Shown here piece by piece: positions 1 to 64,000 of a stretch of 64,000 nt of DNA (positions within the stretch are counted from its first letter, which is position 1; each line of letters begins with the position of its first letter). The stretch is from an uncultured Clostridia bacterium. GTDB taxonomy: Bacteria; Bacillota; Clostridia; TANB77; CAG-508. A program made the translations under genes and the position numbers. The notes below the pieces were generated by a model. It did no database searches. It saw nothing but the letters and a program-made list of their open reading frames with translations, and was not told where the DNA came from. The stretch covers positions 11,652 through 75,651 of the forward strand of contig CAKOPZ010000004.1 of NCBI GenBank assembly GCA_934101145.1. Direction: 5' to 3'.

Positions 1-292
1 ATTGATGATTATTTAACAGCTTATAATGCAACTATAACAAAATAGTTATTAATTTAAATAGTTTAAAATTAATTTAAACTAAATAGAGGTTATCTATATG
101 GTATCATTTTATGATAATTATATTTAGGTAACCTCTGTTGTTATATATTAAGAAATAAAAGATTTAGTGTATAACAAATACTATAATCACTGTTGCTTTT
201 GAGATTTCATTGTTACATTCGGAAATTAAAATCGGTGAAAACAAATGACGAAAAAAGTTGCTTTGTTCATATAATTATGATTGGAGGGAAAT

Positions 293-1120
293 ATGGACTA
301 TATATTATATTTATTGATTTTTTGCATAGGTACAGTTTTTGGTAGTTTTTTTACTCTTGCTGTATATAGAATTCCACTTAGACAAGACATAACACATACT
401 CGTTCATATTGTCCAAAGTGTAATCATAAATTATCTTTTTGGGATATGATTCCAATTTTAAGCTATGTATTTTTGGGAGGAAAATGCAGATATTGTAAAC
501 AAAAAATTAGACCAAGATATTTGCTACTTGAAATTTTATCTGGAATCGTTTTTGTTTTATTTGCGATTTCAATTAGATTTAGCATTTGGAATGTTGTGTT
601 CTTAGACAAGCAGGTTATATCATATTTAGTTGCAGGATTATTATACATTGCAACATTATTTATAATTGCTGGAATTGATAAGGAGAATATAAAAATTGAA
701 AAGCCGGTACTATTATTTGGCTTTATTTGTGTTACTTTATATATGATGTATCTATATATAGTAGGGATAGAAACTAATGTATATAGATATGTTATATGTT
801 TAGTGTGCTTTTTAATATTAACATTTACAGATACAATTTACATAAGAAAAAATGCAAAAGAAAATTATACAATAGATATTTTATTATTATTAATCGTAAT
901 GCTTATGTTTACATATGAAACGGTATGTATTTATACAATAATAATTACTATGGTAGCAATTGCAATACAATTAATATTAAAAAGAATTTGTATAAAAAAG
1001 AATAAGTGTGTAAAGAAACAAGAAACTGTTAATACAAAAATTCCGATTGGATTTTATATGTGTATTGCAAATATAGTGGCTTTAATTGTAAGTAATTTAT
1101 ACATATTCTATTACTTGTAA
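293..1120 (+). CDS. pilD: Prepilin peptidase / N-methyltransferase (A24 family, PilD-like)
   Basis: Cys box CPKCNHKL..GGKCRYCKQKI followed by a polytopic membrane body. GGAGGG lies 6 nt upstream of ATG 293 (the track ORF starts at an upstream TTG 281). It heads a pilB-pilT-pilC cluster. Confidence 0.8.
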   Translation: MDYILYLLIFCIGTVFGSFFTLAVYRIPLRQDITHTRSYCPKCNHKLSFWDMIPILSYVFLGGKCRYCKQKIRPRYLLLEILSGIVFVLFAISIRFSIWNVVFLDKQVISYLVAGLLYIATLFIIAGIDKENIKIEKPVLLFGFICVTLYMMYLYIVGIETNVYRYVICLVCFLILTFTDTIYIRKNAKENYTIDILLLLIVMLMFTYETVCIYTIIITMVAIAIQLILKRICIKKNKCVKKQETVNTKIPIGFYMCIANIVALIVSNLYIFYYL

Positions 1121-1138
1121 TAAAGAAAAGAGGTAAAA

Positions 1139-1546
1139 ATGAAGGTTGCAAATTTAAAATCAGAATCTGGTTTTACAATGACTGATTTGGTGGTCGCATT
1201 AATAATATTTTCTATGCTTGCAGGTCTTGTTGGTACATTTTTATATTCTTCATATAAATCACAACTAGAGACAAAGCTTGCTGGAGATGCAAGTTATTAT
1301 GCTATAAAGATATTAGAAGATATTGATAAAATAAGTTATGATGATGTTACAAATGGTATGGAAAGTAATTATAAATCAAAATTTTCTATTCCAAGTGGAT
1401 ATAATTTGACATTGGAAGTTAGCAATTACAATGAAGGAACAAGCAAATTAGATCTTATAAAAAATGTAAAATTAACAATAAAATATGGACTTGATAATGA
1501 AACAAAGTCTATTGTAATAAACAAAATAAAAGTAAAAGAGGTCTAA
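1139..1546 (+). CDS. Type IV pilin / pseudopilin-like protein
   Basis: N-terminus MKVANLKSESG|FTMTDLVVALIIFSMLAG is a prepilin-type leader plus hydrophobic helix, with Asp rather than Glu at +5. It sits next to pilD and pilB. Confidence 0.65.
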   Translation: MKVANLKSESGFTMTDLVVALIIFSMLAGLVGTFLYSSYKSQLETKLAGDASYYAIKILEDIDKISYDDVTNGMESNYKSKFSIPSGYNLTLEVSNYNEGTSKLDLIKNVKLTIKYGLDNETKSIVINKIKVKEV

Positions 1547-1579
1547 TTTATAATTAATCTTAGAAAGGATAGATTACTT

Positions 1580-2017
1580 ATGAAGTGTGAAAAAGGTGTA
1601 ACATTAACAGCATTGGTTGCATATGTAATGGTTTTTATGATAATTATAAGCATTGTTTCTATGATATCAACACATTTTTATGGAAATCTTGCAAAAGTAA
1701 AGGAGCCAGCGAAATATGTTTTGGAATTTAATAAATTTGCTATGTTTTTTATAACAGACGTAAAATTAAATAATTCTATTAATTCAATTTCCACAACTTC
1801 AATTGAATTTGGGGATGGAACAAAATATGAATATAAAAATAGTAAAATATATAGAAATAATCAGGCTATTTGCAAAAATGTATCTTCATTTGAATTTACA
1901 AAAGGTGAATACACAGAAAATAATTATAGCAAAACATTAGTTAATGTTAAAGCAGTATATGGACAAAGTGAGAATGCATTAAGTAGAACAGTAGACTTTG
2001 TTTTAAAATATTGGTAA
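1580..2017 (+). CDS. Minor pilin-like protein with degenerate prepilin leader
   Basis: MKCEKG|VTLTALVAYVMVFMIII is a short basic leader, Gly, then a hydrophobic helix with no acidic +5 residue. It lies inside the pilus cluster. Confidence 0.45.
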   Translation: MKCEKGVTLTALVAYVMVFMIIISIVSMISTHFYGNLAKVKEPAKYVLEFNKFAMFFITDVKLNNSINSISTTSIEFGDGTKYEYKNSKIYRNNQAICKNVSSFEFTKGEYTENNYSKTLVNVKAVYGQSENALSRTVDFVLKYW

Positions 2018-2103
2018 ATTAATGTAAATAATAATAAGTACTATTTAAAATGTTTATGATATAGTATAATAGTTTTATATAAACAAAAGAAAGGAGAATT
2101 ACT

Positions 2104-3729
2104 ATGGGGGAAAGAAATAGACAACCTTTAGGAATAGAACTTGTAAAAAGAGGAATAGTAACAGAAGAGGATATAACAAGAGCACTTGAATTTCAAAAAA
2201 CACAACCAGGAAGAAAACTAGGAGATATATTAAATACTTTAAAAGTTTGTGATTCATATGTGCTGATAGATGCTATTGGAGATATTTTGGAAGAAAATGC
2301 AATGTTTCTTCGTGAAAGCGACATAAAGGTTAATATACTTGATTATATTTCAATAGATCTTGCTAAAGCCAACAAAGCAATTCCTTTTGAAGTTGGTGGA
2401 GGTAAAATTAAGGTGTGTTTTGCAGATACATCAAATAAAAAATCTGTAGAAACAATTAGACTTTTATTGTTAAATAGAGGGCTAATTATGGAAAAATATA
2501 TTACATTTGCTACCAATATTGAAAATATTTTAGCAAGTTTAGAAGGAAAATCTGGAGATATTGATATTAATGCTGATGTATCAGGCTTAATAGATAGTGT
2601 AATAAAATCTGCTATGGAGAAAAGAGCAAGTGATATTCATATAGAGCCACTTCAAAAATCATTAAGAATTAGGTATAGAATTGATGGACAATTGGTAACA
2701 GTTACAACAATTGATAATGAAAAACAATCACAAATAATTGGAAGACTTAAGGCTATATCTAATATGCATCAAGAAAAACAAGAATCTCAAGATGGAAGAA
2801 TTATCATGTATCCAGACTATAATATTCGTGTGTCTTCACAAAAAAATATTTATGGTGAAAAATTCGTTTTGAGATTACTTAAAAAGAATGAAAATGTTAA
2901 GGAAATATTTGAGCTTGGTTTTCCAAGAGATGAAAAATTATTAAAAGATGCATTTAATAAGAAAAATAGTATTACAGTTATTGCAGCACCAACTGGAGAA
3001 GGAAAAACTACTACTTTATATAGTATTATTGATTACCTAAATAGACCAGAAATAAATATTACAACAATTGAGGATCCAGTAGAAATTCGTATTAATGGAT
3101 TAAATCAAATTGAAATTGATAATAAAACAACATTTGCAGGTTCTTTAAGAACAGTTTTAAGACAGGATCCAGATATTATATTAGTTGGTGAAATTAGAGA
3201 TGATGAAACAGCAGAGATTGCAATGCAAGCTGGACAAACAGGTCATTATGTATTATCAACAATTCATACAATAAATAGCATAGAAGTTGTAACAAGATTA
3301 AGAAAAATGGGGATATCAAATTACGATATTTCAAGTACACTTGCTACAGCTGTATCACAAAGATTAGTAAGAAAATTGTGTCCAAACTGCAGAAAAGAAA
3401 GAGACTTTACTAAAGAAGAGATAGAAATTATGACTAAAATAGGAAATCAGTATGGTGTTTCATTTGATTTTGAAGGTAAAAAGACATATGATGCAGTAGG
3501 ATGTAAAAAATGCAATAATAGTGGGTATTATGAGAGAATAGGTATTTTCGAAGTATTAATATTAAATGATAAGATTAGAACATTAATTTCAAACAATGCA
3601 CCTGTAATTGATATAAAAAAAGCTGCTATGGAAGAAGGATATTTACCACTTGTTATTGATGGTATAAAAAGAGTTTTAGATGGCACAACAAATTTAAATG
3701 AACTAAATAATAAATTAGCACTTTATTAA
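2104..3729 (+). CDS. pilB: Type IV pilus assembly ATPase (GspE/PilB family) with MshEN-like N-terminal domain
   Basis: Walker A APTGEGKTTT, Asp/His boxes and a C-terminal tetracysteine (CPNC..CKKC). The N-terminus has PLGIELVKRGIVTEEDITRALEFQ. Confidence 0.9.
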   Translation: MGERNRQPLGIELVKRGIVTEEDITRALEFQKTQPGRKLGDILNTLKVCDSYVLIDAIGDILEENAMFLRESDIKVNILDYISIDLAKANKAIPFEVGGGKIKVCFADTSNKKSVETIRLLLLNRGLIMEKYITFATNIENILASLEGKSGDIDINADVSGLIDSVIKSAMEKRASDIHIEPLQKSLRIRYRIDGQLVTVTTIDNEKQSQIIGRLKAISNMHQEKQESQDGRIIMYPDYNIRVSSQKNIYGEKFVLRLLKKNENVKEIFELGFPRDEKLLKDAFNKKNSITVIAAPTGEGKTTTLYSIIDYLNRPEINITTIEDPVEIRINGLNQIEIDNKTTFAGSLRTVLRQDPDIILVGEIRDDETAEIAMQAGQTGHYVLSTIHTINSIEVVTRLRKMGISNYDISSTLATAVSQRLVRKLCPNCRKERDFTKEEIEIMTKIGNQYGVSFDFEGKKTYDAVGCKKCNNSGYYERIGIFEVLILNDKIRTLISNNAPVIDIKKAAMEEGYLPLVIDGIKRVLDGTTNLNELNNKLALY

Positions 3730-3753
3730 TATTAAAGGTTAGGAGGGAAACGA

Positions 3754-4872
3754 ATGATAGATATAGATTTAATATTGACAATAGCCAAAGAAAGAGATGC
3801 TTCTGATGTGCATTTAATATGTGGAATGAAGCCTATACTAAGAATTATGAGAAAATTAGTTCATATTGAGGAATTAGAAGAACTTACAGTTGACGATATG
3901 AATGATGCATACGATTATTTTGTACGTGGAAATCTAGATAAAGACAAAGTATTCAAAGATACAAGAAAACTAGACTGTTCATATGAATTTGAAGACATAC
4001 GTTTAAGGGTAAATATTTCATATTCTGATGAAATTCCATTGTTTACATTAAGACTTATAAAAAAGAATTTACCTAAATATGAAGAACTGGGTGTACCAGA
4101 TGTTGTAAGGAGGATGACACATCAACCACAAGGATTGATTTTGGTAACAGGAAAAACAAACTCTGGTAAAACAACAACACTTAATGCTTTGATTAATGAA
4201 ATAAATGAGACACAAAATAAAAAGATTTTAACATTGGAGAATCCTGTTGAATATAAACACAAATCAAAAAAATCAGTAATAGTTCAAAAGGAAATTGGTC
4301 TTGGACGCGATTGCTTAACATTTAGTGATGGTGTTAAAAACTCTTTAAGAGAGGACTGTGATATTCTTGTAATAGGTGAGATTAGAGATAAGGAAACAAT
4401 GGAAGCTGCAATTGAAACAGCAGAGTCAGGACATTTGGTTATTGGAACACTGCATACAAAATCATGTGCTGAAACAATAGACAGAATGGTAAATTTCTAT
4501 GAAATAAGAGATCAACAAACTGTAAAATATATGATTTCATCATTATTAAAATTAGTTATATCACAAAGGTTATTACCATCTAAAAGAGGGGATTTAGTAT
4601 TGGTACCAGAAGTTATGGTTGTTGATAATATAATTTCGGGTATAATAAGAAAAGATAAGATAAGCGTTTCTGAAATAGAAGATGCAATTCAAAGCAATAG
4701 CGAAAAGGGAAGTATAGGACTTATAAATTCTATAGCAGAGTTATTTGTCAATGATGTTATTACATTAGAGCAAGCAAAAGCTCAAATAGAAGAGAAAAAT
4801 ATAGAGATTTTAAATAGAACAATAATGCAATTAAAAATAAAAAGAGATAGAGAAAATAGAATAGAACAATAA
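3754..4872 (+). CDS. pilT: Twitching-motility / retraction ATPase (PilT family)
   Basis: ASDVHL motif and Walker A GKTNSGKTTT, at PilT-like length (372 aa) without the GspE N-domain. Confidence 0.85.
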   Translation: MIDIDLILTIAKERDASDVHLICGMKPILRIMRKLVHIEELEELTVDDMNDAYDYFVRGNLDKDKVFKDTRKLDCSYEFEDIRLRVNISYSDEIPLFTLRLIKKNLPKYEELGVPDVVRRMTHQPQGLILVTGKTNSGKTTTLNALINEINETQNKKILTLENPVEYKHKSKKSVIVQKEIGLGRDCLTFSDGVKNSLREDCDILVIGEIRDKETMEAAIETAESGHLVIGTLHTKSCAETIDRMVNFYEIRDQQTVKYMISSLLKLVISQRLLPSKRGDLVLVPEVMVVDNIISGIIRKDKISVSEIEDAIQSNSEKGSIGLINSIAELFVNDVITLEQAKAQIEEKNIEILNRTIMQLKIKRDRENRIEQ

Positions 4873-4923
4873 AATACATATCTATGAATATTAGATATAA
4901 ATAATTGTTAAAAGGAGGAGGAA

Positions 4924-6288
4924 ATGCCAGAGTATAGATACAGAGCGATAACTGATAAGGGACAAATTGTAAATAATAGAGTAGAAGATGTAAATAGAAA
5001 TACTTTAATTAAAAGATTAAAAAACAACAATTTGTTGCCTATTAGTATTACGCAAGTTAGGTATAATAGTAAAAAGAAAAAAGTAAGTAAAAGAAATGTT
5101 ATGGATATTGCAGATATCATGAAACAGGCCGATTCATCTAATATTTTACAAGGTAGAATTGTTAATAAGCCAAAATTTAAAGAAAGAGTTAATCTTGCAC
5201 TTGCTAGGGATGAAAAGGTAACTCCAAGAGATATAATAATTTTTACTCAAAATTTTTATTTACTTAAAAAAGCTAATTTTAATAATATTCATGCATTAAG
5301 TACAATAATTGAAAGTACAGAGAATATGACTTTAAGAGGAGTACTTGAAGACATACTTGCTGGTGTTGAAGATGGTGAATATATGTATACAACAATGGAA
5401 TATTATTCTAATATATTTCCATATCTTTATACAAATATGATTAAGGTTGGAGAGTTATCAGGAAATCTTACAAAATCACTTGAACAAGCTGTAAAGTATA
5501 TGGAAACATCAACTGATACAAGTAATAAGCTTAGAAAAATAATACTTCCAAATGCTATACAATTGGTTCTATTAATTGGTTTATTAATATTTGGTGTAGC
5601 ATATATTATACCTTTAATACAAGAATCTTTTGCTGCTGCAGGAGCTACTACTCAACTTCCTGCAATAACGCTTTGGTTTGTTGATTTTTGTAATCGAGTA
5701 CAGCAATTCTGGTATATTCCAGTGATAATAATTGCAGGAATTGCTACAATTATTGTAACATACATTAATACTCCAAAAGGTAAATATAATTTTCACTATT
5801 TTAAATACAAAATGCCAGTGTTTGGAAGCCTAATTTATGCTATGGATTTTGAAAGATTAATGAAAGCTATGCTTTTAAATTTGGAGAATGGTATGAGAAT
5901 TCAAGAGGCATTAGAGGTTAGTAAATCAGTAGTAAAAAACTATGTTATGCTTTCTATTATTGAAACGGCTATTAACAATATTTTAATTGGTGCATCTTGG
6001 ATAGAGCCATTTGAAAGATCAGGACTTTCATCTTCAATGGAAACTGAAATGCTTAAAATAGGTATGCAAACAGATTTAACTGGAATGATGAGAAAACTTG
6101 TTGAATATATGGAAATTGATATAGAGAACAAAATGCAGAAAGTAATGAGCGTATTACCACAAATTGTATATGCAATTGTTGGTATAGCATTGATTTTCTT
6201 GGTAATTGTAATTATTGTACCTTGTATACAATTGTATATGGGTGATTGGCTATTTGACTCTGTAGACTTACCAGAACAATTCAAATAA
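4924..6288 (+). CDS. pilC: Type IV pilus platform protein (GspF/PilC family)
   Basis: Two GspF-type repeats with interspersed TM segments. It follows pilB/pilT. Confidence 0.85.
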   Translation: MPEYRYRAITDKGQIVNNRVEDVNRNTLIKRLKNNNLLPISITQVRYNSKKKKVSKRNVMDIADIMKQADSSNILQGRIVNKPKFKERVNLALARDEKVTPRDIIIFTQNFYLLKKANFNNIHALSTIIESTENMTLRGVLEDILAGVEDGEYMYTTMEYYSNIFPYLYTNMIKVGELSGNLTKSLEQAVKYMETSTDTSNKLRKIILPNAIQLVLLIGLLIFGVAYIIPLIQESFAAAGATTQLPAITLWFVDFCNRVQQFWYIPVIIIAGIATIIVTYINTPKGKYNFHYFKYKMPVFGSLIYAMDFERLMKAMLLNLENGMRIQEALEVSKSVVKNYVMLSIIETAINNILIGASWIEPFERSGLSSSMETEMLKIGMQTDLTGMMRKLVEYMEIDIENKMQKVMSVLPQIVYAIVGIALIFLVIVIIVPCIQLYMGDWLFDSVDLPEQFK

Positions 6289-6321
6289 ATGTTATTATTA
6301 AATATGAATAAAGCAACTAAG

Positions 6322-6350
6322 TTGACAAAAATAGTAAAAAATAGTATAAT
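6322..6350 (+). promoter_or_regulatory. Consensus sigma-A promoter (TTGACA-17-TATAAT)
   Basis: TTGACA at 6322-6327, an exact 17-nt spacer, and TATAAT at 6345-6350. Confidence 0.6.
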
Positions 6351-6356
6351 CTATAA

Positions 6357-6581
6357 CAGATGTTACCAAAATAGGTAAAGAAGAGATTTATATGTGATAT
6401 AAAAACAAGATTAAATTGTAAACGAAGAGCGGATTATATATTTTTTATAGGTATATTTTTATAATATATAAATAGTTGATTAGTTGTTAGAAAATAACAA
6501 TGTTTATTTTGTGCGGGAAAAATTAAACAATAGACAAAATATATAACCAAAAAAGTAGTTTATAATAAACTACTTTTTTTC
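6357..6581 (+). ncRNA. Candidate ~225-nt non-coding transcript or terminated leader upstream of rnj
   Basis: Bounded by the consensus promoter at 6322-6350 and the intrinsic terminator at 6549-6581. There is no credible ORF inside. Confidence 0.3.
6549..6581 (+). terminator. Intrinsic terminator
   Basis: AAAAGTAGTTTAT/ATAAACTAC hairpin followed by a T7 run. Confidence 0.7.
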
Positions 6582-6651
6582 TAATATTGGAAAGGTAAAA
6601 ATTTCCTATTTGACATATATAAATAATTACTAAAAAAGAGAGGATGATAAA

Positions 6652-8598
6652 ATGAAAGAGGAAACATCAGGTATGACTGGTTCTACAGAAAAGAACATAC
6701 CACAAAAAGAAAAACAAACTCGAAGAATGCCAAGAAGAAAAAGTACAAGAATAGATGGCAATAAGAGTACACAAAATGTAGAAGCTAAAAAAAGAAGAAC
6801 TTCAAAAAAGGGAGAAGAAAAAATAAAAGGAAAACTAAGAAAAGAAGAGAAATCTCATTCAGAAGTGACAAAAAGTAACATATATTTGGAAGAAAGAAGA
6901 AAGATGCAAAGAAAACCTAGTATTCCAAAATTTGAATTTAAAAAAGAAAATTTGAAAATTATACCACTAGGTGGATTAGATGAAATCGGAAAAAATATAA
7001 CAGTTTTTGAATATGGAAATGAGATTGTTTTAGTAGACTGTGGACTAGAATTTCCAGAAGATGATATGCTTGGAGTAGATTTAGTTATTCCAGATATCAC
7101 TTATCTTGAAAAAAACAAAGAAAAAATAAAAGGACTTGTAATAACACATGGTCACGAAGATCATATTGGTTCAATACCATATTTACTAAGACAAATTAAT
7201 GTACCAATTTATGCTACAAAATTAACTATTGGATTAATACAAAATAAACTTGAAGAACATAAATTACTTGCAAGTACAAAACTAGTAACAGTTGAACAAG
7301 GTCAAACTGTTAACTTTGGAAATATAAAAGTAGAATTTATAAGAAGTAGCCATAGTATTCCAGATTCTGTAATGCTTGCAATTACCACACCAGCAGGAAC
7401 TGTACTTCATACAGGTGACTTTAAAATTGATTATACACCAATTGATAATCAATTAATGGATTTAGGAAGAATAGCAGAACTTGGGAATAAGGGAATTTTA
7501 GCACTTCTTTCTGATAGTACAAATGCTGAAAGAAAAGGATTCACAATGTCGGAAAGTTCAGTTGGAGAGGTTTTTGATAGATTGTTCCAACATAATTCAA
7601 AAAGAATAGTTGTTGCAACTTTTGCATCAAATGTGCATAGAGTACAACAAATAGTAAATTCAGCTGTAAAATATGGTAGAAAAATTGCAGTATGTGGTAG
7701 AAGTATGATAAATATGATTGAAACAGCAAGAGAACTAGGATATATAGATTCTCCTGAAAATTTATTTATTGATATTGATATGATAAAAAATTATACAGAT
7801 GACCAATTAGTTATAATTACAACAGGAAGTCAAGGAGAGACAATGTCTGCATTAACAAGAATGGCAGCAGGTGAGCACAAAAAAGTTGTTATTACACCAA
7901 ATGATATGGTAATTATTTCTGCAACACCAATACCAGGAAACGAAAAACTTGTATCGAATGTTATAAATGATTTAATGCAAATAGGTGCAGAGGTTGTATA
8001 TAGTGCATTAGAAGATATACACGTATCAGGTCACGCATGTCAAGAAGAGCAAAAATTGATTTTAGCATTAGCAAGACCAAAGTATTTTATACCAGTACAT
8101 GGAGAGTACAAACAACTTAGAGCACATGCAGAAACAGCAAAAAAAATGGGAATACCACCAGAAAATATATTCTTGCTTAATAATGGTAGAGTATTAGAGC
8201 TTAATAAAAAAGAAGCTAAAATTACAACCTCAGTTCCATCAGGAAGAATACTTGTTGATGGTTTAGGTGTTGGAGATGTTGGAAACATAGTACTTCGTGA
8301 TAGACAACATTTATCACAAGATGGACTTATTGTAATAGTTATGACAATGGATTCTTCAACAGGAGAAATTGTTTCAGGTCCAGATGTGGTATCTAGAGGA
8401 TTTGTATATGTTAGAGAATCAGAAAATCTTATGGAAGATGTAAAAAGAGCAATAAGGGACGAAGTAAGAATGTTTGAAGAACATGGAATTCGTGATTGGT
8501 CAACAATAAAATCTACATTAAAAGATAATTTAAGAGACTATATATTCCAAAGAACAAAACGTAACCCTATGATACTACCAATTATAATGGAAGTGTAG
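6652..8598 (+). CDS. rnj: Ribonuclease J with ~95-aa Lys/Arg-rich N-terminal extension
   Basis: Beta-lactamase motif ITHGHEDHIG, beta-CASP and a C-terminal domain. The conserved core starts at KIIPLGGLDEIGKN. Confidence 0.9.
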   Translation: MKEETSGMTGSTEKNIPQKEKQTRRMPRRKSTRIDGNKSTQNVEAKKRRTSKKGEEKIKGKLRKEEKSHSEVTKSNIYLEERRKMQRKPSIPKFEFKKENLKIIPLGGLDEIGKNITVFEYGNEIVLVDCGLEFPEDDMLGVDLVIPDITYLEKNKEKIKGLVITHGHEDHIGSIPYLLRQINVPIYATKLTIGLIQNKLEEHKLLASTKLVTVEQGQTVNFGNIKVEFIRSSHSIPDSVMLAITTPAGTVLHTGDFKIDYTPIDNQLMDLGRIAELGNKGILALLSDSTNAERKGFTMSESSVGEVFDRLFQHNSKRIVVATFASNVHRVQQIVNSAVKYGRKIAVCGRSMINMIETARELGYIDSPENLFIDIDMIKNYTDDQLVIITTGSQGETMSALTRMAAGEHKKVVITPNDMVIISATPIPGNEKLVSNVINDLMQIGAEVVYSALEDIHVSGHACQEEQKLILALARPKYFIPVHGEYKQLRAHAETAKKMGIPPENIFLLNNGRVLELNKKEAKITTSVPSGRILVDGLGVGDVGNIVLRDRQHLSQDGLIVIVMTMDSSTGEIVSGPDVVSRGFVYVRESENLMEDVKRAIRDEVRMFEEHGIRDWSTIKSTLKDNLRDYIFQRTKRNPMILPIIMEV

Positions 8599-8627
8599 AA
8601 AAATATTAAATAAGGGAGAGATATATA

Positions 8628-10289
8628 ATGAATTATAAAGATTTAGCAGATTTAATATTTCCAAATGCAAAAGATATAAGCTATTACGAAGAAAAATATC
8701 CAGAAAGAAATTTGCCAGAAGGAGCAATAGTAACAAGATTTGCACCTAGTCCAACAGGTGTTATGCATATAGGTGGGCTTTATCAAGCATTAATTGCAAG
8801 AGTTTTAGCGGATAAAACTCAAGGGGTATTTTTCCTAAGAATAGAAGACACCGATCAAAAAAGAGAAGTAGAAAATGGTGTTACTGGAATAGTTAGTTCA
8901 CTTCAAGATTTTGATATGGCTCCAGATGAGGGAATGATAAGTGATACAGAAGAGATAGGAAATTATGGACCATATAAACAAAGTTTACGAAAAGATATAT
9001 ATGAAGCATATGCCAAATATATGATTGAACAAGGAAAAGCATATCCATGTTTTGCAACACCAGAAGAGCTTGAAGAGATGAGAGCAAAACAAGAAGCAGC
9101 TAAGATTAGACCTGGATATTATGGAGTATGGGCTAAATACAGAAACTTACCTGTAGATGAGGCAATTGAAAAAATTAAGAATGGAGAAAAGTATATAATT
9201 AGATTTAGATCACCTGGAAGAGAAGATAGAAAAATTAAACATAAAGATATTATAAAAGGTAATGTTGATTTTCCAGAGAATGATCAAGATATAGTTATAA
9301 TAAAGGCAGATGGGCTTCCAACATATCATTTTGCACATGCTGTTGATGATCATTTAATGAGAACAACACATGTAATAAGAGGAGATGAATGGCTGTCTTC
9401 TATACCACTTCACCTTCAGTTATTCCATGAGATGGGATTTAAAGCACCAAAATATGCTCATATTTCTCCAATTATGAAAAGTGATAATGGAAACAAACGT
9501 AAATTAAGTAAGAGAAAAGATCCAGAAGCAGCTGTTTCATATTATAAAGAAGAGGGAATACCGGCAGAAGTTGTAAAAGAGTATCTTATTAATATAGCCA
9601 ATTCTTCATTTGAAAATTGGAAAAAAGCAAATCCAGATAAAAATATAGAAGATTTTGATTTTCAATTAAATAAGATGAGTGTAAGTGGTGCCTTATTTGA
9701 TATGGTAAAATTACTTGATATAGGTAAAACAGTTATATCAAAGATGACAGCTGAGGAAGTATATGAAAGTGCATATACTTGGGCAAAAGAATATGATAGT
9801 GAACTTGAAGAAATGCTTAAAAATAAAGAATATTCTTTAAAGGTATTTTCAATAGAAAGAGGAAATGTAAAACCAAGAAAAGATATAAGCAAATGGAAAG
9901 AAGTAAAAAATGCAATAATTTATATGTATGATGATAAATTTGTAAAATTAGATTTAGAATATGAAGATACAAAAATTACTAATAAAAATGAAATTGCAAA
10001 AATATTAAAATTATATTTGTCAAAATATTTTGATATAAACCATGATAAACAAACTTGGTTTGACAATATAAAAGAATTAGCTGAAAAAACTGGTTATGCA
10101 AGAGAAGTTAAAATGTATAAGCAAGAGCCAGAAAAATGGCCAGGACATGTTGGAGATATTAGCACAGTTATAAGAGTAGCATTAACAGGAAGAACAAATA
10201 CACCTGATATGTATGAAATAATTCAAACACTTGGAGAAGAAAGAGTAAAACAAAGAATTGAAATGGCAATCAAAAAAATGGAAAAATAG
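8628..10289 (+). CDS. gltX: Glutamate--tRNA ligase
   Basis: Class I signatures PSPTGVMHIGG and KLSKRK. It lies 30 nt after rnj. Confidence 0.88.
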   Translation: MNYKDLADLIFPNAKDISYYEEKYPERNLPEGAIVTRFAPSPTGVMHIGGLYQALIARVLADKTQGVFFLRIEDTDQKREVENGVTGIVSSLQDFDMAPDEGMISDTEEIGNYGPYKQSLRKDIYEAYAKYMIEQGKAYPCFATPEELEEMRAKQEAAKIRPGYYGVWAKYRNLPVDEAIEKIKNGEKYIIRFRSPGREDRKIKHKDIIKGNVDFPENDQDIVIIKADGLPTYHFAHAVDDHLMRTTHVIRGDEWLSSIPLHLQLFHEMGFKAPKYAHISPIMKSDNGNKRKLSKRKDPEAAVSYYKEEGIPAEVVKEYLINIANSSFENWKKANPDKNIEDFDFQLNKMSVSGALFDMVKLLDIGKTVISKMTAEEVYESAYTWAKEYDSELEEMLKNKEYSLKVFSIERGNVKPRKDISKWKEVKNAIIYMYDDKFVKLDLEYEDTKITNKNEIAKILKLYLSKYFDINHDKQTWFDNIKELAEKTGYAREVKMYKQEPEKWPGHVGDISTVIRVALTGRTNTPDMYEIIQTLGEERVKQRIEMAIKKMEK

Positions 10290-10310
10290 TATTATAGGAG
10301 GTAGGACAAT

Positions 10311-10505
10311 ATGGAATACCAAATAGGAGATATAGTACAAACAAAAAAACAGCATCCATGTGGAAGTAAACTTTGGGTGATTACAAGAGTAGGAGTGGAT
10401 TTTAAACTAAAATGTCAAGGATGTGGGCATGTAGTTATGATTGAAAGGCCAAAGGCCTTAAAAATGATTGTGAAAAAAATCGAAAAAAAGACAAAAGAAA
10501 TGTAA
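10311..10505 (+). CDS. DUF951-family small protein (YyzM-like)
   Basis: HPCGS..W.ITRVG.D.KLKCQGCGH.VMIER pattern, with a good AGGAGG RBS. Confidence 0.75.
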   Translation: MEYQIGDIVQTKKQHPCGSKLWVITRVGVDFKLKCQGCGHVVMIERPKALKMIVKKIEKKTKEM

Positions 10506-10546
10506 ATTGGCGTTTGTTAATGTCAATTTGAAATTTCTAGTATATG

Positions 10547-10590
10547 AAAAAAGAAGGAAAATGCTTTTAAAACATTTCCTTCTTTTTTTA
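10547..10590. terminator. Bidirectional intrinsic terminator
   Basis: AAGAAGGAAA(A)TG / CATTTCCTTCTT stem flanked by an A-run and a T-run. It lies between convergent genes. Confidence 0.7.
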
Positions 10591-10608
10591 GGGTATATTT
10601 ATCCGAGA

Positions 10609-10878
10609 TTAGTTTGCCCGGAAAATGTAATGACCACCAAGCTTCTCAGCTTCGGCTACGAGGACAGACTTGAGGCAGACGTCATCTACAACGCTACCAA
10701 TACCAGTTACCAAAACCTTTTTAGGGTTTTTCTTACCGCTGCCATCTACAGCGTAGGGGTACTGGACATTGCTTGCCCGAGTGTGTGCCGCAAAGCTGTA
10801 AAACCTCTTGGCATCGAATTCATCGCTGAACTCGAAAGAAAAAGTGGGCTTCTTAAAGAGCTTGTTGCCATTGGACAT
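10609..10878 (-). CDS. Unknown 89-aa protein, compositionally GC-rich
   Basis: GGGGGA RBS 7 nt upstream of the ATG, a consensus promoter upstream and a terminator downstream. The overlapping + strand ORF 10507..10926 has no RBS. Confidence 0.6.
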   Translation of the reverse strand: MSNGNKLFKKPTFSFEFSDEFDAKRFYSFAAHTRASNVQYPYAVDGSGKKNPKKVLVTGIGSVVDDVCLKSVLVAEAEKLGGHYIFRAN

Positions 10879-10925
10879 ATAATTGTCCCCCTTATAAAAG
10901 AATTTGCGAAAAATCGCATAACATA

Positions 10926-10954
10926 ATTATAATACATTTAAAGGACAATGTCAA
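10926..10954 (-). promoter_or_regulatory. Consensus sigma-A promoter for the GC-rich small gene
   Basis: On the minus strand: TTGACA (10954-10949), a 17-nt spacer, TATAAT (10931-10926). An AGTCGAA 0A-like box lies at 10959-10965. Confidence 0.6.
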
Positions 10955-10974
10955 CTAAAGTCGAAAAATGTAAA

Positions 10975-11250
10975 CTAAATTCCAAGTATAATTTGTAAAA
11001 GTATAAGTAGGCCTGCTCCAGGAATACCAAGTAAACCGATAAATATAGATGTAAATATATTTATTCCTATATGAAAGGCAAAATTAGTTCCTATTGTATT
11101 TATTATAAATATCAAAATTCCTCCAAAAATAGAATTTAATATTAATTTGAAGATGCTTTTTAAAGGAATAATAAATATTTTTCCAAATATAAATAAAAAA
11201 ATAATGCAAGATAAAAAAGCTAGTATATTATTAATGTCCAAGTATATCAC
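10975..11250 (-). CDS. bofA: Pro-sigma-K processing inhibitor BofA
   Basis: 91-aa two-TM protein ending ..GLLGIPGAGLLILLQ, as I recall for B. subtilis BofA. It sits next to a yaaL-like gene, as in Bacillus. Confidence 0.75.
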   Translation of the reverse strand: MIYLDINNILAFLSCIIFLFIFGKIFIIPLKSIFKLILNSIFGGILIFIINTIGTNFAFHIGINIFTSIFIGLLGIPGAGLLILLQIILGI

Positions 11251-11306
11251 CTCTGCTAAAGTTTATGATATTACTTGGACAAATATTACTGTGCTTTGTT
11301 ATTTTT

Positions 11307-11341
11307 TATATACTAGGAAATTTCTCATTTCCTAGTATATA
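11307..11341. repeat. Perfect 15-bp-arm palindrome TATATACTAGGAAAT-ttctc-ATTTCCTAGTATATA
   Basis: Read directly from the sequence. The arms contain the TAGGAAAT / ATTTCCTA termini shared by the three peptide cassettes. Confidence 0.8.
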
Positions 11342-11411
11342 AAAATGTTATTGCCTTTGAGATTTTCTCCTTTTAGTCGAAAACTCAAATAGGCTTTGAA
11401 CAAAGGGCGAC

Positions 11412-11681
11412 CTACGTTGCTTTGCTTAAGTATATTTCAGAGGCCATATCAAGTGTTAAACCTCTATTTCTAGCTTTTTTCATTAAATAATCTAATTTTG
11501 TTTGATTTGCTTTTATTTGATATGAAAAATAATCAATAAGGCCTTCTTCTGCAAATTCGAAATTTTTGTGTGCTAAGTTGAGTTCTTGTTTTGTCTTTAA
11601 AATGCTAACTACGAGTTCTAGATCTTTTTCATCATCAGTTTTGTCTTTCACCGTTTGTTCTTTTAAATATTCTTCTGTCAT
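11412..11681 (-). CDS. DUF2508 (YaaL-like) protein
   Basis: Helical protein of ~89 aa. GGAG lies 7 nt upstream of ATG 11681 (the track start 11699 lacks an RBS). Synteny with bofA supports the call. Confidence 0.65.
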   Translation of the reverse strand: MTEEYLKEQTVKDKTDDEKDLELVVSILKTKQELNLAHKNFEFAEEGLIDYFSYQIKANQTKLDYLMKKARNRGLTLDMASEIYLSKAT

Positions 11682-11741
11682 AGTTGTTCTCCTTATCATA
11701 TTTTATTTACAAATAGTATATTCCAAAATTTCCAAAATATT

Positions 11742-12560
11742 CTAAATTATAAGGTAAATTATTATTCCAATAGATTCAACTATAAATAAATTTATCATAT
11801 TTGAAGTAAGTAAATTGCTTGTGGCTTCAACAACACCTTCTTTTTCATCTGCATGATGTTTTTGTGATTCAAAGAATGTAATTAATTCTGGAAGGCTTGT
11901 AATAATACCTAAAAGAATTCCAATAATTATTTGTGAAATATCAAATGTATTGCATAAAATCTCAAGGACATTACTTAATTGTTCACCAATAAAATAAAGC
12001 ACAATGCTTATAATAATAAGTAAGATAAAATTAAGAATTATTTTCAAATAGTTTTTATTTTTTGATATTACCTTATTCTCAATTTTATTGTCATGTTTTT
12101 TCATATACAATTTATGAGCATTATGACTTAGCCTATAAAACAAAACAAATAGAAATATAAATATTGGAACTAAAATAAAATTATGCTCTATATCAAAAAT
12201 TGCAATAAAAATAGGAATTAATATTGTGATAAGTACAAGAGATAAGTCAACTTTAATAGCTGTATTTTTTACAACATTTTGATTTTTATTTAAAAGTACA
12301 GATGCAGTATATTGAAGCACATTTATAATATTAGAACTTATAATGTTATACGTACTCGTTTCAATTAGTCCTGTAAATGCAGAAAAAGATACAGTAAGAA
12401 GTTCAGGGATAGATGTTGCAATTCCTGCAATATATCCGATTGTTTTAGGTTTTAAATTAAGCTGTGAGCTAATATTTCTTAAAATTTTTACAAGAGCATA
12501 TTTGGCAATTAAAACAATTAAAATAGAATAAACTATAAATTTTATAAATTCAAAAAACAA
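11742..12560 (-). CDS. Ca2+/cation antiporter (CaCA/YrbG-like) membrane protein
   Basis: Two alpha-repeat signatures: GIATSIPELLTV and GIITSLPELITF. Confidence 0.65.
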   Translation of the reverse strand: MFFEFIKFIVYSILIVLIAKYALVKILRNISSQLNLKPKTIGYIAGIATSIPELLTVSFSAFTGLIETSTYNIISSNIINVLQYTASVLLNKNQNVVKNTAIKVDLSLVLITILIPIFIAIFDIEHNFILVPIFIFLFVLFYRLSHNAHKLYMKKHDNKIENKVISKNKNYLKIILNFILLIIISIVLYFIGEQLSNVLEILCNTFDISQIIIGILLGIITSLPELITFFESQKHHADEKEGVVEATSNLLTSNMINLFIVESIGIIIYLII

Positions 12561-12666
12561 AGTTATTCACCTCATAAAGAGTATTGCCAAATGAAAATAT
12601 AAATATGCGTTTCATTAAAATATTATATTGATTATGATATTATCAATTTTTACTCAGGTATCGGTA

Positions 12667-12695
12667 TTGATTTTGAAGTTTATTAATGATATAAT
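12667..12695 (+). promoter_or_regulatory. Sigma-A promoter upstream of serS
   Basis: TTGATT (12667-12672), a 17-nt spacer, TATAAT (12690-12695). Confidence 0.55.
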
Positions 12696-12733
12696 TGTAC
12701 CATATTTTAGGTACAAGCTATGGAGGGAAAAAT

Positions 12734-14020
12734 ATGATAGACATTAAATTTTTAAGAGAAAATCCAGATGTTGTAAAACAAAACATCAAAAATAAATTTC
12801 AAGATCAAAAGCTACATTTAGTTGATGAGGTTATTGAACTTGATAAAAAATATAGAGAAGCAAAACAAAACGGAGATGAACTTCGTTCTCAAAGAAAAAC
12901 ACTAAGCGAGCAAGTTGGACAATTGATGAGAGAAGGAAAAAAAGAAGAAGCAGAAAGTATAAAAGAGCAAGTTAAAAAAATAAATGAAAAACTTGCAGAA
13001 AATGAAGAACAAGAAGAAAAATATTCTGCAGACATAAAAGAAAGAATGATGAAAATTCCAAATATTATGGATGCATCTGTACCAATTGGAAAAGATGATT
13101 CTGAAAATGTTGAAGTTCAAAGATTTGGAGAACCAGTAGTTCCAGAATATGAAATTCCATATCATGCAGATATTATAGATAGAGTAAATGGAATGGATAA
13201 AGAATCAGCAGGACGCACAAGTGGTGTAGGTTTCTATTATCTAATTGGAGATATTGCAAGATTACATGAAGCAATGCTTGCATATGCAAGAGATTATATG
13301 ATAAATAATGGATTTACATATGCTATCCCACCATTTATGATTAGAAGTGATGTTGTAACAGGTGTTATGAGCTTTGAAGAAATGGATGCCATGATGTATA
13401 AAATTGAAGGAGAAGATTTATATTTAATTGGTACATCAGAGCACTCTATGATTGGAAGATTTAAAGATCAAATATTAAAGAAAAATGAACTTCCAATTAC
13501 AATGACATCATATTCTCCATGCTTTAGAAAAGAGATAGGTTCACACGGACTAGAAGAGAGAGGACTATATCGTGTTCATCAATTTGAAAAACAAGAAATG
13601 ATCGTTTTATGTGAGCCAGAAGATTCTATGACATGGTATAACAAAATGTGGAAATTAAGTGTAGATTTATTTAGAAGTTTCAATGTTCCAGTAAGACAAC
13701 TTGATTGTTGTTCAGGAGATTTAGCAGATTTAAAAGTTAAATCTTGTGATATAGAGGCATGGAGCCCAAGACAAAAGAAGTATTTTGAAGTATGTAGTTG
13801 TTCTACACTTGGAGATGCACAAGCTAGAAGACTTGGAATTCGTGTAAAAGGTGAAAAAGGAAATTATTATCCTCATACATTAAATAATACTGTTGTTGCA
13901 ACACCAAGAGGACTAATAGCAGTAATAGAAAATAATTATAACGAAGATGGAAGCATAACAGTTCCAGAAGTTCTTCGTCCATATATGGGTGGAACAGAAA
14001 AAATAGTTCCAAAAAAATAA
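12734..14020 (+). CDS. serS: Serine--tRNA ligase
   Basis: N-terminal coiled coil MIDIKFLRENP.. and a class II core. GGAGGG lies upstream of ATG 12734 (the track ORF starts earlier at 12695). Confidence 0.9.
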   Translation: MIDIKFLRENPDVVKQNIKNKFQDQKLHLVDEVIELDKKYREAKQNGDELRSQRKTLSEQVGQLMREGKKEEAESIKEQVKKINEKLAENEEQEEKYSADIKERMMKIPNIMDASVPIGKDDSENVEVQRFGEPVVPEYEIPYHADIIDRVNGMDKESAGRTSGVGFYYLIGDIARLHEAMLAYARDYMINNGFTYAIPPFMIRSDVVTGVMSFEEMDAMMYKIEGEDLYLIGTSEHSMIGRFKDQILKKNELPITMTSYSPCFRKEIGSHGLEERGLYRVHQFEKQEMIVLCEPEDSMTWYNKMWKLSVDLFRSFNVPVRQLDCCSGDLADLKVKSCDIEAWSPRQKKYFEVCSCSTLGDAQARRLGIRVKGEKGNYYPHTLNNTVVATPRGLIAVIENNYNEDGSITVPEVLRPYMGGTEKIVPKK

Positions 14021-14112
14021 ATATTAAACTTGCAATGCACACTCTGATTTATTTTAGTTAGAGTGTGTATTTGTAATAAAGATAAGATATATAATGAAAG
14101 GAAAATATAAAT

Positions 14113-14709
14113 ATGATTATAAAAAATGCTGAATTTAAAATATCTGCAGTAAGTCCAAAACAATATCCTGAAGATGATATGCCAGAGATAGTCTTGGTAG
14201 GTAAATCAAATGTAGGTAAATCCTCATTTATAAATACAATGCTTAATAGAAAGAAACTTGCAAGAACAAGTAGTGAGCCAGGGAAAACAAGACAAATCAA
14301 TTTTTATGATGTAAATCATAATTTTTATTTTGTAGATTTACCTGGATATGGATATAGTAAAATGTCAAAACAAGAACAAGCAAAGGTTGGTACATTTATA
14401 GAGGAATATTTATCAAAAAGTAAAAAGATTTCACTTATAATATTTTTAATAGATATAAGACATGATCCTACTGCCAATGATAGATTAATGTATGATTATG
14501 TTGTTCGTACAGGAAGACCATGTTTAATAATTGCAAGTAAGGCAGACAAAATTGCTGTAACAAAAGTAAATGATGCAGTTGTTAGTCTTCAAGATCAATT
14601 AAATCCATTGCATGACTTTACATTTATTCCATTTTCTGCTGAAAGAAGAATTTATACAGAAGATGCATGGAAAGAAATAGAAAAATTTTTAAATGAGTCA
14701 GAAGAATAG
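14113..14709 (+). CDS. engB: Ribosome-biogenesis GTPase EngB/YsxC
   Basis: G1 GKSNVGKSS and G3 DLPGYG motifs, at the expected length. Confidence 0.85.
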   Translation: MIIKNAEFKISAVSPKQYPEDDMPEIVLVGKSNVGKSSFINTMLNRKKLARTSSEPGKTRQINFYDVNHNFYFVDLPGYGYSKMSKQEQAKVGTFIEEYLSKSKKISLIIFLIDIRHDPTANDRLMYDYVVRTGRPCLIIASKADKIAVTKVNDAVVSLQDQLNPLHDFTFIPFSAERRIYTEDAWKEIEKFLNESEE

Positions 14710-14735
14710 AAAAATATTCTAAAGGAAAGCATGAA

Positions 14736-17111
14736 ATGAAAGAAAATATAGAAAGATATAATCCAAATATTGAAGAAGGATTATCAAATAATCAAGTAGA
14801 GAAAAGAAAAAAAGGAAGGCTTGTTAATTTTGATACAACTTCTCCAACTAAAAGCATAAAGTCAATAATTATAAGCAATTTTTTTACAATATTTAATCTT
14901 ATGAATTTACTACTTGCCTTAGCCGTTTTTGCAGTTGGCGAATATAGAAATATGCTATTTATAGGTCTTGTTGTTATAAATACTGCAATAAGTACATTTC
15001 AAGAGATACATTCAAAAAGAGTGATAGACAAGCTTTCTTTAATTTCAAATACAAAAGTAAACTGCATTAGAAATGGAAAAAAAGAAAAGATTGATATAAA
15101 TGAAATTGTACTTGATGATATATTAGAATTTGAAACAGGAAATCAAATTATAACAGATTGTAAAATAGGACAGGGAGAAATTGAGGTAGACGAATCATTT
15201 ATCACAGGTGAATCAAATGCAATTACAAAAAAAGAAGGAGATATTATTTTATCTGGAAGTTTTGTAATAAGTGGTAAATGTAGAGCTCAGGTAGAACATA
15301 TCGGAGAAGATAACTTTACTTCAAAAATTTCAAAACAAACAAGGTATGTGAAAAAAGTAAATTCAGAAATAATGAATTCACTAAATAAGATAATCAAAAC
15401 AGTGTCAATTATAATTATACCTGTTGGAACTTTATTATTTTTAAACCAATATAACCTTGATGGAGGAATATTAAAAGATGCTGTGATACATACTGTTGCA
15501 GCAATAATTGGAATGATTCCAGAAGGGCTTATACTTCTTACAAGTACGGTGCTTGCAGTTAGTGTAATAAGGCTTTCAAAAAGTAATGTGCTTGTTCAAG
15601 AATTATTTTGCATAGAAACTCTTGCACGTGTTGACACATTGTGTTTGGATAAAACAGGAACAATAACACAAGGAAAGATGGAAGTAAATGATATTGTTTT
15701 AGTAAATGCAAAAAAAGATGAAATGCAAATTATTCTTAAACAAATTGGAAGTGCATCAGAGGATAGTAATGCAACAATTGAAGCAATAAGAGAAAAATTT
15801 ATTGATATCAATGAAGCTGAAAAATGGGAGGCTAAACAAAAAATTGCTTTTTCTTCAAGCAAGAAGTGGTCAGGAATTAGCTTTAAAGATCATGGAACAT
15901 ATGTAATAGGAGCACCAGAATTTGTATTAAAAGAAAAGATAGATGATTACAAGAATATAATAGAAGAATACTCAAAAGACTACAGAATGATAGTTTTAGC
16001 TCATTCAAATAATGATTTTGAAGAAAAAGAACTTCCACAAGATATAGAAGTTTTAGGGTTTGTACTTATAACTGATAAATTAAGAGAAAATGCAAAAAAA
16101 ACGATAGAATACTTTAAAAAACAAGGTGTTGATATAAGGATAATATCAGGAGATAATCCTGCTACAGTATCAAAGATTGCTAAAAAAGCTGGAGTAGAAG
16201 GTTTTGAAAATTATATAGATTGTACAACAATAAAAAGTGAGGAAGAATTAGAAAAGGCAGTAGAAAAATATAAAATATTTGGAAGGGTTACTCCAGAGCA
16301 GAAAAAGCAAATTGTGCAAGAATTAAAGAGACAAGGACATACTGTTGCAATGACAGGAGATGGAGTAAATGATATTATTGCTTTAAAAGAAGCGGATTGT
16401 AGTATTGCAATTGCCTCAGGTTCAGATGCTGCAAGAAATGTATCACAACTTGTACTTCTTGACTCTAACTTTGCATCAATGCCAAAAATAGTAGCAGAAG
16501 GAAGACGTACAATCAACAACCTGGAAAGGTCCGCATCATTGTTTTTATCAAAAACAATATATTCAACAATTCTTGCAATATTATTTGTATTTGTAAAAGC
16601 AGAATATCCATTTATGCCAATACAATTAAGTTTAATCTCACTTGTATGTATAGGAATTCCATCATTTATTCTAGCATTAGAGCCAAACAAAGAAAGAGTA
16701 AAGGGTAAATTTATAGGAAATGTTATAAGCAAATCAATTCCTACAGCATTAACTGTTATACTAAATATAGTTATTGTTTTAATATTAAATATATTTTTAA
16801 AATTACCATCACAAATATATTCTACAATATGTGTTATACTTACAGTGCTTACTGGTTTTATGCTAATTATAAAAATATCAAGACCATTTAATATTTTAAG
16901 AGGAATTTTGCTTCCAACACTTGTAGCAATTTTTGCTGGTTGTTGTTTAATATTTAAAAATTGGTTTTGCGTTGAACTTACAAAAGAATATGTAGGTTTA
17001 ATGATATTGCTTTCTGGAATAGCTGTATTTAATTTTATTATATCAAATATGGTATCAAGTAAATTGTTAAATAAGATAAGAAAGAAAAATGAAGTAAAGA
17101 TAAGCATTTAG
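14736..17111 (+). CDS. Cation-translocating P-type ATPase
   Basis: DKTGTIT phosphorylation motif, TGES-like TGESN, MTGDGVNDIIALKEAD, and 8-10 TM segments. Confidence 0.85.
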   Translation: MKENIERYNPNIEEGLSNNQVEKRKKGRLVNFDTTSPTKSIKSIIISNFFTIFNLMNLLLALAVFAVGEYRNMLFIGLVVINTAISTFQEIHSKRVIDKLSLISNTKVNCIRNGKKEKIDINEIVLDDILEFETGNQIITDCKIGQGEIEVDESFITGESNAITKKEGDIILSGSFVISGKCRAQVEHIGEDNFTSKISKQTRYVKKVNSEIMNSLNKIIKTVSIIIIPVGTLLFLNQYNLDGGILKDAVIHTVAAIIGMIPEGLILLTSTVLAVSVIRLSKSNVLVQELFCIETLARVDTLCLDKTGTITQGKMEVNDIVLVNAKKDEMQIILKQIGSASEDSNATIEAIREKFIDINEAEKWEAKQKIAFSSSKKWSGISFKDHGTYVIGAPEFVLKEKIDDYKNIIEEYSKDYRMIVLAHSNNDFEEKELPQDIEVLGFVLITDKLRENAKKTIEYFKKQGVDIRIISGDNPATVSKIAKKAGVEGFENYIDCTTIKSEEELEKAVEKYKIFGRVTPEQKKQIVQELKRQGHTVAMTGDGVNDIIALKEADCSIAIASGSDAARNVSQLVLLDSNFASMPKIVAEGRRTINNLERSASLFLSKTIYSTILAILFVFVKAEYPFMPIQLSLISLVCIGIPSFILALEPNKERVKGKFIGNVISKSIPTALTVILNIVIVLILNIFLKLPSQIYSTICVILTVLTGFMLIIKISRPFNILRGILLPTLVAIFAGCCLIFKNWFCVELTKEYVGLMILLSGIAVFNFIISNMVSSKLLNKIRKKNEVKISI

Positions 17112-17126
17112 ATTAGGGGCGATTTT

Positions 17127-17639
17127 ATGGAATTTGATAAAGAAAGAAATAATGACAGGGAATATGTGTTAGAACAAGTAAGGAAGCAAGGAATTTTGCT
17201 AGATCTTGCAAGTGATGAATTAAAAGACGATAAAGAAGTTGTTATGACAGCAATTGAGCAAGATGGAAATGTTTTAGAATTTGCAAGTAAAAGGCTAAAA
17301 GATGACAAAGAAGTTGTACTTGCATCAGTTCAAAAAGTTGGATGGACAATGTGCTATGCAAGTGATAGACTTAGAGCAGACAAAGAACTTATGCTTATAG
17401 CAGTTAAGATAAATGGACAAGAACTTTATTATGCATCACCAGATTTACGAGATAATAAGGAGACAGTACTAGAAGCGGTTACAAACAAGGGCCTTATTGT
17501 AAAATATGCAAGTAAGAGACTTAGAGCAGATAAAGAAATAATGCTTGCTGCGATTAAAAGTGATAAAAGGGCAAAAGAGTACATATCTGCTCCAATATTA
17601 TTTGAGGATGAGGATATTAAGCAAGCATTAGAGGGATAA
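17127..17639 (+). CDS. DUF4116 repeat protein
   Basis: Five tandem ~30-aa repeats of the form (A/V).Q.G..L.YAS..L(K/R)(A/D)DKE(V/I)(V/M)L.A. Confidence 0.6.
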   Translation: MEFDKERNNDREYVLEQVRKQGILLDLASDELKDDKEVVMTAIEQDGNVLEFASKRLKDDKEVVLASVQKVGWTMCYASDRLRADKELMLIAVKINGQELYYASPDLRDNKETVLEAVTNKGLIVKYASKRLRADKEIMLAAIKSDKRAKEYISAPILFEDEDIKQALEG

Positions 17640-17704
17640 AAATATAAAAGTAATAATAAAAGAATGGATTTTGTTTTAAGCAGGAACCATTCTTTTTGTT
17701 CTGA

Positions 17705-17731
17705 TGTCGAATAGTGTCGAAAAACAACGAA
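17705..17731 (+). promoter_or_regulatory. Three helically phased Spo0A-box-like heptamers
   Basis: TGTCGAA (17705), TGTCGAA (17715) and CAACGAA (17725) have start-to-start spacing of 10 bp. They lie just upstream of TTTACA-17-TAATAT (17741-17769). Confidence 0.45.
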
Positions 17732-17877
17732 CACTTTTTCTTTACAAATGCAACAAAATATAGTAATATTAATATATCTAAAAATTGCAATTTAAATCGA
17801 AAGAAAACTTTAATCTAAAAATTTATTTCTAAAGAAAAATCCAAAAATAATAAATTTAATAAAAAGGCAGGTGCTAT

Positions 17878-18528
17878 GTGGTAAAGTTTATACAAAAGCA
17901 TTTTATTAATGTATCTTTTTGTATTACACTATTTTTTATTATTGCAATAATTATTGCAGGCTTTAATATTGTTTATTTAATAGTAAAAAAATCTGATAAA
18001 AATATTAGTGAGCAATATAGCTTAGATACAAAAGCAATTGATGAAAATATAGAAAACAATATGAATGAATTAGTTGAAGAAAGTGAAAATAAAAAATATA
18101 GTGATAGTGCTAAACAAGATGATACATTATCAAAAATAAATATATATAGAACAAATAAATGGAGAATAAAAATTCCAGTATTAGGATTAGATGCACCAAT
18201 TAGTCAAGGAACAAGTAGCGAAGAATTGAGGCGAACAGTTGGACATTTTGAAGAAACGGATAAATGGGATGGAAACGTTGCTTTGGCTGCACATAATAGA
18301 GGATACAAATGTAATTTCTTTCAAGAAATAAGAAAATTGAAAGATGGAGATACAATAGTATATTCTACTGACAAAGGACAGAGACAATACAAAGTTGTTT
18401 TAAATAAGGTGATTAAGGAGACTGACTGGACTTACATACAAAATACTAAAGATAATAGATTAACATTAATTACATGCGAAATGAATAAAAGAGAATATCG
18501 AAGATGTGTACAAGCAGTGGAAATATAA
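17878..18528 (+). CDS. Sortase-family transpeptidase
   Basis: N-terminal TM, a catalytic-type LTLITCE motif and AAHN. Confidence 0.7.
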   Translation: MVKFIQKHFINVSFCITLFFIIAIIIAGFNIVYLIVKKSDKNISEQYSLDTKAIDENIENNMNELVEESENKKYSDSAKQDDTLSKINIYRTNKWRIKIPVLGLDAPISQGTSSEELRRTVGHFEETDKWDGNVALAAHNRGYKCNFFQEIRKLKDGDTIVYSTDKGQRQYKVVLNKVIKETDWTYIQNTKDNRLTLITCEMNKREYRRCVQAVEI

Positions 18529-18587
18529 GAAAAATATTAATAGATATTAAAAAAACACATACAATATTTACAAAGAAAGGATTGTAT

Positions 18588-19877
18588 ATGTTTTATCAAA
18601 TTATAATTTTATTTATTTTGATTTTATTTAATGCGTATTTTGCAGCAACAGAAATTGCATACATTTCTATAAACGAATCTAAAATAAACAAAATGTCAAA
18701 AGAAGGAAATAAAAGAGCAAAACAGATAGAAGAAATGCTGAAAAATCCAAGTAAATTTTTAGCAACAATACAAATTGGAGTAACACTTGCAGGATTTCTA
18801 TCAAGTGCATTTGCATCAGATGCTTTTGCAAATCAGTTAGCATATGAATTAAATAGACTCTTTTCAAATATTGATTTTGAATTATTAAAAGGATTTTCAA
18901 TAGTTTTCATTACTATAATATTATCTTTTTTTACATTAGTATTTGGTGAATTAGTTCCCAAAAGACTTGCTATGAAATATTATGAAAAAATAGCTTTTGC
19001 AACAATTTCACAGGTAAAGATAATTTCAAAAATTACTTCTCCTTTTGTAAAACTTCTAACATATTCAACAAATATGGTTTCAAGGATATTTGGTGTTAAG
19101 GAAAGTGAAGAAGAAATTGTTACAGAAGAAGAGATAAAAATGCTAATTGATGAAGGACAAGAAAAAGGAGCAATTGAGAAAGAAGAAAAGGAGCTTTTAA
19201 ATAATGTATTTGAGTTTAATGATATTATTGTTTCAGAAATAATGACTCCGAGAACTGATATTTTTGCAATTGAAATTAATGATGACATAAGCAAAATGCT
19301 TAATGAGATTGATGAATATAAATACAGCAGAATTCCTATATATGAGGAAACTATTGATAATATTCAAGGTGTTCTATTTGTAAAAGACATTTTAAAGGTA
19401 TTAAAGGATGGTAAAAAATTAGAAGCAAGAAATATAATGAGAACACCATATTTTGTTCCTGAATCAAAAGAAATTGATAAGCTTTTTAGAGAACTTCAAA
19501 AAAGTAAACAGCAAATGGCAATTGTAATAGATGAATACGGAGGTACAGCAGGGCTAGTGACAATGGAAGATATTATTGAAGAGCTTATGGGAAACATATT
19601 TGATGAATATGATGAAGAAGAAATAGATTATAAAAAGATAGATGAAAATACGTATTTAGTTAGTGGAAATGCTTCTCTATATGAAATAAAAAAGATAATG
19701 GGAGTAGAAATTCCAGAAGGAGATTATGAAACATTATCAGGCTTTTTACTTGAAAAACTGGGTAGAATTCCAAATGAAAATGAGGATATAGTAATAGAAG
19801 ATGGAAAACTTACTTTTAAAATTGAGGATTTTGAAGATAAAAGGATTAAATACGTGAAAATTTGTAAAAATATGTAG
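18588..19877 (+). CDS. CNNM/HlyC-CorC family transporter (DUF21-CBS-CorC)
   Basis: DUF21 TM region, a CBS pair and a CorC_HlyC C-terminus. The start is set at MFYQII.. (ATG 18588); the track ORF overlaps the sortase gene. Confidence 0.8.
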   Translation: MFYQIIILFILILFNAYFAATEIAYISINESKINKMSKEGNKRAKQIEEMLKNPSKFLATIQIGVTLAGFLSSAFASDAFANQLAYELNRLFSNIDFELLKGFSIVFITIILSFFTLVFGELVPKRLAMKYYEKIAFATISQVKIISKITSPFVKLLTYSTNMVSRIFGVKESEEEIVTEEEIKMLIDEGQEKGAIEKEEKELLNNVFEFNDIIVSEIMTPRTDIFAIEINDDISKMLNEIDEYKYSRIPIYEETIDNIQGVLFVKDILKVLKDGKKLEARNIMRTPYFVPESKEIDKLFRELQKSKQQMAIVIDEYGGTAGLVTMEDIIEELMGNIFDEYDEEEIDYKKIDENTYLVSGNASLYEIKKIMGVEIPEGDYETLSGFLLEKLGRIPNENEDIVIEDGKLTFKIEDFEDKRIKYVKICKNM

Positions 19878-19951
19878 ATAAGCTTGATAAATTGTTAAAA
19901 TAAATATAAAATATTAGTATGAAATTTATATAACAAAGGAGAGATTTTTAT

Positions 19952-21694
19952 ATGAAGAAAAAAAACATTTTTATTGTACTTATAATTGTCATACTAATAG
20001 CAATTGTAATAGCAGGAGTATTAATTTATTTTAACAATAAGGCAAAATATGATTTTGAAATAACAAAGGTAACCCAAATTAATTATCATGTTATCAATGA
20101 AAATAATAAGTATGGTGTAATTGATCGTGATGGAAATGTAGTAGTTGAAGCAAAATATGAGGTTGTACAAATACCAGACCCATCAAAAGATATATTTATA
20201 TGTTTATATGATTACAACTCTGAGGAAAAAGATTACAGTTCAGATGTATTTAATTCTAAGGGAGAAAAATTATATCAAAAATACGAAAATGTTCAAGCTA
20301 TTCCAACAGAGACAACATATGATGGAATTCCTTTTGAAAAAACAGTTCTAAAATTTAAAAAAGATGGCAAGTATGGACTAATTGATTTAGATGGTAAACA
20401 AATTTTAAAACCAGAATATGAAAGTATAACGGCTATTCCATACAAAGAAGGAATGTTAATTGTAAAAAAAGATGAAAAATGTGGCGCGGTAAATATCAAT
20501 GGTAAAATTCTAATTCCTATAGAATATGAAAGCATAACAGCTGATAATTATTATAGTGACCAAACTATGTATAAAACAACTGGATTTATAGTAAGCAAGA
20601 AAAGTGATGAAGGATACAGATATGGTTATATAGACTATAAAGGTAAGACAATTGCTAAAACAGAATATACACAGATTGATAGAGTAACTGATGTGGAAGA
20701 TGATAAAAAAGTATATTTAGTTGCATACAAAAATGGACAAGCGGGACTATTAAAAAATAAAAAAGTAGTTTTAAATTATGAATATGAAGATATAAGCTAT
20801 AATGCATATAATGATGTATTTGTTGTAAAAAGAAATTCTAAGGAAGGCATTGCAGATAAACAAGGAAAAATAAAAATACCTACAGAATATACAGATATAT
20901 CATTTGGAGGAATATATGTAAATGCATATAAAGATGGACAGTTTATATTGCTTGATCTAAATGGAAATGTAATAGAAAATCAAGATATAGTTACAAAACT
21001 TCCAACAAAAGATGGAAAGCATTATATTGTAGCAGATAAAAATGAGATGTATGACATTACAGACTTAAATGGCGAAAGCATGATAGAAAATAGTTATGCA
21101 TATATGGAAGAAATTGAACCAAATTATTTTGTTGTAGGAAATAACAACAAAAATGGAATAATTGATTTATCAGGTAAAGCATTTGTTGATTTGAAATATA
21201 ATAGTATATTCCGTATTGATGGAACAGATTTACTACAAGCCAATATATCAGATAATAATACAATAAGTTTAATAGATAAAAAAACAATGAAAATACTTGC
21301 TACAATGGATAATGCAAGTGTTGAAATTGATGACAACTATATAAGACTTTATTCAGATAAAGAAAGTAAATATTTTAGTGATACAGGTAAGGAACTAATT
21401 ACAAGAGATGTATTTCCAAACAATGAACTATATGCAAAAGAAGTTGATGGTAAATGGGGATTTGCAGATAGAAGCGGAAATATAAAAGTTGAATGTAAAT
21501 ATGATATGGTAACAGAATTTAATGAATACGGATTTGCAGGAATAAAGAAAAATGGCAAATGGGGTTCAATAAATTCAAAAGGCGAAGTTGTTCAAGAACC
21601 TAAATATAAAATAAGTTGGACAAACCCTATTTTTGTAGGAAAATATTATCAATCAGAAGAATGGCATGGAGATACTTATTTTACTAATAAATAG
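19952..21694 (+). CDS. WG-repeat (KWG) membrane-anchored protein
   Basis: N-terminal TM, then many K(Y/W)G(V/L/F)ID..G..(I/V).P.YE repeats. Confidence 0.65.
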   Translation: MKKKNIFIVLIIVILIAIVIAGVLIYFNNKAKYDFEITKVTQINYHVINENNKYGVIDRDGNVVVEAKYEVVQIPDPSKDIFICLYDYNSEEKDYSSDVFNSKGEKLYQKYENVQAIPTETTYDGIPFEKTVLKFKKDGKYGLIDLDGKQILKPEYESITAIPYKEGMLIVKKDEKCGAVNINGKILIPIEYESITADNYYSDQTMYKTTGFIVSKKSDEGYRYGYIDYKGKTIAKTEYTQIDRVTDVEDDKKVYLVAYKNGQAGLLKNKKVVLNYEYEDISYNAYNDVFVVKRNSKEGIADKQGKIKIPTEYTDISFGGIYVNAYKDGQFILLDLNGNVIENQDIVTKLPTKDGKHYIVADKNEMYDITDLNGESMIENSYAYMEEIEPNYFVVGNNNKNGIIDLSGKAFVDLKYNSIFRIDGTDLLQANISDNNTISLIDKKTMKILATMDNASVEIDDNYIRLYSDKESKYFSDTGKELITRDVFPNNELYAKEVDGKWGFADRSGNIKVECKYDMVTEFNEYGFAGIKKNGKWGSINSKGEVVQEPKYKISWTNPIFVGKYYQSEEWHGDTYFTNK

Positions 21695-21721
21695 ATATAC
21701 AGTAAGAAAGAAGGAACGAAA

Positions 21722-22999
21722 ATGAACAAAAATGAATATAGAGAATATGGAATATCAGATAAAATAATAGAACTTGCAGAAGAAACTGAAAAAAATGTTA
21801 AAGCTATTTTTGAAGAGATAGATGATGTGGGTGAGTACAATACTTTGAAAGTTTTAAAAGCATTTCAAGATAATAATATATCAGATATGCACTTTGGAAG
21901 TACAACAGGTTATGGATATGGAGATATTGGAAGAGATACAACAGAAAAAGTATTTGCGCAAGTATTAAAAGCAGAGGATAGCTTAGTAAGAGGGCAATTT
22001 ATATCAGGAACACATGCTTTAACTGTTACATTATTTGCACTTCTTAGACCTGGAGATACACTTTTAAGTATCACAGGAAAACCATATGATACATTAGATG
22101 AAGTTATAGGAATAGTTGATAATCCAAGTTCTTTAAAATCATTTAATGTAAATTTTGAACAGATTGAGTTAATAACAGATGAACAAAATCATGAAAATGA
22201 TGATTTTGATTATAGTGCTATAGAAAATAGATTAAAACAGGGAAAAGTAAAAGTTATAGAAATACAACGTTCTAAAGGATATAGTAGTAGAAAAAGTATT
22301 TCAATAGAGCAAATAGAAAAAGTTGTAAAATGCATCAGAAATATTGATAAAGATGTAACTATAATGATCGATAATTGTTATTGTGAATTTGTTGGAAAAA
22401 AGGAACCTTTAGAAGTAGGAGCAGATGTTATAGTAGGGTCACTTATAAAAAATTTAGGTGGGGGAATTGCACCAAATGGAGCATATGTAGCAGGAAGAAA
22501 AGATTTAATACAGCTTGTAGCAGAAAGACTTACAGCCCCTGGAGAAGGAAAAGAAGTTGGACCAACACTTGGAATAACAAAATCAATTTTGCAAGGACTA
22601 TTTATGGCACCACAAGTAGTAGCAAGTAGTTTAAAGACTGCAGTTTTTGCAAGTTATGCATTAGATAAACTTGGATTTGATGCAAGACCAAAATATAATG
22701 ATAAAAGAGCTGACATAGTTCAAACAGTTAATTTTAATGATGAAGAAAAACTTATAAAATACTGTCAGGGTATTCAAATGGGTTCTCCAGTAGATAGTAA
22801 TTCAATCCCAGAGCCATGGGATATGCCAGGATATACTGATAAAGTAATAATGGCTGCTGGAGCATTTACACAAGGTTCATCAATAGAACTTTCATGCGAT
22901 GGTCCAATAAGACCTCCATATACCGCATTTATGCAAGGGGGACTTACATATTATTATGGAAAAATAGGTGTAATGAAAGCTTTAGAAAATATATTATAG
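21722..22999 (+). CDS. YnbB / aluminium-resistance family PLP enzyme (Met gamma-lyase-like)
   Basis: HFGSTTGYGYGDIGRD motif, typical of this family as I recall it. Confidence 0.65.
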   Translation: MNKNEYREYGISDKIIELAEETEKNVKAIFEEIDDVGEYNTLKVLKAFQDNNISDMHFGSTTGYGYGDIGRDTTEKVFAQVLKAEDSLVRGQFISGTHALTVTLFALLRPGDTLLSITGKPYDTLDEVIGIVDNPSSLKSFNVNFEQIELITDEQNHENDDFDYSAIENRLKQGKVKVIEIQRSKGYSSRKSISIEQIEKVVKCIRNIDKDVTIMIDNCYCEFVGKKEPLEVGADVIVGSLIKNLGGGIAPNGAYVAGRKDLIQLVAERLTAPGEGKEVGPTLGITKSILQGLFMAPQVVASSLKTAVFASYALDKLGFDARPKYNDKRADIVQTVNFNDEEKLIKYCQGIQMGSPVDSNSIPEPWDMPGYTDKVIMAAGAFTQGSSIELSCDGPIRPPYTAFMQGGLTYYYGKIGVMKALENIL

Positions 23000-23015
23000 A
23001 AAGTAGATATAAAAA

Positions 23016-24285
23016 ATGAAAGTAGTAATAATACGGAGGTGGACCAGCAGGAATGCTTGCAGGTATCTCCTCTGCATCAAATGGAACAAATGAAGTAACA
23101 ATACTTGAAAAAAATGATATGCTTGGAAAAAAACTTTTAATAACAGGAAAAGGTAGATGCAATATAACAAGCAGTCTTCCAATAGAAGAATTTATGAATA
23201 ATATACCAGGCAATAGTATGTTTTTATATAGTAGCTTCCACAATTTTGATAATTTAGATATAATAAATTTATTAAAACAGGAAGGAGTAGAAGTAAAAGA
23301 GGAAAGAGGAAATAGAGTATTTCCTGTATCAGATAAATCAAGAGATGTCAAGGCTGCATTAATTCATAGATTAAAAGAATTAAATGTGAAAATTCAGACA
23401 AATTGTGATGTTAAGGACATTTGTATTAAAGATGGAAAAGTTGAAAAAGTGATTTATACATCAAATGGAAAGATTCATGAAATATTGGCTGATAAAGTAA
23501 TACTTGCAACAGGTGGAAAAAGTTATCCAGGAACAGGTTCAACAGGAGATGGGTATAAATTAGCAGAAAAACTTGGACATCATTGTACAAAAATAAGACC
23601 ATCACTTGTTCCAATGGTAGCAAGTAAAAAAGATGTTTCAATATGCAAGAAAATGCAAGGATTAAGTTTAAGAAATGTTGGAATAAAATTTAAGGATATT
23701 TCTAAAAATAAAACTATATATGAAGATTTTGGAGAAATGCTATTTACACATTTTGGAGTATCTGGGCCAACAATATTAAGTGGTTCGGCATATATTCTAA
23801 GATATCCAAAAGTAGATGAGCTATTAAAACAATCTTTAATAAAACTTATAATTGATTTAAAACCAGCATTATCAGAAGAAAAGCTTGATGAAAGAATACT
23901 TAGAGATTTTTCTGAAAATAAGAATAAAGCATTAAAAAATAGTTTAGATAAACTGTTACCTAAAAAAATGATAGATGTTTTTATAGAGCTTTCTAATATT
24001 TCACCTGATAAGAAAATAAATGAAATAACAAAAAAAGAAAGAGAAAATATAGTACATTTATTAAAAAACTTTGAGATAACAATAGGTGACTTTGGAGATA
24101 TAAATACAGCAATAGTAACATCAGGAGGAATAAATATAAAAGAGATAAATCCAAAAACAATGGAATCTAAATTAATAAGAGGATTATTCTTTGCAGGAGA
24201 ATTGATAGATGTAGACGCATATACGGGAGGATTTAATTTACAAATAGCATATTCAACAGGATATACTGCAGGTATGGAAAATTAA
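23016..24285 (+). pseudogene. HI0933/YhiN-like FAD flavoprotein with +1 frameshift in codon 7
   Basis: ATG 23016 gives MKVVII. Then an extra C at 23034 shifts GGGPAGMLAG out of frame. Removing it restores the MKVVIIGGGPAGMLAGIS.. dinucleotide-binding motif. The track ORF starts at 23053. Confidence 0.7.
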
Positions 24286-24304
24286 ATTTAACTGAAAGGA
24301 AAAG

Positions 24305-24943
24305 ATGATGGAACAGTTTAAAACAATTATGCAAGATGCACAGGCAGAAATAGAAGAAAAGAAATCTCGATTTATAGCAAATGTTTATTATATAGAGAAA
24401 ACAGAAGAAGCAGAAGCGCACTTGCAACATATAAGAAAAAAGTATTTTGATGCAAGACATAACTGCTTTGCTTACCGCATTTTAGAAGAAAATGGAGTAA
24501 AGGAAAAACAATCTGATGATGGAGAACCAAGTGGAACTGCAGGAGCACCAATGTTAAATATATTACAAAAAAACAATTTATATAATGTTTTAATTGTTGT
24601 AACAAGATATTTTGGAGGAACACTTTTGGGAACAGGAGGACTTGTAAGAGCATATTCAGATGCAACAATTAAATCATTAGAAAATGCGAAAGTTATAATT
24701 CAAACTAAAGGTTATTTAATCAATGTGGTAATTGAATATAAGGACTTAGAAAAATTTAAATATTATTGTCGTATGCATGGAATTATAATTGTAAATACAG
24801 TTTATGAAAATAATATTATATGTACTATAGAAATATCAAAAAACGAAAAAGAAAACTTATTAGGAAAAGAACAAAAAGAAATAACAATTTTAAGAAATAC
24901 TGTAATTAGGGAAAAATATATAAGAATAAACATAGAAGAATAA
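24305..24943 (+). CDS. YigZ / IMPACT-family protein (UPF0029)
   Basis: RHNCFAYRI and DDGEPSGTAGAPML motifs. Confidence 0.75.
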   Translation: MMEQFKTIMQDAQAEIEEKKSRFIANVYYIEKTEEAEAHLQHIRKKYFDARHNCFAYRILEENGVKEKQSDDGEPSGTAGAPMLNILQKNNLYNVLIVVTRYFGGTLLGTGGLVRAYSDATIKSLENAKVIIQTKGYLINVVIEYKDLEKFKYYCRMHGIIIVNTVYENNIICTIEISKNEKENLLGKEQKEITILRNTVIREKYIRINIEE

Positions 24944-25049
24944 GATAAAATGTACATATTAGAAAAAATTTCCAAAAACTATTGCAATAAAATGGAAATA
25001 AATGTATAATTAAAACTGTAAAAAATTTACAATTATGAATTAGGGGGAA

Positions 25050-25874
25050 ATGAATTTGAACGAGAAAATTAGAATTTTGGTGGCTGACGATAATAAGGAA
25101 TTTGGAGATACACTTGTAAGTTATTTAGAAAAAGAAGAAAACTTTGAGGTTGTTGGTATTGCAAGAGACGGCAATCAAGCTGTTGATGAAATAACAATGA
25201 TGAAGCCTGATATTGTTTTGCTTGATATCATTATGCCACATTTAGATGGGCTTGGTGTCTTAGAAAAATTAAATGAAAGAAATATAGAAAATAAACCTAT
25301 GTGTATTATTTTATCAGCGGTTGGACAAGATAAAATTACTCAAAGGGCAATTGATCTTGGTGCTCAATATTACATAGTTAAACCATTTGATATTCAAATT
25401 TTAGTAAAAAGAATAAAAGAACTAAAATATTATCAACCATCACAATATAAAAATAATTTTATTAGTAGAGAAATAAAAACACAATATATAGATATATCCC
25501 CAGAAGAGAAAAAGAATGAAGAAAACTTAGAAGCACTTGTTACAAATGTAATACATGAAGTTGGTGTACCAGCTCATATTAAAGGTTACCAATATTTAAG
25601 AGAAGCAATTATAATGGTAGTAAATAATATTGAAGTTATAAATCAAATAACAAAACAATTATATCCAGATATTGCTAAAAAATATGGAACAACTCCATCA
25701 AGAGTAGAAAGAGCAATACGTCATGCAATAGAAGTTGCATGGGGAAGAGGTCAAGCAGATGTTGTTGAAAGTATATTTGGATATACTGTTTCAGCATCAA
25801 AAGGCAAGCCAACAAATAGTGAATTTATAGCAATGATTGCTGATAAATTAAGACTAGAATTAAAAACAGCGTAA
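25050..25874 (+). CDS. spo0A: Sporulation master regulator Spo0A
   Basis: Receiver domain ([14 protein letters not shown]) plus a Spo0A-C domain ([12 protein letters not shown].., [15 protein letters not shown]). Confidence 0.92.
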
Positions 25875-25880
25875 ATAATA

Positions 25881-25906
25881 AACCCAGTACGATTTTGTAC
25901 CGGGTT
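25881..25906 (+). terminator. Hairpin after spo0A
   Basis: AACCCAGTAC-gatttt-GTACCGGGTT. There is no clear T-run, so efficiency is uncertain. Confidence 0.45.
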
Positions 25907-26213
25907 AAATTATATAGGGGTACACAAAAAAAGATGGTACAAAAGTGCCAGAACATAGACGCTCAACACCAAATTAATATTTAAAGCATATAATGTTCCC
26001 GAAAATAGTCAAACTAATTTTATGTGTAATCCTTTTAAAAATTGATACAATACCTACAATTATAACTTTAGCGATTGATATGATTGATAAACTTTTTTTG
26101 AAAGGGGAAAGTAAAATGAAAAAAATAAATTGCAAGAATGGTAAAGACCTTTGTATATATGGGGTTGCAAAATAAATATGTTTGATGAAGATAGGTAAAT
26201 AATTATAGATAAA

Positions 26214-26246
26214 GGTCGAGGTGGTTCGAGTCCACTCCCAAATCCA
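26214..26246 (+). other. tRNA 3'-half-like fragment (T-arm plus acceptor strand)
   Basis: GGTGG-TTCGAGT-CCACT T-arm followed by CCCAAATCCA. No matching 5' acceptor strand was found upstream. Confidence 0.35.
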
Positions 26247-26574
26247 TTATATAAAGAATAGATGATTAAGTTCATTTATTCTTATTTTTTATTTCTAGGA
26301 AATAGCATTTTAAAATGTATAATTTGTTATATTTTATAATTTCTTTAGAAATTTTGTGCTTTTTGTAATAAAAGAACTAATATGAAAACGTATTGATAAA
26401 AATTAGAGGTTATGATAAAGAAATGAATAAAAAATAATTGTAAAATTTGTGATATTTGCTTGAAAAATGTAAAAATTTATTGTATAGTAAATGTTGTAGG
26501 AAATGAGATAGCAGATATGTTGTGGCTACCACTTTCAATACTCGATACATTCGAGAGCAAGGAGGTGGTTGTTT

Positions 26575-26676
26575 ATGGGATTTATATTATTTTTAATATA
26601 TGCTTTGGGATTCTCCCTAACTGTAAACGTAGCCTTGTTGTGTATTATATACATAATGTGGACTAATAAACAATAA
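26575..26676 (+). CDS. 33-aa hydrophobic peptide MGFILFLIYALGFSLTVNVALLCIIYIMWTNKQ
   Basis: GGAGGTGG lies 6 nt upstream of the ATG. The position and architecture are conserved in copies B and C. It is too short for the ORF track. Confidence 0.5.
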   Translation: MGFILFLIYALGFSLTVNVALLCIIYIMWTNKQ

Positions 26677-26761
26677 AAAACAACACATTCTGCTTTAGTC
26701 GGTTGGAATGTGTTGTTACAACAATTTATATGGTAGCCACATTCTGTGACTCTCATTTTCT
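26672..26761 (-). ncRNA. Predicted ~90-nt antisense RNA of cassette A
   Basis: The start is inferred ~7 nt after the minus-strand TATAAT. The end is the 26679-26717 hairpin, which is followed by a U-run only on the minus strand. Confidence 0.4.
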
Positions 26762-26958
26762 ATCTTTATTATACACAGCTTTTCCATTTTTGTCAAATGG
26801 ATTTTTTTTATTTTTTTACGAAAATTTTTAGTTCATAAAATTGACAAAGAAAAAATTTTCTACTACAATCAATGCAATAAACATATAGAGGTAAATGCAA
26901 TGAATATTTATTGCATTAGTTATTTTTTAAGAAACAAGAGTTTCACATAAAATTCAAT

Positions 26959-27144
26959 ACAACACCATCTCGTGTAGAAAGAGCAATACGTCATGCAATA
27001 GAGGTTGCATGGGGAAGGGGCCAAGCAGATGTTGTTGAAAGTATATTTGGATATACCGTTTCTGCCAGCAAAGGAAAGCCAACAAATAGCGAATTCATTG
27101 CGATGATAGCTGATAAATTAAGACTTGAATTAAAAACAGCGTAA
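26959..27144 (+). pseudogene. Detached duplicate of the last 62 codons of spo0A
   Basis: It translates to exactly the same 62 aa as 25689-25874, with 21 nt differences in 17 codons, all synonymous. The homology continues through the terminator to 27186. Confidence 0.9.
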
Positions 27145-27325
27145 ATAATAAACCCAGTGCGATTTTGTACTGGGTTAAATTATATAAATGTAAAATATTG
27201 GATTATTACACTAGATAAATAAGTAAAAATATACTATACTATTAAGCATAGGAAATGAGAATAAGCAGATGTGGGTGCTACCACTTTACATACGCAGTTT
27301 ATGCTGTGAGAATGGAGGTGGTGCT

Positions 27326-27436
27326 ATGGAAATATTATTAATTCAATTAATATATCTATTATTCTTCGGATTAATAGGAGTTACTATCATAGCAGTTGCC
27401 TTAATCATAACTTTGGTTATTATTTTGAGCAAATAA
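27326..27436 (+). CDS. 36-aa hydrophobic peptide MEILLIQLIYLLFFGLIGVTIIAVALIITLVIILSK
   Basis: GGAGGTGG SD 6 nt upstream of the ATG. It is a close paralog of the copy C peptide (shared IYLL.FGLI...II..ALII.LVIILSK). Confidence 0.55.
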   Translation: MEILLIQLIYLLFFGLIGVTIIAVALIITLVIILSK

Positions 27437-27522
27437 AAAAACACCACATTATGCCCTGCCAAGCTATGTGGTGTTAAACATATTATATATGGTAGCACAC
27501 ATTTCTGTGGCTTTCATTTCCT
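27432..27522 (-). ncRNA. Predicted ~90-nt antisense RNA of cassette B
   Basis: Consensus minus-strand promoter. AACACCACAT/ATGTGGTGTT hairpin plus a U7 run on the minus strand. Confidence 0.45.
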
Positions 27523-27564
27523 ATAATTATTATACATAGATTAAACAGATTTGTCAAACAAAAA

Positions 27565-27999
27565 TTATTTTTTTTCATTTAATAGATCTTCTAAAGTATG
27601 CCATGCTAAAAGTGCACATTTAACTCTAGCAGGCATATTTGCTATATTTTTGAATGCGATTGCATCTTCTAATTTTGAGTATTCTTCTTCAGAAAGATTT
27701 TCTCTTTTTATCATTTTAATAAAATCTTCTATTATTTCCTTTGCTTGTTCAATTGTTTTATCTTTTAATGTATCAATCATAATAGAAGTTGAAGCTTGAG
27801 AAATTGCACATCCATGTCCTGTAAAAGCCATATCTTTTATGACATTTCCATCTAAAATCAATTCTATTTCGATTTCATCTCCACAATTTGGATTATGACC
27901 TTTACTGCAAAGATCACAATGATCAAGCTTTTTCTTATTATATGAATTCATGCTATGTTCCATTATAAGGTCATTATACATTTCATCTATTTCACTCAT
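27565..27999 (-). CDS. sufU: Fe-S cluster scaffold SufU (IscU/NifU-like)
   Basis: NPNCGDEI, GHGCAIS and PARVKCA cysteine motifs. It is the last gene of the suf operon. Confidence 0.85.
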   Translation of the reverse strand: MSEIDEMYNDLIMEHSMNSYNKKKLDHCDLCSKGHNPNCGDEIEIELILDGNVIKDMAFTGHGCAISQASTSIMIDTLKDKTIEQAKEIIEDFIKMIKRENLSEEEYSKLEDAIAFKNIANMPARVKCALLAWHTLEDLLNEKK

Positions 28000-28010
28000 C
28001 TTACTACTCC

Positions 28011-29249
28011 TTATTTAGTAATATATTTTTCAAATGTCTTGTATGCTTTTTTTAGTGCTTCTACAAGCTTGTCTACATCTTCTTTGTTATTATAGAAATA
28101 GAAGCTCGCTCTACAGGTTGAATCTATTCCTAAAAATCTCATAAGAGGTTGTGCACAGTGATTTCCTGAACGAACACATACACTGCATGAATCTAAAATA
28201 CTTGCCACATCATGTGGGTGAATGCCACGAATATTAAAAGATATTACTGCAGAATGATTTTGGCGATTTTTTGTAGTATATAAATCTATAAATTCAAGTT
28301 TAGAAAGCTCATCAAGTGCATAATTTACAACAGATTCTTCTATTTCTTGAATTGTATCATATCCTACTTGATTTATATAATCTATCGCAGCGCCAAGTCC
28401 AACAACGCCTTCAACATTTTGCGTTCCAGCTTCAAATTTGTTTGGAAGTGGGGCAAAGGTGGTATCTTGTTCATATACATATTCTATCATATCTCCACCC
28501 ATTAAAAATGGAGGCATTTTGTTTAATAATTCTTCTTTTCCATATAGTACACCAATACCAAGAGGTGCAAGCATTTTGTGACCTGAAAAAACAACGAAAT
28601 CTGCATCAAGTTCTTGTACATCAATTTTCATATGAGGTATGCTTTGAGAAGCATCCAAAACAACAACTGCACCTTTTTTATGTGCATAATCTATAATTTC
28701 TTTTACAGGATTTATTGTTCCAAGTACATTTGAAACATGAGTAATACCAACTATTTTTGTTTTGTCTGTTATTTTTTCTTTTACTTCATCAATAGAAAGT
28801 TCAAAATTATCGTTTATATACATATATGATAATTTGCTTTCAGTTTGTTTAGTTACAAATTGCCATGGAACAAGGTTTGAGTGATGCTCCATTATTGAAA
28901 TTACTACTTCATCATCTTTTTTTAAATTTGTAAGTCCATAAGAATATGCAATTAAATTTAATGATTCGCTTGCATTTTTTGAAAAAATAATCTGTTCTGC
29001 TTTAGGAGCATTGATGAATTTTGCAATTTTTGCTCTTGTATTTTCGTACTCATTTGTAGCATCAATGCTTAAAGAATATGCACCTCTGTGAGGGTTGGCA
29101 TTATTTTTTTTATAAAAATTGTCTATTGCATCTATTACTTGAATTGGTCTTTGTGTAGTTGCACCACTGTCTAAATATACAATATCTCTATTTTCAAAAA
29201 TAGGGAAGTCTTTTCTTAAATCTTTATTATTCAAAAATTTTTCCTCCAA
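28011..29249 (-). CDS. sufS: Cysteine desulfurase SufS
   Basis: Class V aminotransferase with SGHKM (PLP Lys) and RSGNHCAQP active-site Cys. Confidence 0.9.
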   Translation of the reverse strand: MEEKFLNNKDLRKDFPIFENRDIVYLDSGATTQRPIQVIDAIDNFYKKNNANPHRGAYSLSIDATNEYENTRAKIAKFINAPKAEQIIFSKNASESLNLIAYSYGLTNLKKDDEVVISIMEHHSNLVPWQFVTKQTESKLSYMYINDNFELSIDEVKEKITDKTKIVGITHVSNVLGTINPVKEIIDYAHKKGAVVVLDASQSIPHMKIDVQELDADFVVFSGHKMLAPLGIGVLYGKEELLNKMPPFLMGGDMIEYVYEQDTTFAPLPNKFEAGTQNVEGVVGLGAAIDYINQVGYDTIQEIEESVVNYALDELSKLEFIDLYTTKNRQNHSAVISFNIRGIHPHDVASILDSCSVCVRSGNHCAQPLMRFLGIDSTCRASFYFYNNKEDVDKLVEALKKAYKTFEKYITK

Positions 29250-29251
29250 TA

Positions 29252-30304
29252 TTATGATAATTTTTCATCTATTTTGCTAAGTATTTCAGTTTTTAAATCT
29301 TCATCAGGTATTGTTTCTATTATGTTGTTAAAACGGGCACGTACTATCATTTTTATAGCGTCTTTGTAGCAAATCCCTCTGCTCATAATATAAAATAGAG
29401 TTTCTTTATTTGCCTTGCCAGAAGCTGTTGAATGATTTCCTTCTACATCAGATTCTGTGCAAAGTAGCATAGGAAGTGCCTTTGATTTTGCTGTATTTGA
29501 AAGTAGCATACAATATTCGTTTTCATTTCCTTTTGATTTTTTGCAACCTTTTTTGAAATCGATTGTTCCTTTAAAATTCTTTTTTGCATTGCCATCTAAG
29601 GCGCCTTGAACATCAATATCAATTTGAGATTTTACACCTTTTAGATGAGCAATATAGTTTATATCTTTTACTTGATTTTCAGTTCCTAAATAAATTGTTT
29701 TTAAATTATTATTTGCATTTTCTCCAATAATATTTGTAAAATAGTTAGAAACACTATATTTACCGCCAATATCAATTATTGTGTAATTAACATTACTATT
29801 TGTATCTAAAGTATTTTCTATTGCATCAAAATTGTGTGATAAATTATTTAAAAGATTAACTACAACAATATTTACATTAGAATTTTCATTTGCAAATAAT
29901 CTAATAATTCCATTATGGAAGCAAGGCTTGTTAGTTTTGGAATTATATGTGATTATAATATTTGAACTGCCATTTGCAAAAATGTCAATATTGTTAATAA
30001 GTGATAGGTTATTATCATCAAATGTGTAATTTATTTTTATAGTTTCATCTGATGTAGTAAGCTTAGCTCTATGGTTTGCACATTTTTTAACATTCTCTTC
30101 TAAAACATCACCATTTCCATATGTTAAATTATCACTTGAAAAATCAGACTCAATCTTACTGCTTTTGCATATTATTTTTGCATTTTCAAATTTTCTTAAG
30201 TTTGTAGGTATTTCTAAATCTTCAAGAGTAATATTGTTTATTTGAAAATTAATTGATGTTCTTACAGGTGTTTCATTTATAGTTAAATTTTTCATATTAT
30301 CCAA
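29252..30304 (-). CDS. sufD: Fe-S assembly protein SufD
   Basis: SufB/D beta-helix family, shorter than its SufB paralog, in operon position. Confidence 0.8.
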   Translation of the reverse strand: MDNMKNLTINETPVRTSINFQINNITLEDLEIPTNLRKFENAKIICKSSKIESDFSSDNLTYGNGDVLEENVKKCANHRAKLTTSDETIKINYTFDDNNLSLINNIDIFANGSSNIIITYNSKTNKPCFHNGIIRLFANENSNVNIVVVNLLNNLSHNFDAIENTLDTNSNVNYTIIDIGGKYSVSNYFTNIIGENANNNLKTIYLGTENQVKDINYIAHLKGVKSQIDIDVQGALDGNAKKNFKGTIDFKKGCKKSKGNENEYCMLLSNTAKSKALPMLLCTESDVEGNHSTASGKANKETLFYIMSRGICYKDAIKMIVRARFNNIIETIPDEDLKTEILSKIDEKLS

Positions 30305-31694
30305 TAGCTCCTTCCAATTCTAGATTTATCAAATTATTCATTTCTGCTGCATATTCAACAGGTAATTCTTTTGAAATAGGGTAGGCAAATCCCCTAACTA
30401 TCATAGCTTTTGCGTCTTCTTCTGAAAGACCACGGCTCATAAGATAGAATATTTCTTTATCACTTATTTTACCAATTGTAGCTTCATGTGAAAATTCTAC
30501 ATCATCATTTCTTATATCATTTGTAGGAATTGTGTCAGATCTAGAAATGTCATCAAGCATTAAAGATTCACAGCTTACACTACATTTTGAGCCTTTGGCA
30601 TTTTCTCCAATTCGAACCAAAGCTCTATATGTGCAAGAACCACCATCTTTTGAAATTGATTTAGAATTTACAACAGAAGATGTATTAGGGAAGTTGTGAA
30701 CAACTTTAAATCCTGTATCAAGGTTTTGTCCTTTTCCGGCAAATGTAATACCTGTGTATTCTGTTTTTGCACCTTCTCCATTTAAAATACTCATAGGGTA
30801 TAGCATAGATACTTTAGAACCAAAAGAACCTGTAACCCAGTCTATTTGAGCGTTTTTACCAACAATTGCTTTTTTTGTATTTAAATTCATCATGTTTTTA
30901 GACCAGTTTTCAATTGTAGAATATCTTAAATATGCATTATCTTTTACATATAGTTCAACACAGCCTGCGTGAAGATTTACTTTGTTATATTTAGGAGCAG
31001 AACATCCTTCTATAAAATGAAGATTTGCACCTTCATCAACAATTATAAGTGTATGTTCAAATTGTCCAGATTCTGGTGAGTTAAGTCTAAAGTATGATTG
31101 CAAAGGAAAGTCAAGTTTTACTCCCTTTGGAATATATACGAAAGAACCGCCAGACCATACTGCTGCATGAAGTGCAACAAATTTGTGATCTGTTACAGGC
31201 ACACATTTCATAAAATGTTCTTTTACAATTTCAGGGTATTCCTTTACAGCAGTATCCATATCTGTGTAAATAACACCTTGTTTTTTCAAGTCCTCTTTCA
31301 TACTATGATATACAACTTCAGAATCATATTGAGCTCCAACACCTGCAAGAGATTTTTTTTCAGCCTCAGGTATTCCTAAACGATCAAAAGTATCTTTTAT
31401 ATCTTCTGGAACATCGTCCCAGTTGTCATTTAAATTTGTTTTAGGCTTTACGTATGTTGCAATTTCATCCATATTTAGTTCTGATAAATCAGGTCCCCAT
31501 GTAGGAAGGCTAAGTTTGAAATAAGCATCAAGAGCCTTTAGTCTAATATCAAGCATCCAACTAGGCTCGTCCTTTTGCTTAGATATTTCTCTAACTATAT
31601 CTTCATTTAATCCTTTTTGCATTTTGAAAGCATATTTATCTGAATTTTTAATATCGTATATATTTCTATTAATATCATCTATTTTAGTTTTCAT
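30297..31694 (-). CDS. sufB: Fe-S assembly protein SufB
   Basis: 465-aa SufB with typical C-terminal ..HEATIGKISDKEIFYLMSRGLSEEDA. Confidence 0.9.
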   Translation of the reverse strand: MKTKIDDINRNIYDIKNSDKYAFKMQKGLNEDIVREISKQKDEPSWMLDIRLKALDAYFKLSLPTWGPDLSELNMDEIATYVKPKTNLNDNWDDVPEDIKDTFDRLGIPEAEKKSLAGVGAQYDSEVVYHSMKEDLKKQGVIYTDMDTAVKEYPEIVKEHFMKCVPVTDHKFVALHAAVWSGGSFVYIPKGVKLDFPLQSYFRLNSPESGQFEHTLIIVDEGANLHFIEGCSAPKYNKVNLHAGCVELYVKDNAYLRYSTIENWSKNMMNLNTKKAIVGKNAQIDWVTGSFGSKVSMLYPMSILNGEGAKTEYTGITFAGKGQNLDTGFKVVHNFPNTSSVVNSKSISKDGGSCTYRALVRIGENAKGSKCSVSCESLMLDDISRSDTIPTNDIRNDDVEFSHEATIGKISDKEIFYLMSRGLSEEDAKAMIVRGFAYPISKELPVEYAAEMNNLINLELEGAIG

Positions 31695-31698
31695 AATA

Positions 31699-32445
31699 TT
31701 ATCCTTTCAATGTTTTGTATTTTGCATATCCATTTTCTTCGATTTCTTTTGCAAGTTCTGGTCCGCCAGTTTTTACAATTTTTCCATCAACTAAAATATG
31801 AACATAATCTACTTTTAAATTTTCTAATATACGTGTGTTGTGTGTGATTATTAAAACAGCATTTTCCTCTGTTTTGTATAAACTAATTCCCTTTGATACT
31901 GTTTTTATTGCGTCAACGTCAAGACCAGAATCTGTTTCGTCTAGAATTGCAAGTTTTGGCTCTAATACAAGCATTTGCAAGATTTCATTTTTCTTTTTTT
32001 CACCACCAGAAAAACCAACATTTAGGTTTCTGTCAATTAATTTTGGATTCATATTTAATTCTTGAATATGAGATGAAATTGTATCTTTAAATGCAAATAA
32101 TTTTACAGGTTTTTCTGTAATTTTTCCTTTAGCATATTTCAAGAAATTTAGAGTTGATATTCCTGGAATTTCTTCAGGAGATTGAAAAGACATAAATACA
32201 CCTTTTTTTGCAATTTTATCAGTTGTAAGGGAAGTGATGTCCTCTGAATCAAATGTTATACTTCCAGATTTTTTTGTATATGCTGGGTTGTTAAAAATAA
32301 CATTTGCAAGTGTAGATTTTCCTGCACCATTTGGTCCCATGATAACATGAGTTTCACCTTTGTTTATTGTTAAATTAAGACCTTTTAAAATTTCTTTATC
32401 TTCTGCATTTGCATATAAATCTTTTATTTCTAATAGGTTTTCCAT
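31699..32445 (-). CDS. sufC: Fe-S assembly ATPase SufC
   Basis: ABC ATPase with Walker A GPNGAGKST and signature FSGGEKK. GGAGG precedes ATG 32445 (the track start 32457 overlaps the RBS). Confidence 0.9.
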   Translation of the reverse strand: MENLLEIKDLYANAEDKEILKGLNLTINKGETHVIMGPNGAGKSTLANVIFNNPAYTKKSGSITFDSEDITSLTTDKIAKKGVFMSFQSPEEIPGISTLNFLKYAKGKITEKPVKLFAFKDTISSHIQELNMNPKLIDRNLNVGFSGGEKKKNEILQMLVLEPKLAILDETDSGLDVDAIKTVSKGISLYKTEENAVLIITHNTRILENLKVDYVHILVDGKIVKTGGPELAKEIEENGYAKYKTLKG

Positions 32446-32499
32446 AATTTCCTCCATCTATATATAATCTTATCAAAATCTAAAAAAATATTCATACTA

Positions 32500-32540
32500 A
32501 CTAAGTAGGAATTATACCATAAAATATCCTACTTAGTCAA
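32500..32540 (-). promoter_or_regulatory. suf promoter with overlapping palindromic operator
   Basis: Minus strand: TTGACT (32540-32535), 18 nt, TGgTATAAT (-10 at 32516-32511). Perfect 11-bp inverted repeat ACTAAGTAGGA-16 nt-TCCTACTTAGT (32500-32537) covers the -35 and the start site. Confidence 0.55.
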
Positions 32541-32877
32541 TAGGAATTAAGCAGAATCCAAGGATATGTTACTGTTTACTGATTTTTAAATTCTTTGGGA
32601 AGAATTACACAATGAAAATTTTAATTCCGTGGAATCACACAGAATTAAAATTGATTAAGTTGGTAGTATATTATTCCTACTGAAAAAATTATTTGTATAT
32701 GCAGAAGAATATATGTTATTAGAAGAAAACAATAATGATAACATTAAAATAAAATTTATATGAAGTAGATTTAAATTAAACATGTTTTAAGATAATTTTT
32801 AAAGACTTATTATGTTTTATTGATTTTATCATCATTGTTGGTAATATATAATAAAAAGCATTATTCATGTATTTTTT

Positions 32878-32966
32878 TGTATATTATACACTGGAATTGT
32901 CCTATTAAAATTATTATAAAAAATTAGAGACTTCTTTTGTTAACATATTTCACTCGAGAAAATGTT
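32878..32966. repeat. 89-bp direct repeat, copy 1 (decayed sigma-start / membrane-gene-end junction)
   Basis: Roughly 80% identical, without gaps, to 35424-35512. It carries a stop-interrupted remnant (GTG Y N I Q K N T stop). Confidence 0.8.
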
Positions 32967-32983
32967 ACATAATGTTAAATTAG

Positions 32984-33502
32984 TTAGTTACAATGTGATA
33001 TTTTTTTAAGAATAGTAATAATAATTATCTTTGGAGTTGGTTTTGTATCAACATTATATGAAAAATAATTTTGTAAAATTTCAAAAGGAGTTTCTGCATA
33101 CATAAAATTTGTAGCTTTAATTATATTGTTTTTTATATTCACAACTGATTTTTTATATTTTCGAGCTATAAAAGAATAAACATCACGTTCTAAATTTATT
33201 TCAAGGTTTGGATAAGTTTTATTAATAAACATGATAGCTTCATACAAGTATTGGGTACCAATATGCTTTATATTAAAGCCAATATATAATAATTCATTTA
33301 TAATTTTTTGCTCTTCGGAAATTTTAGAGCAATGAATGGACATATTATTGTATATATGTAATGAATCTGGAATAACATCTATAGGAATGTTTAACTTTGT
33401 GAATTTGTTGGTAAATACATTTAAGGTAAAAAAATCGCAATTGTTTTTTTCTAAATATTTTATAATTTTTTCAATATCTGCTAGTACATATATTTTTCTC
33501 AT
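32984..33502 (-). CDS. Spo0A C-terminal-domain-like DNA-binding protein with truncated receiver
   Basis: GFNIKHIGTQYLYEAIMFI.., VYSFIARKY.. and KPTPKIIIITILKKI align with Spo0A in this window ([39 protein letters not shown]). The N-terminus is only ~55 aa. Confidence 0.6.
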   Translation of the reverse strand: MRKIYVLADIEKIIKYLEKNNCDFFTLNVFTNKFTKLNIPIDVIPDSLHIYNNMSIHCSKISEEQKIINELLYIGFNIKHIGTQYLYEAIMFINKTYPNLEINLERDVYSFIARKYKKSVVNIKNNIIKATNFMYAETPFEILQNYFSYNVDTKPTPKIIIITILKKISHCN

Positions 33503-33716
33503 TTATTTCCTCCATATTTATAATATAAGTGACATAAAAAAATAATTTGTTACATAAATTTTATTCTTTTTTATTCTTGTATTGATTTTTAAAAACAAAG
33601 TTGGTAAAATTTTTCTGAAATTTAATATTTTTTGTCTACATTATATAATGTATTTTTTGCATTATATTTACTGTAGAATAGTGTAAGGATATTTATTATT
33701 AAGGAGGAATTTTTTC

Positions 33717-34187
33717 ATGAAGATTAAAAAGAACAATGGAGTCCTTAGTGTAGTATTTACACTTGTTATGATTTTTTCGTTAATGAGTGGTTCTACAGCA
33801 ATTGCTGCGGAAGTCCCACAGGAAAGTTCCGCAGCAATTGTAAGTGCATCAGTTGAGAATGAAGTTCAGCCACGGGGAACGTTAAGTGGATATGGTTCAA
33901 CAACTGTTACAAAAACAAGTGGAAAAAAGACTTTTAATGTACCGGTATCTGGAAATTATAGTACAGGTGCTGGAATGACTTTGAAAACATCCGGAAACAG
34001 TGACGCCTTTGGATATATTACAGTATATAAACCGGATGGAAGTGTTTACAAGAATCAGGTTAACATGACGGGAAACCAAGAAAGAAAATTTCAGTTGTAC
34101 TTTGTAAAAGGAGGAACATATAAAGTTGAGGTGGATTTTTATGTTCCATCTGGAAGTGTTACAGCACAATGCTGGATTTATGCATAA
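33717..34187 (+). CDS. Secreted 156-aa protein of unknown function
   Basis: Signal peptide ..SGSTAIA|AEVP and a beta-rich mature part. It is visibly GC-richer than its neighbours. Confidence 0.6.
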   Translation: MKIKKNNGVLSVVFTLVMIFSLMSGSTAIAAEVPQESSAAIVSASVENEVQPRGTLSGYGSTTVTKTSGKKTFNVPVSGNYSTGAGMTLKTSGNSDAFGYITVYKPDGSVYKNQVNMTGNQERKFQLYFVKGGTYKVEVDFYVPSGSVTAQCWIYA

Positions 34188-34219
34188 ATAAGAAATGATA
34201 CTAGGAATCCTTACACTAT

Positions 34220-34246
34220 AAAGGGAGTGATTTTATCACTCCCTTT
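34220..34246. terminator. Bidirectional terminator
   Basis: AAAGGGAGTGA-tttta-TCACTCCCTTT between convergent genes. Confidence 0.7.
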
Positions 34247-34248
34247 AA

Positions 34249-34959
34249 TTAATATATTTCAATAATTTTATCATCATCATTTTCAAGCATTTCATTTAAG
34301 ATTTGCTCTTTATTTGAATTTTCAAAGCTAATGTTGTATGAATATGAATTATTATTATGTTGTAAATTTGATATTTTACTATTGCTAATATCTAAAAATT
34401 TCGCAAGTTGGTTTGTCATATCATTAATATATTGTTTAGTTACCCCATGTACAATTAATTTGTAATTTTGAATTTTATTTGTAGATTCATCTAATTGTAA
34501 TATGTATATTTTGGTATAATTTTTTTCGTTTTCAGATATTTCAGAGTCAGTTATTGTTTGTGTAGCAACATAATATGAAACATTAGAAGATGAATAATTA
34601 TAACCAAATATTGAGTGAAATATATCTATATTACCATTTTCGTCTATTATCCATAAATAATTAGGTATTATAAAAATAACTATAATAATTGTCAAAATAA
34701 TTGTAATTATCAATAATGAAATTGCACTTCTTTTAAAAATAGTATTTTTCTTATTTATCTTTTTTAAAAAATCAATTTCTTTTTCTTCATAGATATCTTT
34801 TAATAATAATTCACCATTCATATTTTTTAGAGTGTTTGCACAATTTGGACAATTTTTGATATGATTTTTAATATAATCATTTGTTGCACGTGAAGTCAAA
34901 CTTTCAATGTAATTTGGTAATAAATCTTTTACAATTTCACAATCATTTTTAGAACTCAT
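34249..34959 (-). CDS. Anti-sigma factor (zf-HC2, single TM)
   Basis: N-terminal C.....H...C..C zinc motif (CEIVKDL..HIKNCPNC) and a central TM. It overlaps the sigma gene by 11 nt. Confidence 0.75.
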   Translation of the reverse strand: MSSKNDCEIVKDLLPNYIESLTSRATNDYIKNHIKNCPNCANTLKNMNGELLLKDIYEEKEIDFLKKINKKNTIFKRSAISLLIITIILTIIIVIFIIPNYLWIIDENGNIDIFHSIFGYNYSSSNVSYYVATQTITDSEISENEKNYTKIYILQLDESTNKIQNYKLIVHGVTKQYINDMTNQLAKFLDISNSKISNLQHNNNSYSYNISFENSNKEQILNEMLENDDDKIIEIY

Positions 34960-35437
34960 TTGAATTATCCTCCTTTAATTTTTCTTTTCCTCTATAAAAT
35001 GTTATTCTAGCCCAAGCTTCAGATTTTCCCATTAACAAACCAATTTCTTTAAAACTCAAATCACCACAAATCCTAAATAAAATTACTTTTTTTGTTGTAA
35101 TATTTAATGAATCAATTTGTTCATACAATTTTTCTTTTAAAATCTTATCGACTATGCAAGTTTCTAAATCAGAAGTAATATCAGATACTGATTCAAAATT
35201 TTCTATAGGAATTTTAGTTTTTTCTTTTTTTAAATGCTTGTACCATAAAAATTTAGCAATTTGACATAGCCAAACTGATAATTTACAGTTTCCTTGAAAT
35301 TTATCAATGCTTTTGATTGCACAGAAAAAAGTTTCTTGGGTTAAATCTTCAGATAATTCTACATTGTTAGTAATACATAATAAAAAGTTATATACTGTTT
35401 TTGAGTATTCTTCATATATTTTCTGTATATCATACAC
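34949..35437 (-). CDS. ECF-type sigma-70 family sigma factor
   Basis: Region 2 (..DLTQETFFCAIK..) and region 4 (..SFKEIGLLMGKSEAWARITFYRGKEKL). GTG start with GGAGGA 8 nt upstream. Confidence 0.8.
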   Translation of the reverse strand: MYDIQKIYEEYSKTVYNFLLCITNNVELSEDLTQETFFCAIKSIDKFQGNCKLSVWLCQIAKFLWYKHLKKEKTKIPIENFESVSDITSDLETCIVDKILKEKLYEQIDSLNITTKKVILFRICGDLSFKEIGLLMGKSEAWARITFYRGKEKLKEDNSNEF

Positions 35438-35512
35438 CGAAATTGTCCTCCTAAAATTAGTATAAAGAATTAGCTTCTTCTTTTGTTAACATATTTGACT
35501 CAAGAAAATGTT
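35424..35512. repeat. 89-bp direct repeat, copy 2 (functional junction)
   Basis: It spans the sigma-factor start and the 3' end of the small membrane-protein gene. Partner of 32878-32966. Confidence 0.8.
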
Positions 35513-35696
35513 CAATTATATTTTGTCTTAAAGTTTTATCTTCAATAGCTTGAATTTTTTGCTTAACTTCGTTTTTGGCGTTTGAATCTATTGGAAATAG
35601 GTGTGAACTTAGATAATTGTATGTACCAATAGCAATTATTAAGATTAATAAAAAAATTACAACAAAAATAATAAATGATTTTACACTCTTTTTCAT
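35457..35696 (-). CDS. Small single-TM protein (79 aa)
   Basis: AGGAGG lies upstream of ATG 35696 (MKKSVKSFIIF..). The longer track ORF has no RBS. Confidence 0.5.
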   Translation of the reverse strand: MKKSVKSFIIFVVIFLLILIIAIGTYNYLSSHLFPIDSNAKNEVKQKIQAIEDKTLRQNIIEHFLESNMLTKEEANSLY

Positions 35697-35801
35697 TGCG
35701 GACACCTCCTTATATTTTATATATAAGTACATTTGAATTAATAAAATGTTACAAAAAATCATGCCAAGATTATAAAAAAAATTTGGCATGATTTAAATAT
35801 T

Positions 35802-37643
35802 CTATTCTACAGTTACAGATTTTGCAAGATTTCTTGGTTTATCAACATCTAGACCTTTATTTTTTGAAATATAGTAGGCAAGAAGTTGAAGTGGAACTAC
35901 TGCTAAAATAGGTGAAAGTAGTGGATTTGTATCAGGTATATTTATTACATAATTAAAATGAGTATTTGGAAGTATTTTGTTTGTTATAACAAGAGTTTTT
36001 GCTCCTCTTGTAATTACTTCCTGCATATTACTAATTGATTTTTCAATCAATTTTTCATCTGTGATAATTCCTATTACTGTCACATCATTCTCAATAAGTG
36101 CAATAGGTCCATGTTTTAATTCTCCTGCGGCATATGCATCAGAGTGAATATATGATATTTCTTTTAATTTAAGAGATCCCTCCAAAGAAGTAGAATAATC
36201 AGTTCCACGACCTAGGAAAAACATATCTTTTTCTGTGTATACTTTTTTAGCAAATTCTTTTATAACAGATGTATCATCCAAAATTGTTTCAATTTTTGAA
36301 GGCAAATCTAATATGTCAGATTTTAGAACTTCAATCTCATCTTGACTGCATCTTTCAAGTATTTCTGCAAAGTGAAGTGCAAGTATTGCTAAAAGCACAA
36401 CTTGTGATGTGTATGCTTTTGTTGATGCAACTGCAATTTCAGGTCCGGCATGTGTATATATAACATAATCTGCTTCTCTTGTAATTGAGCTACCTATAAC
36501 ATTTGATATAGCAAGAGTTTTTGCACCTTGTGATTTTGCAAGTTTTAATGCAGCAATTGTATCTGCAGTTTCTCCAGATTGACTTATATAAATACACAAT
36601 GTTTTTTCATCAATTAGAGGTTCTCTGTATCTAAATTCTGATGCAATGTCAACTATTACTGGAATTTTGCATAATCTCTCTAAAATTGTTTTACCTGCAA
36701 GGCCTGCATGCATTGCAGTTCCACAGGCTACAATATATATTTTATTTACAGAGTTTAAATATTCTTTTGAAATTTCTAAATCATTAAATGAACATTTTTC
36801 TCCAAGTTTAAATCTTGATCCAATTGTTTCTCTTACAGAAGTTGGTTGCTCAAAAATTTCTTTTAGCATAAAATCCTCATATCCGTCTTTTTGGGTAGAG
36901 TTTGCATCCCAATCAATATTTTTAATCGCTTTATTGTGAGCTGTAAGAGAATTATCATAAAAACTAACTTTATCTCTTGTAATTACAGCAAATTCATTGT
37001 CATCAGGTAGATAAAAGTTTTTTGTATGCTCTAAAATAGCAGGAATATCTGATGCAATAAAATTTTCACCTTCAGATGTTCCAATAACAAGTGGACTGTC
37101 TTTTCTTACTGCAATTATTTCGTCAGGAAATAGGGGAGAAATAACACCAAGTGAATAACTTCCTTTTAAATCGTCAACAGCTGATTTTACAGCACTTAAA
37201 AATTTATTTTCATGTGTTTGAACACCATTATGAAAATAGTAGTGTATTAAATTTGGTATTACTTCCGTATCTGTTTGAGATGAAAAAGAATATCCTTTAC
37301 TACTTAAAAAATTCTTTAAATCAATATAGTTTTCTATTATTCCATTATGGACTACGGCAAAGCTTTTGCTGTTATCCATATGTGGATGCGCATTTTCTTT
37401 TGATGGTTTTCCATGAGTTGCCCATCTTGTATGAGCAATACCAACTGTTCCGTTAAGTTCATTTATTCCATCAATATTATATAAATTATTTACTCTTCCT
37501 TTATCTTTTTTTACAGATATTTTGTCACCTTCAATTGTTGCAATTCCGGCTGAATCATATCCTCTATATTCAAGACATAATAAGCCATTAATTAGTATTG
37601 GTGTAGCCTTTTTACTACCTATGTATCCTACAATTCCACACAT
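35802..37643 (-). CDS. glmS: Glutamine--fructose-6-phosphate aminotransferase
   Basis: N-terminal MCGIVGY, two SIS domains, C-terminal ..KSVTVE. Confidence 0.95.
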   Translation of the reverse strand: MCGIVGYIGSKKATPILINGLLCLEYRGYDSAGIATIEGDKISVKKDKGRVNNLYNIDGINELNGTVGIAHTRWATHGKPSKENAHPHMDNSKSFAVVHNGIIENYIDLKNFLSSKGYSFSSQTDTEVIPNLIHYYFHNGVQTHENKFLSAVKSAVDDLKGSYSLGVISPLFPDEIIAVRKDSPLVIGTSEGENFIASDIPAILEHTKNFYLPDDNEFAVITRDKVSFYDNSLTAHNKAIKNIDWDANSTQKDGYEDFMLKEIFEQPTSVRETIGSRFKLGEKCSFNDLEISKEYLNSVNKIYIVACGTAMHAGLAGKTILERLCKIPVIVDIASEFRYREPLIDEKTLCIYISQSGETADTIAALKLAKSQGAKTLAISNVIGSSITREADYVIYTHAGPEIAVASTKAYTSQVVLLAILALHFAEILERCSQDEIEVLKSDILDLPSKIETILDDTSVIKEFAKKVYTEKDMFFLGRGTDYSTSLEGSLKLKEISYIHSDAYAAGELKHGPIALIENDVTVIGIITDEKLIEKSISNMQEVITRGAKTLVITNKILPNTHFNYVINIPDTNPLLSPILAVVPLQLLAYYISKNKGLDVDKPRNLAKSVTVE

Positions 37644-37674
37644 AAAAATCCCTCCTAGATATTAAATATCTAAA

Positions 37675-37842
37675 AAAGCATTACAAATAAAAGGCTATTC
37701 TATTAGTTTTGTATACTGATATTACTATCAGGTTTTTGCTAATATTTATGGCAATAACCTAAATGCCAGGAAACCATCCGCCGAATCTTTCGATAAGTTT
37801 CCATCCTCGTCAACACATATATTTTGTGTCCAGGCGCTTTTT
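37675..37842 (-). ncRNA. glmS ribozyme
   Basis: The minus strand reads AGCGCCTGGAC...GACGAGGATGGAAACTTATCGAAAGATTCGGCGGATGGTTTCCTGGC, matching the conserved glmS ribozyme core directly upstream of glmS. Confidence 0.85.
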
Positions 37843-38084
37843 ATTTATAAATTATCCTCCTTTCAAAAAGTGCATTTGCAAAACTTCTCTAGTTATGTCA
37901 TTATATTACTATAGATTCAAAATTGTGTCAAATTGATTAATGAATAAACTGGCAAAAACTTGTTCTTGAGTATTGATTTTTATATTCTTACATGATATAC
38001 TAGTTCTTGTAGGAAATGAGAATAAGCAGATGTGGTTTGCCACTTTTAATCCACAACTTATGTTGTGAGTGAGGAGGTGGTGCT

Positions 38085-38195
38085 ATGATAGAAGCAGTTT
38101 TATTAGAAATAATATATCTACTTTCATTTGGCTTAATTGCCGAAACTATTATAGTGTTTGCCTTAATTATACTGGTTATAATTTTAAGCAAATAA
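38085..38195 (+). CDS. 36-aa hydrophobic peptide MIEAVLLEIIYLLSFGLIAETIIVFALIILVIILSK
   Basis: GGAGGTGG SD 6 nt upstream. Paralog of the copy B peptide. Confidence 0.55.
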   Translation: MIEAVLLEIIYLLSFGLIAETIIVFALIILVIILSK

Positions 38196-38283
38196 AATAA
38201 AAAAAACACATCTGTACTTGCCCGGTTAGATGTGTTTTTTACATATTCAGTGGTAAACCACGTTTGTGGATTCTCTATTTCCT
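38196..38283 (-). ncRNA. Predicted antisense RNA of cassette C
   Basis: Minus-strand promoter at 38318-38290. The AAACACATCT/AGATGTGTTT hairpin is flanked by A and T runs, so it can terminate in both directions. Confidence 0.4.
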
Positions 38284-38340
38284 ACTTTTATTATAATCAA
38301 TTGTGTTCAAAAAGTCAATAAAAAAGGAGAAAATTTTGAA

Positions 38341-40201
38341 GTGTTTGATATAGAGGAAGAATTAAAGAAATTGCCTGGAAAACCACGGTGTATATATTAT
38401 GCATGATAAAGATGATAAGATAATATATGTTGGAAAAGCAGTTTCTTTAAAAAATCGTGTAAGGCAATATTTTAGAAAAACTAATAAAACAAAAAGAATT
38501 CAAAATATGGTAGCTTTGATAGATCATTTTGAATATATTGTAACAGATAATGAAGCAGAGGCACTTATTTTGGAGTGTAATTTGATCAAAAAAAATATGC
38601 CTAAATTTAATGTATTGCTAAAAGATGACAAAACATATCCATACATAAAGGTAAATGTAAAAGATGAGTACCCAGATGTGTATATGACTAGAAGAATTTT
38701 AAATGATGGTGCAAAATATTTTGGACCATATGCATCTGCAGGTTCTGCAAAAGAAATGATAGAATTTATAAAATCAAAATTCAAAATAAGGCAATGTAAG
38801 AATTTTAAATACAAAGATAGGCCTTGTTTAAATTATCACATAAAAAAATGTTTAGCTCCTTGCATGGGTTATGTTTCAAAAGAAGAGTATAGAAAGCAAA
38901 TAGATGAAATAATTGACTTGCTTGAAGGAAAAACTGATAAATTGATTAGAGGTTTGTCGCAAGAAATAAAAGAAGCATCAGCAAAAATGGAGTATGAAAA
39001 AGCTGCATATTTAAGAGATAAAATGATTGCTCTTGAAAGAGTGTCTGAAAAGCAAAAGGTTTCAAATATTTCTGAAAATGATATTGATGTTATTGGGATT
39101 GCAAGAAGTGAGCTTCATGTTTGCTTGGAAATATTTTTTGTTAGAAAAAGTAAGATGATAGGAAGAGAACATTACTTTTTAGATGAGTTTCAAGATGAAA
39201 CAGATAGTGAAATTTTATCAAATTTTATTAAACAGTATTACATGGATAAACCATTTTTACCAAATAAGATTATGATAAGAGAAGAGATTGAGGATAAAGA
39301 TTTAATAAGCAGTTTACTTTCTCAAAAAGCTGGCAGAAAAGTTGAAATAAAAACACCTCAAAAAGGAGAAAAGTTGAGATTTGTTGAGATGGCTGAAAAC
39401 AATGCAAAAATAACACTTGAAAATAAAGAAAAAGATAAAACAGCAATTTTGCTTAGCTTAAAAGAAGTGTTAAATATGGAAAAATTACCAAGAAAAATTG
39501 AGACATATGATATTTCAAATATTTCTGGACAATTTATGGTTGCCGGTATGTGCGTACTTCAAGATGGAGTTATAAAAAAGAATTTATCAAGGCGTTTTAA
39601 GATAAAAACTGTGTTTGAACAAGATGATCCAAAGTGTATGAAAGAGGTTATAACAAGAAGATTAAGACATTCTGTAGATATTTTAAATGAGAGCAAGAGT
39701 AGTGGGTTTGGTGCACTTCCTGATGCAATTTTTGTTGATGGTGGCATTACACAAATTAGAGCTTGCAGACAAGCAATTGATGAAATAAATAGAGAAATAA
39801 AAGAAAAAGAAGAAGAGTATGGAGTGACTGAAAATAGAGAAAAAGTTGACATCAAAGTGTTTGGTATGGTAAAAAATGATAAACACACAACTAGGGCTTT
39901 GATAAATGAAAATAAAGAAGAAATACCTCTTTCACATGAACTTATGATGCTTATTACCAATTTTCAAGATACTGTACATGATACAGCAATTGGATATCAT
40001 AAGATGCTTAGGGATAAGTCAATGAAAAAATCTAGTCTTGACGATATATCTGGAATTGGAGAAGTGAAAAAGAAAGAATTGCTTAAGAAATTTGGAAGTA
40101 CTGCTAAGATTGCAAGTGCGGATATTGAAGAAATTGCTAGAATAAAGGGAATTAATATTGAGCTTGCTAAAAAAATAAAAGATGAGCTTAATAATATGTA
40201 G
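38341..40201 (+). pseudogene. uvrC: Excinuclease ABC subunit C with +1 frameshift in codon ~16
   Basis: GTG 38341 (RBS AGGAGA) gives MFDIEEELKKLPGKP. An extra C at ~38385 breaks PGVYIMHDKDD. The track ORF restarts at ATG 38399 without the GIY tyrosine. The rest is a full UvrC (YVGKA, UvrBC, RNase H-like, HhH). Confidence 0.75.
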
Positions 40202-40551
40202 TATTTTGGAGTACGAAAGCCAGCATATTTCATATATCACAATCATATAATTATAGTAATATGGCACATTGGGGATAGTGCGAAAATAAAGAAGGGATTG
40301 TGATTTTAATATGGAGTATACTAAAGATGTTGTTTTTAATGTTCATTATGGACAAGATGTTTTAAAGGAAAATGAAAAATTGAGTGCTTTTAAAAGAATT
40401 CGACTACTGTTAAATAGGCATAAAATGATAACAGCTATAGTTTTAATTACAATTATGTTTATGATATTTGATCTTATGCTTGTTTCAAGTTTTATAGAGG
40501 TATTAAGTAGTATGAATTTATAGAGGCAAATATGGAAAGGATAAATATAGT

Positions 40552-41409
40552 ATGAATGTAGCAAATGAGTGGAAAGATTATGAGATATTAGATATGGCAA
40601 ATGGCGAAAAGCTTGAGAGATGGAAAGATATTATTCTTGCAAGACCTGACCCACAAATTATATGGAAAGAAAAATCTTATCCTGAAAAATGGAAAAAGGT
40701 AAATGCAAGATACATAAGAAGTAATACTGGTGGAGGTCATTGGGAATACTCTAAAAAAATGCCTAGTAATTGGCAGGTTAAATATAAAAATTTAACTTTT
40801 AATATTAAACCAATGGGATTTAAACATACAGGTCTTTTTCCAGAGCAAGCTGTTAACTGGGATTGGATGATAAATAAAATTCAAAATACAAAAAGAGATA
40901 TAAAAGTACTAAATTTGTTTGCATATACAGGGGGTGCAACAGTTGCTTGTAGCTATGCAGGTGCATCTGTATGTCATGTAGATAGCTCAAAAGGAATGAC
41001 TTTGTGGGCAAAAGAAAATATTGTATCATCTGGACTTAAAGATAGACCTGTAAGATTTATTGTTGATGATGTTGTTAAATTTGTAAATAGAGAAATACGT
41101 CGCGGAAATAAATATGATGCAATTATAATGGATCCACCTTCATATGGTAGAGGTACAAATGGAGAAGTGTGGAAATTTGAGGAAAATATTGCAGATTTAG
41201 TTAAATTATGTACAAAAGTTTTATCAGATAAACCACTATTCTTTTTGATTAATTCATATACAACAGGAATTTCTAGCACAGTGCTTGAAAATATTCTAAA
41301 GCTTAATATAAAAGCAAAAGGTAAGTTTTCTTGCGGAGAAATTGGACTACCTATGACTGCATCTAGTATGATTCTTCCTTGTGGAATATATGGAAGATGG
41401 GAGAGTTAA
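40552..41409 (+). CDS. Class I SAM-dependent methyltransferase (RlmI/RlmK C-domain-like)
   Basis: LNLFAYTGGATV (motif I) and IIMDPPSYGRG (motif IV). Confidence 0.7.
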   Translation: MNVANEWKDYEILDMANGEKLERWKDIILARPDPQIIWKEKSYPEKWKKVNARYIRSNTGGGHWEYSKKMPSNWQVKYKNLTFNIKPMGFKHTGLFPEQAVNWDWMINKIQNTKRDIKVLNLFAYTGGATVACSYAGASVCHVDSSKGMTLWAKENIVSSGLKDRPVRFIVDDVVKFVNREIRRGNKYDAIIMDPPSYGRGTNGEVWKFEENIADLVKLCTKVLSDKPLFFLINSYTTGISSTVLENILKLNIKAKGKFSCGEIGLPMTASSMILPCGIYGRWES

Positions 41410-41412
41410 AAG

Positions 41413-42111
41413 ATGAGTGATATATCAAACAAAATAAATGTAATATATGAAGATAATCATATTATAGTTGTGGAAAAGCCTGTAAATATTCCATCACAAG
41501 GAGATAAAACAGGGGATATAGATATGCTTACTTTAATAAAAGAATATATAAAAGAAAAGTATAATAAACCTGGAAATGTCTATCTTGGGTTAATTCATAG
41601 ACTTGATAGACCTGTTGGTGGAGTTATGGTTTTTGCTAAAACTTCTAAAGCAGCATCAAGATTAAGTGAGCAAGTAAGAGAAAAAGTATTTCAAAAAAGA
41701 TACTTAGTTATTTGCAATGGCAAAATGGAAAAAACAAATGGAACACTTGAAGACTATTTACTTAAAAATGAAAGAAATAATATGAGCAAAGTTGTAAAAG
41801 AAGAAAGTAAAAATAGCAAATATGCAAATTTAGATTATGAGGTTTTAAAATATGATAAAGATTTGGATTTGTCTGTTTTAAAAATACTTTTACATACAGG
41901 AAGACATCATCAAATACGTGTGCAACTTGCAAGTAGGGGGCACAGCATTTATGGTGATCAAAAATATGGAGGAAGGGGTCATGGCAAGCAGATAACATTG
42001 TGGGCATATAGTTTAACAATACTTCATCCAATTACAAAAGAAAAGATGGAGTTTAAGGCAATTCCTCAAAAAATAGGCAGTTGGAAGATTCTTGAGGGAA
42101 TAGATATTTAA
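41413..42111 (+). CDS. RluA-family pseudouridine synthase
   Basis: HRLDRPVGGVMVFAKT catalytic motif. Confidence 0.85.
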   Translation: MSDISNKINVIYEDNHIIVVEKPVNIPSQGDKTGDIDMLTLIKEYIKEKYNKPGNVYLGLIHRLDRPVGGVMVFAKTSKAASRLSEQVREKVFQKRYLVICNGKMEKTNGTLEDYLLKNERNNMSKVVKEESKNSKYANLDYEVLKYDKDLDLSVLKILLHTGRHHQIRVQLASRGHSIYGDQKYGGRGHGKQITLWAYSLTILHPITKEKMEFKAIPQKIGSWKILEGIDI

Positions 42112-42215
42112 TAATTATGGCTTTTTAAGTTATAAAAAATTTAATACATAAATTATGCAAAATACTATATTGTTAAAATACTACACATTATAAATTATGT
42201 AAATTTTACAAAAAT

Positions 42216-42269
42216 GAAAAATCATATATAAAAGTGAAAAATATCACTTTTTGTATATGATTTTTTTTC
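42216..42269 (+). terminator. Long hairpin terminator after the pseudouridine synthase gene
   Basis: GAAAAATCATATATAAAAGTGA / TCACTTTTTGTATATGATTTTT stem followed by a T-run. Confidence 0.7.
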
Positions 42270-42341
42270 ATTTGTATATAAAGTAAAAAAATGTAGAAAA
42301 ATAGTTGTAATATATATACAGAAACAAAGAGGGAGGCAAAT

Positions 42342-42965
42342 ATGATAGAAAAAATTTGTGCCTACATTGTAAATCAAATGAGAAAACAAATGCCAGATAT
42401 AGATGATGAAAAAGCAGAAGTTATTACATATGGTATTGAACTAATAATTGGAGAAATTCCAAAAATTTTCTTACTATTTGTACTTAGTTTTATACTTGGA
42501 ATTGGATGGTATACAGTTTTTGCATATGTGGCACTCATACCATATAGAGCATCTTCTGGAGGATTTCACTTAAAAACACATATTGGATGCATAGTTGGAA
42601 GTAGTTTATTTTATTATGGAATAGTATATTTAAGTAAATTTATTACATTAAGTGTATTTCAAAAATATATTCTTATTGGACTAGCTCTTGTATTTGGAAT
42701 AATTATGGTTAGCCTATATGCTCCAGCAGATACAGAAAATATTCCAATAATAAGCAAAAAAGAAAGAAAACGAAAAAAAGTATTATCATATATAACACTT
42801 GTACTTACACTTATAGCTTCAGTATTTATAAAAGATAGTATTATTTCAAACATATTAATATTTGGAGTAATTGTTCAAAGCTTTATGATAAGCAGACTTG
42901 CATATTTACTTACAAATAATAAATATGGATATAAAGAATATCAGCAAAAAGAAAAATTAGCTTAA
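42342..42965 (+). CDS. agrB: AgrB-family autoinducer-processing membrane protease
   Basis: 207-aa polytopic protein with the RASSGGFH motif typical of AgrB. Confidence 0.8.
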   Translation: MIEKICAYIVNQMRKQMPDIDDEKAEVITYGIELIIGEIPKIFLLFVLSFILGIGWYTVFAYVALIPYRASSGGFHLKTHIGCIVGSSLFYYGIVYLSKFITLSVFQKYILIGLALVFGIIMVSLYAPADTENIPIISKKERKRKKVLSYITLVLTLIASVFIKDSIISNILIFGVIVQSFMISRLAYLLTNNKYGYKEYQQKEKLA

Positions 42966-43040
42966 ATAAACATATGATTAATATAACATTGATACGGCCG
43001 GCAATGTTTTATTATATAAACACTAAAGGGGGAATTTTAT

Positions 43041-43160
43041 ATGTTAAAAATGTTAGCTAAAATAGCAGAAAAATATGCAAAGGCAACAAATACAACTTGT
43101 GTTTTATTTAGTATGTTACATCAACCAAAAATGCCTGCATCTTTAATAAAAAAAGACTAA
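43041..43160 (+). CDS. agrD: AgrD-like autoinducing-peptide precursor (39 aa)
   Basis: MLKMLAKIAEKYAKATNTTCVLFSMLHQPKMPASLIKKD has an amphipathic leader, a single Cys and a downstream HQP..P..L tail, as in clostridial AgrD. GGGGGA RBS. It is missing from the ORF track. Confidence 0.65.
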   Translation: MLKMLAKIAEKYAKATNTTCVLFSMLHQPKMPASLIKKD

Positions 43161-43199
43161 TAAAGTGGGATAATAACATTATATAAAAAGATAAATAAT

Positions 43200-43232
43200 A
43201 AACGATTTCTTAAATTATTTAAGAAATCGTTT
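43200..43232. terminator. Bidirectional terminator between the agrD-like and agrC-like genes
   Basis: Perfect 16-nt arms AAACGATTTCTTAAAT / ATTTAAGAAATCGTTT. Confidence 0.7.
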
Positions 43233-43242
43233 ATTTGGGGAA

Positions 43243-44601
43243 TTAATAGTAAATTTCAAATTGTTGTTTAAACATATCAGAAGATTTTGTTGTAAATAAA
43301 TTTAGATTATTATTTCTTTTTAATATTTGTCTTACTTTCCAAAGTCCAAGTCCAGAGTTTGTTTCACTTGACTTGCTAGAAACACCTTTTTCAAAAATCC
43401 TTTCTGTATCAACATCTTTGTTATTATATGTATTTTCTATAATTACTAAAATTCTATGTCTACTATCTTCTTTTCTAAAAGAAACCTTAATAAGTTTGTT
43501 ATCACATTCCTTGGCAGCTTCAATAGCATTATCAAGAAGTATTCCAAGAATTCTTGTAAATTCATATATTTTCATATGTTGTTCAATTTCATTTAAATCT
43601 AAGAAAATATCAAGATTTATTTGTATATTCTGCTCATCTGCATCATAATACTTAGTTGAAAGAATATTATAAATTGCAGGATGATTAATTACTTTTGGAT
43701 TTAGAGAATACAAGTTATTTGTTTTATTGCAATCCTCCAAAAGTTCTTCATAAAATTTTGTTAAACCTTCCATATCATCATTTCTTATATAACCACCAAT
43801 ACCATTTACAATATTATCAAAATCATGTTTAAAAGTTCTAACAGTATCATGAAGAACCTGAAGAGAATGAAGTGTTAGTTTTGTACCTTCTAAATCTCTT
43901 GTTGTCATTTCAAGTTTTGATGATCCAACAATACAATAAATACTAATAGTAAAATATGCAATTAATCCAAGTATATCTATAAAAGTTATAAGTGATGGCA
44001 TAGTATTGCTAAAATATCTAACTAAGTAAAATTGTGAACCAAGAACAAGTGCCATCAGTACTAAATTTGCAATCAAAAGTGTTTTGGCCCTTGTGCTCAT
44101 GTTATCAATAACACCAATATTAATCTTTAAGTATTTAATTATTAATGTAATAAAGTAAATAGTTAAGTAAATACTAAAAGCAGAAATTATTCTATATAAA
44201 GGAACTGTCATAAGATGGTTCATTGTTATATGAAATACGTCAAATGCAACATCAGAACAAGTAAAATCTAATATCGAAGTTAATGCCATAGTAATAACTT
44301 CTGATAAAATACTTTTTAAAATAGTTGTCTTAAAAATAAAATATACCATTACTGGCCATAAAATTATAGTTACAAAAACTGTATATGATGCAGGTACAAT
44401 AAAATTGACTAGACATCCTAAAGAACCATAAACTAATACATAGATTAATTTTCTTATTTTATTTGCTTTTATATTTAAAACTGTAGTAAAAAATTGCATA
44501 CCAATAAACGCTTCTAGATATGAAAGAGGAATAAGTAAAATTTGTACTAAACCCTCATTAGGTGTTGTCAGTAAAGTTAAAATCTTTTGTAAAATATTCA
44601 T
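43243..44601 (-). CDS. AgrC-like sensor histidine kinase (HPK10, GHKL)
   Basis: 6-7 N-terminal TMs, H-box FKHDFDNIV, N/G boxes (LLDNAIEA, GLGLW). Confidence 0.8.
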   Translation of the reverse strand: MNILQKILTLLTTPNEGLVQILLIPLSYLEAFIGMQFFTTVLNIKANKIRKLIYVLVYGSLGCLVNFIVPASYTVFVTIILWPVMVYFIFKTTILKSILSEVITMALTSILDFTCSDVAFDVFHITMNHLMTVPLYRIISAFSIYLTIYFITLIIKYLKINIGVIDNMSTRAKTLLIANLVLMALVLGSQFYLVRYFSNTMPSLITFIDILGLIAYFTISIYCIVGSSKLEMTTRDLEGTKLTLHSLQVLHDTVRTFKHDFDNIVNGIGGYIRNDDMEGLTKFYEELLEDCNKTNNLYSLNPKVINHPAIYNILSTKYYDADEQNIQINLDIFLDLNEIEQHMKIYEFTRILGILLDNAIEAAKECDNKLIKVSFRKEDSRHRILVIIENTYNNKDVDTERIFEKGVSSKSSETNSGLGLWKVRQILKRNNNLNLFTTKSSDMFKQQFEIYY

Positions 44602-45298
44602 TATTAAAAACCTCCTTAAAATTATTTTTATATTTAGGACCTATGTAACATTCGTCATTATTGCTAAAAAATATTGTGTTAGATGAAAAATCTATATTAT
44701 CAATTTTATCCAAATTAACAATATATGACTTATGACATCTGACAAATTGTTTAGGCAATAAAGGTGATATTTTGTTAAAAGAATTATATACTTCATAGGT
44801 TCTTGTATCTGTTGTAAAAACAAGTTTCATGCCGTCTTTTTGAATATACTTTATAGAATTTTCTGGAATTATAGTTTTATTTTTATCAAGTCTTAAATAT
44901 TTTATATTGTTTTCACTAAAAGCATCATCATAGAGTCTTAAAATAGTTTCTTTGAGTCTTTCAAAAGTTAGAGGCTTTGAAATATAATCAAATGTTTTAT
45001 ATTTATATGCTATAAGTCCATATTCCAAATGACCTGTGATAAAAATAATATATATATTTTTATCCTGAGTTCTTATTTTTTCTGCAAGTTTTAAACCAGT
45101 TATATCTGTATTTAAATCAACATCCAAAATTACGACATTTACGGGATGTGTTTCAACATATTTAAGTAAATTGTATGGGTTAGGTGTAGAAAAAACAACC
45201 TGTCCTTCCAAATTTTCTTGAATGAAAATAGAATCTAACATTGCTGAAAGTTTTTTGATGGCGGTAGGGCTATCGTCGCATAACACAAAATTTAACAT
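44558..45298 (-). CDS. LytTR-family response regulator (AgrA-like)
   Basis: Receiver domain (LCDD, ILDVDL) plus a LytTR domain. GGGGGA RBS upstream of ATG 45298 (the track ORF extends to 45406). Overlaps the kinase gene start. Confidence 0.8.
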   Translation of the reverse strand: MLNFVLCDDSPTAIKKLSAMLDSIFIQENLEGQVVFSTPNPYNLLKYVETHPVNVVILDVDLNTDITGLKLAEKIRTQDKNIYIIFITGHLEYGLIAYKYKTFDYISKPLTFERLKETILRLYDDAFSENNIKYLRLDKNKTIIPENSIKYIQKDGMKLVFTTDTRTYEVYNSFNKISPLLPKQFVRCHKSYIVNLDKIDNIDFSSNTIFFSNNDECYIGPKYKNNFKEVFNNEYFTKDFNFTDNT

Positions 45299-45594
45299 AA
45301 AATCCCCCAAACTATTAAAAAATAGCACCGAAACTGGAAATATAGTACGATAAGTAACATTCGAGTTACCTAAAAATTTCCAATTTGTGATAATAATATA
45401 ATCCAATTTTTTTCAGTTGTCAATATTTTTTTTATAAAAGGGAAAACTTGTGTATCCTGTCGAACCGTAAAGAAAAATGAAAAACGAAAAGGAATTAAAT
45501 GGAAAAACAATAAGACTAAAAAATCTTTAGTTATTTTTTTATAACTTTCTTCATAGGATTAAATAAAAAGTAATATGGAAAGGTAAAATTTATT

Positions 45595-46026
45595 ATGGAG
45601 AAAAAAAGATTAATAATAGTATGTATTTGCATAATTGCAATTTTAATTTTATTTGTAATATTAACTAATATGAATAGTGCTAGAAGTATGCAAACAAGTG
45701 CTTCTACAGTAAGTAATAAAAAAATTGGTTGGGGAATAAAAAGAAACAATAATCATACTCAGCCAGAGGTTGGAGCAGAAAATAAAAGGATAATAGAGAA
45801 ATATAATGGAATATGTATGGGAAATAGCGAAAAACCATATATATACTTAACATTTGATAGCGGGTATGAAGCAGGATATACAAAAAAGATATTGGAAGTT
45901 TTAAAAAGAAACCAGGTTCCTGCAACGTTTTTTGTAACAGCACATTATGTTAATAGTCATCCAGAATTAATAAAACAAATGATAGATGAAGGACATATAA
46001 TAGGAAACCAATTTCCACTTAGCTAG
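45595..46026 (+). pseudogene. pdaA: 5' part of an interrupted PdaA-type polysaccharide (MurNAc) deacetylase gene
   Basis: TM anchor, WGIKRNNNHTQP, YLTFDSGYEAGYT, TFFVT and DEGHIIGN, then 6 unrelated codons and a stop. Authentic coding ends near 46010. Confidence 0.8.
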
Positions 46027-46034
46027 ATGTACCA
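46023..46034. repeat. Left terminal inverted repeat of the element
   Basis: CTAGATGTACCA, the exact reverse complement of 56901-56912. Confidence 0.8.
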
Positions 46035-46268
46035 AATTTAGAAAATGATGAAAGCTAGATAAATAGCCTTTTTACAAAGATTTTTAATAACGAATTGAAT
46101 TATCAATTTGTTATTTTTTTGCCTAATTTCATTATTTGAAATCATATATACAAAAGAAATATGCTTAAAAATTGTCAAAATCAATTTAAAACAATTTTAC
46201 AACATAATTCGACAAATTATTAGCATAAATAAAAAACAACCCAAATTTTAAATATGGAGGAAAATAAA

Positions 46269-46580
46269 ATGCAAGAAAAAAATTCAATAAAAGTATTAGA
46301 AAATTTAGGAATAGGAATGTTTTGCAATGTGGGACTACCACTAACAAATTCAATGTCGAGTGATGTAATATCTATTTATTTAGAAAAAGATAAAGACGGA
46401 AGATACAATTTTTATGATGGAGGAGGATCAATTGGAACTTTTAAAATGTCAAAAGACTTTATTATAAAAAGAGATATAAAAATATCAAGAGTAAATAACG
46501 AAGAAAAAACAAAACATTTATATACAATATTAAAAAAGCAAGAAATAAGGGACAAGCATAATTTAAGAGATAGCAGATAA
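46269..46580 (+). CDS. Unknown element-borne protein (~103 aa)
   Basis: GGAGG lies 8 nt upstream of ATG 46269, with a hairpin terminator after the stop. Confidence 0.45.
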   Translation: MQEKNSIKVLENLGIGMFCNVGLPLTNSMSSDVISIYLEKDKDGRYNFYDGGGSIGTFKMSKDFIIKRDIKISRVNNEEKTKHLYTILKKQEIRDKHNLRDSR

Positions 46581-46678
46581 ACGAGTTGTAGAAATGCAAT
46601 TCGTTTTTTGCTTTTACATATCAGTGAAATAACATAGTCATATTTTATGACTAAAATTCAAAGAAAGGAGGTAGCCAA

Positions 46679-47455
46679 ATGACAAAAACAAAAGTTATAG
46701 CTATTGCGAATCAAAAAGGAGGTGTAGGAAAAACTACAACAGCTTTAAATTTAGGCGTAGGACTTGTGAATAATGGTAAAAAAGTATTGCTAATTGATGC
46801 AGATCCACAGGGAGATTTGACGACTTGTCTAGGATATAGAAATCCAGATGAGCTTGATAAAACAATAGGAACTGTACTTGATAAGGTAATAAAAGATAAT
46901 TCATTAGAAGAAAACGAGGCAATATTACATCATAATGAGGGAGTAGATTTAGTTCCATCTAATATAGACTTAGAAACAATAGAAGTAGGACTTGTCAATA
47001 TTATGAGTAGAGAACATGTTTTAAAAAGCTATATTGATCGAGTAAAAAGCAAATATGATTATGTGATTATAGATTGCAGACCTTCATTAAGTATGATTAC
47101 ACTTAATGCACTAGCTTGTAGTGATAGTGTAATTATTCCAGTGCAAGCTCATTATTTATCAGCGAAAGGAATGACACAACTAATTCAAACTATAAATAAA
47201 GTACGCAATAGAATAAATCCTAATCTAAAGATTGATGGAGTTTTAATTACTCTTGCAGATATGCAAACAAAGGTAGGAAAGACAACATTGCAAACACTAA
47301 AAAATAATTATGGAAGTAAAATAAAAATTTATGACACAATTATTCCACAAGGAGTAAAGGCAGTAGAGGGGACAATGGCAGGAAAAAGTTTATTTACTTA
47401 TGATAAAGATAGTAAGCCAGCTATTGCTTACAATAATTTTTGTAAGTATGAGTAA
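46679..47455 (+). CDS. ParA/Soj-family partition ATPase with 3' end replaced by IS sequence
   Basis: Deviant Walker A NQKGGVGKTTT. The native C-terminus is lost after ..PAIAYNNF. Confidence 0.8.
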   Translation: MTKTKVIAIANQKGGVGKTTTALNLGVGLVNNGKKVLLIDADPQGDLTTCLGYRNPDELDKTIGTVLDKVIKDNSLEENEAILHHNEGVDLVPSNIDLETIEVGLVNIMSREHVLKSYIDRVKSKYDYVIIDCRPSLSMITLNALACSDSVIIPVQAHYLSAKGMTQLIQTINKVRNRINPNLKIDGVLITLADMQTKVGKTTLQTLKNNYGSKIKIYDTIIPQGVKAVEGTMAGKSLFTYDKDSKPAIAYNNFCKYE

Positions 47456-47957
47456 ATATTCGAGTGAATTTAAATTAGAGGTTGTAAAATATTATTTAGA
47501 AAATAATGTTGGATATCAAGCAGCAGCCGACCACTTTGGTGTAGCATATTCACCCGTTATTAGATGGGTTAGAAAATACAAAGAAAATGGATATGTAGGA
47601 TTAATGAAAAATCAGAGAGCAAGTTATAGTGGAAATTTTAAACAAAATGTAGTAGAATACATGCATGAGAACCATTTATCATGTCAAGAAACAGCATTTC
47701 ATTTTAATTTAGCAGGAGATTATGTAGTTAGTAAATGGGAACGTATATATTATGAGGAAGGACCACAAGGTTTGTATATAGAACGACGTGGAAGGTCGAA
47801 AAATATGAGTTCAAAACCAAGAAAGAAAATTTCAAACAAGGAAGTTAAAGAAGATTTAATTGCTGAAAATCAAAGGCTTCGAATGGAGAATGAATACTTA
47901 AAAAAATTAAATGCCTTAGTTCAGGAAAGAATCAAGCGAGAGAACAAGAAAAAGTAA
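47448..47957 (+). CDS. IS3-family transposase OrfA (HTH)
   Basis: MSKYSSEFKLEVVKYYLEN.., leucine-zipper-like C-terminus, GAAAAAG slippery-like motif at 47948-47954. Confidence 0.8.
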   Translation: MSKYSSEFKLEVVKYYLENNVGYQAAADHFGVAYSPVIRWVRKYKENGYVGLMKNQRASYSGNFKQNVVEYMHENHLSCQETAFHFNLAGDYVVSKWERIYYEEGPQGLYIERRGRSKNMSSKPRKKISNKEVKEDLIAENQRLRMENEYLKKLNALVQERIKRENKKK

Positions 47958-47989
47958 TTGTTGTCGATGAATTAAGGCACAAATATAGC

Positions 47990-48811
47990 TTGAGAGAATT
48001 ATTAAAATTAGCAGAAATACCAAGAAGTACATTTTATTATAATCTAAAAAATATGAGAAAAGAAGATAAATATAAAGTAGAAAAAGACGAAATTTTATCT
48101 ATATTTAATGAAAATAAAGGACGTTATGGTTATAGAAGAATAACATTAGAAATGAGAAATCGTGGCTATATAATAAACCATAAAACAGTTGCAAGACTAA
48201 TGCAAATAATGGGATTACAAAGCATTCAAAGACCAAAAAGAAGATATAATTCATATCAAGGAATAATAGGAAAAATAGCAGATAATTTATTAAAAAGAGA
48301 TTTTAAGGCAGATAAGCCAAACCAAAAGTGGGCTACAGATGTAACGGAATTTAGAGTTAATAATGATAAACTTTATTTATCACCAATAGTAGATTTGTTT
48401 AACGGTGAAGTAATAAGCTTTAATTTATCTCAACATCCAGTATTTAATCAAGTAGTAGATATGTTAGAAAAAGCATTTAATAAAATACCAGATAATACCA
48501 ACCTAATATTACATTCTAATCAAGGATGGCAGTATCAAATGAAACAATATCAATATTTGTTAGAACAAAAGGGTATCAGGCAAAGTATGTCAAGAAAAGG
48601 AAATTGTTTAGATAATGCATGTGCAGAGAATTTTTTTGGAATATTAAAATCAGAGCTCTATTATATAAAAGAAAAAGAGTATAAAAATATAGAAGAATTA
48701 GAAAATGATATAATTGAATATATAGAATATTATAATAACAGAAGAATTAAGAGCAAACTAAAAGGAATGTCCCCTGTTCAATACAGAGAACATTCCGAGT
48801 TAGTAGCCTAA
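47990..48811 (+). CDS. IS3-family transposase OrfB (DDE/rve integrase core)
   Basis: WATDVTEF.., HSNQGWQY.. and DNACAENFF are DDE motifs. The frame stays open back to ~47930 in the -1 frame relative to orfA, so an OrfAB fusion is likely. Confidence 0.8.
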   Translation: MRELLKLAEIPRSTFYYNLKNMRKEDKYKVEKDEILSIFNENKGRYGYRRITLEMRNRGYIINHKTVARLMQIMGLQSIQRPKRRYNSYQGIIGKIADNLLKRDFKADKPNQKWATDVTEFRVNNDKLYLSPIVDLFNGEVISFNLSQHPVFNQVVDMLEKAFNKIPDNTNLILHSNQGWQYQMKQYQYLLEQKGIRQSMSRKGNCLDNACAENFFGILKSELYYIKEKEYKNIEELENDIIEYIEYYNNRRIKSKLKGMSPVQYREHSELVA

Positions 48812-48901
48812 TTTATACTGTCCAACTTTTTGGGTTCAGTACAAAGAAGGGATTGAACTTAATAAAAAAGTATAGAAAATTAATAAATAGGAGGAATTAA
48901 A

Positions 48902-49906
48902 ATGGCAATTTTATTACCAGGAGGAGCAGGTTATATAGGAAGTCACACAGCAGTAGAATTATTGAATGCAGGAAAGGAAATTATAATAATAGATAATTTT
49001 TCAAATAGTAAACCAGAGGTTTTGGATAAAATAAGAAAAATAACAGGTAAGGACTTTAAATTTTATGAAATAGACTATTTAGATAGAGAAAAATTAGAAG
49101 AGGTTTTTGAAGAAAATGACATTGAAGCAGTATTAAACTTTGCAGGATATAAAGCAGTTGGAGAATCTGTAGAAAAACCACTAGAATATTATCACAATAA
49201 TATTTCAGGATGTCTGGTTTTATTACAAACAATGAAAAAATATGGAGTTAAAAAATTCATATTCAGCTCATCTGCAACAGTATATGGTGAACCAGAATAT
49301 ATACCAATTACAGAAGAATGCAAAACTGGAGGCACAACAAATCCATATGGTACAACAAAACTATTTATTGAACAAATACTAAAAGACTTATATACATCTG
49401 ATAATACATGGGATATATGCATATTGAGATATTTTAATCCTGTAGGAGCACATGAAAGTGGATTAATAGGAGAAGAACCACAAGGAATTCCAAACAATTT
49501 AATGCCATATGTAGCAAGGGTAGCTGCTGGACAATTAAAAGAGTTGTCTGTATTTGGCGATGATTATGACACACCTGACGGAACTGGTGTAAGAGACTAT
49601 ATACATGTCGTAGATTTAGCAAGAGGACATGTAGCAGCATTAAAGAAATTAGATAGAGAAGAAGAAGGATTATATATATATAATTTAGGAACAGGAACGG
49701 GATATAGTGTTTTAGATATGGTAAAAGGATTTGAGAAGGCAACAGGTAAAAAAGTACCATATACAATAGCACCAAGAAGAGCTGGAGATATTGCTACATG
49801 CTATGCAAATCCTAAAAAAGCAAGAGAAGAATTAGGATGGGAAGCTACAAGAAATCTAGATGATATGTATAAGGATTCTTGGAATTATATAGAAAAAAAT
49901 AGCTAA
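48902..49906 (+). CDS. galE: UDP-glucose 4-epimerase
   Basis: GGAGYIGSH Rossmann motif and an SSSATVYG..Y..TK catalytic triad region. Confidence 0.88.
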   Translation: MAILLPGGAGYIGSHTAVELLNAGKEIIIIDNFSNSKPEVLDKIRKITGKDFKFYEIDYLDREKLEEVFEENDIEAVLNFAGYKAVGESVEKPLEYYHNNISGCLVLLQTMKKYGVKKFIFSSSATVYGEPEYIPITEECKTGGTTNPYGTTKLFIEQILKDLYTSDNTWDICILRYFNPVGAHESGLIGEEPQGIPNNLMPYVARVAAGQLKELSVFGDDYDTPDGTGVRDYIHVVDLARGHVAALKKLDREEEGLYIYNLGTGTGYSVLDMVKGFEKATGKKVPYTIAPRRAGDIATCYANPKKAREELGWEATRNLDDMYKDSWNYIEKNS

Positions 49907-49913
49907 TATTATT

Positions 49914-50852
49914 GTGACAGAATTAATAATATTATTTATAATTACTGGAGGAACATTTTTATATGTCAAAAATAAATTAGGAAAAATACAAAGAATAGAC
50001 CTAAATGAAAGCGATTTAAATGTATCTGCACAAACAGATAAGAAATTAGCCGATTATAGAAATATAGCTATATTTGGTATTGATTCAAGAGCGAATACTT
50101 ATGATAAAGGAAATAGAAGCGATTGTATAATGATTGCAAGTATCAATGATAAAACAAAAGAAGTAAAGTTGGTATCTATATATAGAGATACACTTGTGCA
50201 AATAGAAGACCATGGGCTTGATAAAATAACTCATGCATATTCTTATGGAGAAGCACCTCTTGCAATAAAAACTTTAAATACAAATTTTGACTTAAACATC
50301 AAAGAGTTTGTAACAGTAAATTTTGATGCGGTAAAGGATATAATTGACAGCATAGGTGGTATATCAATGAATGTAACTACTGAAGAAGTACCACATATAT
50401 CTGGAATAACGGCAGCTGGAACATACAATTTAACAGGAGAACAGGCTTTAGCATATGCAAGAATTAGATATGCTACGGGAGGAGATTATAAAAGAACAGA
50501 GAGAATGAGAGACGTATTAACAGCTGTTGTAAACAAAGTGAAGACATTTAATATAAGTCAATTGAATTCATTTATAGATAAAGTATTACCAAGGGTTTAT
50601 ACTAATATATCTGAAAATGACATATTTAGTATGATACCAAATGCGACGAGTTTTAAAATAACAAAAAGCATAGGGTGGCCATATGAAACAAAAGGAATAA
50701 CACTTGATAGATGGTATGGAGTTCCGATTACATTGGAAAGCAATGTGACAAAATTACATCAAGAAATATTTGATGAGAAAGATTATATACCTTCAGACAC
50801 AGTAAAAGAAATAAGCAATGATATAGTGAAAAAGATGGGATATATTAATTAA
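49914..50852 (+). CDS. LytR-CpsA-Psr (LCP) family phosphotransferase
   Basis: N-terminal TM, NIAIFGIDSR..RSDCIMIASIN.. and FVTVNFDAVKDIIDSIGG. Confidence 0.8.
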   Translation: MTELIILFIITGGTFLYVKNKLGKIQRIDLNESDLNVSAQTDKKLADYRNIAIFGIDSRANTYDKGNRSDCIMIASINDKTKEVKLVSIYRDTLVQIEDHGLDKITHAYSYGEAPLAIKTLNTNFDLNIKEFVTVNFDAVKDIIDSIGGISMNVTTEEVPHISGITAAGTYNLTGEQALAYARIRYATGGDYKRTERMRDVLTAVVNKVKTFNISQLNSFIDKVLPRVYTNISENDIFSMIPNATSFKITKSIGWPYETKGITLDRWYGVPITLESNVTKLHQEIFDEKDYIPSDTVKEISNDIVKKMGYIN

Positions 50853-50903
50853 ACAAGATAAGAATTTCTAAGAGGTGTATGAACGGTAAGGGGAAGTTTT
50901 AAA

Positions 50904-51554
50904 ATGCTGTATATAAAAATAAAAAGAATATTAGATATTATATTATCTGCTATGTTATTAATAGTTTTTGCTATTCCAATGGCAATTGTCGCAATTTGCA
51001 TAAAATTGGAAGATGGAGGACCAGTTATATATAAGTCAAATAGAGTGGGAAAAAATTTAAAAGAATTTAATACATATAAATTTAGATCAATGAAAACAAA
51101 GCGAGAAGAATTGCATAGTACTTTATCGCATGAACAAATGGTAACAAATATAGGAAGATTCATAAGAAAAACCTCATTAGACGAATTACCACAATTAGTT
51201 AATGTATTAAAAGGTGAAATGAGTTTTATAGGACCACGACCATGGATACCAGAATATTATAAATGGTTTACAGATGAACAAAAAAGAAGAATTGAAGTAT
51301 TACCAGGTATTTCAGGATTAGCACAAGTTAGAGGAAGAAATGGAATTAATATATTAAAGAAAATAGAATATGATATTGAATATGTTGATAATATTAGTTT
51401 TAAACAAGATGTTATAATAGCATTTGAAACAATTATAACTGTATTTTCTAAAACAAATGCTGAAATAACGGAAAATGGAATAAAAGAAGAAATTAATGAA
51501 TTGAAAACACAAAGAATTAGTTTGGAAGAAAACATATATAAAGAAGTTATATAA
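50904..51554 (+). CDS. Undecaprenyl-phosphate sugar phosphotransferase (bacterial sugar transferase family)
   Basis: DELPQLVNVLKGEMSFIGPRP motif, at small WbaP C-domain-type length. Confidence 0.8.
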   Translation: MLYIKIKRILDIILSAMLLIVFAIPMAIVAICIKLEDGGPVIYKSNRVGKNLKEFNTYKFRSMKTKREELHSTLSHEQMVTNIGRFIRKTSLDELPQLVNVLKGEMSFIGPRPWIPEYYKWFTDEQKRRIEVLPGISGLAQVRGRNGINILKKIEYDIEYVDNISFKQDVIIAFETIITVFSKTNAEITENGIKEEINELKTQRISLEENIYKEVI

Positions 51555-51575
51555 AATAAATAAAGGGAGAAGGAA

Positions 51576-52829
51576 ATGAAAAAGGTATTGTTTGCAGCAA
51601 CAGTTGATTCTCATATAAAACAATTTCATTTGCTATATTTACAATGGTTTAAAGAACAAGGTTATGAAGTACATGTTGCAACTAATGGTGACGAAGCAAT
51701 ACCATACTGTGACATAAAACATAGGATTCCTTTTGAAAGAAATCCTATCAAAGTTAACAATTTAAAGGCAATAAAAAAATTAAAGAAAATTATAGAAAAT
51801 GAAAAAATTGAATTTATAGATTATGAGCATGAAAATTTTTATAAAAGGCAAATTTCAAGGTTAGAAAGAATAGGAAAGGCAGATGTATATCACAAATCGG
51901 CAATTTATACTTTAGGTATATGCGAAACTACAAGAAGTAATTTTAATAATATTCTTAATTTGGAAACAGATAGAACCAATATAGACAGTTTACAAAGTGC
52001 ATGGCAAACAGGGACAAGCAAAAGAGTAACAAGAATGGCATTGAATTTATGGAATAGTGATAATATGTATGAAGATAGAAAAGCTGAAAAGGAAGATAGA
52101 GTATCTAAGAATTATTGTGTTAGTGAATTGTTTTGTGATGGGTATGATAGATATTTCATGGAAGCAATAAAATTACGATACCCAGAGAATTTTAGAGAAT
52201 ATCAAAATAGTAAAATTATAACTTTAAATAATGATAATAAAGACAACAGTAAATTGTATGGGATTTATATAAGAATAGGTTATTGTCAGAATGAGTTTTC
52301 AGCAATTTTAGAATTAGAGGAAAAGAAAGAGCAAATTTTAAAATACTGTAAAGACAATGGGTATAATGTTAATCATATATATTGTGATATTGGATTTTCT
52401 GGTGCATTAGAAAATAGAATTTCACTAGATAAATTAGTAGATGATATAAATAGTGGAAAATTAGAGGGAGTTATAGCAGAAAGTTTATCTTCAATTATAA
52501 GAGATCCATCACTTGTGAAAACAAAAATATTTTTACAGAGCATAAAAGGACAAATAATTTCAATGCAAGATGGTGTAATTAAAGGCAAAAATAGTAAAAC
52601 AACTGAAAACGAAATGGACACGACTAAAAAAGAAAAAGTTATAAATGAAAGTGATAGAACACAAGAAAATCAATTTAAAGAAATGTTTAATAAACAACAA
52701 AACAAAACTATACCCAAAACGAAAAATGTTATTGTACATAACAATTTAAAATGGAGACCAGTAAGCGAGGAACAAAGAAAAGGACGAATTGAGATGAGAA
52801 TGAAATCAAAGAAAAATTTAGAAAGATAA
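51576..52829 (+). CDS. Chimeric ORF: glycosyltransferase N-terminal fragment fused to a resolvase-like domain lacking the catalytic Ser
   Basis: Residues 1-~80 resemble a GT4 N-terminus (MKKVLFAATVDSHIKQF..). Residues ~225-335 resemble a serine-recombinase catalytic domain, but YIRIGYCQNE replaces Y.R.S...Q. Confidence 0.5.
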   Translation: MKKVLFAATVDSHIKQFHLLYLQWFKEQGYEVHVATNGDEAIPYCDIKHRIPFERNPIKVNNLKAIKKLKKIIENEKIEFIDYEHENFYKRQISRLERIGKADVYHKSAIYTLGICETTRSNFNNILNLETDRTNIDSLQSAWQTGTSKRVTRMALNLWNSDNMYEDRKAEKEDRVSKNYCVSELFCDGYDRYFMEAIKLRYPENFREYQNSKIITLNNDNKDNSKLYGIYIRIGYCQNEFSAILELEEKKEQILKYCKDNGYNVNHIYCDIGFSGALENRISLDKLVDDINSGKLEGVIAESLSSIIRDPSLVKTKIFLQSIKGQIISMQDGVIKGKNSKTTENEMDTTKKEKVINESDRTQENQFKEMFNKQQNKTIPKTKNVIVHNNLKWRPVSEEQRKGRIEMRMKSKKNLER

Positions 52830-52856
52830 ACAAGTCAAAAATGGCTTGTTTTTTTG
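52828..52856 (+). terminator. Intrinsic terminator
   Basis: AAACAAG-loop-CTTGTTT followed by a T-run. Confidence 0.55.
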
Positions 52857-53349
52857 TTAGGAGGGAACAAATTTGAAAACAAATATAGGAAATATAAATA
52901 TGGAAGTAAAAGAGGCAATAGCCTATTACATTTTAGGGTATGAAAAATATCATACTGAGATAAAAGACATTAAAAAGAAACATTGGATAATAATATTAAA
53001 ATTTATATTAGAAATGGTTAGAGATGATGTAGATACACAAGAAGTTATATTACGAAATAAAAACTACTAGATACAATTCTTTTTTCGTGGAAACTAACTC
53101 CAGATGATTTTTTTGCTTATGCAACTTGTATTTTTTATGTATTAACTAACCGAGAAAAAGAAATAACACCAAAAAAATAGTAACAGAATTTTTATCAGAA
53201 GTATATTCACACCACCCAAGAAAAACTTTAAAAGAAGCTAATTTTATACTTGATGAATTTTTTCCAGAAGAATAATTTTATAAAAATAAAGCAATTATTC
53301 ATAAATTTATCATTACCTAAATACCTTTTAATATGAAAGTAAGGAGGTA

Positions 53350-53478
53350 ATGTTGGAAGAAAATAAAGAAGATAGCAAAGTAAAAGTTATCTATGGAAAA
53401 GAAAATTTACGAGAAATAATAACCAATTTGTTAGAAGAAAAATTTAACGAAATTATAGAACAATGTGAAGATCAGTAA
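53350..53478 (+). CDS. Small acidic protein (~42 aa) upstream of the recombinases
   Basis: AAGGAGG precedes ATG 53350 / TTG 53353. Sequence ..KVKVIYGKENLREIITNLLEEKFNEIIEQCEDQ. Function unknown. Confidence 0.3.
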   Translation: MLEENKEDSKVKVIYGKENLREIITNLLEEKFNEIIEQCEDQ

Positions 53479-53567
53479 ATAATATTAAATTTGCACATTT
53501 TACTTCAAATAATTTAAAAGATAAAATTAAATCGTAAAAAGGTTATTTATTCTGGAGAGGAGGTAAG

Positions 53568-55223
53568 ATGAAAAGAATAAATAATTGTGGCAATATAAAT
53601 TATAGAAAAGATAGAACAGTCAAGTATTTGCGTCTTTCAAGAGATGACGGAGATGATAGAGAAAGTGAAAGTATAGAAAATCAAAGAGATATAATAGATA
53701 ATTTTATAAAAAATAGTGATGATTTAGAAGATGTAGGAGAATATATCGATGATGGATATACAGGAACTAATTTTAATAGACCAGATTTTAAACGAATGAT
53801 ACAAGACATTGAAGATGGAAAAATAGACTGCATTATTACAAAAGATTTATCAAGATTTGGAAGAGATCACATAGATACAGGATATTATCTTGAAAGGTAT
53901 TTACCAACAAAAGCTATAAGATATATTGCAATAGGCGATAATGTTGATACCAATAATCCATCTGGATTGCAATTTTTAACTTTTAAATTAAGTTTTAATG
54001 ACTATTATGCACAAGATATATCCAATAAAATAAAAAGTGTAAAGCAAAGAAAAATAGAAAAGGGAGAATTTCAAGGAAATATTGCTCCTTATGGTTACAA
54101 AAAAGATAGTTTAATAAAAAATCATCTAATACCAGATGAAGAATCAGCAAAAGTAGTTGTAGATATATTTGATATGTATGTTAATAAAGGAATGTCAACA
54201 ACACAAATAGCAGATAAATTAAATGAAAATGAAATTTTACCACCTGCAATATATTTAAAGATTCCGACTATTATGAAAGGTAAGAAAGATATATCAGAAT
54301 ACAAATGGCTATATAGTCAAATATCAGAAATGTTACAAAATCAAATATATATAGGAAATGTAGTAGGTAGAAAATATCAAAAAATTAGTCATAAGGTTGA
54401 TAAAGTTAGAAAAACAAAAAAAGAAGAATACATCATTGTACCTAATAAACATAGAGCAATTATTTCAATAGATATATGGAATAAAGCACAGGAAAAAATA
54501 GAAATGTATAAAAAATTTAGAACAAACAAATCTGAGGAATACACACATCCTTTAAAAGAGTTAGTACATTGTGCTGAGTGTGGAGGAAAAGCAATATATA
54601 GACATAGAGTGGCAAAAAGAAAAAACGGCAATATGTGGGAAAATAATAGTTTTATATGTTCTAATAAAAATTCAAAAAGAAATGATTGCGAATGTAAACC
54701 TATAAAATTAGAAGAACTAGAAAAAAAAGTAATTAGTGCAATAAAAGAAGAAATACAAAAATTATCTTATTCAGATGATGAATTACAAGAAATATATGAC
54801 AACGCTGAGCAAAAAATCAATACAAAAATCAATTTTTTCAAAAAACAATTAAAAATTTATGAATGCAAGCTAAAAGAAAAAAATGAAACAATAAAACAAG
54901 TCTATAAAGATAAAACTGAAAATGTAATAACAACTGAAGATTTTAATATTATTTATGAGGACTTATTAAAAGAGAAAAAACTAATTTTACAGCAGATACA
55001 ACAATTAGAAACAAAGATAGAAGAAACCAAAAAAAGTAGTAATAGTCTTAATTATAAACAAATAAAAGAGGTAGCAGAAGAAATATTATCTATTAAAAAT
55101 CCTAGTAGAGAACTATATTCAAAATTGATTCAGAAAATAGAATTTGATAGTCAAAAAAATGTAATTATAACCTTCAGATTTGGACAGATAGAAATAAAAG
55201 AAGGACTAAAGGAGGCAATATAA
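53568..55223 (+). CDS. Large serine recombinase 1
   Basis: Resolvase catalytic domain (YLRLSRDDGD..ENQ, DDGYTGTNFNRP, DLSRFGRD), recombinase domain, Cys-rich zinc ribbon (CAECGG..C..C) and coiled coil. Confidence 0.9.
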   Translation: MKRINNCGNINYRKDRTVKYLRLSRDDGDDRESESIENQRDIIDNFIKNSDDLEDVGEYIDDGYTGTNFNRPDFKRMIQDIEDGKIDCIITKDLSRFGRDHIDTGYYLERYLPTKAIRYIAIGDNVDTNNPSGLQFLTFKLSFNDYYAQDISNKIKSVKQRKIEKGEFQGNIAPYGYKKDSLIKNHLIPDEESAKVVVDIFDMYVNKGMSTTQIADKLNENEILPPAIYLKIPTIMKGKKDISEYKWLYSQISEMLQNQIYIGNVVGRKYQKISHKVDKVRKTKKEEYIIVPNKHRAIISIDIWNKAQEKIEMYKKFRTNKSEEYTHPLKELVHCAECGGKAIYRHRVAKRKNGNMWENNSFICSNKNSKRNDCECKPIKLEELEKKVISAIKEEIQKLSYSDDELQEIYDNAEQKINTKINFFKKQLKIYECKLKEKNETIKQVYKDKTENVITTEDFNIIYEDLLKEKKLILQQIQQLETKIEETKKSSNSLNYKQIKEVAEEILSIKNPSRELYSKLIQKIEFDSQKNVIITFRFGQIEIKEGLKEAI

Positions 55224-56849
55224 ATGCGAATATATAGGGCAGTAAAATATTTGAGATTATCAGAACAAGATGGAGATAAGCAAGAAAGTGAAAGCATAGA
55301 AAATCAAAGGGATATAATAGATAATTTTATAAATAATAATGATGATTTAAAAGCAGTAGGAGAATATATTGATGATGGCTATACAGGAGGAAATTTCGAT
55401 AGACCAGACTTTAAGCGAATGATACAAGATATTGAAGATGGAAAAATAGATTGCATTATCACAAAAGACTTATCAAGATTTGGGAGAGATCATATAGATA
55501 CAGGTTACTATCTTGAAAGGTACTTACCATCAAAAGCTATAAGATATATTGCAATAGGTGATGGTGTAGATACTATAAATGCAAGAGGATTGCAGTTTTT
55601 ATCGTTTAAGTTAAGCTATAATGATTATTACATACAAGATATTTCTAAAAAAATAAAAAGTGTAAAAAAGAAGAAAATGGAAAATGGGGAATATCAAGCA
55701 GGAATTGCTCCTTATGGTTATAAAAAAGATGAAAATATAAAAAATCATTTAGTTATTGATGAAAATGTATATAAAGTTGTGCAAGAAATATTTGATATGT
55801 ACGGAAATAAAGGAATGTCAACTATAAAAATTGCTGATGAATTGAATAGAAGGAATATTGTACCACCTGCTGTCTATATGAATATGCCTTGTACAAAAAG
55901 AAAATGCAAAAATCCATCTGGAGAGTATGTTTGGCTACGAACAACAATAGGAAATATGTTAAAAAATCAAACTTATTTAGGGTATGTTGTAAGTGGTAAA
56001 AGGGAACAAATAAGTCCTAAAATAAAAAAAGGAAGGCAGAAGAAAAAAGAAGAATTTATTGTAATAAAGAATATGCATGATCCTATTATAGATGAAGAAC
56101 TATGGAAAAAAGTTCAAGCTAGATTTAATTCATTTAATACAGATAATAAGAAAAAATATAATTATATTCTAAAAGGTATGGTATATTGTGGAGAATGTGG
56201 AAATGAAGCAACATTTATGCATTCTATAAGCAAAAATAAAAGTGGCAAAGTATATTGGGAGGGAAACTATGCAATATGTAAAAAGAGAAATGATTATATA
56301 AGGTTATGCGAGAATAAAATTCTTGGAGAACACATAATATTAAGAGAACTTAAAAAAGTAATACAAAATGAGTTAAATAAAATAGACATTACTTCCAAAG
56401 AAATAAAAGAAACTTATAAAAAAGCAAAAGTAAAAAGTGATACAAGAGAAAAAAAGAATAAGTTGATTATTGAAAGTAAGAATAAGGAACTCAAAGAAAT
56501 TGAAAATAGATTTTCAGAACTTTACAAAAGAAAATTGAAAAATGAAATTTCAATAGATGACTTCAATAAAATATACGAAGGAATGAAAAATAAAAGAAAA
56601 TCTATAAATCAAGAAATTAAGGAACTTGAAAATGAAATAACTAATGCACAAAGTAAAAAACTAGAAGATAAGGAGTATAAAGAAATAAGAAAAATAGCAA
56701 AAAAATTCTTAAAAATGGAAGAGCCAGATCGAGAAACAATAGAGGCATTAGTAAGGAAAATTACATTTGATAAAAATAAAAATATTACAATAGAACTAAC
56801 TTTTTCAAATCCTTATGAGAAAGTAATATATAAGAAAGATATAGCATAA
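55224..56849 (+). CDS. Large serine recombinase 2 (tandem paralog)
   Basis: Same architecture as recombinase 1. The ATG directly abuts the upstream TAA, with AAGGAGG 8 nt upstream. The N-terminal ~130 aa are near-identical to recombinase 1, and the C-terminal DNA-binding half is diverged. Confidence 0.9.
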   Translation: MRIYRAVKYLRLSEQDGDKQESESIENQRDIIDNFINNNDDLKAVGEYIDDGYTGGNFDRPDFKRMIQDIEDGKIDCIITKDLSRFGRDHIDTGYYLERYLPSKAIRYIAIGDGVDTINARGLQFLSFKLSYNDYYIQDISKKIKSVKKKKMENGEYQAGIAPYGYKKDENIKNHLVIDENVYKVVQEIFDMYGNKGMSTIKIADELNRRNIVPPAVYMNMPCTKRKCKNPSGEYVWLRTTIGNMLKNQTYLGYVVSGKREQISPKIKKGRQKKKEEFIVIKNMHDPIIDEELWKKVQARFNSFNTDNKKKYNYILKGMVYCGECGNEATFMHSISKNKSGKVYWEGNYAICKKRNDYIRLCENKILGEHIILRELKKVIQNELNKIDITSKEIKETYKKAKVKSDTREKKNKLIIESKNKELKEIENRFSELYKRKLKNEISIDDFNKIYEGMKNKRKSINQEIKELENEITNAQSKKLEDKEYKEIRKIAKKFLKMEEPDRETIEALVRKITFDKNKNITIELTFSNPYEKVIYKKDIA

Positions 56850-56900
56850 TAAATTAGAAAGTAGTTATTGATGTTAACTACATAATTTTAGATGAAAAAG

Positions 56901-56912
56901 TGGTACATCTAG
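56901..56912. repeat. Right terminal inverted repeat of the element
   Basis: TGGTACATCTAG, the reverse complement of 46023-46034. Confidence 0.8.
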
Positions 56913-56921
56913 TTAGGTTAA

Positions 56922-57317
56922 AACCATACAGCTAATCATAAATCAATGCCAGAAATAAGTAATGAACAAATAAAAGAAGAAGTAATGAATTTACACAGCA
57001 GTTTGTATGAAAAATTTGGATATGAAATGCAATATATAAGACCACCAAAAGGAGAATATAGTGAAAGAACAGTTGCATATACAAATACACTTGGCTATAC
57101 AACCGTAATGTGGTCATTTGCATATGATGATTGGGATGAATCAAAACAGGGAAGAGAAAAATATGGAAAAAAGAAAATATTAGACAATTTGCATAATGGA
57201 GAAGTAATGCTACTTCATGCAACATCAAAGGATAATAGCAATATATTAGATGAATGTATAAAAGAAATTAAAGCACAGGGATATGAATTTAGAGCAATTG
57301 ATAAATTTGAAAAATAA
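56922..57317 (+). pseudogene. pdaA: 3' part of the interrupted PdaA-type deacetylase gene
   Basis: The frame opens at 56922 as NHTANHKSMPEIS.. (the track ORF starts at internal Met 56946). Contains RPPKGEYS, LGYTTVMWS, LLHATS and QGYEF. Confidence 0.8.
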
Positions 57318-57326
57318 AAAAGGATT

Positions 57327-57635
57327 GTGATTGATTTGAAAAAAAGAAAATCTACACCAAGTAGACTTGAAAGAATTCTGAGTCTACCAGATGAAATCAG
57401 TTCAAATAGACCAAAGATAACAATAGTGGGATTTGAACAAGTTTTTATAGAAAATTACAAAGGAATACTTGAATATCAGGATTATTTTGTAAGATTAAAT
57501 ACATACATTGGTATCATAAATATTAATGGATTTAATTTAAAACTTGAAGAAATGACAACAGATGATATTTTAGTAACAGGCCAAATAGATGGAATTGACT
57601 TTGAAAGCATTGAAAACGAGGAGGAGAAAATTTGA
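57327..57635 (+). CDS. yqfC: YabP/YqfC-family sporulation protein
   Basis: ~100-aa protein with ..ITIVGFEQVFIENYKGILEYQD..V.L.. directly upstream of and overlapping yqfD. Confidence 0.7.
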   Translation: MIDLKKRKSTPSRLERILSLPDEISSNRPKITIVGFEQVFIENYKGILEYQDYFVRLNTYIGIININGFNLKLEEMTTDDILVTGQIDGIDFESIENEEEKI

Positions 57636-58816
57636 ACTTAGATGTACTATTAAGTTATATATATGGCTATGTTGATATAGAAGTAGAAGGATATTATATA
57701 GAAAGATTTATAAACATATGTGCAAGTAAAGGAATATATTTATGGAAAATAAATAGGAGTAAGTCAACAATACTGTGTGCTAGAATAAAAAGAGAAGACT
57801 TTAAAAAATTAAGAAGTGTTTGTAAAAAAACACAATGTAGATTAAAAATTAAAAATAAAAAAGGAATATCATTTAAGTTAAATCAATATAGAAAGAGGAA
57901 GGTATTTGTGCTTTTTCTTTTTATTATATTGTTTACAATTATTGCGCTTTCAAATTTTATATGGAATATAGAAATAATTGGAAACAGTAAAATAAATTCT
58001 AAGGATATTTTAAGTATCGTAAAAGAGAGTGGACTTGATATAGGAAAAATGAGACATGCAATAAACACAAAACAGGTAATAAATAATTTAAGACTTAAAA
58101 GGGACGATATTGCTTGGGTGGGAATTGATATAAAAGGAACAAATGCCATCATTAAAATAGAGGAAGCTGACGAAAAGCCAGAAATAATAAATGAAGATGA
58201 ATACTGTAATATTGTTGCAAAAAAATCAGGTATGATATTGAAAGTAAATGCTGTAAATGGAACATCACTTGTAAAGGAAGGTGATATTGTAAAAGAAGGA
58301 GATAACCTTATTGCAGGATGGATGGAAGGTAAGTATACTAGCAAGCGCTATGTTCATGCACAAGGAGAAATAAAAGCAAAAGTTTGGTATACAAGCAAAC
58401 AAAGAATTGATTTAATAGAAAATAATAAAGAAGAAACTGGCCAAGTAGAAAATAAGTATTGTATAAATATAAATAATTTTAAAATAAATTTATATAAAGG
58501 GCTTTCAAAATTCCAAAATTATGATACAATAGAAGAGACAAAAAAATTGAAGTTATTTTCTAATTTTTATATCCCAATAGAAATTAACAAAATAACTAAT
58601 AAAGAGTACAAAAATATTCAAGTTGTTCATGATGTTAATGAAGCAAAAGAAATAGCAAAAAATATGGCAATGAAGGAACTTGATGAAAAAATAGAAGATA
58701 AAAATAGTATTTTAGATAAGCAGATTACAACACATGAGGATAGTTCTTATGTGGAAGTAGAAGTAACATATGAAGTACAAGAAAACATTGGGACAAAAGA
58801 AAAAATAGTCTTTTAG
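57632..58816 (+). CDS. yqfD: Sporulation protein YqfD
   Basis: GYVDIEVEGYYIERFINICASKGIYLW N-terminus, a central TM, and typical length. Confidence 0.8.
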   Translation: MNLDVLLSYIYGYVDIEVEGYYIERFINICASKGIYLWKINRSKSTILCARIKREDFKKLRSVCKKTQCRLKIKNKKGISFKLNQYRKRKVFVLFLFIILFTIIALSNFIWNIEIIGNSKINSKDILSIVKESGLDIGKMRHAINTKQVINNLRLKRDDIAWVGIDIKGTNAIIKIEEADEKPEIINEDEYCNIVAKKSGMILKVNAVNGTSLVKEGDIVKEGDNLIAGWMEGKYTSKRYVHAQGEIKAKVWYTSKQRIDLIENNKEETGQVENKYCININNFKINLYKGLSKFQNYDTIEETKKLKLFSNFYIPIEINKITNKEYKNIQVVHDVNEAKEIAKNMAMKELDEKIEDKNSILDKQITTHEDSSYVEVEVTYEVQENIGTKEKIVF

Positions 58817-58862
58817 AGGATTTGCTAAAGAACAAATGTAAAAGATGGAAGTGGAGGATAAT

Positions 58863-60104
58863 ATGGAAGAAAGAAGTTTAAGGGTTTATAATTCAGAAAA
58901 AACATTTTTTTCAAAAATAACAAATACATTAACAAAATTATTAATACCTACAAAAGTAGGTATTAATGGAATGCTTATATCTATGAAAAGGAATAATGTA
59001 TTAAAAGCATATGAAAATTCTTTAAATATAGATAAAATTGATGATGAAGATAAAAAAGAACAAATAACAAAAAAATTAGATGATACATATGCACTATATT
59101 TAGAATCTATTGATAAATATATTATGGATTCTATATATAAAAAGGTAAAAAATGATACTGCAAATGAATTTGAAAAAGATGCACTATCACAATATTATAT
59201 GATTACACATTTAAAAGAAACAGGATATACAGAATATAAATATAGAAAGCAAATGTATTTACTTAGATTAGACTATGAAACAGTTCAAAATGAAAAAGAA
59301 AAATTAATTGAAAAATACAAAAAGTTTTATGCAATGGAAATGGAAACATTGTATAAAGGACTTTTAAAACATTATTCTATTAGACTTGCAGATAATTTAT
59401 CAGATGGAGAAAAACAAGATATTTATGGAAAGATATTTAAAGCATTAGAAAAATATATATCTGATATATTACCAATAAAATTTGAAGTTGAAGGAAATGA
59501 TACATATAAAGAAATATTAGAAGAATATAATAATTTTGAAAGATTTACAGTAGGAAAACTAGATCAAAATGATTATATAGAAAAAAATATGATATTACTT
59601 GGTCTTAGCAGAAAATTGTTTACACATAGTTTGCCACTTGTTGTAGCTGAGCAATGCTATGAAAAACTTTTAAATGATGCACGTAGTTTAATAGTAGACA
59701 CAAAAATTATAAGAAAACAAGAAAAAGCATATTCATTGTTAATAAACATTATAGAAGAATATAATGTTAGATTGTTAAGTACAAAAATTTATTGGGACAA
59801 ACCTTCTTTAAGAGAAGCATATAAAAGTTTTTGGACAGAATATAAAAAACTTGATAGTTTAAAAGATAATAATTATGATGAATACGTAAAGGAAAAAGAA
59901 ATTTTATTTGTGAGAAATGATCTTCAAAAAGTTTTTGCAAATGAAAATAAATATTACAAAATAATTAAATTTTATAAAAATAAATTGGTTGAACTTGGGG
60001 CTATGAGAGCACTTGCAGATGGATGCTATTCAGAAGGAAGTTATACAAAAGGTGCAAAAAAGGTAGCAAAGAAAAAAGAAAGAAAACCAAGGGTAGCAGT
60101 ATAG
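58863..60104 (+). CDS. Unknown 413-aa Lys/Glu-rich protein
   Basis: GGAGG lies 6 nt upstream of ATG 58863. I recognise no motif. Basic tail KKVAKKKERKPRVAV. Confidence 0.5.
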   Translation: MEERSLRVYNSEKTFFSKITNTLTKLLIPTKVGINGMLISMKRNNVLKAYENSLNIDKIDDEDKKEQITKKLDDTYALYLESIDKYIMDSIYKKVKNDTANEFEKDALSQYYMITHLKETGYTEYKYRKQMYLLRLDYETVQNEKEKLIEKYKKFYAMEMETLYKGLLKHYSIRLADNLSDGEKQDIYGKIFKALEKYISDILPIKFEVEGNDTYKEILEEYNNFERFTVGKLDQNDYIEKNMILLGLSRKLFTHSLPLVVAEQCYEKLLNDARSLIVDTKIIRKQEKAYSLLINIIEEYNVRLLSTKIYWDKPSLREAYKSFWTEYKKLDSLKDNNYDEYVKEKEILFVRNDLQKVFANENKYYKIIKFYKNKLVELGAMRALADGCYSEGSYTKGAKKVAKKKERKPRVAV

Positions 60105-60120
60105 GCAGGAAGGTAATTAG

Positions 60121-61395
60121 ATGAAGGAAAATTGTGAAATTATATATAATGGAATTAATGCAAATGAAAAATATGATGAAACAATAAAAAAAGTAGTAAA
60201 TAAATGCTTTGAAATAGAAGGATTAGAAAACACAAATTTATATATGAGTATTACATTAACATTGCCAGAAGAAATAAAGGAAATAAATAGAAAATACCGC
60301 AATATTGATAAAGCAACAGATGTACTTTCTTTTCCAATGTTTGAAAAAAATGAAATAGAGCAAATAGTAGGCAAGTCTGGCAAGGATGTAGAAGAAGTTG
60401 AGAAAATAGATATTCTTGGAGATATTGTTATATCAATTCCAAGAGTATATGAACAAGCAGAAGAGTATGGACATAGTTTTGAAAGAGAACTTTCATATAT
60501 GGTAGTACATGGATTTTATCATTTGATGGGATATGACCATATGATAGAAGATGAAAAAAAAGTCATGAGACAAAAAGAGGAAGTAGTTTTATCATCATTA
60601 GGAATAAGCAGAGATAAGGAAGAAGAAACATCAAATAAACAGGAAAATGATGAAAAATCCAAAAAAGAAAGATTAGGAAATAGCAATTTTATTGATGCTT
60701 GGAGAAATGCAATTAATGGAATTATATATGCAACAACTACACAATCAAACATAAAAAAACAATTGCTTATTGCTGTGTTTGTTGTAATTATAAGTTTATT
60801 TTTTGAATTAAGCAAAGCTGAATTTTTGATATTTATGTTTACTATAGTTTTAATTTTATTTGCAGAAATGGTCAACACAGCAATAGAAACAGTAGTAGAT
60901 TTATATACAGATTTATATCACCCTAAAGCAAAAATTGCAAAAGATGTTGCAGCAGGTGGAGTTGTTATAACAGCAATTAATGCACTTATAGTAGCATACT
61001 TTTTATTCTTTGATAAAGTAAGTGACATAGGACTCCAATTTATAAGAAATATAATATCATCACCAATACATTTAGCTTTTTCAACTGTAATAATTGTTGT
61101 AATTACAATACTGTCTTTAATAGCAATGGCAACAACAAATAAACATAAATTCTTAAATAAAAAATTTATGCCAAGCGGACATACTGCATTAAGCTTTGCA
61201 GCAAATACTATAATTTGGCTTATGACAGACAATATTGTAGTATTAACTTTATCACTTATAATGGCAATCTTGGTATCAGAAAGTAGAATAGAGGCAAAAA
61301 AACATACGTTATCAGAAGTAGTTTTTAGTGCATCTGTTGGAATTATAGCTGTTCTTGTTATTTATGGAGTGGCAACACTCGCTATAAAACCATAA
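60121..61395 (+). CDS. ybeY: Fusion protein: YbeY endoribonuclease + DgkA-type lipid kinase + PAP2-like phosphatase segment
   Basis: HGFYHLMGYDH (YbeY), EMVNTAIETVVD..AKDVAAGGV (DgkA), and PSGH plus SRIEAKKHTLSE (PAP2 C2/C3-like), all in one 424-aa frame. Confidence 0.75.
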   Translation: MKENCEIIYNGINANEKYDETIKKVVNKCFEIEGLENTNLYMSITLTLPEEIKEINRKYRNIDKATDVLSFPMFEKNEIEQIVGKSGKDVEEVEKIDILGDIVISIPRVYEQAEEYGHSFERELSYMVVHGFYHLMGYDHMIEDEKKVMRQKEEVVLSSLGISRDKEEETSNKQENDEKSKKERLGNSNFIDAWRNAINGIIYATTTQSNIKKQLLIAVFVVIISLFFELSKAEFLIFMFTIVLILFAEMVNTAIETVVDLYTDLYHPKAKIAKDVAAGGVVITAINALIVAYFLFFDKVSDIGLQFIRNIISSPIHLAFSTVIIVVITILSLIAMATTNKHKFLNKKFMPSGHTALSFAANTIIWLMTDNIVVLTLSLIMAILVSESRIEAKKHTLSEVVFSASVGIIAVLVIYGVATLAIKP

Positions 61396-61414
61396 AAATA
61401 AAGGGGGATTTTTT

Positions 61415-62482
61415 ATGAGAGCTGATAAAGCAAAAAAGAAATCAAGTGGAAGTAAAATTTTTGTAATAGTATTAATTTTACTAATACTTGTAGCAGGTGG
61501 ATTACTTGCAATGAAAGTGTTTAAAGAAAAAGGTAATACGCAAGATGTTGGCAGCACTAATTTAATTGAGAATACAGACAGCTCAGTACTTTACGTTGAC
61601 GAAAAAAAGGCAAAAACGTTTGCGGGAAATGTTAGACCAATTGCAGTAATGATTGATAATCATATTGATGCAATGCCACAAGCAGGACTTGAACAAGCAG
61701 ATTTAGTATATGAAATGATTGTAGAAGGTGGAGAAACAAGATTAATGCTTGTTTTAAAAGATAAAGATTTATCAAAAATTGGACCAATAAGAAGTTCAAG
61801 ACATAATTTCCTAGACTATGCACTAGAAAATGATGCTATATATGTACATTATGGATGGAGTCCTAAGGCAAAAGCAGATATTAGTACTTTAAAAGTAAAT
61901 AATATAAATGGAATATTTGAAAGTGGAAGCAAAAATGGATTTTGGAGAGATACTGGTAAATATGCACCACATAATGCTGTAACTAAAACAGAAAACATCT
62001 TAAAGATTGCAAACAGAAAAGGATATAGAACAACTACAACTAAAGATCCAGTTCTTAATTATGTTGTAGATGAAGTAAATTTATCAGATGGTCAAAATGC
62101 AGAAACAGTAACAATTCCATATTCAGATCACAATACAGTAAAATATACATATGATGCTGAAAAACAAGTATATACAAGATATTCAAGAGGAAAAAAACAA
62201 ACAGATTGGGTTACTAAAAATACAGTAACAACAAAAAATATTATTATTTCATTTGCTAAAAATACAGCCATAGATAGCAAAGATAGACAAAATATAGATA
62301 ATGTAAAAACACTTGATGGATATTATATAACAAATGGAAAGGCAATTAAGATTAAATGTGAAAAAACATCAAGAAGTTCACAAACAGTATACAAAGATTT
62401 ACAAGGAAATGAAATAAATGTTAATGACGGAAAAACATTTATTCAAATTTGCCCAATTAATGCGAAAGTTACAATAGAATAG
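61415..62482 (+). CDS. DUF3048 (YerB-like) exported protein
   Basis: N-terminal TM, RPIAVMIDNH..PQAGLEQADLVYEMIVEGGETRLMLV. Confidence 0.7.
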   Translation: MRADKAKKKSSGSKIFVIVLILLILVAGGLLAMKVFKEKGNTQDVGSTNLIENTDSSVLYVDEKKAKTFAGNVRPIAVMIDNHIDAMPQAGLEQADLVYEMIVEGGETRLMLVLKDKDLSKIGPIRSSRHNFLDYALENDAIYVHYGWSPKAKADISTLKVNNINGIFESGSKNGFWRDTGKYAPHNAVTKTENILKIANRKGYRTTTTKDPVLNYVVDEVNLSDGQNAETVTIPYSDHNTVKYTYDAEKQVYTRYSRGKKQTDWVTKNTVTTKNIIISFAKNTAIDSKDRQNIDNVKTLDGYYITNGKAIKIKCEKTSRSSQTVYKDLQGNEINVNDGKTFIQICPINAKVTIE

Positions 62483-62520
62483 TAAGAATAGTAAAGTATA
62501 AAAAGGAGCACACAAAAGAA

Positions 62521-62755
62521 ATGGAAGAGCGTAGAACCGTTGGGGCTGTACACACACACACACACAATACAGTTTAGTAAAGAGATTGAAGAAGAATTAG
62601 TAGGTAAGGTAAAGAAACCAATATATAAAATAAATATAGAAGCAAATAGAGGCGAGAAAGCCTTTATTTGTGATAGAGAAAAAGACAGAAAACAAACAAA
62701 TTGTATTAAGAAAGAAGACTGGAAAGTTTTTGAAGTAATGCAATTGCAAAAGTAG
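62521..62755 (+). CDS. Possible 78-aa ORF containing an (AC)8 tract
   Basis: ATG 62521 lies 12 nt after AAAGGAG. The tract encodes ..VHTHTHTIQ... Coding status is uncertain. Confidence 0.3.
62550..62566. repeat. Dinucleotide repeat (AC)8A flanked by CTGT / ATACAG
   Basis: Read directly: ctgtACACACACACACACACAatacag. Confidence 0.95.
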
Positions 62756-62884
62756 TTTGTTTGCTGTCTTTTTTGCGTGGCTGAGGAAGAAAGTTAGTGT
62801 GCTTTAGATGAGAGAGGTGATAGATAGAAAACAAGATAAAAAACAATGTATAATAAATAAAAAATAGAAAAGGAGATAGAATAA

Positions 62885-64000
62885 ATGGAACATAAGGAAA
62901 AGAAAAGTCAAGCAAACAAAGGAATAACGCTAATAGCGTTAGTTGTAACAAATGTAGTATTAATAATACTAGCAACAGTAAGTATAAATGCAGTGCTTGG
63001 ACAAAATGGAATAATAAAAAAAGCAAAACAGGCAAAAGAGATGTATTCAAATAGTATAGCGAAAGATAATGAAGAAATGGATAGACTATTAAATGAAATG
63101 GCACAGTATGATACTGATAATAGTGGTTCAGGTGGAGGAACGACAAAACCAGAAGAAGGAATAACAGTAACAGTAGATGGTACTGAGGGAATAAAATTAA
63201 CAAAGGCAAATGTAGCAAATTATTTAGGAAAAGTAGTAACAAACTATGTGCCAACAACAAGTAGTGTAACAATAGAAAGTATGGAATATAATGTATCAAC
63301 AAAATATAGGTTATACTATGTAGATTTTGATGGAAAATATGGAGAAAAAAATGGAGTGTATTTAAAGGCAGATTGTACAAGTAACAATTATTTATTGCCA
63401 ATTCCGGATGCAACAGCAAGTACAGCCAATAATGTAAAAATACGAGCACTAAATCCATCATTGTATGCAAGCGGAGTAACATCGCCAGTAGCAGATAATA
63501 CCAATATGCTAGAAGTAACATGGCTAACAAATACAAGTAACTGGGATAGCTTAAAAACAGGCTCAAGCTTAGCAAACAAAGTAAATTATGTAGTAGGAGC
63601 ACCAAGTGTAGAGATGATGATGGATAGTTATAACACAAAATATAACTTAACAGAAAGTACACCAAATACAGGAACATTAACAGCAGATACAGCAAGAGCA
63701 AAACTATTTTATCAATATCCAACAACAGTAGATAGTAATAACTATGGATATGAACTTGGACCATGTCATTATAATGGAACAGAATATGATTATTATACAT
63801 CAAATTATTCAGTAAAAACAGATTCAGCAATAGATAGTATGTATTATCCAGGAGATAACCAATATTACTGGCTGGCGTCTCCTTCGGCTTACGGCGATGA
63901 CATCGTGCTCTTTGTGTTCTGCTACAACGGGGGCTATGTAAGCAGCGACAACCCTGGCAACGCCTACCTCGGTGCGCTTTGTCCGCTAGTTTCTCTTCAA
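62885..64000 (+). CDS. Large exported protein with prepilin-type N-terminus (3' end runs off the window)
   Basis: RBS GGAG. MEHKEKKSQANKG|ITLIALVVTNVVLIILATV leader-helix. The frame stays open for 372 codons to the window end, and it is not in the ORF track. The YYWLASP.. segment near the end is GC-rich. Confidence 0.7.
   Translation, partial: MEHKEKKSQANKGITLIALVVTNVVLIILATVSINAVLGQNGIIKKAKQAKEMYSNSIAKDNEEMDRLLNEMAQYDTDNSGSGGGTTKPEEGITVTVDGTEGIKLTKANVANYLGKVVTNYVPTTSSVTIESMEYNVSTKYRLYYVDFDGKYGEKNGVYLKADCTSNNYLLPIPDATASTANNVKIRALNPSLYASGVTSPVADNTNMLEVTWLTNTSNWDSLKTGSSLANKVNYVVGAPSVEMMMDSYNTKYNLTESTPNTGTLTADTARAKLFYQYPTTVDSNNYGYELGPCHYNGTEYDYYTSNYSVKTDSAIDSMYYPGDNQYYWLASPSAYGDDIVLFVFCYNGGYVSSDNPGNAYLGALCPLVSLQ

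What the first reader, a model, noticed from the sequence alone, without database searches (positions are those of the whole stretch)
45595..57317. A PdaA-type spore-cortex deacetylase gene is split by a 10.9-kb recombinase-bearing element (candidate sporulation intervening element)
ORF 45595 ends ..IKQMIDEGHIIGN and then reads 6 junk codons to a stop. The frame of ORF 56946 is already open at 56922 as NHTANHKSMPEIS... Joining the two at the shared AAACCA gives ..DEGHIIGNHTANHK... This restores the NodB H-[ST]-x-x-H motif and a protein collinear with B. subtilis PdaA as I recall it (WG.KR..NH.P, YLTFD.GYE.GYT, TFFVT, EGHIIGNH, RPP.G..S, LGY.TV.WS, LH..S, QGY.F). The gene sits immediately upstream of yqfC-yqfD. 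The intervening DNA ends in two large serine recombinases. This mirrors skin in sigK (SpoIVCA) and SPbeta in spsM (SprA), where excision in the mother cell rebuilds a sporulation gene. I am not aware of a described intervening element in pdaA.
Basis: partly seen in the sequence, partly recalled or inferred. Interest (0 to 1): 0.8.

Follow-up and report, generated by a model that had tools for sequence, protein, structure and literature searches.

The report
Mobile element splitting spore-cortex gene pdaA
A 10.9-kb non-viral mobile element carrying two serine recombinases sits exactly inside the catalytic-motif codons of a spore-cortex gene (pdaA), and related elements occupy the same spot in many uncultured gut Clostridia, so it is probably a new example of a DNA element cut out during spore formation to rebuild a gene, although excision itself is untested.

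Summary
pdaA is split at 46010/56927 by a 10,916-bp insert. Joining the halves at the shared AAACCA gives a 268-aa protein that scores 297 bits on the PdaA model (cut-off 298). A 97.5%-identical metagenome contig carries exactly that uninterrupted sequence.

The insert has matched ends. The rebuilt attP has 23-nt half-sites with an 11-bp perfect inverted repeat around a central CA. The insert ends in two intact paralogous large serine recombinases (LSRs).

It is not a one-off. Every LSR relative I examined, from 100% down to 54% identity and in eight or more host backgrounds, lies directly before pdaA-3'-yqfC-yqfD. At least 115 distinct truncated PdaA N-fragments in public data end at or within a few bases of this codon. 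Complete sister elements measure 4.5 and 6.9 kb.

The recombinase module is 99-100% identical between hosts whose flanks are only 65-80% identical, so the family is horizontally mobile. The window copy is a rearranged variant with an IS3 and swapped cargo.

pdaA is forespore-expressed (sigma-G) in model species. Here it is fused to the yqfCD operon. A sigma-E-like promoter motif recurs upstream of pdaA and upstream of a conserved 39-42-aa micro-ORF that precedes the LSR.

Mother-cell excision is therefore plausible (about 0.5) but unproven.

The parts
45530..45559 (+). Promoter-like box upstream of pdaA: GTTAT-N17-CATAGGAT, a mother-cell-type -10 (CATAnnnT)
   Evidence: The box is conserved in relatives in alignment A2 and in the upstream listing. 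The strict sigma-E-like pattern is found in 12 of 30 non-redundant pdaA upstream regions, against 0.8 expected. The window copy itself matches only the -10 part.
45595..46010 (+). pdaA 5' part (codons 1-138 and the first two bases of codon 139), with the N-terminal membrane anchor and the TFD.GYE motif. In situ it runs on into QFPLS and a stop at 46026.
45986..46033 (+). attL: host half-site 45986-46008, crossover dinucleotide CA at 46009-46010 inside the shared AAACCA (46005-46010), and element half-site 46011-46033 (ATTTCCACTTAGCTAGATGTACC)
   Evidence: The same element arm lies next to a different host's pdaA in L021/L022.
46254..46580 (+). Left-end ORF of 108 aa, function unknown. A homologue (nucleotide identity about 71% over the region) sits at the left end of a second element in L017. 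A terminator-like hairpin follows at 46579-46606.
   Evidence: No Pfam or informative PHROG match.
46679..47455 (+). ParA/Soj-like ATPase (AAA_31, CbiA). Its 3' end overlaps the IS3 orfA.
47400..48811 (+). IS3-family transposase genes: orfA with HTH_28 (47400-47957) and orfB with rve (47990-48811). A secondary insertion inside the element; the IS ends were not mapped.
48902..51554 (+). Cargo of surface-polysaccharide genes: NAD-dependent epimerase/dehydratase (48902-49906), LytR-CpsA-Psr (49914-50852) and a Bac_transf sugar transferase (50904-51554). Absent from sister elements.
51576..52829 (+). Chimeric ORF: a glycosyltransferase-4 N-terminus (about 65 codons) fused to DUF6075 plus a partial Resolvase catalytic domain. 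Homology to sister elements starts at 51770, which marks a cargo-replacement breakpoint.
53278..53307 (+). Promoter-like box upstream of the micro-ORF: TTATA-N17-CATAAATT, one mismatch from the strict sigma-E-like pattern
   Evidence: The strict pattern sits at the equivalent place in L103, L108 and L110.
53350..53478 (+). Conserved micro-ORF of 42 aa (MLEENKEDSKVKVIYGKENLREI...), placed directly upstream of the LSR gene in every two-LSR and complete single-LSR sister element inspected. Candidate recombination directionality factor or accessory factor.
53568..55223 (+). LSR1, a 551-aa large serine recombinase. It is a paralogue of LSR2: 53% identical overall, with a near-identical catalytic domain and a diverged DNA-binding part.
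   Evidence: It is broken into two ORFs in sister locus L108.
55224..56849 (+). LSR2, a 541-aa large serine recombinase. It is the member next to attR, and its relatives down to 54% identity are all adjacent to pdaA-3'. Probably the pdaA-specific integrase/excisase.
56902..56949 (+). attR: element half-site 56902-56924 (GGTACATCTAGTTAGGTTAAAAC), CA at 56925-56926, and host half-site 56927-56949
56927..57317 (+). pdaA 3' part (last base of codon 139, then codons 140-268 and the stop), with the H-T-x-x-H, RPP.G and LLH motifs. It has no start codon or signal sequence of its own.
57327..58816 (+). yqfC (57327-57635) and yqfD (57632-58816). They start 9 nt after the pdaA stop, so they are probably one operon with pdaA.
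   Evidence: This linkage is conserved in 33 of 66 testable metagenome loci, mostly the closer relatives.

Best explanation
The 10,916-bp insert is a non-phage integrative element of a large LSR family whose attachment site is the DNA encoding the NodB metal-binding motif of pdaA (...GHIIGN|HTxNH...).

Shown:
- The element integrated by attP x attB recombination at a central CA.
- While it is present, pdaA is split into two inactive pieces and separated from its promoter, together with the downstream yqfC-yqfD.

Inferred model:
- After asymmetric division, sigma-E RNA polymerase in the mother cell transcribes the micro-ORF-LSR operon.
- LSR2, possibly together with LSR1 and with the 42-aa micro-ORF product acting as directionality factor, recombines attL with attR.
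- The element leaves as a circle, and the pdaA-yqfC-yqfD operon is rebuilt behind its own sigma-E-type promoter. PdaA can then be exported to the cortex space.
- The forespore chromosome keeps the element, so it is inherited.

Horizontal spread between species happens on top of this vertical cycle.
For: Precise split, and an empty site in a near-conspecific contig.

attP structure typical of LSRs:
- Window: 23-nt half-sites with an 11-bp perfect inverted repeat and a central CA.
- L103 family: a 15-bp perfect inverted repeat around AAATCATACA.

LSR2, LSR1 and the micro-ORF are intact. LSR2 is identical to protein P0121, which is found in other hosts.

Site specificity:
- Every LSR relative whose locus I inspected (100, 98, 86, 67, 55 and 54% identity, in eight or more host contexts) is followed by pdaA-3'-yqfC-yqfD.
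- 115 of 119 listed truncated PdaA N-fragments end at or within a few bases of this codon, with element-derived tails.
- Joined pdaA is full-length and in frame in the complete sister elements.

Compartment:
- pdaA is followed within 400 bp (in most cases within about 100 bp) by yqfC-yqfD in 33 of 66 testable loci, mostly the closer relatives. yqfCD is sigma-E-controlled in C. difficile (PMC3789822).
- The pattern (T/G)(A/C)ATA-N14-17-CATAnnnT occurs upstream of pdaA in 12 of 30 relatives. The shuffle mean is 0.8 and the maximum 4.
- Sigma-K and sigma-F patterns score 0 of 30, and the sigma-G pattern 3 of 30.

Recombinase timing:
- The same pattern sits 30-45 nt upstream of the micro-ORF in three diverged families (L103, L108, L110). 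The window copy has a one-mismatch version.
- The background rate is 0.117 per kb per strand.
- In L110 the only two strict matches in 7.4 kb are the ones upstream of pdaA and upstream of the micro-ORF.

Precedents: skin, SPbeta, vfbin, vrin and yin. The closest is gin, a non-phage element with several LSRs in gerE (PMC4191935, PMC5595907, PMC10747680).
Against: - No excision product was seen. No attP junction turned up in IMG/VR or in the fetched loci, and reads could not be examined.
- pdaA is sigma-G/forespore-expressed in C. difficile and, from my own knowledge, in B. subtilis. All proven intervening elements sit in mother-cell genes.
- The promoter assignment rests on consensus motifs in 26%-GC DNA. 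The window's own pdaA and micro-ORF boxes each miss the strict -35.
- The L015/L008 variant has a sigma-A-like TGnTATAAAT box there instead.
- The recombinase module is 99-100% identical between hosts whose flanks differ by 20-35%. These insertions are therefore recent, and the intact gene halves say nothing about selection.
- If the micro-ORF is always co-transcribed with the LSR, it is unclear how integration without the directionality factor is achieved.
- The window copy carries an IS3 and a rearranged cargo, which are signs of decay.
Confidence: 0.5

Rival explanations
1. Plain site-specific mobile element. The LSR family simply uses the highly conserved pdaA motif DNA as a safe, recognisable landing site. 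While the element is integrated, pdaA is knocked out. Excision is sporadic or linked to transfer, and is not tied to sporulation. Carriers tolerate the loss through a paralogue, reduced dependence on spores, or slower germination.
For: - The recombinase module is near-identical in hosts with 65-80% identical flanks, which indicates recent horizontal spread.
- Occupied and empty alleles coexist within about 97.5% identity.
- Cargo is variable and mosaic, and elements occur in tandem.
- attB lies in one of the three most conserved 40-nt stretches of the gene. An integrase would favour such a target regardless of host biology.
- pdaA is a forespore gene in model species.
- The L015/L008 variant has a sigma-A-like box.
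- yqfD is split in the L015/L016 host, and L113 carries a frameshifted pdaA allele. Some hosts may therefore be losing sporulation functions.
Against: - The sigma-E-like box upstream of the micro-ORF-LSR operon is kept in three diverged families, and it resembles pdaA's own promoter.
- One species carries the same 6.9-kb element in 231 blocks of the collection. That prevalence would be odd for a costly knockout that also cuts yqfCD off from its promoter.
- All previously studied LSR elements inside sporulation genes turned out to be developmentally excised.
Confidence: 0.3
2. Dead remnant in this particular genome. The window copy has been damaged by the IS3 insertion and the cargo replacement, can no longer excise, and pdaA here is a fixed pseudogene.
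For: - IS3 genes lie inside the element, overlapping the end of parA.
- The chimeric GT4-DUF6075 ORF marks an illegitimate or homologous replacement at 51770.
- The strict -35 is missing from both promoter-like boxes in the window.
Against: - Both att half-sites are identical to those of sister copies.
- LSR1, LSR2 and the micro-ORF are full-length. LSR2 is 100% identical to copies in other hosts.
- The rearrangements lie in the cargo, outside the minimal module seen in L021, which is attL, 270 bp, the micro-ORF and the LSR.
- Both pdaA halves are free of stops and frameshifts.
Confidence: 0.12
3. Excision coupled to the forespore or to germination. pdaA stays a sigma-G gene, as in model species. 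The element excises in the forespore, persists as a circle in the spore, and re-integrates at outgrowth, or is lost in a fraction of spores.
For: - pdaA is sigma-G-dependent in C. difficile.
- 3 of 30 upstream regions also fit a sigma-G-like pattern.
- Without a directionality factor, LSRs carry out integration (general knowledge of the family).
- The window copy carries a ParA-like gene.
Against: - The sigma-E-type motif is far more enriched than the sigma-G type.
- pdaA is fused to the mother-cell genes yqfC-yqfD.
- There is no replication gene in the minimal elements.
- No precedent exists.
Confidence: 0.05

Closest known systems
gin element in gerE of Bacillus cereus ATCC 10987 (GirC/GirX; PMC5595907)
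   Same: - A non-prophage element that splits a sporulation gene in frame.
- It carries several serine recombinase genes, two of them in an operon.
- It has a short shared core with flanking inverted repeats.
- A small accessory protein is needed besides the recombinase.
   Different: - gin is 28.6 kb, lives in a Bacillus, and sits in a sigma-K-dependent regulator gene. Its excision has been shown experimentally.
- Here the target is a cortex enzyme gene in uncultured Clostridia.
- Elements here are 4.5-11 kb or larger, and the minimal form has one LSR plus a 39-42-aa ORF.
- Excision has not been shown here.
skin elements in sigK (B. subtilis SpoIVCA/Skr; C. difficile CD1231/CD1234; PMC5025042)
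   Same: - An LSR gene lies at one end, close to the att site.
- The element interrupts a sporulation gene.
- In B. subtilis the recombinase is sporulation-specifically expressed in the mother cell (PMC5595907; sigma-E dependence is from my own knowledge), the arrangement proposed here.
- The directionality factor is a small protein.
   Different: - skin elements are prophage-derived and sit in a sigma factor gene.
- In C. difficile the recombinase is constitutive and only the directionality factor is sporulation-controlled.
- Here there are no phage genes.
- No nucleotide or close protein relationship was tested.
SPbeta prophage in spsM (SprA/SprB; PMC4191935, PMC5499854)
   Same: - SprA (YokA) is the nearest full-length solved homologue of LSR2 (E 1e-20 over residues 6-485).
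- In-frame reconstitution of a sporulation gene by attL x attR recombination.
   Different: - SPbeta is a 134-kb active phage.
- Its core is 16 bp.
- spsM is a late mother-cell gene.
Clostridial LSR transposons and integrative elements (TnpX of Tn4451, TndX of Tn5397)
   Same: - The best PDB match to the catalytic domain is TnpX.
- They are non-phage clostridial elements moved by an LSR.
   Different: TnpX and TndX target loose GA-containing sites in many loci (my own knowledge). The family here was found at one site only, in pdaA, in every locus inspected.

Membership tests
Sporulation gene-intervening element (skin / SPbeta / vfbin / vrin / gin / yin class) | The element lies inside the coding sequence of a sporulation gene, and precise removal restores one open reading frame | tested here: met
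   The joined ORF is 268 aa and scores 297 bits on the PdaA model. The empty site in L001 is identical to the predicted join.
Sporulation gene-intervening element (skin / SPbeta / vfbin / vrin / gin / yin class) | The element encodes its own site-specific (serine) recombinase and has matched attL/attR sites with a short common core and inverted repeats | tested here: met
   There are two intact LSRs. The core is AAACCA with a central CA, and the half-sites carry an 11-bp perfect inverted repeat.
Sporulation gene-intervening element (skin / SPbeta / vfbin / vrin / gin / yin class) | The interrupted gene is expressed in the mother cell | tested here: inconclusive
   For: a sigma-E-like motif is enriched upstream of pdaA (12 of 30 against 0.8 expected), and pdaA is directly linked to yqfCD. 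Against: pdaA is sigma-G-dependent in C. difficile. No expression data exist for this organism.
Sporulation gene-intervening element (skin / SPbeta / vfbin / vrin / gin / yin class) | Excision occurs during sporulation, in the mother cell only, and yields a circle and a rejoined gene | not testable with these tools
   This needs reads or cultures. The attP junction was not found in IMG/VR or in the fetched loci, which is uninformative.
Sporulation gene-intervening element (skin / SPbeta / vfbin / vrin / gin / yin class) | The recombinase or its directionality factor is under a sporulation sigma factor | tested here: inconclusive
   A sigma-E-like box lies upstream of the micro-ORF-LSR operon in L103, L108 and L110, with a near-miss in the window. 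L015/L008 have a sigma-A-like box. The evidence is motif-level only.
Large serine recombinase (LSR) | An N-terminal resolvase catalytic domain with the nucleophilic Ser, a Recombinase domain and a zinc-ribbon domain, in a protein of about 450-700 aa | tested here: met
   Pfam PF00239, PF07508 and PF13408 match both proteins of 551 and 541 aa. The YLRLS motif is present. LSR2 is homologous to TnpX and SprA.
PdaA, delta-lactam-biosynthetic de-N-acetylase (TIGR02884) | The whole-protein score reaches the curated equivalog cut-off | tested here: inconclusive
   The score is 297.0 bits against a cut-off of 298. The next best model, PdaB, gives 167 bits against a cut-off of 237. PdaA is clearly the best-fitting family, but the score is one bit short. 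The enzymatic role is untested.
Prophage or phage-derived element | Phage structural, packaging or lysis genes | tested here: not met
   The element ORFs have no such Pfam matches. PHROGs matched only an integrase family, on the chimeric ORF's partial resolvase domain, among the ORFs tested. No pdaA fragments occur in IMG/VR. The nearest phage LSRs are 34% identical or less.
Integrative conjugative or mobilisable element | A relaxase, coupling protein or type IV secretion genes | tested here: not met
   None occurs among the window element's ORFs or in the complete 4.5-kb and 6.9-kb sister elements. The larger L012/L015 elements extend beyond the fetched 10 kb, so their full content is unknown.

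The most novel reading that the evidence does not exclude
pdaA interruption acts as a heritable, reversible germination switch in gut Clostridia.

The micro-ORF-LSR module would excise in only a fraction of sporangia, or in the forespore with re-integration at outgrowth. A single strain would then produce spores with and without muramic delta-lactam, that is, fast-germinating and super-dormant spores.

The excised circles, released when the mother cell lyses, would be the vehicle that carries the near-identical module between species.
Probability: 0.08. Interest if true: 0.85.

Novelty: new member of a known kind. Interest (0 to 1): 0.62.

Why it matters
**Biology.** If the model holds, programmed DNA excision in sporulation extends to a cortex-modification gene. 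It also extends from a handful of cultured strains to a broad set of uncultured gut Clostridia. It would further show that pdaA has moved to the mother-cell programme in this lineage.

**Annotation.** Split pdaA genes in MAGs should not be scored as loss of sporulation or germination capacity.

**Engineering.** The family offers compact natural units: a 48-bp attP with perfect inverted repeats, a conserved coding attB, one LSR, and a candidate 39-42-aa directionality factor. These could be tested as genome-engineering tools.

Tried and rejected
- **Promoter capture.** I considered that the left-end ORF (46254-46580) is transcribed from the pdaA promoter and triggers excision. I rejected this because an A/T-rich hairpin followed by a T-run lies between them at about 46080-46115 (read from the sequence; the scan did not flag it). 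This ORF is also absent from the minimal element L021.
- **Selection on the split halves.**
  - Between hosts the test is uninformative, because the module is far younger than the host divergence.
  - Within the L103-L107 species the N-half is almost invariant (at most one synonymous change). The C-half differs at 18-21 synonymous and 3-5 non-synonymous codons between two groups that share an identical LSR. This points to recombination at the element, not to selection after insertion.
- **Exact-protein look-up** of the 108-aa ORF found nothing.
- **IMG/VR scans** with PdaA, a PdaA alignment and the attP junction all found nothing.
- **The metagenome scan** returned only intact genes, because full-length matches outrank half matches. 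I used it instead for synteny, promoter and attB-conservation analyses.
- **PHROGs and Pfam** gave nothing for the micro-ORF or the other small ORFs.
- **Cluster names** gave no cultured host.
- **A second pdaA paralogue** is absent from the 64-kb window. The rest of the genome could not be searched.
- **Structure prediction** was not attempted. A monomer model of a 42-aa peptide would not test directionality-factor function.
- **Counting caveat.** The 1,511 hits cannot be read as a frequency. That listing evidently favours proteins of similar length, since the full-length homologues P0001 and P0003 are absent from it. Only the 119 sequences actually inspected are counted.

Full report
**1. 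Observation**

The + strand ORF 45595-46026 encodes the N-terminal 138 residues of a NodB-type deacetylase, ending ...DEGHIIGN. It then reads QFPLS and stops. The frame that holds ORF 56946-57317 is already open at 56922 as NHTANHKSMPEIS.

AAACCA occurs at 46005-46010 and at 56921-56926. Joining there gives an 807-nt ORF of 268 aa.

- The joined protein scores 297 bits on NCBIfam TIGR02884 (spore_pdaA, cut-off 298). It scores far less on PdaB, PgdA and NodB.
- It is collinear with uninterrupted 267-281-aa homologues at up to 89-96% identity.

Contig L001 has the same upstream agrB-agrD-kinase-LytTR genes. It aligns to the joined sequence at 97.5% identity over 1,262 nt with no gap, and its sequence at the join is exactly attL-left plus attR-right.

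The insert is 46011-56926, or 10,916 bp. yqfC and yqfD start 9 nt after the pdaA stop. The only slip is that there are five junk codons rather than six.

**2. Anatomy of the element**

The rebuilt attP reads GGTACATCTAGTTAGGTTAAAAC-CA-ATTTCCACTTAGCTAGATGTACC. It has two 23-nt half-sites whose outer 11 nt are a perfect inverted repeat, around a central CA.

The crossover can be placed at this CA. The base before it is host-derived in attL (T in L021, C in the window) and element-derived (C) in attR.

All genes lie on the + strand:

| Coordinates | Feature |
|---|---|
| 46254-46580 | 108-aa ORF, function unknown |
| 46679-47455 | ParA-like ATPase |
| 47400-48811 | IS3-family orfA/orfB |
| 48902-49906 | epimerase/dehydratase |
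| 49914-50852 | LytR-CpsA-Psr protein |
| 50904-51554 | sugar transferase |
| 51576-52829 | chimeric ORF: glycosyltransferase-4 N-terminus fused to DUF6075 and a partial resolvase domain |
| 53350-53478 | 42-aa micro-ORF with a strong ribosome-binding site |
| 53568-55223 | LSR1 |
| 55224-56849 | LSR2 |

- LSR1 and LSR2 are paralogues, 53% identical overall. Their catalytic domains are near-identical and their DNA-binding parts have diverged.
- The closest solved relatives of LSR2 are TnpX and SPbeta SprA.
- The element has no phage genes.
- GC content does not differ from the flanks.

**3. The element belongs to a large family that targets this one site**

LSR2 relatives at 100, 98, 86, 67, 55 and 54% identity were inspected in their contigs. 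These are L007/L012, L013, L014, L015/L016, L008, L108, L110-L112 and L103-L107. All lie immediately upstream of a pdaA 3' fragment that begins at the same codon, followed by yqfC-yqfD in all loci except L008, where about 6 kb of unrelated genes separates them. Host synteny further downstream differs between them.

Complete elements on single contigs measure 6,894 bp (L103 type) and 4,530 bp (L110 type).

- The L103 type has one LSR, and its LSR sequence is indexed in 231 blocks of the collection.
- In both types the joined pdaA is full-length and in frame.
- The L103-type attP has a 15-bp perfect inverted repeat around AAATCATACA.

L021 is a stripped version of the window's own element. It consists of attL, 270 bp, the micro-ORF and LSR1, up to the contig end. 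L017 carries two elements in tandem. The second begins with a homologue of the window's left end and its 108-aa ORF.

A homology search with the 143-aa N-fragment returned 119 further proteins.

- 115 of them stop at or within a few bases of this position.
- Most stop straight after GHI[IV]GN with element-derived tails: HTPKCLMSGNDIETKC, HTPISLMSGN.., QFPLS(QMYQI), HIPLTLMPLI, HF or QSPHALMEL.
- Three of the 115 carry the frameshift allele described in section 8.
- The remaining four run on as intact gene fragments.
- This listing appears biased towards proteins of similar length, so it gives a minimum count of lineages, not a frequency.

The attB region is one of the three most conserved 40-nt stretches of the gene at the DNA level (0.87 against a gene mean of 0.78). 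That explains why it makes a good integrase target.

**4. Mobility and state of the window copy**

The window and L007 are 99-100% identical from 51770 to the right end. Identity falls to 65-80% as soon as host DNA begins. The recombinase module has therefore moved recently between species and integrated at the same site.

Left of 51770 the two elements are unrelated.

- Sister copies carry HTH regulators, a radical-SAM protein, a Spo0A_C-like regulator, a small sigma-like protein, MazF and DUF6075-Resolvase.
- The window has polysaccharide genes and an IS3.
- The breakpoint falls inside ORF 51576-52829, which creates the chimeric protein.

The extreme left end of the window copy (46011-46281) is nevertheless the family's genuine left end. 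It is seen at 83% identity next to a different host's pdaA in L021/L022. The window copy is thus a rearranged derivative whose att sites, micro-ORF and both LSRs are intact.

**5. Which compartment?**

In C. difficile, pdaA (CD1430) is sigma-G-dependent and made in the forespore, while yqfC-yqfD are sigma-E-dependent (PMC3789822). From my own knowledge, B. subtilis pdaA is also sigma-G-dependent. All proven intervening elements sit in mother-cell genes.

In this clade, however, pdaA is followed within 400 bp (in most cases within about 100 bp) by yqfC-yqfD in 33 of 66 testable metagenome loci, mostly the closer relatives. That arrangement is not found in C. perfringens, where the genes are far apart by locus tag.

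Upstream of pdaA a box of the form gTAATAa-N13-16-CATAaaATT recurs about 25-45 nt before the start codon.

- The pattern (T/G)(A/C)ATA-N14-17-CATAnnnT matches 12 of 30 non-redundant upstream regions. In shuffles the mean is 0.8 and the maximum 4.
- Sigma-K-type and sigma-F-type patterns match none, and the sigma-G type matches 3.
- The empirical background in the window is 0.117 matches per kb per strand.
- The pattern follows the consensus descriptions and the B. subtilis literature as I recall it: ATA at -35 and CATA...T at -10 for sigma-E.

The window's own box is GTTAT-N17-CATAGGAT, so only the -10 part is canonical.

**6. Recombinase control**

The micro-ORF (39-42 aa, shared motif YGKxNLxEI) lies directly upstream of the LSR gene in every two-LSR and complete single-LSR sister element inspected, down to 54% LSR identity.

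The same sigma-E-like pattern lies 30-45 nt upstream of it in L103 (TAATA-N16-CATAAAAT), L108 (TAATA-N17-CATAAATT) and L110 (GAATA-N15-CATAAGAT). The window has TTATA-N17-CATAAATT.

In L110 the only two strict matches in 7.4 kb are the one before pdaA and the one before the micro-ORF. The L015/L008 variant instead has TGGTATAAAT, which looks sigma-A-like.

No terminator-like site was found between LSR2 and pdaA-3'. Read-through into yqfCD is therefore possible in the integrated state.

**7. Verdict**

The best-supported reading (about 0.5) is a new pdaA-intervening element family that works like skin or gin. Sigma-E-driven expression of the micro-ORF and LSR in the mother cell would excise the element and rebuild the pdaA-yqfCD operon. 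The forespore copy would be kept.

- **Shown:** the split, the matched att sites, the empty site, the site specificity across the family, horizontal mobility, the non-phage nature, and intact recombination genes.
- **Inferred:** the compartment, the timing, the role of the micro-ORF, and which LSR acts.

The main rival (about 0.3) is an ordinary site-specific element that just knocks out pdaA. Smaller possibilities are a dead remnant in this genome (about 0.12) and a forespore- or germination-coupled cycle (about 0.05).

The searchable literature contains no pdaA-intervening element and no link between pdaA and serine recombinases. The known cases are sigK, spsM, spoVFB, spoVR, gerE and yabG. 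I therefore file this as a new member of a known kind. It is notable for its target, its compactness and its breadth in gut Clostridia.

**8. Side observations**

- L015/L016 have yqfD split into two ORFs.
- L113 and related proteins carry a 1-nt insertion (ATTATA**C**GGAAAT) inside the attB left half-site, which frameshifts pdaA.
- Small records of 5-8 kb from human faeces, labelled 'Bacteriophage sp.', hold up to three LSR-like genes at about 30-34% identity.

Noticed in passing
window 47400-48811: IS3-family transposase genes (orfA with HTH_28, orfB with rve) are inserted inside the element and overlap the 3' end of the ParA-like gene. The IS ends and target duplication were not identified.
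   Followed up: partly
window 51576-52829 (breakpoint at 51770): A chimeric ORF fuses about 65 codons of a glycosyltransferase-4 gene in frame to DUF6075 plus a partial resolvase domain. It marks where the window element's cargo (epimerase, LCP, sugar transferase) replaced the regulator, toxin and sigma-like cargo of sister elements.
   Followed up: yes
window 42342-45406: A complete agr-type quorum-sensing locus (AgrB, a small AgrD-like ORF, an AgrC-like kinase and a LytTR regulator) lies directly upstream of pdaA and is divergently oriented to it. It is conserved in several related hosts (L001, L017, L103, L110).
   Followed up: partly
L017 10468-15765: Two pdaA-targeting elements lie in tandem. 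The first is about 4.7 kb and its LSR is split into two ORFs. A hybrid junction (TTAGGAAATCA...GTATGTACC) follows, then the left end of a second element with a homologue of the window's 108-aa ORF.
   Followed up: partly
L015 12414-13593 and L016 7697-8876: In this carrier host yqfD is called as two ORFs (174 and 177 aa) with a 120-bp gap, in two independent samples. This may be decay of a sporulation gene, or an insertion.
   Followed up: no
L113 10305-10345; proteins P0274, P0291, P0312: A pdaA allele has a single C inserted inside the attB left half-site (ATTATACGGAAATCATAC). It frameshifts the gene and occurs in several protein clusters. It could be an excision scar, an integration-immunity mutation or a plain pseudogene.
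   Followed up: partly
L103-L107: Five samples share the same element and an identical LSR. The pdaA 5' half differs by at most one synonymous codon, but the 3' half falls into two groups that differ at 18-21 synonymous and 3-5 non-synonymous codons. This suggests a recombination boundary at the element. L106 also lacks 262 bp of the element's left end.
   Followed up: partly
L012 3868-5564, L008 1761-3579, L108 5110-6663: Larger sister elements carry a Spo0A_C-like response regulator, a small sigma-70 region-4 protein and a MazF/PemK toxin. These are regulators that could interfere with host sporulation control.
   Followed up: no
phage collection hits H1-H3 (MT837953.1, MT837243.1, MT837168.1): Unannotated 'Bacteriophage sp.' records of 5.9-7.5 kb from human faeces each contain three LSR-like stretches, about 31-34% identical to LSR2. 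They may be circular recombinase-only elements of a related kind.
   Followed up: no
window 53479-53567: The 89-nt spacer between the micro-ORF and LSR1 is almost invariant across four element variants whose LSR genes differ by up to 20%. This hints at a regulatory DNA or RNA element.
   Followed up: no
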